Of a stretch of DNA of 32,000 nucleotides, positions 1-32,000 are shown one piece after another. The stretch's first letter is position 1, and every line of letters begins with the position of its first letter. The stretch is from Candidatus Nanopusillus sp. (GTDB lineage Archaea; Nanobdellota; Nanobdellia; Nanobdellales; Nanobdellaceae), in contig JAPWTW010000004.1 of NCBI GenBank assembly GCA_028275885.1, positions 1 to 32,000 on the forward strand, in the 5' to 3' direction. Position numbers and translations under genes: made by a program. The notes beneath the pieces are model-generated. The model ran no database searches and had not been told where the DNA came from. It was given only the letters and a program-made list of their open reading frames with translations.

Positions 1-324
1 ATTTTAAATAAAATACTATCTAAATTTCCATATAGTTGCATATAATATAATTTCAATAAAGTTTTAAAAGTATAATTATTTTCATACTTATTAAATAGAT
101 GAACTTTTTTATATAAGGTTTATAAATATTACTCATAGATTGTATATGATTATATCAACGAATATAAGTAATATATTATGTTGTGTTTATTGTTAACTTT
201 TTGAATTTATTTAGATGTTTTAATTTTATCATTAACATAATTTTAATAACTTTCTTTTAATTATATAGTTTATTTAGAAATTTATTGTAAAAATTTAATA
301 AAGTTCAAAATTTTTATAAATGGT

Positions 325-1527
325 ATGAAATCTATAAGTGAAAATATAATAGAGCTCATTGTTATAGTTATTATACTAATATTTGTAATATTAGTTTTCT
401 TTAATATGTTAAAAGGTCTTAGTTATGCAGGTAGACCAGAGGCAAAGTTTGGATATGCATTATCTGGAAGTATAAGTTTTATGATAAACCCAGTAGCACA
501 GGAAATATCCAATGCTGCAACAATTGCAAATGATATATTATTAGGAGTGGTTGCTGTTACAACTGTTGTTGGTATAGCTTCTGGAATAAAAGCAAATTAT
601 AATCAGAATATAAAGATCTTAAAAAGTTATGGATATACTGAAGAAGTACTGCAAAATATAGGTTTAAAAAATTTGTTATTTAAAGATCTTAGTACTGGAA
701 AAGCCCCAATAAATACTATTGCATCAAATATTGGAAGATCATATAAAAAAGTCTTTTTAAATCCAGCAGGTAAAGGTTTATTGACAGGAACGATTGGTTT
801 TGATGTAGCATCTTACTTATTAAATAATTTAGCATATGCAATTCAATCGCCAATTTTATATTATTTAGTTCCAGAAGGCGTAGTGGCTTTAAATTTAAGT
901 AATATCGATAATTCTGAAATAAAAGTAATGCTCAGGGATTTAAATCAATCATATGCAGATTATATAGAAAAGCAAGGATATTGTAGTAATCCAACAAAAT
1001 CAGAGTGCCAAAATTTATATACAACATATTTGATTGCGAAATATTTATTTTATACATATGGAGAAACATTAGGACAGAGTGTAATTATAGCAGGAAATCA
1101 TAATGAATATGCATTAATATTATTTGATTATGACAGTAAATATAATGTTACACTAAATGATGTTTTATGTATGTTGGGAATGATGGAATACCATAACTAT
1201 ATTCCATTACAAATTATGTATGGAGATAATGTGGTAGCAAATAGTAATAGTAATATTCCTTGTTATGTATTAAGTAATGTAAATAATGAAATAATGTCAT
1301 CAAATCCACAAATTTCAAATGTATATAATAAACTATTAGTAAATTCATATAAAGTAGATCAAAGTGGCGTTCCTCAAAACATAGGATCAACTTCAGATAA
1401 TCCCCCACCAGATGGAGTTATAATTATTCCAGGTAATCTAACCTTACCAAATGGTATAATAATAGAATATACATATGAAGGGGGAAATAGAGTAATTCTA
1501 TTAACATCAATTGTTGGGGCAAGATAG
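325..1527 (+). CDS. Orphan N-terminally anchored membrane/secreted protein, gene 1 of the 9-gene cluster
   Basis: 400-aa ORF. N-terminus MKSISENIIELIVIVIILIFVILVFF. Second small-residue hydrophobic stretch ILLGVVAVTTVVGIASGI. Short Cys loop CSNPTKSEC. No family recognised. Confidence 0.6.
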   Translation: MKSISENIIELIVIVIILIFVILVFFNMLKGLSYAGRPEAKFGYALSGSISFMINPVAQEISNAATIANDILLGVVAVTTVVGIASGIKANYNQNIKILKSYGYTEEVLQNIGLKNLLFKDLSTGKAPINTIASNIGRSYKKVFLNPAGKGLLTGTIGFDVASYLLNNLAYAIQSPILYYLVPEGVVALNLSNIDNSEIKVMLRDLNQSYADYIEKQGYCSNPTKSECQNLYTTYLIAKYLFYTYGETLGQSVIIAGNHNEYALILFDYDSKYNVTLNDVLCMLGMMEYHNYIPLQIMYGDNVVANSNSNIPCYVLSNVNNEIMSSNPQISNVYNKLLVNSYKVDQSGVPQNIGSTSDNPPPDGVIIIPGNLTLPNGIIIEYTYEGGNRVILLTSIVGAR

Positions 1528-1557
1528 TTTATAAATTACAAAGTTTTTAGATTTATA

Positions 1558-1704
1558 ATGGAAACTGGAGAACTTTTAAAGATAATTTTAGCATTAATAT
1601 TCATTATACTAATATTAATATTTGTTTTTATCATATTAGGGCCAAAAATAGGGCTAAATATAGATATATTTGCTAAATATCAATTAATAAGAGGAAATGG
1701 ATAA
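1558..1704 (+). CDS. Micro-ORF (48 aa), single hydrophobic helix; cluster gene 2
   Basis: Hand-translated, below the ORF-track cutoff: METGELLKIILALIFIILILIFVFIILGPKIGLNIDIFAKYQLIRGNG. Its stop overlaps the next start by 8 nt (ATGGATAA). Confidence 0.45.
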   Translation: METGELLKIILALIFIILILIFVFIILGPKIGLNIDIFAKYQLIRGNG

Positions 1705-1882
1705 AAAAACTCAAGTAAATACTTTTTTAATAGCAGTAATATTATTTATAGTTGCCTTAGTACTATTAGTAATATTTATGTATTCTTATTTCAAAGGTGG
1801 AGTAAATTTATTTAATAGTATACCACAAACAAATGGCACAAATGTTGTAAATAGTATAAATAGTAATAACTATGGAGGCTGA
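1697..1882 (+). CDS. Micro-protein (61 aa), single hydrophobic helix; cluster gene 3
   Basis: ORF track. MDKKTQVNTFLIAVILFIVALVLLVIF followed by an N/S/G-rich tail. Overlaps both neighbouring ORFs. Confidence 0.5.
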   Translation: MDKKTQVNTFLIAVILFIVALVLLVIFMYSYFKGGVNLFNSIPQTNGTNVVNSINSNNYGG

Positions 1883-2033
1883 TAATGCAATAAACTTTTT
1901 AATATTTTTAATTATTGCAATGGTAATAATAATTTTAGCAATATTATTTTATTATAATATAGTAAATAACTCTATGCAAGTAAATGTAACAAATGTAGGA
2001 CACAAATTATTAAATCAATCTGGATTGAGATAA
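1872..2033 (+). CDS. Micro-ORF (53 aa), single hydrophobic helix; cluster gene 4
   Basis: Hand-translated, below the cutoff: MEADNAINFLIFLIIAMVIIILAILFYYNIVNNSMQVNVTNVGHKLLNQSGLR. Overlaps the upstream ORF by 11 nt. Its stop lies 1 nt before the next ATG. Confidence 0.45.
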   Translation: MEADNAINFLIFLIIAMVIIILAILFYYNIVNNSMQVNVTNVGHKLLNQSGLR

Positions 2034-2034
2034 T

Positions 2035-2958
2035 ATGAAGAGTAATTTTCTTAGAATAATTTTTGATATAATAGTATTAATTGTACTGGCAGTTTTAATA
2101 CTCTATATTATTATGGTATTTATTGGAGTTGCTATGGGAAATGATTTAAAATATATTGAATATTTAAATTCAATTGCTGATAGTATAAATAACAATTATT
2201 ATGGAAGAGTATTTATAAATAATTATGATTACAATTATGTTTTTGTATTGACAAATAATGATGGATGGTACTTGCAATTATATCATTGTCTACCCCCAAA
2301 TTTTGTTGTAGGTGCATTATCTGTTAAAATAGCATATTGGAATGTTTCTACGATAGATAATGGAGATACTGTCATATTTGCACCAGCATTAGTATATTGC
2401 AAATTAATAAAACAAAGATCACTAAATGTAAATCAAATAAATATAAAAATACAAGGATTAAATGCTGATGCAGGTTTATTGGCATATTCTTCTAATAGTA
2501 AATCTTTAGGTTTATTTCAAATTATTATAAATATAATGGATTATTTTTTTCCAGCAGCAAAATCAATGTTTCTTACTATAGTAAATGATACTATAATAAC
2601 ATGTAATAATAATGGATGTACATTTACATCTCTAAATGTTAGTGGTGGTAATATATATTGTGCTCCAAACCCAAATATAGATTATAAAAGTCAGGATTTA
2701 CCATATAATCCATCAAAATGTGTGGAACTATCAGGATTTCCAAGAAATCCTCAAATAGTTCTTAGTAATTTTGTAGGTGAAATAATAGATGCTGCTACAT
2801 TTGGTGATCTATTTACAAAGATCTTTCAGACAGATTTTCCAATATTATATTTTGCAGGTTCTTTACCACCAACAGCAATATATATAGAGGTAAATAGTAA
2901 TAGTAGTGAAAAAACAGCAAATATTAACATATATATAGGAGAAACTGTTCCTACATAA
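2035..2958 (+). CDS. Orphan N-terminally anchored, Cys-containing secreted protein; cluster gene 5
   Basis: 307 aa. N-terminus MKSNFLRIIFDIIVLIVLAVLILYII. Short Cys loop CNNNGC plus further Cys. Several N-x-S/T sequons. No family recognised. Confidence 0.6.
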   Translation: MKSNFLRIIFDIIVLIVLAVLILYIIMVFIGVAMGNDLKYIEYLNSIADSINNNYYGRVFINNYDYNYVFVLTNNDGWYLQLYHCLPPNFVVGALSVKIAYWNVSTIDNGDTVIFAPALVYCKLIKQRSLNVNQINIKIQGLNADAGLLAYSSNSKSLGLFQIIINIMDYFFPAAKSMFLTIVNDTIITCNNNGCTFTSLNVSGGNIYCAPNPNIDYKSQDLPYNPSKCVELSGFPRNPQIVLSNFVGEIIDAATFGDLFTKIFQTDFPILYFAGSLPPTAIYIEVNSNSSEKTANINIYIGETVPT

Positions 2959-2959
2959 T

Positions 2960-4060
2960 ATGGATCTAGATGAATTATTAGATGCAATAATAGCATCAAT
3001 ATTTTTAATAATTGTATCATTAATAGGAATATATTTTCCATATATTGTTGCAAGAATATTTGGTACACATAATCCACATTTAGTATTAGAAGTTGCTAGT
3101 TTTATTACATATTCTACATCTGAACCTGGAAATATAAATGCAGCATTTTTATTAACTAATGAACCAGTTTTTTTCTATGAATTTAGGATAGCTCCATCAA
3201 TGCCTTCTTACTTTCCACCAAATCCATTGTATGATAATAATAATTTTTTTGTTAGTATTGGAATATGTTATGTATACGATCTATGGCAACAACTTGCATA
3301 TAATGCTATAGATTCTTTTATATCTGCAGTAGCTTCATATATTCCAGGATTGAAGGCCGGTGGTACTACAACTTTATTGACAGCTTTAAACAATGTATTT
3401 AAATCTACACCATCAATTGCTAAACAAACATTAATGAACTTTGTTGGTACATATGCATTTTATACAGCACAATCTGCTTATTTACAATATTCATATGGAA
3501 ATAGTAATATTTGGGGTAATATTCTCAATGCATTACAATCATCAGCAGGACCTGCTTTATGGTCTACTGTAGAATTTTCTATAATGCAAGTTGCAGATAT
3601 GATATTACAACAAGTTATGCCATTTCCATGGGGTTTTGTATCAGGTGTTGCATTTAATTTAGCATTTACCTCAGCAATTACATTATTTGAATATTGGCAA
3701 GCTACTTCTAACCCATATATAGGTTGTTATTATAATCGATTTATAAATCAAGGTAATGGAAATTCAATATTTCCAAGTGGAAAATATACAGTATATCAAC
3801 CATATTTAACATTATCAATATATTATAATCCGAATTTTACATTTTATAATGGATGTGGGGATTATTATTTATGTGATCCAAGCTTTACATATATTTATAA
3901 TCCAAATGATAAAACTCAAAATAATATATTCAAACTAGATTTGGGAAATATAAATGATAAAGGTCAAGAAGTATTTCCAGAGTTTATTATTTTATCAAAG
4001 GTAGGTTCAGAATCTGGAGGCCCATATTTAAATGTATCAATATTATCTTCTAGATCATGA
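2960..4060 (+). CDS. Orphan N-terminally anchored protein with a long A/S/T/G/Q-rich low-charge central region; cluster gene 6
   Basis: 366 aa. N-terminus MDLDELLDAIIASIFLIIVSLIGIYF. Central segment ISAVASYIPGLKAGGTTTLLTALNNVF...GFVSGVAFNLAFTSAITLF. CGDYYLC loop near the C-terminus. Confidence 0.6.
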   Translation: MDLDELLDAIIASIFLIIVSLIGIYFPYIVARIFGTHNPHLVLEVASFITYSTSEPGNINAAFLLTNEPVFFYEFRIAPSMPSYFPPNPLYDNNNFFVSIGICYVYDLWQQLAYNAIDSFISAVASYIPGLKAGGTTTLLTALNNVFKSTPSIAKQTLMNFVGTYAFYTAQSAYLQYSYGNSNIWGNILNALQSSAGPALWSTVEFSIMQVADMILQQVMPFPWGFVSGVAFNLAFTSAITLFEYWQATSNPYIGCYYNRFINQGNGNSIFPSGKYTVYQPYLTLSIYYNPNFTFYNGCGDYYLCDPSFTYIYNPNDKTQNNIFKLDLGNINDKGQEVFPEFIILSKVGSESGGPYLNVSILSSRS

Positions 4061-4908
4061 GGTCACTATCTTTAAAAGATATAATTGAATATATAACTGC
4101 TGCAGTTATTATTATATTTGTATTTTTTGTTATAGCAATATTATATACATTATTTAATATTGAATCATATTCAGAATATACTTATCAACAATTTACAAAT
4201 AGTTTATTAATTGATAGATTAAATTATTGTTTATATGAAAATACCAAAAATCCATTATTATTATTTTATGCTCCAAATCAAAATATTATTAATAAATATA
4301 ATAATATATATCAACAATGCTTTATGAACATATCTGGAACATTTTACTATTTTATTAATCAATCAAACCAATCAAACAAATTTATATATACCTATCTAAA
4401 TTTTTCTTATAATGATTATATATATTTCTTTTTCTATAATATTAACAATATAAATAATTCATATTCATACGATCCATATAATCTTAGTTTTAAATATAAT
4501 ATAAGTGTATCTCCATATAGGGTTGCATACAATATTTATAGTTTAAATTATACATATGATGGAAATTTACAATCTTTAAATCAATTTTTAATCAACTATT
4601 TCTATAATTATAGTTTATATATATATAATGAGACAAAAAATATATATCAAAACTATGAAATCATAAATAATGCTAAAATAATTAGTTATGTAGAATATGG
4701 AGAAAATTTTTATTATGATGAAGTATATATTCAACCAATAGTATCATATTATATTGTTTTACCAGAATATAATAGTGGGGAACCTGTAATAGTATCTTTA
4801 TATGGGGTAGGATATCTTTATATGAATGGTATATATAATACCACATGTGATATATTTGCTGGGGGCCAAATAAATATATCTTCATGTAAAATTACTAAAA
4901 TACAATGA
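4057..4908 (+). CDS. Orphan N-terminally anchored, strongly sequon-rich protein; cluster gene 7
   Basis: 283 aa. ATGA overlap with the upstream gene. N-terminus MRSLSLKDIIEYITAAVIIIFVFFVIAIL. I count 12 N-x-S/T sequons by hand. 4 Cys. Confidence 0.6.
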   Translation: MRSLSLKDIIEYITAAVIIIFVFFVIAILYTLFNIESYSEYTYQQFTNSLLIDRLNYCLYENTKNPLLLFYAPNQNIINKYNNIYQQCFMNISGTFYYFINQSNQSNKFIYTYLNFSYNDYIYFFFYNINNINNSYSYDPYNLSFKYNISVSPYRVAYNIYSLNYTYDGNLQSLNQFLINYFYNYSLYIYNETKNIYQNYEIINNAKIISYVEYGENFYYDEVYIQPIVSYYIVLPEYNSGEPVIVSLYGVGYLYMNGIYNTTCDIFAGGQINISSCKITKIQ

Positions 4909-5384
4909 GGATACAAATAGGTTTCTTTTTATCATTTGTTATTGCAATATTAATAATTATAGCTCTATTATTTATATTTATCTTTAATATATTTTCATAT
5001 GGAAATCCAACACTAAATAATATTGCAAGTTTAAATGCTGTTGGTATTGAATATAAATCTGCAAATGGTTTTTTGAATTCTCTAATTTATTTTAATAATG
5101 TAACAGTACCAGTAATAGATATATATGCAGGTTTTAATAATAATAAGGCATTGAATGATTATATAATAAATGAATTAACAAATAATGTATTATATTATTT
5201 AAATAATTCTGCTACAATTATAACATTTTATTTAGATAATACAATAATTGGAGTATGTCCAAATAAAGAATATATAGATTATAATGTTTATTTAAATGGT
5301 AAATTATATACATTCTATGTTTGTCCACCAACAGTATTATATAATTTTTATGTAAATTATAGTATCTATACTTATATAACTTAA
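4905..5384 (+). CDS. Orphan N-terminally anchored small protein; cluster gene 8
   Basis: 159 aa. ATGA overlap with the upstream gene. N-terminus MRIQIGFFLSFVIAILIIIALLFIFIF followed by about 130 aa that look beta-rich. Confidence 0.55.
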   Translation: MRIQIGFFLSFVIAILIIIALLFIFIFNIFSYGNPTLNNIASLNAVGIEYKSANGFLNSLIYFNNVTVPVIDIYAGFNNNKALNDYIINELTNNVLYYLNNSATIITFYLDNTIIGVCPNKEYIDYNVYLNGKLYTFYVCPPTVLYNFYVNYSIYTYIT

Positions 5385-5416
5385 AGTTAATAATCTTAAA
5401 AACATATTGAATTTAT

Positions 5417-6910
5417 ATGAAAACATCTTTAGCACCAATTGCATTATTCATGGGAGTAATAATTTTAACTGTCTTTGGTATATATTATTTAAATTCTCAG
5501 ATTCAACGTGCAACAGAATCTTTAAAATATTTAAGTGAAGATTATATAGCATATCAAGGATTTTTATATTTATTATTTGTTTATATACCATTTGATATTA
5601 GATATAATTTATTGAATAACCTTTTAACAAATATTTTTTCAGGATCTACATATAATATAAATTATGTATTTGGGAATAATATTCCAGATTATTATTCACA
5701 ATGTGAAATACCCTTTTTATTTAATTTAGAAAAAGTAGAAAATAATCATAATATAATTTATTCATTATGTGTTCCAGTAATTCCTTTAAATAATGTAAGT
5801 AATTACCAAAATATTATAAATATATTAGGTAATATTGGAAATATTGTAAACAAAGATTTAAAAGAAGAAATTGGATATTTAAACACAAATTTAAATTTTA
5901 AATATGCAAATTTTTCATATCAAACTTTTTATTATGATATTTCTGAAAATAGTTTTATATTATCAAATCCGCAATATTCATTCTTTGTATTAAATAAATA
6001 TGAAAGAAGTTTGACTTTTCCACAACTAAATTATAGGATAGAATATTCAATATATCCGTATTTATTGTACTATAATGAATTAATAGGTTATTTATATAAT
6101 AGAACATTTCAATTTATATATTATAATTTAACAAACCAATCAAATTATTTATATTTATATAAAAATTCATATTCTAAAGAAACAATTAGAGATAATTTAT
6201 ACTTAAATTTATCATTTAATAATACATATTACTATGTTTTAGATTTATACACATCTCAACTTTTACCAGTACAATATCCAAATATTACAAATGTGACAAT
6301 TGTAATACCATGTGAATCAGTTGGACAAATTGTTAATAATCAATGTATAATAGATGATAAATATTCTGAATATATGTATGCATGCTTATATTTAAATACA
6401 AGTCAAATTTTATCTATTTTTAATTATCAAGTATTAGATGAGGTAAATATATTTAATGGATATTGGTATAATATAACTAATGTAAGTATTAGTATTGAAA
6501 AAAATGTAAAAGTTAGTAGAAGATTTGTAGAAAATGCTTTAGAAATGTATACATATTATACTGGTGGATATTATCCAGCTTTAATACATTTAAATATTCA
6601 AATAAATTATAGTAATGTCAGTTGTTCTATAAATAATCAAATAATAAAATTTGGACCATATGATAGTTATTTTAACTGTTTATCATCACAAAACTTATTG
6701 AAAAATCTTTTGCCAAATATATGTACAATAAGTGAATTTGGATGTTATAATGATAATGTAAATTATTATTTTAATGCTAAATGTTATGTTGTAGAATCAT
6801 ATATAAATAATCAGTTTATGTACAATTATTATTTATATAAATTTGTAAAAATAAATAATGAAACAATAGACAGTTATTGTGATGATTCATATTGTTATAT
6901 AATAGGATAA
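5417..6910 (+). CDS. Orphan N-terminally anchored, Cys-rich, sequon-rich large protein; cluster gene 9
   Basis: 497 aa. N-terminus MKTSLAPIALFMGVIILTVFGIYYL. About 15 N-x-S/T sequons by hand. Short Cys loops (CESVGQIVNNQC, CTISEFGC, CDDSYC). Confidence 0.6.
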   Translation: MKTSLAPIALFMGVIILTVFGIYYLNSQIQRATESLKYLSEDYIAYQGFLYLLFVYIPFDIRYNLLNNLLTNIFSGSTYNINYVFGNNIPDYYSQCEIPFLFNLEKVENNHNIIYSLCVPVIPLNNVSNYQNIINILGNIGNIVNKDLKEEIGYLNTNLNFKYANFSYQTFYYDISENSFILSNPQYSFFVLNKYERSLTFPQLNYRIEYSIYPYLLYYNELIGYLYNRTFQFIYYNLTNQSNYLYLYKNSYSKETIRDNLYLNLSFNNTYYYVLDLYTSQLLPVQYPNITNVTIVIPCESVGQIVNNQCIIDDKYSEYMYACLYLNTSQILSIFNYQVLDEVNIFNGYWYNITNVSISIEKNVKVSRRFVENALEMYTYYTGGYYPALIHLNIQINYSNVSCSINNQIIKFGPYDSYFNCLSSQNLLKNLLPNICTISEFGCYNDNVNYYFNAKCYVVESYINNQFMYNYYLYKFVKINNETIDSYCDDSYCYIIG

Positions 6911-7483
6911 AAGATTTTTATAAAATATATCCATTCTTTTTCTCATTTTCTTCAATTTTTCATTTGCCTCTCTTACTAAATTATAAAAATATTCTTTACT
7001 TATTAATAATTTTTTATTTTTTGATACAATTGTTTCAATTTTTTCGTTTCCAACAATTTCAACCATTACCCTTTTATCATTTATTAAAAATATTCCTGAA
7101 TGTTTAAATCCAGATTTTCTTGCAATATTTAATAGTTCATATGCTCTTTCTATATTTCTTGAAGACACATGCAAAATAAATGGTTCTTGTTTAAAGTATA
7201 TTTTCTCATCATAATTTTTATATACATCTAATAGTTTATTCCATATATAATAAAAGTTTACATAATAATGTGATTTAAATAAAAATTCTGCCTCGAATTT
7301 TTTCCCACTTTTTGGTATTTTTAATAAAATTATCCTGCCTGCACATGATGATGTTGTAAAAAAGAAATCCAATGAATTAATAAAATCTAAAATATAATAT
7401 ATTGGTTGATCTGCTAAATATTTTTCCTTAGCCTCTTCAAGTTTTTTCATATGATATATTTTTAACTTATAAAATTCATCCAT
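6887..7483 (-). CDS. taw3: tRNA wyosine-derivative methyltransferase, Taw3/TYW3 family
   Basis: About 200 aa with the TYW3-family signature FFTTSSCAGRI (family consensus as recalled TSSCSGRI). An alternative start exists at Met12. Confidence 0.7.
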   Translation of the reverse strand: MDEFYKLKIYHMKKLEEAKEKYLADQPIYYILDFINSLDFFFTTSSCAGRIILLKIPKSGKKFEAEFLFKSHYYVNFYYIWNKLLDVYKNYDEKIYFKQEPFILHVSSRNIERAYELLNIARKSGFKHSGIFLINDKRVMVEIVGNEKIETIVSKNKKLLISKEYFYNLVREANEKLKKMRKRMDIFYKNLLSYYITI

Positions 7484-7488
7484 ATATT

Positions 7489-7962
7489 ATGGATAGAGAA
7501 AAAATAATATTAAATATGTTATTTCTAGTATTTTCTATACCAGTAATTTACCTAATATATTATTCATATTCGACATATTTTAGTGAAAATAAGATGGTAA
7601 ATCCTAAAAATATATATGATCTATATATATCAAATTTTACAGTGAGTGGAAATTACTTTTCCTTTAATGTAAATAATCCAAATAATTATTCTGTTGAAAT
7701 ATATTTTTCATATTTAGCATTAAAAAATTCATATCAAACATCATCAATAATAGCTTCTGGAAGTTTTTTACAAAATATATATGTAATACAACCAAATAGC
7801 TATATTATATTACAATATAATTTTGAATTAGATGATCAAACAAGATTAACAATTATTCAATGGGAAAAACTTGGTGGAATTTTATATTTAACATTATATT
7901 ATTCATCTGTAGGAAATAATTCTATTAGTGGAATAATAAACTATCAAATAGAAAAAATCTAG
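7489..7962 (+). CDS. N-terminally anchored protein with a possible LEA_2/WHy-like beta domain
   Basis: 157 aa. N-terminal helix ILNMLFLVFSIPVIYLIYY. FSFNVNNPNNYSVEIYF resembles the NPN-containing strand pattern of LEA_2 domains. This is recalled from memory only. Confidence 0.4.
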   Translation: MDREKIILNMLFLVFSIPVIYLIYYSYSTYFSENKMVNPKNIYDLYISNFTVSGNYFSFNVNNPNNYSVEIYFSYLALKNSYQTSSIIASGSFLQNIYVIQPNSYIILQYNFELDDQTRLTIIQWEKLGGILYLTLYYSSVGNNSISGIINYQIEKI

Positions 7963-9146
7963 ACTTTATCAAGGTCGTTTATTGTATATATTTTTACTTT
8001 ACTACTACTCTTTTGTATGCTATCTATACATACTATATATTTTATATTTGTACTCTTTTCTATCAATTCTAATAATTCCCTCGTTAATATACCATCAATT
8101 ACTAAATATACCAAATTATTATGTTTTAATATTGTTTCTCCCAATTTATCTACAGGTACTTTATTTAATATATTAAAGTTTTCATCCAATAATAAAGCCT
8201 GATCAGTTTTGAATATATCATTCATATATGACTTTAATTTTTGTAATATTGGATCTTTTATTTTCTTTTCATTTCTAATATTCTTTATATCTTCAGTACT
8301 TCCTTCTAATTTTTCATAATATGCTCTAACTTGATCAAAAGATATTTTATTCTTTAATGCTTTTAATATTTCTTTTCCAGACAATTCTTCAACTTCTCTT
8401 CCAGGTTCAGGTTTTGCTACAAAATCGATATCAACTCCACTTAGCATACATTCCTTTACTAATAAATCTCCACCTCTATCTCCATCAAAGAATGTTGTTA
8501 TAATTTTTTTCTTTGATAAATTAACTATTGTTTTTGGTACATTTAATCCATTTAATGCTATTACATTTGTAATTCCATATCTTAATAAATTTAAAACATC
8601 TGCTCTTCCTTCCACTAATATTATTTCTTCGGCTTTATCTATATCAGGTCCTGCAGGTAATTTTTCTGGTCCATATTCAATTAATGATTTCATATTATAT
8701 GAATATTCTAAATATAATAGTAATTCTTTTGGATCTGGTAATTCTTCATTTATCAATTTTGTTAATAATTCTCTGGCTCTTTCTAATATTTGTTGTACTT
8801 TTGTTTTTCTTATATCTTCTATTTTTTGTACTTTTATTGTTGCATGTGTTGGTCCAATTCTTGTTACAGTTTCTAATGTTGCAGCAATTAATGCAGTTTC
8901 AAATCTATTTAAACTTGTTGGTATCCTAATTTCTCCAATTGTTTTATCATTTTCTACCTTAAGATCTACATCTATTCTTCCAACTTTCCCAGATCTTTGT
9001 AATTCTCTTAGATCCATTTCAGATCCTAATAGTCCCTCTGTTTGTCCAAATATTGCTCCTATTACATCTGGTTTTTCAACTACACCATCAATATATATTG
9101 ATGCATGTATCATATATTTTATGTAAGGAGGTGAAGCCTTCGCCAT
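7959..9146 (-). CDS. dnaG: Archaeal DnaG-type primase/Toprim protein
   Basis: The N-terminus YIKYMIHASIYIDGVVEKPDVIGAIFGQTEGLLG matches the conserved archaeal DnaG N-terminal domain. Toprim region LVEGRADVLNL...FFDGDRGGDL. Confidence 0.9.
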   Translation of the reverse strand: MAKASPPYIKYMIHASIYIDGVVEKPDVIGAIFGQTEGLLGSEMDLRELQRSGKVGRIDVDLKVENDKTIGEIRIPTSLNRFETALIAATLETVTRIGPTHATIKVQKIEDIRKTKVQQILERARELLTKLINEELPDPKELLLYLEYSYNMKSLIEYGPEKLPAGPDIDKAEEIILVEGRADVLNLLRYGITNVIALNGLNVPKTIVNLSKKKIITTFFDGDRGGDLLVKECMLSGVDIDFVAKPEPGREVEELSGKEILKALKNKISFDQVRAYYEKLEGSTEDIKNIRNEKKIKDPILQKLKSYMNDIFKTDQALLLDENFNILNKVPVDKLGETILKHNNLVYLVIDGILTRELLELIEKSTNIKYIVCIDSIQKSSSKVKIYTINDLDKV

Positions 9147-9240
9147 TATTAAATATTTTTAAGAAAGGTATTTAACTATTGAAATTTTTATATTTTGGTG
9201 GTATAATAATACTATAAAAAATGAAATTAAAAAATATTAT

Positions 9241-10359
9241 ATGATATCATCAGAAAAAATAACAATAAGTGTTCTAAAAGCTGATATAGGAAGTTTAGTT
9301 GGAAATTCAACTATTCCAGAAATATTTGAAGAAACAGCTTCAGATATATTAGATAAATATAAGGGAGAAAAAATATTTGATTATTTTGTATCACATGTTG
9401 GAGATGATTTGAATTTAATAATATTGCATAATAAAGGGGAAAATAATAGAGAAATACATCAAATTGCATTTGAAATATTTAAGAAAAATTCTGAAATTGC
9501 AAAAGAAATGAATTTATATGGTGCAGGTGGAGATTTATTAAAAAATGAATTTACTGGTTCATTAATTGGAATGGGACCTGGAGTTGCAGAAATGGAATTC
9601 ACATTAAGGTCTTCTGAGTCAATAATTGTGTTTGCTGCAGATAAAGCAGAATCTGGAGCTTTTAATTATCCTTTATTTCAGATGTTTGCAAATCCATTTA
9701 ATACACCAGGTTTGATAATTGATCCTGATATGAGACCCGGATTTAGATTTGAGGTTTGGGATTTATACAATCATAAAAGAGTATATTTAAATTCTCCAGA
9801 AGAAATTTATGATTTATTATTACTAATTGGGACATCTGAAAGATTTGCTATAAAAAGAGTGTATCCTAGGTCCGATAAATATCCAAATAATGAACCTGTT
9901 GCAGTTTCTTCTACAGAAAGATTATATGAGGAAGCTGGAAGATATGCAGGAAAAGATGATCCAGTAATGATTGTGAGAGCTCAAAAAGGATTTCCAGCTG
10001 TTGGAGAAATATTAGAAGCTTTTTCATTTCCATATATGGTAAATGGATGGATGAGGGGATCATACTGGGGTCCTTTATTACCTGTAAGTTTAAAGAATGC
10101 AAGAGCAACAAGGTTTGATGGACCCCCAAGGGTAATTGCATTGGGATTCCAGGTAAAAAAAGATAAATTATATGGACCAGAAGATTTATTTGATGATCCC
10201 GCATTTGATTATACAAGAAATAAAGCATTGGAAATTGCAGATTATATTAGAAGACATGGTCCATTTGAACCACATAGAGTATCCTATGAAGATTTATTAA
10301 CAACAACAGTAAAGCCTATATTAGATAAATTAATTCAAAGATTTGAAGATATAAAGTAA
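9241..10359 (+). CDS. fbp: Bifunctional fructose-1,6-bisphosphate aldolase/phosphatase (class V FBPase)
   Basis: ISVLKADIGS, SHVGDDL, GMGPGVAEMEF, GRYAGKDDPVMIVRAQ (Tyr/Lys/Asp-Asp catalytic block) and DGPPRVIALGFQV all match the FBPA/P family. Confidence 0.9.
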   Translation: MISSEKITISVLKADIGSLVGNSTIPEIFEETASDILDKYKGEKIFDYFVSHVGDDLNLIILHNKGENNREIHQIAFEIFKKNSEIAKEMNLYGAGGDLLKNEFTGSLIGMGPGVAEMEFTLRSSESIIVFAADKAESGAFNYPLFQMFANPFNTPGLIIDPDMRPGFRFEVWDLYNHKRVYLNSPEEIYDLLLLIGTSERFAIKRVYPRSDKYPNNEPVAVSSTERLYEEAGRYAGKDDPVMIVRAQKGFPAVGEILEAFSFPYMVNGWMRGSYWGPLLPVSLKNARATRFDGPPRVIALGFQVKKDKLYGPEDLFDDPAFDYTRNKALEIADYIRRHGPFEPHRVSYEDLLTTTVKPILDKLIQRFEDIK

Positions 10360-10400
10360 GAAGGCATTATTTTTAAATATATTCTTTTTAACAATAATAA

Positions 10401-10709
10401 ATGGGTCTTGAATACATATATGCTGTATGGTTATTACATGAAGCTAAAAAAGAAATAAATGCAGATAATATAAAAAAGGTATTGACATCAGTAGGAATAG
10501 AACCAAATGATGCAATGATAAATGCTGTATTAGCAAGTTTACAGGGGGTTGATTTGGATAAAATAAAGGAAGAATCGTTATCTTTTGCTCCAGCACAGGT
10601 TAGTTCACAACAAATAGAGCAAAAGAAAGAAGAAAAGCAAGAAAAAAAGGTAGAAGAAAAGAAAGAAGAGCAAGCATTAGAAGGTTTGGCATCCTTATTT
10701 GGTTTCTAA
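10401..10709 (+). CDS. rpl12: Large-subunit ribosomal stalk protein P1 (archaeal L12)
   Basis: 102 aa. MGLEYIYAVWLLHEAKKEINADNIKKVL, K/E-rich hinge, and the canonical C-terminal tail ALEGLASLFGF. Confidence 0.9.
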   Translation: MGLEYIYAVWLLHEAKKEINADNIKKVLTSVGIEPNDAMINAVLASLQGVDLDKIKEESLSFAPAQVSSQQIEQKKEEKQEKKVEEKKEEQALEGLASLFGF

Positions 10710-10744
10710 AATTTATAAATTTTTATATATAATTTTATTTTAAG

Positions 10745-11605
10745 GTGACAGATTCAGATAAGATTTATAGAGGCATCATCGCAGCAAAAAAAGAATTAAT
10801 TAAGCTAGGAGAGGAAAAAGAAAATTTATACTCTAGAAAGAAAGTTTTATATAAAGAAAGGAAAGAATTATTGGAAAAATTAAAGGAATTAGTAAGTAAG
10901 AAAGAGGAATATAGTAAAATATTGGATAATTTAATGAATGAAAGGCAAAAGACATTGGAAAAGTTAGAAGAATTAAAGAAAAAATTAGATGAAATAAAAC
11001 AGACAAGGAAAGATATATTTAAGAATAAGGATATTGTAAAAGATATAAATAAATATAAAAAGGAATTGGAAACATTGGAATATGTTTTACAGACTGAAGT
11101 TTTATCATATTCTCAAGAAAAGAAAATTTGGAATAGAATAAAATATTTAAGAAAACTTTTGGGTAAATATGAAGAAATATCCTCTGTTTTACAAGAAATT
11201 GATAAATTAAAGGAAGAATATAATGCTTATAGATCTAAATTATCAATAATAGGTCAAAATATTAGAAAGAACATTGATGAAAGAAAGGTTGTGAAAGAAC
11301 AAATAAAACAGATAAAAGAAAGATTAACACAAATAATGGATGAATATAATAAAATTAAAGAACAAATAAAGCAGATAAAGGATAGAATAAAAGAACTTGA
11401 AGATAAATTAAATGAAGATTTACAAAGATATATAAGTCAGAAATTACAAAAACAATCGATTGAAATATCAGAAGATGAAAAGAATAAAATAGTTGAAGAA
11501 TATTCAAGGATACAACAAAAAATTATGAATGGTTCCGAATTATCAATGGATGAAATATTAGTAATGCAAAAATATGAATTATTGAAGAAAAAGGGTGTAC
11601 TCTGA
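10745..11605 (+). CDS. K/E-rich coiled-coil protein of unknown function
   Basis: 286 aa with heptad-like K/E/L composition throughout. Internal repeat EQIKQIKER / EQIKQIKDR. GTG start as called by the track, so the start is uncertain. Overlaps alaS by 11 nt. Confidence 0.55.
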   Translation: MTDSDKIYRGIIAAKKELIKLGEEKENLYSRKKVLYKERKELLEKLKELVSKKEEYSKILDNLMNERQKTLEKLEELKKKLDEIKQTRKDIFKNKDIVKDINKYKKELETLEYVLQTEVLSYSQEKKIWNRIKYLRKLLGKYEEISSVLQEIDKLKEEYNAYRSKLSIIGQNIRKNIDERKVVKEQIKQIKERLTQIMDEYNKIKEQIKQIKDRIKELEDKLNEDLQRYISQKLQKQSIEISEDEKNKIVEEYSRIQQKIMNGSELSMDEILVMQKYELLKKKGVL

Positions 11606-14201
11606 TTATGAAAAATTATACCCAAGAAAATCTTTAGAAAGTTTAGGTCTACTTAGAAAAAAATGTAAAATTTGTGGGAGATATTTTTGGACTTTTGATA
11701 AAAATAGGGAAATATGTGGGGATCATGAAAATTATGGTTTTATAAATAATCCTGTTGGAAAAAAATTAGAATATAGTGAAGTATGGGAAAATTTTTCAAA
11801 ATATTTAAATAAAAAGGGTTATGCAATAATAAATAGATATCCTGTTGTAGCAAGATGGAGAAATGATATTGATTTTGTAATTGCATCAATTGCAGATTTT
11901 CAACCATGGGTTGTAGAAGGATATACAGAACCCCCATCAAAAAAATTAACTATCCCTCAATTTTGTTTAAGGTTTAATGATGTAAAAAATGTTGGATTAA
12001 CTGGAAGACATTATACAGGTTTTGTAATGATTGGACAACATGCATTTGTAAAACCTGAAGAATATGATATAAATCAATATTTTTTAGATCTATATTATTG
12101 GTTTGAAGATAATAATTTTCCAATGAATGAATTTATATTTCATGAAGATAAATGGGAAGGTGGGGGAAATGGTGGTACATCAATTGAATTCTTTATAAGG
12201 GGTTTGGAGGTTGCAAATCAGGTATATATGCAGTATAAAGTTGTTAATAATGAATGGATAGAATTGGATAAATTGAAAGTTCTAGATATGGGAATGGGAC
12301 AGGAAAGGGTTGCATGGGTTACAAATGGTACAAGTACATCATATGATGTTGTATTTCCAAATACAATAAAATTTTTATTAGATAATATAAAATACGAAAT
12401 TGATATTGATTTATTATCAAATATTTCAATGTATTCTTCATTATTTGATTTTGAAAAAAATGATATAAAATCCTTTGAAGAATTTTTAAAGGAAAAAGGA
12501 ATAGATCCAAAGAATAATATTGAAATAATGAGGGCGATATATTCAATTTCAGATCATATTAGATCATTATATATTGCAATATCTGATGGAGCATTACCTT
12601 CAAATATTGGTGGAAATTATAATTTAAGATTGATTGCGAGGAGAATGTTTTATTTTATTGATAAATATTTTGAAATAAATGATATAGAAGATTTTTTAAG
12701 AAAATTATTAATAAAAATTTCTGATGATTGGTATGAAGAAAAATTAAGAGAAAATATAAATGAAATTGTTGATATATTAAAATATGAATATGAAAAATAT
12801 TTGGAAGTAAGGAGAAATGCTAAAAAAATTTTAAATAATTTAAAAAATGTTGATACAAAGAAAATATTTGAACTATATACATCATATGGAATTTCTTTAG
12901 AAATTATGGAAGATATAAATCCCAATATAAAAATAAATATGGAAGAATTAAATAAATTAATTGAAGAGCATAAAGAAAGATCTAGAAAAATAAAAAAAGA
13001 AGAAAAATTAAATTTAAAATTAAATTATCCCGAAACATATAAATCATTTTATGAATCATGGAAAAAATATTATGATATTGGAAAATTAATAGGGATGGAA
13101 AAAGAATATTTAATATTTGATAGAACTGTATTTTATCCAACAAAAGGTGGACAAGTAAATGATACTGGATATATATTTAATTTAGATGAAATAAAAAATT
13201 ATTCAAATGAGATTTTAAATAATTATGATTTTCCATATTATGTAAAAGAAGTATTAAAAGATTATTTAAATGGTAATAAAATTGATGGATTTGAAAATTA
13301 TTTTGCAAAAGTTATTGATGTAATTGAATATGAAAAAATAATATTACATAAAATAGATAGAAAAATTAATTGGGATAAAAATTCAAATATTTTGCAAATT
13401 ATTGATAAAGATAGAAGATATAGAATATCAAGACATCATACTGCAACTCATTTATTAACATCTGTATTAAGAAAAATATATGGAAATCATATATGGCAAG
13501 CAGGTGCTGAAAAAAATGAATATGAAGGAAAATTGGATGTTACGCATTATAAAGTACCTTCATATAATGAAATAAAATTAATTGAAAAAGAATTAAATAA
13601 AATAATATTAGAAGGGAGAAAAATAAATAAATTTTATTTATTAAGGAATGAAGCTGAAAAAAAGTATGGATTTATAATATACCAGGGAGGATTTATACCA
13701 GAAACAAAATTAAGAATTGTTGAAATAGAAAATACAGATGTTGAAGCATGTTCTGGAACACATTTAGATAATACATTGGAAATTGGATTAGTAAAAATAA
13801 AAAGTGTAGAAAAAATTGCAGATGGGTTAATAAGGTTTAGATTTGTTGCTGGTGATAGGGTTATAGAAGAATTTGAAGATTATGAAGAAAAAATTTTAGA
13901 TATAAAGAATAAATATAATGTTGATATAAATAATTTAAATAATTATATTGAGAAAATATATAAGGAAAGAGATGAATATAATAAAAAATTAAATATAATA
14001 TTGGAAGAATATATTAAAAACAATATAAAGGATGGAAAATTATATTTAGAAACCAATTTATATATTTCTGATATAATAAAATATGTTTTAAAGTATAAAG
14101 ATTTAATAAATGATATAAATTTAAAGTGTAAAGATGGAATAATTAATTTAAAAGAAGGAGAAAAGAAAGTTGATAAATTTTATATAAAAAAAGTAAATTA
14201 A
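11595..14201 (+). CDS. alaS: Alanyl-tRNA synthetase (archaeal type, unsplit)
   Basis: 868 aa. N-terminal CKICGRYFWTFDKNREICGD, typical of archaeal AlaRS. Editing-domain HxxxH and CxxxH motifs (RHHTATHLL, EACSGTHL). GTG is the only in-frame start after the upstream stop at 11583. Confidence 0.9.
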   Translation: MYSDYEKLYPRKSLESLGLLRKKCKICGRYFWTFDKNREICGDHENYGFINNPVGKKLEYSEVWENFSKYLNKKGYAIINRYPVVARWRNDIDFVIASIADFQPWVVEGYTEPPSKKLTIPQFCLRFNDVKNVGLTGRHYTGFVMIGQHAFVKPEEYDINQYFLDLYYWFEDNNFPMNEFIFHEDKWEGGGNGGTSIEFFIRGLEVANQVYMQYKVVNNEWIELDKLKVLDMGMGQERVAWVTNGTSTSYDVVFPNTIKFLLDNIKYEIDIDLLSNISMYSSLFDFEKNDIKSFEEFLKEKGIDPKNNIEIMRAIYSISDHIRSLYIAISDGALPSNIGGNYNLRLIARRMFYFIDKYFEINDIEDFLRKLLIKISDDWYEEKLRENINEIVDILKYEYEKYLEVRRNAKKILNNLKNVDTKKIFELYTSYGISLEIMEDINPNIKINMEELNKLIEEHKERSRKIKKEEKLNLKLNYPETYKSFYESWKKYYDIGKLIGMEKEYLIFDRTVFYPTKGGQVNDTGYIFNLDEIKNYSNEILNNYDFPYYVKEVLKDYLNGNKIDGFENYFAKVIDVIEYEKIILHKIDRKINWDKNSNILQIIDKDRRYRISRHHTATHLLTSVLRKIYGNHIWQAGAEKNEYEGKLDVTHYKVPSYNEIKLIEKELNKIILEGRKINKFYLLRNEAEKKYGFIIYQGGFIPETKLRIVEIENTDVEACSGTHLDNTLEIGLVKIKSVEKIADGLIRFRFVAGDRVIEEFEDYEEKILDIKNKYNVDINNLNNYIEKIYKERDEYNKKLNIILEEYIKNNIKDGKLYLETNLYISDIIKYVLKYKDLINDINLKCKDGIINLKEGEKKVDKFYIKKVN

Positions 14202-14210
14202 TTTTTATAA

Positions 14211-14294
14211 GCGGCGGTGCCCGAGCGGTCAAAGGGGGTCGGTTTAGGTCCGATTGGATAAGATCCGCCAGGGGTTCAAATCCCCTCCGCCGCA
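14211..14294 (+). tRNA. tRNA-Leu (anticodon UAG), class II with long variable arm
   Basis: Folded by hand. Acceptor GCGGCGG/CCGCCGC, anticodon stem GTCGG/CCGAT, loop TTTAGGT, variable stem GGAT/ATCC, T-arm AGGGG-TTCAAAT-CCCCT, discriminator A. No encoded CCA. Confidence 0.9.
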
Positions 14295-14461
14295 TTGAGA
14301 TTACCTACATAGATAGCTAATAATATTAGATGTAAATCTTATGAGTTAATCTTTTTCTGCTTTTATTCATTCATGATAAATAAGTTTGTTAGGCATGTTA
14401 TTATATTTTAATATGATGAAATTTTATTATTTACATCTTTTAGTAATATAAAATTTATATA

Positions 14462-14536
14462 TGGACCCGCGGGGATTCGAACCCCGGACCTCTCGGACCG
14501 CAACCGAGAATTCTGTCCATGCTGAACTACGGGTCC
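14462..14536 (-). tRNA. tRNA-Arg (anticodon GCG)
   Basis: The reverse complement folds as GGACCCG-TA-GTTC...GAAT-CTCGG-TTGCGGT-CCGAG-AGGTC-CGGGG-TTCGAAT-CCCCG-CGGGTCC-A. No encoded CCA. Confidence 0.9.
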
Positions 14537-14544
14537 TATATATA

Positions 14545-15030
14545 TTATATTTTTGGTAATATTAAATTTCCAAATTTTTGATATCTATTTAATTTAAAGA
14601 ATAAACCAGATAAATAGGATAAATATGCATCATAAATGTCCTTATATTTAAATACTTTTGAAAAATATTGATATTTTAATTTTAATATTTTTTCTACAGC
14701 TCTTGGAAATGTTTCATATACCTCTATATCCTTATTAATCTCTATTATTTTACTTTTTAATAAATTAGCTCTTTCATATAATAATTTCATTGATTTTAAA
14801 GATAATGGTAATGGTTTGAATCCATATTTATATAATAATTTTTCTTCTATTCTATATGGATATTCATAACTTAAAGGTGCATCAATAAATATATATTTGA
14901 ATTTTTCATTTTCTATTAAATTCAATATTTTTTCATTTTTATTTAATATCCCAAATATTGGTTTTTTATTAAAGTAAAAATATCCAGTTCTATTATTTTC
15001 TTTTGCAGATAGATCTAAACCAAGTATCAT
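14545..15030 (-). CDS. Predicted RNase H-fold nuclease-like protein (DUF429-like), function unknown
   Basis: 161 aa. N-terminal ILGLDLS...TGYFYF and later YIFIDAPLS resemble the two acidic motifs of DUF429/RNase H-like proteins. 4-nt overlap with trmY. Confidence 0.4.
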   Translation of the reverse strand: MILGLDLSAKENNRTGYFYFNKKPIFGILNKNEKILNLIENEKFKYIFIDAPLSYEYPYRIEEKLLYKYGFKPLPLSLKSMKLLYERANLLKSKIIEINKDIEVYETFPRAVEKILKLKYQYFSKVFKYKDIYDAYLSYLSGLFFKLNRYQKFGNLILPKI

Positions 15031-15644
15031 TCTCTATAAACAAATTTATATGAAGTATCATATATATCCTTTTCAAAATTCATCTTATCCAAATAATAAT
15101 TTAATATTACAATAACTTGTGATGAAAAATAATTAATATCTCCTAAAGAAATCTTTATTATATCATTTTCTATTTTTTTCTTTATATCTTTTGGTACTCC
15201 TAAAAAATCTCCAATAATAAATACTGGATTTTCAATTTTTATATTTTCAATAAATTCTCCATCTTTATCTAATAAATATATATTCTTTCCACTATTTTTA
15301 TATTCTCTTAATAAATCGAAAAAGTCAATTTTATCAACATATATACCTGGAAAAGGATTTTTAATATTCTTTTTATTATATTTTTTTAATGATATTGATA
15401 ATAGTGTAGATATATCCTTTTTTGACCATGGTGTATTTATATCAGATTCTATCCTTATTAATCTAGGAGGAACAGGTTTTCCATTTAAATATAAATCAAA
15501 TCTAATATTTTTTCTTAATCCATTTGATACAAAGAAAGCATGTATAATTGAATTAATTGCTATATCTAATCTTCCAGAATAATATATATTTTTAAAATTT
15601 CCATCAGTTCTTATTGTATTTGAATAAAAAATAAATGTTCTCAT
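15027..15644 (-). CDS. trmY: tRNA (pseudouridine54-N1)-methyltransferase TrmY (SPOUT, DUF358 family)
   Basis: MRTFIFYSNTIRTDGNF...SGRLDIAINSIIHAFFVSNGLRKNIRFDLYLNG...PPRLIRIE matches my recollection of the MJ1640-type TrmY N-terminal pattern. Confidence 0.65.
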   Translation of the reverse strand: MRTFIFYSNTIRTDGNFKNIYYSGRLDIAINSIIHAFFVSNGLRKNIRFDLYLNGKPVPPRLIRIESDINTPWSKKDISTLLSISLKKYNKKNIKNPFPGIYVDKIDFFDLLREYKNSGKNIYLLDKDGEFIENIKIENPVFIIGDFLGVPKDIKKKIENDIIKISLGDINYFSSQVIVILNYYLDKMNFEKDIYDTSYKFVYRE

Positions 15645-15695
15645 AATGAAATATTTAAATAAAATCTTATAAAAAATGAAAAATAGTAAACTCTT

Positions 15696-16183
15696 ATGAA
15701 TAAATCGAAATTATTTTTCTTATTATTAATATTTAGTCTTTTTTAATATATATTCACAAAATTACTCATCAACATTATTAAATATTTCAGTAAATTCTAT
15801 AAATATAAATCAATTAAATCTATATGGTTTGGGACAAGGATCTTATGGTGATTTTTATATTCTATATCCTTCATATTATTTTTCTTATCCAATAACTTCA
15901 TTAAATCAATATTTAAATATATATTTCAATTCATCAATTCCTTTATCCTTTTATATAATGAACCAACAAAATTATCAAAATTTTCAAAATGGCAGTAATT
16001 TTACATCAATTTATCAAGGATATACAAATATACAAAAAATACATATTATTTTTTATATATAGTTTGACAAATCAGCCTTTAAATATTGTTATACAATTCA
16101 ATAAAGAAATTCAATATAATTATTTAAATATTGGATTATTAGTCGGAGGAATAATTGGGGTAATTGTATTTATTATATACTGA
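15696..16183 (+). pseudogene. Surface-protein gene (signal peptide ... C-terminal TM anchor) split over three frames by two homopolymer frameshifts
   Basis: Frame A 15696-15746 gives MNKSKLFFLLLIFSLF* and ends in a T6 run. Frame B is open 15730-16062. Frame C is open 15962-16183 and ends NIGLLVGGIIGVIVFIIY*. Removing one T at about 15739-15744 and one A at 16034-16039 gives one ORF of about 160 aa. Confidence 0.4.
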
Positions 16184-16257
16184 TGGGACCGCCGGGATTT
16201 GAACCCGGGACCACCGGTACCCCAAACCGACATCCTTCCAGGCTGGACTACGGTCCC
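16184..16257 (-). tRNA. tRNA-Pro (anticodon GGG)
   Basis: The reverse complement folds as GGGACCG-TA-GTCC...GGAT-TCGGT-TTGGGGT-ACCGG-TGGTC-CCGGG-TTCAAAT-CCCGG-CGGTCCC-A. No encoded CCA. Confidence 0.9.
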
Positions 16258-16276
16258 AGATAAAATATATGAAAAA

Positions 16277-16867
16277 TTAAAATATATAAGGAATAAATCT
16301 AAAAGTTTCTTTCATATATTCTTCATATTCCTTTCCAAACTTTTCTAACATATATTTTTCTTCTGGAATTACTTCTCCAACATATACTATTAATGATACA
16401 ATAAAAGCTCCTAATATTCCTAATAAACTATATGTTACAAATCCAAGTCCAAAAAATACTATTATTTCTCCCAAATATCCTGGATGTCTTATATACTTGT
16501 ATATACCATTTTTAATTATCTTTTGACCTTCAACAGTTCCAATAGATGGCAAATAATATTTTCCAAGGGTTGCTTCTGCAACACCTTGTAATATTAATCC
16601 AATTATAAATAATGTAAATCCAATAATATAACCTAAATTATAATTGAATAATCCAAAATTATAATAATAACCTATTAATGCTAATATTACTATAAATGTC
16701 ATTCCAACTAATACATATAATATAAAACCTACTAATGAATATAATTTTAATTCAATTATTTTTTCTTTTTCTTCCTTTATTATTATAAAGGGCAATACCA
16801 ATCCAATTATTATTTCTGATACTATAAAAAGAAATAGATATTCTTGTATTCCAAAGTTTATTATCAT
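16277..16867 (-). CDS. Isoprenylcysteine carboxyl methyltransferase (ICMT)/phospholipid methyltransferase family membrane protein
   Basis: 196 aa and polytopic. C-terminal motif GIYKYIRHPGYLGEIIVFFG matches the ICMT-family RHPxYxG signature. Confidence 0.75.
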   Translation of the reverse strand: MIINFGIQEYLFLFIVSEIIIGLVLPFIIIKEEKEKIIELKLYSLVGFILYVLVGMTFIVILALIGYYYNFGLFNYNLGYIIGFTLFIIGLILQGVAEATLGKYYLPSIGTVEGQKIIKNGIYKYIRHPGYLGEIIVFFGLGFVTYSLLGILGAFIVSLIVYVGEVIPEEKYMLEKFGKEYEEYMKETFRFIPYIF

Positions 16868-17119
16868 TCTAATATTTTATTGTTTTTAAAATATAAATTT
16901 ATCTCATTGGAAGATACATATAATTTTTTAATTTAATCTATCCTAATAGGGAAAAATTTAAGTTTGAAATATTACAAAGTTTAAGATCTATATATTTAAT
17001 AACAATTGTGGTGCTGTTGTATATGTTGTTGTTATGATAGATTTATTAGATTCCATATAAAATGTAACAGTACATAATTTTTAGGTATTAATATCAATTT
17101 TTATTACTTCATAGTTTGA

Positions 17120-18280
17120 TCAATTAATATTAATTGTATTAGATAATGTTATATTTGGTGTTATTGGTGTATATACAATTGTTACATTACCATTGATATA
17201 TGCATATCGAGCATTTGGGAGTACATTGCTAATTACTAAATAATAGCCCTCATTAGATAATTGATATGTATCTAGCAAAATTTCTATATTAAATGTTGTT
17301 GATATACCACCATAGTAATATGCAGGGCCTGTAAATGACCATGCTTCTCGTTGATATAGACCTTCAAAGTAATTAAATTGATATGGTGTAAATAAAAATA
17401 ATTTAACAGGGCTTGTTGAGCTAAGATTTATGACTAGTTTCACATATTTGTCATTTGTTGGTAAATTGTACTGTATTGGTAAGTACATGTAATATTGTTG
17501 AGGAAGGTCTTCATTAATTACTGATACTGGTAATGTTTCAGGTCCACTGCACCAGTTACTTAGTTCAATTACCAACCATGTACTATTTTCAATTTCTACT
17601 GAACATCCATAGGATTTGAAGTATTGCGGTATATTTATATTCGGACCAGGTATTTCAGTTACTGGACATGAACCAATAATTACATAAGATGGTCCATATC
17701 TGATATAATATCCATAATATGTATAATTACTATCTATTAAACCTTCCCAATGAATAGGTGCATTTAATTGAAGATCTTGTACATATTCATTTGGTGTATA
17801 ACCAGCTGGATACAGAACTTCTTCACTAATTAATAAGAAGCTTCGATATTGATTTAAATATTTATTAAAGTCTTGGTCAAAACTATAATGACTTATTGCT
17901 GGATTCTGAATCATTGTTTTAAATCTAACATAAGCAAACTCATCTAGCCAAGGGCAGTATTGCAGTGGTTGGGCACCAATTGATTGCCTATATTGATTTA
18001 CAATGCTAAAGAATTGGGAAACCCATGCTGAATTTATTGTAGGTTGTGTATATGTTGTTGTTGACTTTAGGGTTGTTGAAATAGTGTTAATACTTGTTTG
18101 TAAGATTTTTAGTATTTGTTTTATATATGAAGGATTATAGATGATTATAAGTATTATTAATAAAATTATTATTACACGAGCAATAATTTTACTAATTCTA
18201 AACCTTCCAGATTTACTTTTACTTTCTTTATTATTCCAATATTTATATCTTCTGTATTTATAATTATCTCTAGTCTCCAT
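17120..18280 (-). CDS. Membrane-anchored CAP/SCP/PR-1-like domain protein with extra C-terminal beta-rich domain
   Basis: 386 aa. Basic N-terminus plus TM helix IIARVIIILLIILIIIY. VNQYRQSIGAQPLQY..WLDEFAYVRFKTM...ISHY and APIHWEGLIDSNYTYYGYYI fit the CAP-domain pattern. Confidence 0.55.
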   Translation of the reverse strand: METRDNYKYRRYKYWNNKESKSKSGRFRISKIIARVIIILLIILIIIYNPSYIKQILKILQTSINTISTTLKSTTTYTQPTINSAWVSQFFSIVNQYRQSIGAQPLQYCPWLDEFAYVRFKTMIQNPAISHYSFDQDFNKYLNQYRSFLLISEEVLYPAGYTPNEYVQDLQLNAPIHWEGLIDSNYTYYGYYIRYGPSYVIIGSCPVTEIPGPNINIPQYFKSYGCSVEIENSTWLVIELSNWCSGPETLPVSVINEDLPQQYYMYLPIQYNLPTNDKYVKLVINLSSTSPVKLFLFTPYQFNYFEGLYQREAWSFTGPAYYYGGISTTFNIEILLDTYQLSNEGYYLVISNVLPNARYAYINGNVTIVYTPITPNITLSNTININ

Positions 18281-18482
18281 AGTTTAATGAACATATGTAT
18301 TCTCGTACCTTATTACTTTTCTTGATAATCTTTGATTGTTTATAAAATATATAAAAAGATAATCTAATTATTTGTTTAATATTTAGAAATATCTTGCTTA
18401 TTAATTTTTCATCATTACACATTAAATAATTATAATATTAGTAAATTTTAAATATATTTATAATGAAAAATGAATGAAAAAA

Positions 18483-18557
18483 TGGTGCCACCGCCGGGAT
18501 TTGAACCCGGGACCTCTACCTTACCAGGGTAGCGCTCTACCGCTGAGCTACGGTGGC
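18483..18557 (-). tRNA. tRNA-Thr (anticodon GGU) with genomically encoded 3' CCA
   Basis: The reverse complement folds as GCCACCG-TA-GCTC-AGCGGTA-GAGC-G-CTACC-CTGGTAA-GGTAG-AGGTC-CCGGG-TTCAAAT-CCCGG-CGGTGGC-A-CCA. Its 5' nucleotide overlaps the stop codon of the upstream CDS. Confidence 0.9.
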
Positions 18558-19474
18558 TATTTTCCTATCTTCTTTGATATAATATTTATATATTGTGGAT
18601 TTATACTATAAATATATTCATTGTTATTTATTTCTCTTAATAATATACCCTGTTTATACATTTTATTTAAATATTTTGATACAGTATTCTTTGGAAGATT
18701 TAATATTCTAGATATTTCTCTTGAAGACATTTTGTTTTTATATAATACTTCTAAAATCTTTATTTGTGTATTAGACAATTTTATATCATTTTCTATATTT
18801 TTTATTTCTTCTAATTCTTTATTTATGTTATCTATTCCCTCTTCCAATAAATTATTTAATTCAATAAATATCTGTCTAACATTATTATTATTCCTTCTTA
18901 TTATATTTCTTAATATTTTTTCATCTATTTTTACTCTTCCCTTTAATTTTTTATTTATCAATTTTAATATTTCATCTTCTGGAGGGAATTTCATTTCAAT
19001 CTTTCTATATAATCTATTTAAGAAAGATAAGGTAGCATTCATTATTTGTGGAGATGGTTGAATTAACATTATTGAATGAGCAATCCTATTATCATATAAA
19101 TATTTTAGTTTTTTAGATACATCTTCTGAAAAATTATAATATTCATCTAATATTAATACTATAGGTAATTTATTTTCAAATTTAAAGAATAAGAACTTAA
19201 TATATTTATTTTTTTCAATTATTTCATCTATATCTTTATCTTTTTCATATTCTCCATTTATATATATTACATTATAATCATCTGATAGTTCTTTTTTGAT
19301 TCTAAATGCTAAAGAAGTTTTTCCAGACCCAATTGGTCCATATAATAGAAATATTTCACCATTTATTATAGAATCTTTTACCTTCTTTATTATATCGTCT
19401 ACTCCAACTAAATCTTCACTTGGTCTTATATCTAAAGGATTTTTAGAGAACCCGTATTTTTTCCACCACATCAT
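18557..19474 (-). CDS. AAA+ P-loop ATPase with C-terminal winged-helix DNA-binding domain (archaeal ATPase / distant Orc1-Cdc6-like)
   Basis: 305 aa. Walker A GPIGSGKTS, Walker B LILDEYYNF, C-terminal HTH SSREISRILNLPKNTVSKYLNKMYKQGILLR. Confidence 0.6.
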   Translation of the reverse strand: MMWWKKYGFSKNPLDIRPSEDLVGVDDIIKKVKDSIINGEIFLLYGPIGSGKTSLAFRIKKELSDDYNVIYINGEYEKDKDIDEIIEKNKYIKFLFFKFENKLPIVLILDEYYNFSEDVSKKLKYLYDNRIAHSIMLIQPSPQIMNATLSFLNRLYRKIEMKFPPEDEILKLINKKLKGRVKIDEKILRNIIRRNNNNVRQIFIELNNLLEEGIDNINKELEEIKNIENDIKLSNTQIKILEVLYKNKMSSREISRILNLPKNTVSKYLNKMYKQGILLREINNNEYIYSINPQYINIISKKIGK

Positions 19475-21119
19475 ATTTTATATTATTTAATAATTCTATA
19501 TAAGTTGATATTGACCATAATTGATGTAGGGCTCCTGCAGGTTTTAATTCGTATGCACTGGATCTCTCTGGTAATGTTCCTATCATTTTTATTAATCTTT
19601 CGTTAGATTTCATAATACTATTTATTATATCCCAATATTTTTCCTTATTTAAATTGTATAAATCTATAGCAGCAATATTGTTTATAAAAATCCATGAATC
19701 TCCATTATGCATTGATTTTCCTTCATTTTTGAAATAATTATCTTCATTACTATATGGAATAAATTCTTTATCAAATATTGATAAACTGCTAATTCCTCCC
19801 CATTTTAGATATAAATGTGTTAATGAATAATCAAATATATTTTCCCATTCATAATTTGAAAAGATCTTTGGGTAAAAGTAATAAGATAAAAATACATTAC
19901 ATCTTATCTTTTTATTTTTTATATCATCATATAATGAATAATCTGATAAATAATTCTTTCTAATTGAATTCTTTATTTTTTCTAATTTTTCTTTATATTC
20001 ATCATTCTTTGTATAATTATATAAATTGTCATATGCATTTGCCATTAAAAATTGTATTTCTATCGGATAAATTCTATTTAATGTATCCATCCATGTTTCA
20101 TTTGGATATGCTTTAAATAAAAATAATTTTTCATCTAAATAATTTTCTTCAAATAATTTTAGCTTTTCAATTATATTATTTACTAATTTATCAAATAATT
20201 CTTTTTCAAATAAATCTTTAAATTGAAATAGTCTAAAAATATATAATCCAATTCCATCAGAATTTCCAACATTTTCATTTTTTATATTTTTTAATCTTCC
20301 ATCTAATAAAAAATAATTTGAATATTCAATTAATTTATTTTTTACAATATCTTTATTAATATAATATAATCCATTTAATGAAATTAATAGATCTCTGCTC
20401 CATTCTTGAAAATACCATGGAAAACCTGCAGAAATATTGTTATCATAAATAAAAGATAGTAACCTATTTTCAATTAAATTCTTTCCACTTAAATTTTCTT
20501 TATCCCTTTTATATATTATTTCTAATTCTTTAGCATAAAAAGAAAATGGCAAATATAAATATCTTTCAAATGGAGGTGATTTTCTATATAAATCATAATT
20601 ATAATTTACCTTTACCCATTTATTTAATTCTTCATAAACCTCAAATCCTTTTATTATTACTTCATAGCTTAAATCTCCTTTATTAAATTTTATTTTTACA
20701 TAATCATTACTTTTTTCATTATTATATATTCTTCCCCATTCATCTATATCATATAAATATCTTATATCGAAATAAACATTCAATGTAGAATATTTATTTG
20801 TTTTATATATTAATTTATTATCTATTAATTTATATTCTTCCCATCCATCTTTATATATTATCTTTAAATCATTATAATCTTTTAATATTACTTTTTCAAT
20901 TTCATTATAGTTTATATCTCTATTTTCTATTTTTTCTATTATTTTGATAAAATTGTTGTTATAATATTGTAATAAACCAAAATATCTACTGTTATATAGT
21001 AAAGGTAAAAACAAAAAAGAACCTTTATTATTTATAACAGCATAATCAAAGTTTTCTAATTCAATTACTTTTTTCATACAAATATTTTTGTTAAAAGATT
21101 TATAATTATTTTTATTCAT
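19443..21119 (-). CDS. Glycogen debranching enzyme, amylo-alpha-1,6-glucosidase (GDE C-terminal domain) family
   Basis: 558 aa. GFPWYFQEWSRDLLISLNGL and MHNGDSWIFINN resemble the (alpha/alpha)6 GDE_C motifs. An alternative start exists at Met15. Confidence 0.75.
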   Translation of the reverse strand: MNKNNYKSFNKNICMKKVIELENFDYAVINNKGSFLFLPLLYNSRYFGLLQYYNNNFIKIIEKIENRDINYNEIEKVILKDYNDLKIIYKDGWEEYKLIDNKLIYKTNKYSTLNVYFDIRYLYDIDEWGRIYNNEKSNDYVKIKFNKGDLSYEVIIKGFEVYEELNKWVKVNYNYDLYRKSPPFERYLYLPFSFYAKELEIIYKRDKENLSGKNLIENRLLSFIYDNNISAGFPWYFQEWSRDLLISLNGLYYINKDIVKNKLIEYSNYFLLDGRLKNIKNENVGNSDGIGLYIFRLFQFKDLFEKELFDKLVNNIIEKLKLFEENYLDEKLFLFKAYPNETWMDTLNRIYPIEIQFLMANAYDNLYNYTKNDEYKEKLEKIKNSIRKNYLSDYSLYDDIKNKKIRCNVFLSYYFYPKIFSNYEWENIFDYSLTHLYLKWGGISSLSIFDKEFIPYSNEDNYFKNEGKSMHNGDSWIFINNIAAIDLYNLNKEKYWDIINSIMKSNERLIKMIGTLPERSSAYELKPAGALHQLWSISTYIELLNNIKYDVVEKIRVL

Positions 21120-21128
21120 TTTTTAATT

Positions 21129-22325
21129 ATGAAAATATTATTTTTATCTTGGGGAGTGTTTCCTCAGAAAGGTGGTGGATTAGAAAAAGTAACATATTAT
21201 TATTTGAAATATCTCGATTATTTTAATAATAATGTTTATTTATTTATTTTAAACCTGACTGATGATGTAAAATCTTTTTGGAATAATAAATTAAAGAATT
21301 CAAAAATCTTTGGATTAAATATGAAAGTATATCAATCATATATAGATTATTTTAAATATGAATCTTTTACTTTATATAAAAGGAAAATTATAGACTATAA
21401 AAAGGCTGTAATTGAATATAAAGATAGAATATTGGATTTATTGAAAAAAATGAAATTAGATTTTGATATTATATATGCATATGATTGGTTAACTGCTTTA
21501 GCAGGTATAGAAATAAAGAAAATATATAAAAAACCATTGGTTGTTCATTTTCATTCTTTAGTATATGATAGAGTTGGAGGGAATCCGGATGCTTTAAAAT
21601 ATTTATATGATTATGATTATGGAATAGAATTAGAAGCATGTAAATATGCAGATAAAATTATAGTAGTAAGTAAGAGAGAAAAAGATATATTAACAAAATA
21701 TTATAATTGTGATGAAAAGAAAATTGATGTAATATACAATGCTCCTGATGATGATTTTAATATAAAAGAGAAAATAAATAGTAAAATAAAAGAAAAATAT
21801 AAGATAGTATTATATCTTGGGAGAATGACAATGCATAAGGGTCCAGATTATTTATTAAGGGCAGCTAAAAAAGTTTTGGAAAAAAGAAAGGATGTATTGT
21901 TTATATTTGCAGGAACTGGGGAAATGCTAGAATATTTAATAAAAATGGCTGCAGATTTAAATATATCAAAAAATGTAATATTTACCGGATGGGTTGATGA
22001 TGATTTAGCAGAATATTTATATTCAATAGCAGATATATTTGTTTTGCCATCTGTATCAGAACCATTTGGTTTAACACCATTTGAAGCTTTAAAATATAAA
22101 GACTTTATAATAATATCAAAACAAACAGGAGTATATGAAGTATTAAAAAATGCATTAGCAGTTGATTTTTGGGATGTAAATAAGATGGCCGATTATATAT
22201 TGGCACTATTATCTTATCCAAAATTAGGAGAATATGAGATAAAATTATGTTTGGATGATATAAAAAATTTATCTTGGAGAAATTCTGTAGAAAAACTAAT
22301 TTCTATTTTCAATAGCCTGGTTTAA
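21129..22325 (+). CDS. GT-B glycosyltransferase, GT4/GT5 archaeal glycogen-synthase-like
   Basis: 398 aa. N-terminal MKILFLSWGVFPQKGGGLEKV and C-terminal PSVSEPFGLTPFEALKY (E-x7-E type motif). Confidence 0.75.
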   Translation: MKILFLSWGVFPQKGGGLEKVTYYYLKYLDYFNNNVYLFILNLTDDVKSFWNNKLKNSKIFGLNMKVYQSYIDYFKYESFTLYKRKIIDYKKAVIEYKDRILDLLKKMKLDFDIIYAYDWLTALAGIEIKKIYKKPLVVHFHSLVYDRVGGNPDALKYLYDYDYGIELEACKYADKIIVVSKREKDILTKYYNCDEKKIDVIYNAPDDDFNIKEKINSKIKEKYKIVLYLGRMTMHKGPDYLLRAAKKVLEKRKDVLFIFAGTGEMLEYLIKMAADLNISKNVIFTGWVDDDLAEYLYSIADIFVLPSVSEPFGLTPFEALKYKDFIIISKQTGVYEVLKNALAVDFWDVNKMADYILALLSYPKLGEYEIKLCLDDIKNLSWRNSVEKLISIFNSLV

Positions 22326-23471
22326 TTCTATATCTTTTAAAATATTCATATATGATATAAAAGAATCATATGGGGTTGTAAAAGCCTCTTCCCTAAAATA
22401 TTTATGAACATCCCCATCACTATTATATTTTAAGCTCATATAATAGAAATTATCTGAAGTTGATAGATATCTTAATATATTTAATATTTTTTCATCATTT
22501 TTATACTTTTTATATAATTCTCTCAAATAATCTAAAGCTTCTCTTTGTATACTATCTCCAATCCATGCAGATAGATCTCTCTCAATATCAGCCCATGATA
22601 TTAGTTCTGGAATATTTAATTCATCTTTATAATCAAATTCTTCTGCAGCTTCAGTTATATTATATGTTTCAAAATATTCTTCTTTTCCAATATACTCAAA
22701 TAATTTATTCCAAAATTCAAATATTCCAGATTCTTTCCATATATGTTCTCCAATTGTTTCAAAATCCATAAATATATTTATTATATCTCCAGGGGTGCTC
22801 TTTAACCATAAATAATATTTATCTGCAGTTAATGGATATTCTGACCAATTCTTATTTGTAAATCTAAATCCTATATCATCAGATAATCTATAATTTCTTA
22901 ATAATAATCTTAAATTATTTATTTTTAATTTATATACGTAATTTGGACTTCTATTTCCCAAAATTTTTTCAGTCCCTTCAGTTAATGCTACTTTATATCC
23001 TAAAGAATATACAATTTCTCCAATTTCGTTGTTAAATACAAGTTCAAAGTTTCTAAAGCTTTTAGATTTATAATTAAATATTTCTTTTATTTTCTTTCTA
23101 TGCAATTTTATTTGATTAATAAATTCTTCTTTATCAATTAAATATGCTAATGAATGATAATATGTTTCTGATACAATTTCTACATTTCCAGTATCTACTA
23201 ATTTTTTCCATAATTCTAAAATTTCTGGATGATATAATTCTAATTGTTCAATCAATGTTCCAGAAATTGAAAATGATACTTTTATATCATACTTTGTAAT
23301 ATTGTCATATATCATTTCTAATGCTGGTTTATAACATTTATATACAACCCTATCTAGTATCTTTTTATTTAGATCGTCGTTGAAATAATTTTTATATCCA
23401 ATATCAAAAAATGAATAATACCTTATTCTTCTTGGTTGATGTGCATGGAAATAAAATACAATACCTGTCAT
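22296..23471 (-). CDS. Glycoside hydrolase family 57 alpha-glucan-active enzyme
   Basis: 391 aa. N-terminal FYFHAHQPRR (GH57 region I HQP) and FMDFETIGEH (GH57 D-x-E-x-x-GE region). Confidence 0.75.
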   Translation of the reverse strand: MTGIVFYFHAHQPRRIRYYSFFDIGYKNYFNDDLNKKILDRVVYKCYKPALEMIYDNITKYDIKVSFSISGTLIEQLELYHPEILELWKKLVDTGNVEIVSETYYHSLAYLIDKEEFINQIKLHRKKIKEIFNYKSKSFRNFELVFNNEIGEIVYSLGYKVALTEGTEKILGNRSPNYVYKLKINNLRLLLRNYRLSDDIGFRFTNKNWSEYPLTADKYYLWLKSTPGDIINIFMDFETIGEHIWKESGIFEFWNKLFEYIGKEEYFETYNITEAAEEFDYKDELNIPELISWADIERDLSAWIGDSIQREALDYLRELYKKYKNDEKILNILRYLSTSDNFYYMSLKYNSDGDVHKYFREEAFTTPYDSFISYMNILKDIELNQAIENRN

Positions 23472-23508
23472 AAATATTTTTTAAAGATATAATAATATAA
23501 AATTTAAT

Positions 23509-23823
23509 ATGATTGAAGTTGATGATGAAAAACAAGCATTTATCACTATTGATGGACAAAAATTATATGGTCTTCAAGATTTATTAATTTGGTTATACAA
23601 TGCAGATCAAGATAAATTTAATTATCATAAAAATCATTTTCCCGAATGGATAAAGAATTCATTGAAGGAGGAAAGTTTATATGAAAAGATAAAGGAAGCG
23701 AAAGATAAGGATGAGTATATAAAAATAATAGGAAATTTCTTAAAAACTCATGAAATATATGTAAAGAAAAAATTTTCAAAGGAAGAGGCTGAAATAAGAT
23801 TTTCAAAATTATTAGGATTATGA
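23509..23823 (+). CDS. Small K/E-rich protein of unknown function, first gene of a 3-gene coupled unit
   Basis: 104-aa ORF. Its stop overlaps the ParA/MinD-like start (ATGA). The C-terminal half is highly charged (KEAKDKDEYIKI...KKKFSKEEAEIRF). Confidence 0.5.
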   Translation: MIEVDDEKQAFITIDGQKLYGLQDLLIWLYNADQDKFNYHKNHFPEWIKNSLKEESLYEKIKEAKDKDEYIKIIGNFLKTHEIYVKKKFSKEEAEIRFSKLLGL

Positions 23824-24482
23824 TAGTATCTTTTCTATCATTAAAAGGAGGAGTTGGAAAAACTACATTAGCAAATAATCTTGCAGCATATTTAAAGAAG
23901 GAATATAATTATAAAGTATTGATAATAGATACAAATGGAATTTATTCTTCAAATTTAATATTCTTAAATAATGAAAAATTCTTTGGAAATAAAATATATG
24001 AAGGAATAAAGATATTACCATACTTTCATTTAAAAATTATAGATAATTTAGATTTTAATGTTAATGATTTAAATTATTTGAAAAGATATTATGATGTAAT
24101 TATTTTTGATGTACTTCCAAATATAAATTATATATTAAATATTGAAAAAATATCAGATATAAATTTTCTAGTAATAAATCCAGATTTCTATTCTTTATAT
24201 GTAAATAAAAAATTATATGATCTTTTAGATAAAAATAAAGTTAAAATAATATTAAACAAATATGATAAAAGTATTGAAATAGATTTTATAGAAGATATAT
24301 TTAAGAAAGAAATATATACGGTTATTCCAATAATTAAAGATTTTATTAATTATCAGCTCCAATATCAACCAATTGCATTTTATAATGAAAAATCAAAAGC
24401 ATTGAAATATATAGATGAGCTAGCATATTGTATAACTGGTAATAAAAAGAGGAGAAGTATATTTGATATTATATTTAGATGA
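23820..24482 (+). CDS. ParA/MinD-family deviant Walker-A ATPase
   Basis: 220 aa. SLKGGVGKTTLANNLAAYL (KGGxGKT deviant Walker A), VLIIDTNG, YDVIIFDVLP (Walker B). The C-terminal basic/hydrophobic tail is NKKRRSIFDIIFR. Confidence 0.8.
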   Translation: MIVSFLSLKGGVGKTTLANNLAAYLKKEYNYKVLIIDTNGIYSSNLIFLNNEKFFGNKIYEGIKILPYFHLKIIDNLDFNVNDLNYLKRYYDVIIFDVLPNINYILNIEKISDINFLVINPDFYSLYVNKKLYDLLDKNKVKIILNKYDKSIEIDFIEDIFKKEIYTVIPIIKDFINYQLQYQPIAFYNEKSKALKYIDELAYCITGNKKRRSIFDIIFR

Positions 24483-26098
24483 TATTATTTGAACAATCTT
24501 GGGAGGTATGTAATAAAGTAGGTGGAATATATACTGCAATATCTACTAAGGCAAAATATATGAAAGAAAAATATAATGAAAAATATTTTTTGATTGGTCC
24601 ATATAAAAATAATTTAGAATTTATTGAACTAAATCCTCCAGATTATATAAAAGAAATAAATTATCAGTTAGATGGAATTAAAGTACATTATGGATATTGG
24701 AATATTGAATCAAAGCCAAATGTATTTCTAATAGAATTTGATGAATTTTTTAATAAAGAAAGAAATTTATGGAAATATAAATATTGGGAATGGTATAAAA
24801 TAGATTCTTTAAATTCAGATTTCACTTTTGATGAACCGTTATTATGGTCTGTTGCTGTTGGTATATTTTTAGAAAAATTAGATAAATATTTTAATGAGAA
24901 AAAAATATTACATGCACATGAATGGTTATCTGGGGGTACAATATTATATATAAAGAAGAATAATCTAAATTATAAAACAATATTAACAATTCATGGAACA
25001 GTTATTGGAAGAACATTATCTGAAAGAAATGTAAATGTAGAAAATGCATTGAATATAATAGACCCTGATAAAGATTCATATAGATTGGGAATAAATTCAA
25101 AATATCAATTGGAAAAACAAGCAATATTAAATTCTGATATATTTACAGTTGTATCAGATAATTTAGGAGAAGAAGCATATAAAATATATAAAAGAAAACC
25201 GGATTATATAACATATAATTATATAAATGTGAAAGAAAAGGAATTGTTTAATTATTATAAAATTTCAAAGAAATGGATAGATGAATTTTTGACCTGGTAT
25301 TTTTATCCATATTATGATCTACCAGAAAAATATTTACTAATATATACTATTGGTAGATATGAACCATATAATAAAGGTTTAGATTTATTTATTGATTTAT
25401 TAAAATATTTAGATGAAAGGGAATTAAATACTATTGCATTTATTTTTGTTCCTTATAATATTAAAGGACAAAATAATGATATAATAAGATCTTATAAAGA
25501 GTATATTAAATTGAAGGAAAATATAGAAGAAAACATTCACTTAATTATTAGATCATTATATAATGGAAAAAATATATTAGATAAGTTAGATAGAATAAAG
25601 AATAAAAATCCTCCAATATGTACTCATGATGTAGAAAATAATATTATAATTGAAAAATTGAAAGAAAATAATTTAAATAATGATAAAAATAAGTATGTAA
25701 AAGTTATATATGTTCCAGTTTATCTTGGAAATGATGTATTATTTAGTTTAGATCTAGAATGTATATTACCAGCATTTGATTTTGGCATATTTTTATCAAG
25801 ATATGAACCTTATGGATATACACCATTAGAAGCATTGAACAATTTTGTTCCAATTGTTTTATCTAATAAAACAGGATTTTATAGAAATTTAATAAATAAA
25901 AATATAAGTCATGAATATATAATTAGTGTAGATCCAAACAATTTGGATAAAGAATTTATATATAATAAATTTTTACAATATTATAATTTGGATTTATATG
26001 ATAAAATGGAAATAAAAAAGCAAATGTATGATATATCTAAGAAATTTGATTGGAAAAATAATATAAATGAATATATAAATATTTATGATTCTATGTAA
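24479..26098 (+). CDS. Glycogen synthase, eukaryote-type GT3 family
   Basis: 539 aa. N-terminal FEQSWEVCNKVGGIYTAISTKAKY resembles the animal/fungal glycogen synthase motif as I recall it (roughly FExxWEVxNKVGGIYTVxxTKA). C-terminal LSRYEPYGYTPLEAL resembles PSYYEPWGYTPxE. Confidence 0.8.
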   Translation: MILFEQSWEVCNKVGGIYTAISTKAKYMKEKYNEKYFLIGPYKNNLEFIELNPPDYIKEINYQLDGIKVHYGYWNIESKPNVFLIEFDEFFNKERNLWKYKYWEWYKIDSLNSDFTFDEPLLWSVAVGIFLEKLDKYFNEKKILHAHEWLSGGTILYIKKNNLNYKTILTIHGTVIGRTLSERNVNVENALNIIDPDKDSYRLGINSKYQLEKQAILNSDIFTVVSDNLGEEAYKIYKRKPDYITYNYINVKEKELFNYYKISKKWIDEFLTWYFYPYYDLPEKYLLIYTIGRYEPYNKGLDLFIDLLKYLDERELNTIAFIFVPYNIKGQNNDIIRSYKEYIKLKENIEENIHLIIRSLYNGKNILDKLDRIKNKNPPICTHDVENNIIIEKLKENNLNNDKNKYVKVIYVPVYLGNDVLFSLDLECILPAFDFGIFLSRYEPYGYTPLEALNNFVPIVLSNKTGFYRNLINKNISHEYIISVDPNNLDKEFIYNKFLQYYNLDLYDKMEIKKQMYDISKKFDWKNNINEYINIYDSM

Positions 26099-26131
26099 TG
26101 ATTTAAAAGTAATAAAAACTAATTTTTATAT

Positions 26132-26776
26132 ATGACATCATTTGCAGATTTCATACTAAACCTAGTAAATATATTGGGAATAAATCTAATATTTACTTTT
26201 CTATTTTATTTTGGAATATTATATTTTCTAATAAAATTTCTATTGGATAGCATTGGAAAAAAAGATGAAAAAGAAGGAAAGAAAGATATAAATAGTATAT
26301 TAGCATTTATTATATCTGTTTCTGTATCATTATTATTAACTACATTTACTGGTTTTGTATTATATACTCAATATTTTGTAGCCTTTGTAGTTTCAATGAT
26401 TTTAGCATTCTTTTTCTTTATACTTTTGGTAGCTTTCTTAACAAATGGTAAAATATTTGAATTAATAGAAAAAAGAATGATCTCAGGTGAAAGACGAGGT
26501 GGTGCCAGAAATATACTATTGATAATAATAGTATTTATTATTTTATTTGCTTTATTAGCTATGTATTATGCATACCAAGATTATTTTTTATCAATAAATT
26601 TTGGTACATCTCCAGCGGCACAAGTTTATACGATAACATTTAATCCTTATATATTATTTGCAATCATGTTTTTTGTTTTAATAGGAATATTTTTAATATT
26701 CTCTGGTACTGGTGTTAGCCCTGAAGGGGAAAAAGGATCTGAAAAGCAGGGTGGAGATAAAGGAAAATCTGGATAA
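26132..26776 (+). CDS. Polytopic membrane protein with G/K/E-rich C-terminal tail, unknown function
   Basis: 214 aa with about 5-6 hydrophobic segments. Tail SPEGEKGSEKQGGDKGKSG. Its stop codon directly abuts the SBDS stop on the other strand. Confidence 0.5.
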   Translation: MTSFADFILNLVNILGINLIFTFLFYFGILYFLIKFLLDSIGKKDEKEGKKDINSILAFIISVSVSLLLTTFTGFVLYTQYFVAFVVSMILAFFFFILLVAFLTNGKIFELIEKRMISGERRGGARNILLIIIVFIILFALLAMYYAYQDYFLSINFGTSPAAQVYTITFNPYILFAIMFFVLIGIFLIFSGTGVSPEGEKGSEKQGGDKGKSG

Positions 26777-27466
26777 TTATTTTTTTATTTCTTCAACTAT
26801 ACAACTATCTCCACATAATTTTCCTATATCTGAATAAAATTCTGATAATAATCCAATTGGTATTTCTAATATTGCTTCATAATTTTCACCCCAATTTTCT
26901 TTTATAATTTTATATTTATTTTTTATTATTCCAATTATTTTAAACTTATTTGGATATACTATAAGTTTTATATTTTTATATTCAACTTTTAATGGATATT
27001 TTTTTCTTATTTCCTTTAAAACTTCTTCAGCTTGCTTTTCTACAGGTTTATTTATATCTACATTATATTTTACCATTTCAAATAATTCTTTTGCTCTTTC
27101 ATATGTTAATGGCATATTATTTTTACTATCATATGCTATTCTTCTTATATATTCAATAATTTGTTTTTTCTTTTCTTCTATTAATTCTCTCTTGTATTCT
27201 GTTGGTAGTGGAATTTCAGAATTTTCTAATATTTCTTTAGCGATTTTAAGAATATCTGTGGTTCCAAAAGCTTTCTTTAAAGATTCAGATGATGCTCTTT
27301 CTCCTTTTTTAGAATCTTTAAAAATTTCTTCTACAGCCAATACTTCTCTTATATCTTTTATTTTTCCTTCTTTGTATTCAAAAGCCTTTCTTAAATATAC
27401 AATTATTTCAAAATTATAGCCTTCTTTCTTATATTTTATACTTATTTCTGTATCTTTATCCTTCAT
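26777..27466 (-). CDS. SBDS/Sdo1 family ribosome maturation protein
   Basis: 229 aa. EEIFKDSKKGERASSESLKKAFGTTD matches the conserved SBDS N-terminal (FYSH) domain motif. Syntenic with psmA. Confidence 0.85.
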   Translation of the reverse strand: MKDKDTEISIKYKKEGYNFEIIVYLRKAFEYKEGKIKDIREVLAVEEIFKDSKKGERASSESLKKAFGTTDILKIAKEILENSEIPLPTEYKRELIEEKKKQIIEYIRRIAYDSKNNMPLTYERAKELFEMVKYNVDINKPVEKQAEEVLKEIRKKYPLKVEYKNIKLIVYPNKFKIIGIIKNKYKIIKENWGENYEAILEIPIGLLSEFYSDIGKLCGDSCIVEEIKK

Positions 27467-28172
27467 ATAGTTCTCTTATTTCATGATTTTCAAGTGTTTT
27501 AACTTTTTCACCTTTCTTTACATATGATAATATTAATCTTTCATATGCAAAATTATTTCCTAAATAATCTTTTAATACATCTATTCCAAATTTAATTGCT
27601 TCATTTAAATCCATTTCTTTATATCTTTCTTCTAATATTGGTGTAATTTTGTCTTCACCTTCTCCAATTACAACAGCCTTATATCTATAAAATATTCCGG
27701 AAGGGTCTAATGAAAATAACTTTGGTTCTCCATCTTTATCTATTCCTCCAATTATTAATGATACTGCAAAAGGTCTTACTCCTCCAAATCTTGTATAAGA
27801 TTGCATTATATCACTTATTTCCCTTACTAATAATTCTATATCTATTTGTTTTCCATATTGTAATTTATGTTGTTGAGCAATTTCTCTTGCATAATCTATT
27901 AATACTCTTCCATCTGGTATAAATCCTGAGAATGTTCCAATTATATTATCATCAATTTCCATAATTTTTTCAATAGAATTTGTTATAATTAATTTGCTTG
28001 GAATTTTTTTATCTGCAATTATTAATATACCATCTGTTGTACATATTCCAATTGCAGTTGATCCAGCTTTTGCAGCTTGTTTTGCATATTCTACTAATAT
28101 TAATTTTCCTTCTGGTGAAAATATTGCCCATGTTCTATCTATTAGTCCAAATTGTCCAATATCAGTTTCCAT
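27456..28172 (-). CDS. psmA: Proteasome subunit alpha
   Basis: 238 aa. DRTWAIFSPEGKLILVEYAKQAAKAGSTAIG is the alpha-subunit signature (YDRxxTxFSPxGRLxQVEYA type). Confidence 0.9.
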   Translation of the reverse strand: METDIGQFGLIDRTWAIFSPEGKLILVEYAKQAAKAGSTAIGICTTDGILIIADKKIPSKLIITNSIEKIMEIDDNIIGTFSGFIPDGRVLIDYAREIAQQHKLQYGKQIDIELLVREISDIMQSYTRFGGVRPFAVSLIIGGIDKDGEPKLFSLDPSGIFYRYKAVVIGEGEDKITPILEERYKEMDLNEAIKFGIDVLKDYLGNNFAYERLILSYVKKGEKVKTLENHEIRELYEG

Positions 28173-28183
28173 AAAGATAAAGT

Positions 28184-28462
28184 TTAAGATATATTTAAAA
28201 AAGATTTTATACCTTTTAATGTTTTAAATATTTTAAAATTTTTCACATTTTGTAAATATAATAAAAAAATTATTTTATACAAATGTTTTTTGTTTACAGA
28301 TAAAATTGTTCTTTTATTTATTTCTATTTTATTTAAATGTAAATCATAATAATATATATATCCGAAATATTTAATAAAATCATTTTTTAATTTTTCTTCA
28401 TCAAAAAAATCTATTAAAATATATCTATTTTTAATTTTTAGAGTCTTTGGTAATATTACCAT
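28184..28462 (-). CDS. rnp2: RNase P protein component 2 (Pop5/Rpp14 homolog), short form
   Basis: 92 aa. PKTLKIKNRYILIDF, ILSVNKKHLYKIIFLLYL and KTLKGIKSF align with my recollection of Pyrococcus Pop5 (PKTLPPTLRDKKRYIAF, IIRCDRNHVYDVIFSLTL, GVSGTIKRL). Conserved position upstream of psmA. Confidence 0.7.
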   Translation of the reverse strand: MVILPKTLKIKNRYILIDFFDEEKLKNDFIKYFGYIYYYDLHLNKIEINKRTILSVNKKHLYKIIFLLYLQNVKNFKIFKTLKGIKSFLNIS

Positions 28463-29382
28463 TCTTCAGCGCTATTCATCTTTGCCTCAATATCTTTAAG
28501 ATTTAATTTTTCTAGCATTTCTTTATATCTATTTCTTATTGTAACTTCAGTTATTCCAGCAACTTCTGCTATATCTTTTTGTGTCTTTTGTATTCCATGC
28601 TTTACACATGCTAAATATATTGCAGCTGCAGCAACTCCTGCTGGACCCCTACCTGCAGTTATATCAGATTCTTTTGCCTTATTAACTATTTCTATTGCAG
28701 TAGATACTACTTCTGGTGGTAAATTTAATAATGATGAAAATCTATGTACATACTCTGTAACATCTATTGGTTGTATTTTTATCTTTAATGCCTGTAATAA
28801 GTGTTTATATGTTCTTCCTAATTCTTTTTTATGTATATTTGATGCTTTAACTATTTCATCTATGGTTCTTGCAACATCATGTATTCTACATGCTATATAT
28901 GTACATGCAGCAATAACAGTTTCTACAGATCTTCCTCTAATTAATCCTTTTTCAACAGCATCTAAATATAATTTTAATGCTGTTTCTTCTACTTGTTTTG
29001 GCAATTGTAAGAATGAAGAAATTCTTTTTAACTCTTGTTGTGCTAATTTTAGATTTCTTTCATAAGAACTTGTAGATCTTTGTTGCCATTTTTTTAATTT
29101 TCTAGATAATGTAATATCTTCATCCTTTGATTCTGTTTTTCCAATTTCTGTTGATATCATACTTGGTATATTTGTATATCTCATTGCACTACCAGTTCTT
29201 GATAATTTTTCTACATCTTCTGAATTTATTGTCCTATATTCTCTTCCTAGATATTGAACTTCTTCAATTACATATCCACACTTTGCGCATACTAATTCTG
29301 CTGTTTTCTCGTTGTATATAAATTCCGTACTTCCACATATTGGACATCTTAATTCAGGATTTTTTATAAGCTTTTGGACCAT
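28456..29382 (-). CDS. tfb: Transcription initiation factor B (TFB/TFIIB)
   Basis: 308 aa. N-terminal Zn ribbon CPICGSTEF...CAKCGYV and two cyclin-like repeats with GRSVETVIAACTYIACR and GRGPAGVAAAAIYLAC. Confidence 0.95.
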   Translation of the reverse strand: MVQKLIKNPELRCPICGSTEFIYNEKTAELVCAKCGYVIEEVQYLGREYRTINSEDVEKLSRTGSAMRYTNIPSMISTEIGKTESKDEDITLSRKLKKWQQRSTSSYERNLKLAQQELKRISSFLQLPKQVEETALKLYLDAVEKGLIRGRSVETVIAACTYIACRIHDVARTIDEIVKASNIHKKELGRTYKHLLQALKIKIQPIDVTEYVHRFSSLLNLPPEVVSTAIEIVNKAKESDITAGRGPAGVAAAAIYLACVKHGIQKTQKDIAEVAGITEVTIRNRYKEMLEKLNLKDIEAKMNSAEEW

Positions 29383-29480
29383 AATAAATTTTTAAATATT
29401 ATGTTTATAAAGTTAACCTTTTAAACATTATCAATTTTTTACTATTAATTAATGAATATAACCTCTAAATAATTTTTATA

Positions 29481-30446
29481 TCATTTTGTTAGAATATCAA
29501 ATTGCTTTCTTATCCATATTATAGAAAATACTGCCAGAGAAAATATTATTACTTCTATTGGATTAAATATTATTGAAAATATTGGTAATATGGCAATAGT
29601 TACAATAGATGCAATATAAAAAGGTGTATTTGATAATATTAATATATCTCCAATAAATTTATTTGAATATACATATCCCTTTCTAATTGATAAATATGGA
29701 GATAATAATATTCCTATTGGTATTATTGATGAATATGTAAAGAAAAATAAGAAATTAAAGAAATAATAAACAAAACCATATAATATTGTTGAATAGGACG
29801 ACACATATTTTATTAATGAATATATTATCCATAATATTATTGTAGAAATTAAAAATATCCTTAATAATTCATCATTTCTTACTTCTATATTTTTACTTCT
29901 TCCAAGCCTTTTATATTCTATTACTATTGGTTTCATTGAAAATATTATTGGAACAAATAATCCAAGCGTAATTATTGATATTATAATTGTGATTATATAA
30001 CTTAGATTATGTCTCTTTATATATATAAAATTTATTTGTTCACTTTTTGAACTCTTTATTTTTAGTTGTTTTATATAATTATAAAAGAATAATATTACAA
30101 AAAAAGATATCATAACATATACAAATAGATTATATCTAAATATAAAGAATAATATTATTTCTAAAATAATTAATAGATAATAAAAAAAAGCATATGATTC
30201 CTTTTTATAAAATAATATCTTTAATTCTGCAATAACATTATCTAAATAGATATATAAACCATAAAATGATGAAACTAAATTAAATATAAATAAAAATATA
30301 AAGTATGAAATTATTGTATAAATTATTGAGAAAAATAAATTAGCCAATCCAATAAATAGATTATCCCAATGATTAAAAGATAAGAAAAAACCCACAATTA
30401 TTAAATAGTATATTATTCTTCTATCTATTTTTATATATTCAAACAT
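29481..30446 (-). CDS. Polytopic integral membrane protein, unknown function
   Basis: 321 aa with about 8-9 hydrophobic segments. No motif recognised. Divergent from lon with a 38-nt spacer. Confidence 0.5.
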   Translation of the reverse strand: MFEYIKIDRRIIYYLIIVGFFLSFNHWDNLFIGLANLFFSIIYTIISYFIFLFIFNLVSSFYGLYIYLDNVIAELKILFYKKESYAFFYYLLIILEIILFFIFRYNLFVYVMISFFVILFFYNYIKQLKIKSSKSEQINFIYIKRHNLSYIITIIISIITLGLFVPIIFSMKPIVIEYKRLGRSKNIEVRNDELLRIFLISTIILWIIYSLIKYVSSYSTILYGFVYYFFNFLFFFTYSSIIPIGILLSPYLSIRKGYVYSNKFIGDILILSNTPFYIASIVTIAILPIFSIIFNPIEVIIFSLAVFSIIWIRKQFDILTK

Positions 30447-30484
30447 ATTTCATCTTTTTATTTTTAACTTTATAAAATATAATT

Positions 30485-32000
30485 ATGTCTGAAAATGCAA
30501 TAATATCAATAAAAGACTTATATAATATATTCAAATTTAAGACTACAGAAGAAATAAATGTACCTGAAAAAATATCAGAACAAATTATTGGACAAGATAA
30601 GGCTCTAGATATAATTAAAAAAGCTGCTAAACAGAGAAGACATGTTTTATTAATAGGAGATCCTGGTACTGGTAAGTCAATGTTAGCACAGGCATTAGCA
30701 GAGATATTATCAGAAGATAAAGAACAAGTTAGAAATTTAGAAGACATATTGGTATTTCCAAATCCAAATGATGAATATCAACCAATAATAAGGACAGTTC
30801 CAATGGGAACTGGAAAAAAAATTATAGAAGAAATGAGAAAAAGAGCATTAGAGCAAACAAAAATGTTTCAATATTTTTATATTTTATTATTATTTATATC
30901 TGCATTTACTCCAATGTACTTTTATTATGTAGAAAATTATATAATGGCTGGTGCAACATTTATTGGATTTATGATTCTAATGGCAAGTTTATCTTTTTCT
31001 TTCCAAGTAATTCAAAAACAAATAATGAAAAACATACCAAAATTGTTAGTAGATAATTCAAATAGGACTTCTGTACCATTTGTAGATGCTACAGGAGCAT
31101 TTGAAGGTATGTTATTTGGTGATGTGTTACATGATCCATTTCAATCTGGTGGTCTTGAAACTCCACCGCATCAAAGAGTAATTGCAGGTGCAATACACAA
31201 GGCAAATAAGGGTGTATTGTTTATAGATGAAATTGGAACATTAAGACCTGAAGTTCAGATAGAACTATTATCTGTTTTACAAGAAAAGAAATATCCAATA
31301 TTTGGAAGATCTGAAAGATCTGCTGGTGCAATGGTAAGAACTACTCCAGCTCCTGCTGATTTTGTATTGGTAGCAGCAGGAAATTTGGAAACATTACAAA
31401 AGTTGCATCCAGCATTTAGATCAAGAATAAGAGGATATGGATATGAAGTATTTATGAATTCTGAAATATTATTTACTGAAGAAACTGCAAATAAATTTGC
31501 TCAATTTGTTGCACAAGAAGTTAAAAAGACAGGCAATATACCACATTTTACAAAAGAAGCTGTAATAGAAATTATTAAAGAAGCTCAAAGGAGATCTGGA
31601 AGAAAGAGTTATTTAACATTGAGATTAAGAGATTTAGGTGGGTTAGTAAGATTAGCTGGAGATATTGCAAAAGCAAAAGGAAAAAAATATGTTGAACCTG
31701 AAGATGTTATAGAAGCAAAGGAAAAGGCGTTAACAGTTGAAGAACAATTATCAAAATATTATATTGAAAGAAAGAAAGAATATCAGATAATAAAAACTGA
31801 AGGATATGAAGTTGGAAGGGTAAATGGATTAGCAGTAATTGGATCAAGATTATATTATTCAGGATTGGTATTACCAGTTGAGGCAGAAGTTGTGCCTGGA
31901 AAAGGTAGTAGGGAAATTATTGCTACAGGAAATTTGGGAAAAATTGCAAAAGAAGCAATAGTAAATGTATCTGCAGTAATAAAAAAGAAATTTGGAGAAG
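30485..32000 (+). CDS. lonB: Archaeal membrane-bound Lon protease (LonB), 3'-truncated by the window end
   Basis: Hand-translated and absent from the track because no stop lies in the window. [33 protein letters not shown] (Walker A), two TM helices inserted in the AAA+ module ([14 protein letters not shown]..., [15 protein letters not shown]), [39 protein letters not shown]. Confidence 0.9.

Follow-up and report, generated by a model that had tools for sequence, protein, structure and literature searches.

The 32-kb window analysed here (the whole stretch of DNA, 32,000 nt) comes from a Nanopusillus/Nanobsidianus-type nanoarchaeon, and the nine + strand ORFs (p1 to p9) that it carries at positions 325-6910 form an operon that has been inherited vertically and is confined to the Nanopusillus/Nanobdella lineage. 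We propose tentatively, and with slightly less than even confidence, that their products are type-IV-pilin-like subunits that make up a set of their own and rely for assembly on machinery whose genes lie elsewhere. The nine products would be extracytoplasmic, disulfide-bonded and partly N-glycosylated, and their N-termini would be class III (prepilin-type) signals, that is, a leader of 1-8 residues ending in K/R or D/E followed by G, A, S or T, with a hydrophobic helix directly after it.

All nine ORFs of a preliminary description of this DNA were found in place (Table 1). Their dense packing, with overlaps or 1-nt gaps, is as claimed there (overlaps of 8, 11, 4 and 4 nt and two 1-nt gaps), to which longer gaps of 30 nt between p1 and p2 and of 32 nt between p8 and p9 must be added. 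The 3' end of p9 overlaps the convergent TYW3 gene. The A/T-rich tract 5' of p1 is conserved in all Nanopusillus-type loci and may serve as the promoter of the locus. The box that precedes p2 recurs unchanged in 8 Nanopusillus-type loci, and L026 and L028 have a similar one; it is possibly an internal promoter for a leaderless p2-p8 transcript, and the locus may be split into p1, p2-p8 and p9 transcripts.

Table 1. Features of the nine-gene locus; arrows mark the leader junction
Feature	Position	Strand	Size	Description
Putative locus promoter	288..321	+		A/T-rich, two TATA-like boxes (taaaaatttaataaag, tttttataaat), upstream of p1
p1	325-1527	+	400 aa	leader MKS↓ISENIIE, then hydrophobic helix
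Conserved TTTATAAATT box	1528..1537	+		21-30 nt upstream of the p2 ATG
p2	1558-1704	+	48 aa	mini-protein; METG↓ELLK, hydrophobic helix, short conserved tail
p3	1697-1882	+	61 aa	mini-protein; MDKKT↓QVNTFL, hydrophobic helix; 8-nt overlap with p2
p4	1872-2033	+	53 aa	mini-protein; MEA↓DNAINFLIF; 11-nt overlap with p3
p5	2035-2958	+	307 aa	MKS↓NFLRIIFD; 6 conserved Cys, including CNNNGC
p6	2960-4060	+	366 aa	acidic leader MDLDELLDA↓IIAS; 4 Cys, including CGDYYLC
p7	4057-4908	+	283 aa	MRS↓LSLKDIIEY; ATGA overlap with p6
p8	4905-5384	+	159 aa	pilin-sized; M[KR]IQIG↓FFLSF; ATGA overlap with p7
p9	5417-6910	+	497 aa	MKT↓SLAP; 12 Cys, 15 sequons

The order of the nine genes and their flank (TYW3, a 157-aa protein and DnaG) are kept in all Nanopusillus genomes compared. 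Strain YN1, Nanobdella aerobiophila and a more distant lineage share this arrangement, and the gene order persists even where p6 is only 22% identical. The dN/dS values of p1-p9 lie between 0.21 and 0.59 (0.24 for p2, 0.21 for p3), whereas DnaG and TYW3, whose dS is the same, have 0.07. Since the order is kept in more than 10 genomes and dN/dS is below 1 throughout, p1-p9 are not chance ORFs, and these rates would fit exposed, host-facing proteins under purifying selection. The mini-protein p2 is 81-90% identical among Nanopusillus loci and was found by tblastn in YN1 and KM4331-08; Nanobdella and L026 have it too. Among the large proteins p9 is the best conserved (41% identity to YN1); it is the largest subunit and a candidate adhesin. 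Of 1.84 billion proteins, only 10 representatives matched the profile of p6, YN1_3890 and MJ1_0047 among them, and none of the matches was named Nanoarchaeum equitans. The system had been presented as undescribed, which holds as far as the literature consulted goes, but the genes themselves already have database entries as hypothetical proteins (Nst1_038-047, Nps_00220-00255, MJ1_0047 and YN1_3890), the counterpart of p1 being Nps_00220/Nst1_038.

Tight modules of orphan, fast-evolving, glycosylated membrane proteins could also be remnants of an integrated virus or mobile element encoding virion or envelope proteins, and the mini-proteins do match viral envelope families such as ODV-E18 and poxvirus entry proteins weakly, below threshold and through their membrane helix. 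This origin, which we regard as extremely improbable, is largely refuted by the fixed chromosomal synteny (the cluster sits at one site with unchanged flanks in all lineages, and its divergence follows host phylogeny), by the host-like dS of the cluster, equal to that of DnaG and TYW3, and by the absence of viral relatives: there was no PHROG match, IMG/VR held no relatives of p6 or p9, and neither p1 nor p9 had a tblastn match among the phage and archaeal-virus records of GenBank. The borders of the cluster carry no integrase, att site or tRNA.

The regions beyond the N-terminal helix look extracytoplasmic, as had been suspected, because their cysteines are even in number and conserved, their charge is low and some of them are enriched in sequons. 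The six larger proteins, p1 and p5 to p9, contain 4, 6, 4, 4, 2 and 12 cysteines, respectively, which are invariant or nearly so among orthologues, and all six short-range cysteine pairs pointed out in the preliminary description are present. The four cysteines of p1 are invariant together with a YTYGETLGQSV motif, p6 carries an invariant HNPxLxLE...TYSTSEPG block, and p8 has an invariant C-terminal pair (C118/C140). Charged residues (K+R+E+D) are truly depleted, making up 9-13% of p1-p9, compared to 25-44% of the cytoplasmic proteins of the window. As to the dense sequons, the counts of 12 in p7 and 15 in p9 proved exact. They significantly exceed the numbers expected from composition, 4.7 for p7 (p<0.0005) and 7.5 for p9 (p=0.004). 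So do the two conserved sequons in the short tail of p4, for which 0.3 are expected in every genome. The excess in p4, p7 and p9 is kept across lineages (9-14 observed versus 3.6-5.2 expected for p7 in all of them). Enrichment is weak in p8, and in p1, p5 and p6 the sequons are not significantly above the composition-based expectation, so that the claim stands for part of the set. The richness in Asn and Tyr (p7, with its 4 invariant cysteines, is 16% Tyr) is partly owed to a genome of about 23% GC.

All nine products begin with 1-9 polar residues followed by a hydrophobic helix of 20-25 residues, and the Kyte-Doolittle hydrophobic segment starts at residues 4-15 in 9/9. The short leader and single helix described earlier thus hold throughout, save that p1 has a second hydrophobic segment, rich in Gly and Ala, at residues 70-88. 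The positive-inside rule also predicts a basic residue ahead of a membrane helix and by itself would account for the basic leaders. The helices could then be uncleaved signal anchors of type II membrane proteins, building all or part of a membrane-anchored envelope complex without type IV filament machinery, one form of which might be a structural or fusogenic envelope module at the host contact site. We judge this to be possible, if somewhat unlikely. The strict translational coupling of the genes suits such a complex of fixed stoichiometry, and both the extra hydrophobic region of p1 and the helical bundle modelled in p6 are atypical of pilins. What signal anchors leave unexplained is the residue that follows the last K/R of the leader: of 63 distinct N-termini, drawn from p1, p3, p4, p5, p7 and p9, 59 have G, A, S or T there, and the residue switches freely among these four within families (S/G/T in p5, S/A/G in p7, T/A/S/G in p3). 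The K/R + G/A/S/T junction is seen in p1, p3, p5, p7 and p9, while p6 has D/E + A/G and its family D/E followed by A, G, S or T.

Signal anchors likewise give no reason for the convergence of divergent orthologues on KG↓Q and RA↓LS. The p1 orthologues start with MRKKG↓QES (YN1), MKKG↓ISG, MKKG↓VSD (Nanobdella) and MRNSG↓AS, and Nanobdella p3 with MAYHKG↓QISTFL, a site of the type found in M. maripaludis EpdE (KG↓QI); KKG↓QES and HKG↓QIS are textbook archaeal prepilin sites. Relatives of p5 have MKG↓D and MRG↓D, those of p7 RA↓LS and KG↓LS; p9 starts with RKRG↓SLAP in YN1 and KLRS↓SLAP in KM4331-08, p6 with E-G↓IIAS in YN1 and p4 with MKS↓DNAINF in L010. RA↓LS in p7 and DA↓I in p6 are textbook sites too, the proven or predicted archaeal prepilin sites to which all of these correspond being KG↓QI, RA↓LS and DA↓VS (PMC4371748 Table 1). 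The Asp at +5 of p7 occurs in 11 of 12 genomic orthologues and is missing only in the most divergent, that of L026. Several features speak against pilins: in the window's own lineage -1 is mostly Ser or Thr, which is atypical of PibD/FlaK-type sites, the leaders there are only 2-5 residues long, and those of p2 and p6 are acidic.

The same N-termini might be ordinary Sec signals cut by signal peptidase I, so that the locus would encode soluble glycoproteins, either secreted or associated with the S-layer. Secretion would agree with the ectodomain composition, and the N. acidilobi gene table flags a signal peptide for Nps_00220 (p1) and Nps_00250 (p8), but the other 7 of the 9 proteins have no such call, the hydrophobic stretches of 20-25 residues far exceed typical Sec h-regions, and the helix sequences (IIFDIIVLIV, IIASIFLIIV) are strongly conserved within families, which is unexpected if they are discarded. 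We consider this quite improbable.

No known family had been recognized in any of the nine proteins, and this is borne out: p1-p9 have no relative in Pfam, NCBIfam, PHROG or PDB or among viruses, and the published N. acidilobi gene table gives no arCOG to the cluster proteins. With nine window proteins, 20 orthologues and 105 N-terminal segments as input, hmmscan gave no at-threshold match to Pilin_N (PF07790), Class_IIIsignal or archaeal flagellin in Pfam. The best pilin match, and the only one to Pilin_N, was that of Nanobdella p5, below threshold (E=0.019, 16.3 bits for a cut-off of 25.2). The earlier suggestion of pilins or minor pilins gains support from the junction motif ahead of the helix but not from a Pfam pilin N-terminal match. 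AF2 models of p6 and p8 (pLDDT 49.8 and 45.8) are confident only in the N-terminal helices (residues 2-33 in p8), and Foldseek of these models, both with pLDDT below 50, against PDB returned nothing with E<=0.001. The long N-terminal helix of p8 speaks for pilins. The low-confidence p6 model has a central helical bundle, not a beta-sandwich, which counts against pilins. That neither a pilin match nor a pilin fold was obtained favours signal anchors. The N. acidilobi shotgun proteome, which covers a minority of gene products, includes no cluster protein. In the part of its table that was examined, almost no proteins with predicted membrane helices occur.

The 32-kb window holds no assembly ATPase, platform protein or peptidase, in agreement with the preliminary description, and the 10 kb or so around the cluster contain none either in Nanopusillus, YN1, Nanobdella or L026. 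ATPase and platform genes do exist elsewhere in these genomes, which speaks for the pilin reading. Nanoarchaeal genomes are described as having two type IV pilus systems plus an archaellum, with four FlaJ/TadC homologues (PMC6142677), and in the N. acidilobi gene table an expressed arCOG01818 ATPase adjoins a TadC-like gene, and no pilin is annotated in the vicinity. Nanoarchaeal secretion ATPases turned up in the 2016 census of archaeal type IV pili, but no cognate pilins for one clade of them and no prepilin peptidase; according to the literature, no A24 prepilin peptidase is recognizable in two nanoarchaea, and none is annotated in N. acidilobi. The lack of a recognized prepilin peptidase and of linked machinery genes also argues for signal anchors.

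If p1-p9 are pilin-like subunits, they would be inserted into the membrane through the N-terminal helix, and a peptidase would cut off the short leader. A type-IV-filament ATPase/platform pair encoded elsewhere would then extract the subunits and stack them via their N-terminal helices. The shaft could consist of the mini-proteins p2-p4 (44-61 aa) and of p8 (159 aa), while the five large subunits (283-497 aa) could form a minor-pilin-like priming, tip or adhesin complex, the stoichiometry being set by translational coupling. The product would be a surface fibre or short pseudopilus for host contact. What the data establish is that the genes are real, conserved and without known relatives, that the junction motif is present and that the products have an ectodomain-like composition; that leaders are cut, that filaments form, which machinery takes part and that the host is contacted are inferences.

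The reduced, host-dependent archaeon postulated as bearer of the locus is indeed what the window comes from. The Nanobdellota in culture (Nanopusillus, Nanobdella, YN1, YN4) make their living by tapping into a crenarchaeal host through physical contact, and cryo-ET has revealed a cone-shaped "attachment organelle", with a 6.6-8.2-nm intercellular filament and a portal, in YN1, YN4 and Nanobdella aerobiophila. The two organelle-bearing strains whose DNA was examined, YN1 and Nanobdella, both carry the cluster. The operon might encode structural parts of this host-attachment apparatus, derived from a type IV filament and reaching or penetrating the host envelope, which we think decidedly unlikely. 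The candidate parts would then be the intercellular filament and the portal or, alternatively, the second surface appendage of Nanobdella, and the hydrophobic, Gly/Ala-rich p1 and the helical-bundle p6 might make a membrane-active tip.

Papers of 2024-2026 state that the proteins of attachment, host specificity and the cytoplasmic bridge are unknown. The lineage-wide, syntenic set of nine fast-evolving, pilin-like surface proteins offers a short candidate list for host-contact proteins, namely the MJ1_0042-0050-type genes (extrapolated from MJ1_0047, which is p6), the YN1_3890 neighbourhood and Nps_00220-00255. Were the sites with Ser or Thr at -1 truly cleaved, this would suggest that these genomes possess an unrecognized class III signal peptidase activity.

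Among the known systems closest to p1-p9 are archaeal type IV pilins and other class III signal-peptide proteins (M. maripaludis Epd, S. acidocaldarius Aap/Ups, H. volcanii PilA1-6), which share the short leader, with K/R (or D/E) and a small residue at its end, and the hydrophobic helix of about 20 residues directly after it. These pilins have sites (KG↓QI, RA↓LS, DA↓VS) of types identical to those of some orthologues here, and are N-glycosylated and come in multi-pilin sets, as proposed for p1-p9; H. volcanii pilA1-6 and the stand-alone M. maripaludis pilins also lie apart from ATPase and platform genes. On the other side, p1-p9 have no detectable sequence relationship to any known pilin family and no arCOG, Ser/Thr is common at -1, leaders go down to two residues, five proteins are far larger and three far smaller than ordinary pilins, and the host genome has no recognizable prepilin peptidase. 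In the M. maripaludis Epd cluster one transcription unit carries KG↓Q pilins, which have Glu at +5, along with a dedicated peptidase (EppA), an ATPase and platform genes that are split, whereas here only the KG↓Q site type, in some orthologues, is shared, and genes for a peptidase, an ATPase or a platform protein are absent from the cluster.

Flp/Tad and Geobacter-type truncated pilins resemble p2-p4, which would be about 40-55 residues long if processed, with a helix and a short tail, but p2-p4 lack the G↓xxxxEY motif, adjacent TadV/TadA/TadBC genes and sequence similarity. Bacterial minor-pilin and pseudopilin operons (GspG-K of type II secretion, FimU-PilVWXE, ComGC-GG) belong to another domain of life and show no homology; they have four or five genes versus nine here, use G↓F-x-x-x-E sites and are usually near or co-regulated with known machinery. 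Nevertheless, they too consist of several tightly coupled pilin-like genes, their products presumably join in fixed stoichiometry to make a priming or tip complex, and the large alpha-helical insertion of GspK recalls the bundle predicted in p6. Finally, the Sulfolobus bindosome proteins, although they have recognizable solute-binding domains where p1-p9 have no recognizable domain, provide a precedent for surface proteins of more than 300 aa with class III signals and type-IV-pilus-like assembly.

The nine genes p1 to p9, numbered in gene order, lie in DNA of about 23% G+C and are tightly packed: their junctions include overlaps of 8, 11, 4 and 4 nt and two 1-nt gaps, and the only real spacers are those between p1 and p2 (30 nt) and between p8 and p9 (32 nt). 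Every product opens with 1 to 9 polar residues and continues with a hydrophobic segment scored as a membrane helix; p1 has another of these at residues 70-88. Conserved TATA-like boxes are found about 21-35 nt 5' of the start codons of p2, p1 and p9, the last being conserved in Nanopusillus only. They suggest that transcripts may be leaderless, with a possible p1 / p2-p8 / p9 sub-structure rather than a single nine-gene mRNA. On its 3' side the cluster is followed by TYW3 on the opposite strand, a 157-residue membrane protein and DnaG. None of the four tRNA genes in the window stands at a border of the cluster.

Positions of the cluster and of other features in the window and in two related loci
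Feature	Sequence	Position	Strand	Remarks
TATA-like box of p1	window	288-321
p1-p9	window	325-6910	+	400, 48, 61, 53, 307, 366, 283, 159 and 497 aa
TATA-like box of p2	window	1528-1537
TATA-like box of p9	window	~5385-5395
Tenth anchored orphan	window	7489-7962	+	157 aa, MDREKIIL..., between TYW3 and DnaG
tRNA-Leu	window	14211-14294
tRNA-Arg-GCG	window	14462-14536
tRNA-Pro-GGG	window	16182-16258
tRNA-Thr-GGT	window	18483-18557
Candidate surface protein	window	17120-18280	-	386 aa, long basic N-terminus, one membrane helix
Glycogen metabolism block	window	19443-26098		debranching enzyme, two glycosyltransferases or glycogen synthases, GH57 enzyme, ParA/MinD-like ATPase
Cys/Ser-rich ORF	window	30439-30747	-	102 aa, G+C up to 32%
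Region of the gene running off the window end	window	31001-32000	+	probably ATP-dependent protease
Extra genes 5' of p1	Nanobdella locus	3935-6486		60 and 790 aa
Extra genes 5' of p1	most divergent lineage	2111-3985		61, 500 and 62 aa
p3 and p4 in one ORF	most divergent lineage	5544-5888		114 codons, internal MKRS/D start for the p4 part

Elsewhere in the window, the 386-residue protein, whose syntenic counterpart in N. acidilobi (Nps_00345) is annotated as an SCP/PR1-domain protein, is a candidate for another surface protein of the symbiont. According to the literature, the glycogen block is characteristic of terrestrial Nanopusillus, and N. equitans lacks it. The 102-residue ORF looks like an antisense reading of the gene at the window end, which synteny identifies as probably that of Nps_00420.

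The DnaG encoded next to the cluster shares 92-96% identity with its counterparts in Candidatus Nanopusillus and Nanobsidianus genomes, which places the window in a nanoarchaeon of the Nanopusillaceae, an obligate ectosymbiont of Crenarchaeota. The order of the cluster, which the preliminary description had proposed to compare among relatives, is kept: all nine genes and the TYW3/157-residue protein/DnaG flank are collinear in seven Nanopusillus-type genomes (64-93% identity), in the complete genome of strain YN1 and the MAG KM4331-08, in Nanobdella aerobiophila (378, 44, 61, 52, 273, 382, 339, 155 and 492 aa) and in one lineage more distant still, in which p6 identity falls to 22%. The large cluster proteins are only 27-45% identical to those of YN1 and KM4331-08, while DnaG is still 85% identical. 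Pairwise dN/dS is 0.21-0.59 for p1-p9 versus 0.07 for DnaG and TYW3, with dS about 0.3 in both. The nine are real genes, vertically inherited and evolving fast under purifying selection.

The tenth orphan accompanies the cluster in all lineages, Nanobdella and the most divergent one among them. Its dN/dS of 0.15 indicates a tighter constraint than on p1-p9, and it lacks their junction of K/R plus a small residue; it may serve the cluster as an accessory factor or have no connection with it. The extra genes 5' of p1 in Nanobdella and in the most divergent lineage share the architecture of short leader and hydrophobic helix (MRS/VEIS, MRG/TSIP; the slash indicates the predicted cleavage point between the two), and the module therefore seems expandable.

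That the nine belong to no known family was borne out by wider searches. None of p1-p9 matched Pfam, NCBIfam or PHROGs at threshold, and profiles of p1, p5, p6, p7, p8, p9, the pooled N-termini and the p7 N-terminus found nothing significant among all PDB sequences. The second-best PDB match of the pooled N-terminal profile, an archaeal-type 'flagellin' chain (8fk7, E=0.52), was not counted as evidence, and DUF7554 for p2 (E=0.002, below the cut-off) was rejected, the match covering the membrane helix only. The pilin N-terminal families of Pfam gave no match either, the best being one orthologue against Pilin_N (E=0.019). A word-indexed protein search retrieved 55 proteins for p6 and 33 for p8, all from Nanopusillaceae-type sources, and an exhaustive HMMER search of 1.84 billion representatives with the p6 profile returned 10 proteins, the named ones being YN1_3890, MJ1_0047 of N. 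aerobiophila and proteins of Nanopusillaceae MAGs. In the published gene table of N. acidilobi the cluster corresponds to Nps_00220-00255 (Nst1_038-047), with no arCOG assigned to its members; in the shotgun proteome of that organism, which covers only a minority of gene products, none of the nine was detected. A viral remnant is highly improbable: besides the absence of PHROG matches, no relatives of p6 or p9 were found in IMG/VR, nor matches of p1 or p9 among phage and archaeal-virus GenBank entries, and the virus hypothesis was rejected.

All-against-all hhalign of p1-p9 and the tenth orphan detected no similarity past the N-terminal 20-45 residues; apart from the N-terminal helix, the nine families are not paralogous to one another. 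For this reason, weak tblastn cross-matches among p7, p8, p9 and the tenth orphan, obtained with composition correction off, were rejected as Asn/Tyr/Ile bias. AlphaFold2 models of p6 (pLDDT 49.8, 37-sequence alignment) and p8 (pLDDT 45.8, 32 sequences) were built from homologues too alike (64-89% identity to the query, and 47% for a single p8 homologue). Only the N-terminal helices stand out in them and, at moderate confidence, a helical bundle in p6; Foldseek comparison of these low-pLDDT models with the PDB yielded noise (TM ~0.1).

Alignment of the leader/helix junction drew on the orthologues of 12 genomes together with about 450 copies from metagenomes. Of 63 distinct N-terminal variants, 59 have G, A, S or T directly after the last basic leader residue, and the residue at this position switches among the four within families (MKS, MKG, MRG and MRT in p5; MRS, MRA and MKG in p7; KKT, KKA, KRS and HKG in p3; MKT, RKRG and KLRS in p9). 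The p6 leader is acidic and ends in D-A, E-G, D-S or D-T, and Asp occupies position +5 of p7 in 11 of the 12 genomic orthologues. Divergent orthologues have sites of the textbook archaeal prepilin type, namely MRKKG/QES (YN1 p1), MKKG/VSD (Nanobdella p1), HKG/QIS (Nanobdella p3) and RA/LS (p7); the reference sites are KG/QI (EpdE), RA/LS (S. acidocaldarius) and DA/VS (H. volcanii) (PMC4371748). By itself, the positive-inside rule does not account for this restriction to small residues. Lying before the hydrophobic segment and not after it, the small-residue position looks like a class III (prepilin) cleavage site.

Charged residues make up 9-13% of the cluster proteins versus 25-44% of the cytoplasmic proteins of the window. 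The number of cysteines is even in every larger protein (4, 6, 4, 4, 2 and 12) and these residues are invariant across orthologues; the six Cys motifs of the preliminary description are all present, and its hand counts of 12 sequons in p7 and 15 in p9 are exact. Its picture of dense sequons holds for p7 (12 versus 4.7 expected from matched composition), p9 (15 versus 7.5) and p4 (2 versus 0.3), in all lineages, and not for p1, p5 and p6, which have no excess over that expectation. The cell surface of N. acidilobi is glycosylated (PMC4935971).

In every lineage examined, the neighbourhood of the cluster is free of genes for an ATPase, a platform protein or a peptidase, which extends the earlier remark, correct for the window, that an assembly ATPase, a platform protein and a prepilin peptidase are missing from it. 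A metagenome scan with the p6 alignment found 70 loci, all from near relatives (59-85% identity), and turned up no lineage with an ATPase or platform gene beside the cluster. Makarova et al. reported two nanoarchaea without a recognisable A24 prepilin peptidase; none is annotated in N. acidilobi and one is annotated in its host (PMC4935971). Jarett et al. (2018; PMC6142677) described an archaellum in addition to two type IV pilus systems, and four FlaJ/TadC homologues, as well as 'hypothetical external' proteins with one N-terminal helix and a high density of non-synonymous SNPs. The arCOG01818 ATPase of N. acidilobi is expressed and adjoins a TadC-like platform gene (Nps_02245-02260), with no pilin annotated beside it, and a second run of single-helix orphans surrounds the TadC-like arCOG01814 gene Nps_00520 (Nps_00470-00525) (PMC4935971).

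We tentatively favor the view that the locus stands alone and encodes type-IV-pilin-like subunits, with their engine encoded elsewhere. The set would comprise three mini-pilins, a protein of pilin size and five large ones resembling minor pilins or adhesins. Produced in fixed proportions, these subunits would be assembled into a fibre or pseudopilus for host contact by a type IV filament engine from elsewhere in the genome. The main competing reading, in which the signal anchors stay uncleaved and the proteins form a complex independent of any such engine, we consider rather unlikely, and ordinary secretion with Sec cleavage very unlikely. The single p3/p4 ORF of the most divergent lineage is either a fusion or a read-through; if fused, p4 would have an inverted topology, which would fit the pilin model poorly. 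In YN1, Nanobdella and YN4, cryo-ET revealed an 'attachment organelle' made of a cone, a portal and a 6.6-8.2-nm filament, plus other appendages, and the papers state that the constituent proteins are unknown; the survey of Nanobdella surface proteins was limited to those with detectable signal peptides. It is doubtful that p1-p9 are components of this organelle or of the second surface appendage of Nanobdella.

Since p1-p9 are already deposited as hypothetical proteins, the novelty is the recognition of the nine-gene unit and of the junction motif; the locus is absent from the accessible part of a 2026 preprint about type IV filament systems of archaea. Known pilin systems differ from it in sequence family and in locus composition, which places p1-p9, as judged from sequence, outside every described pilin family. 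As a pilin-like set, the locus would work like, and partly resembles, archaeal class III signal-peptide proteins and bacterial minor-pilin operons.

Follow-up and report, generated by a model that had tools for sequence, protein, structure and literature searches.

The DNA analysed here, a stretch of 32,000 nucleotides from a contig of Candidatus Nanopusillus sp., a tiny symbiotic archaeon (the window), carries a GT3-family glycogen synthase gene that is preceded by the genes of a small DUF5752-like protein and of a MinD/ParA-class ATPase, and a functional link of these two proteins to glycogen is well supported. The explanation that we prefer, and to which we give about an even chance, is that the trio forms a dedicated accessory module of the surrounding alpha-glucan cluster, the ATPase being a MinD-class switch that confines synthase assembly or granule initiation. 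The recurrence of the pairing between small protein and ATPase in other DPANN archaea suggests that glycogen synthesis has an accessory system not described so far. It is well known that ParA/MinD ATPases organise DNA, division sites, flagella, chemoreceptors, carboxysomes and cellulose synthase. The first-pass annotation of this DNA knew of no ParA/MinD protein tied to glycogen synthesis, and no description of one was found in the literature searched.

The alpha-glucan cluster and its gene junctions

In full, the alpha-glucan cluster of the window comprises genes for GH133, GT4/5, GH57, the small protein, the MinD-like ATPase and GT3. The features are the following (positions in the window; those of the trio are taken from the list of open reading frames):

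18557..19474, minus strand: AAA+ ATPase fused to an ArsR/TrmB-type winged helix (Pfam AAA_14 plus HTH_5/TrmB)
19443..21119, minus strand: GH133-type amylo-alpha-1,6-glucosidase, a glycogen debranching enzyme (GDE_C, PF06202, E 2.8e-18)
21129..22325, plus strand: GT4/GT5-like glucosyltransferase, 398 aa (Glycos_transf_1, Glyco_transf_4 and Glyco_transf_5 matches)
22296..23471, minus strand: GH57 glycoside hydrolase, 391 aa (PF03065, E 2.9e-74), divergent from the trio
23472..23508, no strand: divergent intergenic region of 37 bp between the GH57 gene and the small gene, read from the sequence
23509..23823, plus strand: small DUF5752-like protein, 104 aa, first gene of the trio, with one copy of a domain of about 75 aa and a basic, amphipathic tail
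23820..24482, plus strand: shortened MinD/ParA-class deviant Walker-A ATPase, 220 aa (Pfam AAA_31/CbiA), with a basic and hydrophobic C-terminal tail
24479..26098, plus strand: GT3-family glycogen synthase, 539 aa (PF05693, E 1.7e-74)

The three genes had been described as joined by ATGA start/stop overlaps, and both the coordinates and the DNA letters agree with this: the sequence reads ...GGATTATGATAG... at 23820, between the small gene and the ATPase gene, and ...TTTAGATGATAT... at 24479, between the ATPase and GT3 genes. The overlaps are real, but on their own they are weak evidence of functional coupling, because 4-bp overlaps are common in this compact genome (exact 4-bp overlaps in 5 of the 17 same-strand neighbour pairs of the window, and overlaps of any length in 9 of the 17). 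Upstream of the trio, the intergenic region of 37 bp contains the TATA-like TTTTTAAAGATA approximately 26 bp 5' of the ATG of the small gene, and probably serves as promoter for a leaderless transcript of the three genes; this can only be inferred, since TATA-like strings are frequent at 22% GC.

At the other end of the cluster, the AAA+/winged-helix protein is a possible regulator whose membership is uncertain; its gene adjoins that of the debranching enzyme in three loci (L001, L003 and L013) and is missing from a fourth (L005). There is no gene for a ParB-like or centromere-binding partner near the ATPase in the window, where its neighbours are glycogen enzymes. Insertion of a plasmid or partition module was discarded on the lack of ParB, the conserved chromosomal position and the unremarkable base composition.

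A shortened MinD-class ATPase

The reading of the second protein as a deviant Walker-A ParA/MinD ATPase with the Walker B motif IIFDVLP and a basic-hydrophobic tail is borne out by its motifs (SLKGGVGKTT at residues 7-16 and IIFDVLP at residues 94-100), by its C-terminal tail NKKRRSIFDIIFR and by Pfam matches to AAA_31/CbiA. Lysines K9 and K14 of LKGGVGKTT, together with the Walker A' aspartate D37 and the Walker B aspartate D97, invariant across homologs, place it in the ParA/MinD (SIMIBI) class. The AlphaFold2 (AF2) model, with a pLDDT of 91.2, retrieves 275 PDB matches at E<=1e-3 in Foldseek; MinD, ParA and Soj head this list, the closest structures being the MinD proteins of Aquifex (4v03), Pyrococcus (1g3q) and A. 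fulgidus (1hyq), with a TM of about 0.75. The scores against the individual families all lie far under the cut-offs: 44.5 bits for minD_arch (TIGR01969; cut-off 201.75), 28.3 bits for minD_bact (TIGR01968; 212.9), 43.1 bits for ParA (NF041546; 180) and 34.3 bits for BcsQ (TIGR03371; 157.85). Assignment to the BY-kinases (TIGR01007, 17 bits) was rejected, the score being far under the cut-off and the C-terminal tyrosine cluster lacking.

The protein thus shares with archaeal and bacterial MinD the fold and the deviant Walker A motif with its signature lysine, and its basic, hydrophobic tail may correspond to the membrane-targeting sequence, but it is 40-45 residues shorter through internal deletions, falls far below the minD_arch cut-off and has asparagine in place of the catalytic aspartate. 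No MinC or MinE gene adjoins it either, the glycogen enzymes being found there instead. The asparagine, Asn39, occupies the position of the water-activating residue (the second Asp of IDxD), as seen when IIDTNG is aligned with LIDADIG of Aquifex MinD, and it is nearly invariant among the relatives of the ATPase. It also occurs in DPANN MinD-like proteins that are not linked to glycogen genes, so it is not specific to the linked copies. Judged from the sequence, this substitution suggests a slow hydrolysis that would be triggered by a partner. As for the tail, it has a basic character, and hydrophobic moments in the clade range over 0.55-0.81; a basic amphipathic tail is conserved in both of the glycogen-linked clades described below. 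In the AF2 model the C-terminal helix (residues 214-219) is short, and its pLDDT of about 50 marks it as a low-confidence prediction.

A widely conserved small protein

The small protein was first taken for an orphan, which is mistaken. Its domain of approximately 75 aa gives 600 matches at E<=1e-3 in profile searches, usually as tandem domains, and the large DUF5752-like family that they form is a hallmark of GT3/GT4/GH57/GH133 clusters. Its description as K/E-rich holds as far as the composition goes (28% K+E, against a window mean of 16%), but the feature is not distinctive, since two unrelated genes of the window reach 32-34%. Scanned against Pfam and NCBIfam, the small protein gave no match, DUF5752 not being reached even at E<=10, and the connection to this family (PF19027, gathering score 23 bits) is made through intermediate sequences rather than by a direct Pfam match, namely the profile-retrieved relatives P0279 (48 bits), L091 (24 bits) and P0258 (23.3 bits).

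The AF2 model of the small protein (pLDDT 86.8) has as its best fold match in the PDB the OrfY protein of Thermoproteus tenax (4cso; probability 0.96, rmsd 2.1 Å over 82 columns, Foldseek E 0.33). No route by sequence leads to this structure: a profile search of the PDB sequences gave chance-level matches only, and 4cso stayed out of reach of phmmer when a two-domain relative served as query. The likeness to DUF5752/OrfY consists, then, of the fold superposition and of the profile-linked DUF5752 matches, to which it may be added that two-domain proteins of the DUF5752 type occupy the same GT3/GH57/GT4/GH133 clusters as the small protein. The difference is that OrfY-type proteins have two copies of the domain and the protein of the window has one. 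Literature searches on OrfY and DUF5752 found nothing relevant.

The domain is also fused to soluble enzymes, to GH57 (in L091) and to transketolase. Among its best 149 matches there is no fusion to ParA, and the only P-loop partners are KaiC-like and HerA/FtsK-like.

GT3 and the other glycogen enzymes

The synthase matches PF05693 over residues 5-473 with 252 bits (E 1.7e-74; gathering score 27 bits), and its homologs are spread over DPANN and CPR. According to a review of 2024 (PMC11046441), the enzymatic activity of archaeal GT3 synthases is uncharacterised, their priming in the absence of glycogenin is not yet understood, and no role has been established for the GT4 that is clustered with them. 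In the clade that carries the trio GT3 measures 529-564 aa, against about 594 aa elsewhere; this shortness is not tied to the ATPase, because the GT3 of another ATPase-linked locus, L052, has 590 aa. In the proteome of N. acidilobi the GT3 ortholog (Nps_00385), GT4 and GH133 (Nps_00360, annotated as glycogen debranching enzyme) were detected. Missing among the detected proteins are the ATPase, the small protein and GH57.

Conservation of the trio

The order small gene-ATPase-GT3, with its ATGA junctions, is kept in all eight distinct loci of this ATPase subfamily, across which identity falls to 36% for the ATPase and 44% for GT3. The trio remains intact in two loci (L011 and L013) despite a transporter gene and a KaiC-like gene inserted directly after GT3. 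Throughout the hot-spring clade in which the trio is kept, the wider neighbourhood (SBDS, proteasome alpha, TFB and Lon) is likewise syntenic, so that adjacency there is only partly independent evidence.

A broader view is obtained from the loci retrieved through the small domain alone, 80 from genomes and nine from metagenomes, in DPANN archaea and CPR bacteria. Most of them have the arrangement GT4/5-GH57-small gene, often with GT3 or GH133 as well: of the 57 genome loci that could be assessed for these genes, 38 have GH57 immediately upstream of the small gene and 41 contain GT4/5, and GT3 occurs in 20 of 78 genome loci. A MinD-like ATPase gene directly follows the small gene in 10 of 68 loci, where it belongs to a second clade and the flanks differ; the ATPase is dispensable for the cluster, being carried by approximately 15% of the small-domain loci. 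L052 reads small gene-small gene-ATPase-GT3-GH133, and its ATPase is only 30% identical to that of the window. In other ATPase-bearing loci the gene after the ATPase encodes a GH15 glucoamylase-like enzyme. The small genes before and after the ATPase form clades of their own, which suggests co-evolution. The small gene also abuts GT3 in genome loci without the ATPase (L022, L050, L053, L060, L067, L081 and L088) and in metagenome loci (L096, L097, L099, L100, L101, L102 and L104).

Taken together, the eight loci of the subfamily and the second ATPase clade in the same slot uphold the proposed tie of the ATPase and the small protein to glycogen genes, and the adjacency is not unique to one genome. 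Of the refuting outcomes listed by the first-pass annotation, none came up among those that computation could check. The first-pass annotation had held that kinship with conventional MinD/ParA proteins would speak against this proposal. A second MinD/ParA gene of N. acidilobi, Nps_03280, lies at another place in the genome; the glycogen-linked ATPase, not being the only MinD/ParA protein of the cell, is thus a dedicated paralog.

Proposed mechanism and alternatives

In the preferred explanation, the small DUF5752-like protein would be a widely conserved partner of the GT3/GT4/GH57/GH133 enzymes, and the ATPase an ATP-dependent dimerisation switch inserted between the small gene and GT3. With its basic amphipathic C-terminal tail the ATP-bound dimer would attach to a surface, of which the membrane is the likeliest, and it would capture the small protein, which in turn would contact the glycogen enzymes; synthase assembly or granule initiation would thereby be limited to a defined place and time. 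By analogy, such a mechanism would resemble the action of BcsR-BcsQ on cellulose synthase more closely than the oscillating Min system.

The BcsR-BcsQ pair of the E. coli-type bcsRQABZC operon, which the first-pass annotation did not name, is the closest precedent. In both cases the glucan synthase operon opens with the gene of a small helical protein, followed at once by that of a MinD/ParA-class (SIMIBI) ATPase, and in both this ATPase carries a non-canonical residue where the water-activating Asp would stand; the BcsQ structure 6yay ranks 24th among the fold matches of the ATPase. The systems differ in that BcsQ has threonine for the cis lysine, whereas the ATPase of the window retains both Walker lysines, and in that the polymer is here an intracellular alpha-1,4-glucan made by a soluble GT-B enzyme of family GT3 and there a beta-glucan made by a membrane GT2. 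No similarity was detected between the small protein and BcsR, the partner here being DUF5752-like.

The second known comparison is McdA-McdB, in which a ParA/MinD-class ATPase and a small, charged, fast-evolving partner are encoded beside the genes for a metabolic inclusion. The pairing of the ATPase with a small charged protein beside glycogen genes is similar, with the cargo only inferred here; the partner is a folded and widely distributed domain, in contrast to the disordered McdB-like protein. True positioning of the ParA type, with a gradient of the ATPase on membrane or nucleoid, an McdB-like adaptor on the granules and their equal sharing between daughters, would draw on the same genomic linkage as the preferred explanation, on the likeness of the ATPase tail to the membrane-targeting sequence of MinD and on the basic tail of the small protein, KKKFSKEEAEIRF, of the kind that stimulates ParA/MinD ATPases. 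It is nevertheless unlikely: cells 100-300 nm across (PMC4935971) leave little room for gradients, Asn39 argues against fast cycling, and the fusions of the small domain to GH57 and transketolase fit enzyme recruitment better than a granule coat.

A low probability is also given to a non-spatial regulator or chaperone, an ATPase that responds to the ATP/ADP level by stabilising or allosterically switching GT3, GH57 or the small protein; glycogen synthesis would then be coupled to the energy state without any role in localisation. BcsR and BcsQ are mutually stabilising, and ATP-bound BcsQ dimers are needed by a self-energised glucan synthase, the cellulose synthase, which does not itself need ATP (PMC7840130). 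The optional presence of the ATPase (the 10 of 68 loci) and the asparagine at the catalytic position are in keeping with such a role, but the tail conserved in both linked clades suggests surface binding and the ATPase has no sensor domain.

Finally, a housekeeping MinD (for division, chromosome, archaellum or chemoreceptors) left beside glycogen genes by the frozen gene order of a reduced genome would agree with the MinD-class fold and sequence, with the synteny around the hot-spring trio and with the abundant MinD (NEQ119) of N. equitans, an organism not reported with glycogen genes, but it is very improbable in view of the second paralog in N. acidilobi, the independent ATPase clade found at the equivalent position of other, differently flanked DPANN clusters, the survival of the trio through local rearrangement and the unrelated contexts of the nearest unlinked relatives (L009, L094 and L095).

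Implications for glycogen synthesis

Two conserved candidate accessory proteins for GT3 priming emerge from this analysis: the DUF5752-like family, which hundreds of DPANN and CPR genomes encode, and the optional MinD-like switch. As small, soluble proteins that are easily expressed, both lend themselves to a direct test of the question. A further reading, offered tentatively and with little probability attached, is that prokaryotic GT3 synthases find their missing accessory factor in the DUF5752-like proteins, which would nucleate or recruit the enzymes as a functional analogue of glycogenin or of the glycogen-targeting subunits of eukaryotes, and that in some DPANN archaea a dedicated MinD-like ATPase fixes the site of initiation at the membrane. 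If this were true, the DUF5752-like protein and the ATPase would constitute a prokaryotic organiser of glycogen-granule biogenesis.

The gene trio in its alpha-glucan cluster

Three open reading frames proposed by the first-pass annotation are present on the forward strand of the window (G+C ~22%), and the motifs quoted for the ATPase are found in it: SLKGGVGKTT, IIFDVLP and the tail NKKRRSIFDIIFR. The genes are real and conserved as a unit, and they sit within a complete alpha-glucan gene set:

19443-21119 (-), GH133-type debranching enzyme (Pfam scan)
21129-22325 (+), GT4/5-like glycosyltransferase (Pfam scan)
22296-23471 (-), GH57 (Pfam scan)
23509-23823 (+), small protein, 104 aa (open reading frame in the window)
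23820-24482 (+), MinD/ParA-class ATPase, 220 aa (Pfam AAA_31/CbiA)
24479-26098 (+), GT3 glycogen synthase, 539 aa (Pfam Glycogen_syn PF05693, E 1.7e-74)

Both junctions of the trio do read ATGA, but the overlaps alone are a weak sign, since an exact 4-bp overlap recurs in 5 of the 17 same-strand neighbour pairs of the window. The cluster has the same gene order as Nps_00355 to Nps_00410 of Candidatus Nanopusillus acidilobi, and the ATPase is 95–96% identical to the proteins of this species and of Nanobsidianus stetteri. In the N. acidilobi co-culture proteome (its Supplementary Data 1) GH133, GT4 and GT3 were detected, and the orthologs of window 22296-24482 (GH57, small protein, ATPase) are absent from the detected set; these accessory genes may be of low or condition-dependent expression.

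A gene at 18557-19474 (-), whose product combines an AAA+ ATPase with a winged helix of ArsR/TrmB type, shares 32 bp with the GH133 gene; it is kept there in the comparison loci L001, L003 and L013, not in L005, and may encode a sugar-responsive regulator of the cluster. Elsewhere, positions 325-7962 hold eight consecutive open reading frames, seven of which lack a Pfam match where scanned (five scanned) and have a K+E content of only 4–9%, where the window averages 16%. G+C drops to 19% there, and the run is probably the counterpart of the uncharacterised membrane or surface proteins that follow one another in N. acidilobi.

Conservation in the close clade

The order small-ATPase-GT3, with its ATGA junctions, is kept at every locus of the 220-238-aa ATPase subfamily (besides the window, Nanobdella aerobiophila L001, L003, L005, L007, L011 and L013); the flanks are also largely syntenic, which makes this conservation less independent as evidence. 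In L011 (5242-6989) and L013 (8667-10357) an AI-2E-family transporter and a KaiC-like ATPase (DUF7125) lie immediately 3′ of GT3, an insertion that leaves the trio unbroken and parts GT3 from the small membrane protein adjoining it in the window (26132-26776). Neither the small gene nor the ATPase lies beside GT3 in L012, another nanoarchaeal MAG (GT3 40% identical), and the next-nearest ATPases (27–36% identity, about 264 aa) occur in unrelated contexts (L009, L094, L095).

A large family that marks glucan clusters

The small protein, described at first as an orphan, is one of a large family characteristic of alpha-glucan clusters: searched with a profile, 1.84 billion representatives yielded 600 matches (E<=1e-3), where a word-indexed search gave only 12 relatives, the named ones mostly Nanopusillaceae. 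The region matched is a domain of ~75 aa (F.T.DG..L..L.DL..WL....F.YH.N...N.F..WI), usually in a tandem pair. Several lines link it to DUF5752 and OrfY: intermediate sequences match Pfam DUF5752 (for example the retrieved protein P0279, 48 bits), and the structure that the AF2 model (pLDDT 86.8) fits best is Thermoproteus tenax OrfY (4cso; prob 0.96, rmsd 2.1 Å), at a Foldseek E-value of only 0.33.

The genome scan was seeded with the small domain only; 466 relatives were confirmed and the best 80 loci analysed, annotated by HMMs from the window and its relatives, and the counts below are from among these 80. They come from Woesearchaeota, other Nanoarchaeota, Altiarchaeota, Aenigmatarchaeota and CPR bacteria, and some MAG labels (e.g., Methanosarcinales, Chloroflexota) look mis-binned. 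In 38 of 57 assessable loci the gene directly 5′ of the small one encodes GH57, and GT4/5 is found in 41 of 57. GT3 is inside 20 of 78 and adjoins the small gene on its 3′ side in 9 of 68. Small paralogs stand in tandem in 32 of 78, with 2–4 copies in some loci. Two-domain DUF5752-type proteins from metagenomes lie in GH133-GT3-small / GH57-GT4 clusters at every locus with enough flank.

The adjacency of ATPase and small gene to glycogen genes, noted at first in this genome, recurs in other DPANN loci, and MinD-like ATPases occupy the same slot, as the next gene after the small one, in 10 of 68 (L014-L017, L033, L052, L054, L058, L068, L086). L052 reads GT4/5-GH57-small-small-ATPase-GT3-GH133 on one strand, with an ATPase only 30% identical to that of the window; in five others (L016, L017, L054, L058, L086) the ATPase lies between two different small-domain paralogs, followed in L016, L017, L054 and L058 by a GH15 glucoamylase-like gene. 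Where the ATPase is missing, the small gene often adjoins GT3 (L022, L050, L053, L060, L067, L081, L088); the ATPase thus seems to have been inserted into a small-GT3 pair that already existed.

Fusions point the same domain toward several partners. An Aenigmatarchaeota MAG encodes a single 489-aa frame (L091:6768-8237, +) whose catalytic GH57 part scores 248 bits and whose C-terminus carries a DUF5752-like domain at 24 bits (cut-off 23); this Rosetta-stone arrangement suggests that the small protein contacts GH57. Other partners are a transketolase C-terminal subunit, a pyridine-nucleotide oxidoreductase, and KaiC-like and HerA/FtsK-like P-loop ATPases (P0279, P0345, P0346, P0284, P0320; L041:12276-13553; L072:1112-2251); the domain is therefore a promiscuous module that pairs repeatedly with ATPases and sugar-metabolism enzymes.

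Low-resolution neighbour-joining trees place the linked ATPases of other DPANN in a single clade within the DPANN MinD-like group and put the short ATPases (220-238 aa) of the window's clade on a long branch of their own. Small proteins encoded ahead of the ATPase and those encoded behind it fall into separate clades, a pattern compatible with co-evolution.

The ATPase and its possible role

The ATPase is of the MinD/ParA class and lies outside every curated family, scoring 44.5 bits against minD_arch (cut-off 202), 43 against ParA_partition (180) and 34 against BcsQ (158). Its AF2 model (pLDDT 91.2) has its closest structural matches in the MinD proteins of Aquifex, Pyrococcus and A. fulgidus (TM about 0.75), with BcsQ at rank 24. 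K9, K14, D37 and D97 are invariant in the aligned relatives. Asn39 aligns with the water-activating Asp of MinD (IIDTNG vs LIDADIG in Aquifex MinD, whose deposited chains read IDAA in 4v02 and IDAD in 4v03); Asn is found here throughout the DPANN MinD-like group, glycogen-linked and unlinked (alignments A2 and A7), in place of the Asp of MinD from bacteria and euryarchaea. The natural Asn may make hydrolysis slower, in the manner of BcsQ and of engineered MinD mutants, and ATP turnover by the enzyme is presumably slow. At its C-terminus the protein has a tail that is basic and amphipathic across the clade (hydrophobic moment 0.55–0.81), with helix 214-219 modelled at low confidence; this tail would bind the membrane.

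The small protein and the ATPase presumably interact, and the module would assemble or tether the synthase, or position granules. The reading we rank first, to which we give an even chance, is a switch for synthase tethering or assembly like BcsR-BcsQ, in which a small protein and a SIMIBI ATPase likewise head a glucan synthase operon, and BcsQ has a non-Asp residue at the catalytic position (PMC7840130), where the window ATPase has Asn39. A partitioning system of the McdAB kind is rather unlikely, and a regulator without a spatial role is equally so. Least probable by far is a housekeeping MinD beside glycogen genes by coincidence, against which stands a second CobQ/CobB/MinD/ParA gene, Nps_03280, elsewhere in N. 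acidilobi (Supplementary Data 1), of which the trio ATPase is a paralog; N. equitans also carries a MinD (NEQ119).

According to a 2024 review (PMC11046441), in which a text search found no mention of the small and ATPase genes, archaeal GT3 enzymes are uncharacterised, it is unresolved how GT3 is primed in the absence of glycogenin, and no role is known for the clustered GT4. In the window, a bifunctional FBP aldolase/phosphatase (9241-10359, +; FBPase_3, E 1e-153) is encoded 9 kb upstream, which fits a path from gluconeogenesis to glycogen in an organism that otherwise has hardly any biosynthesis.
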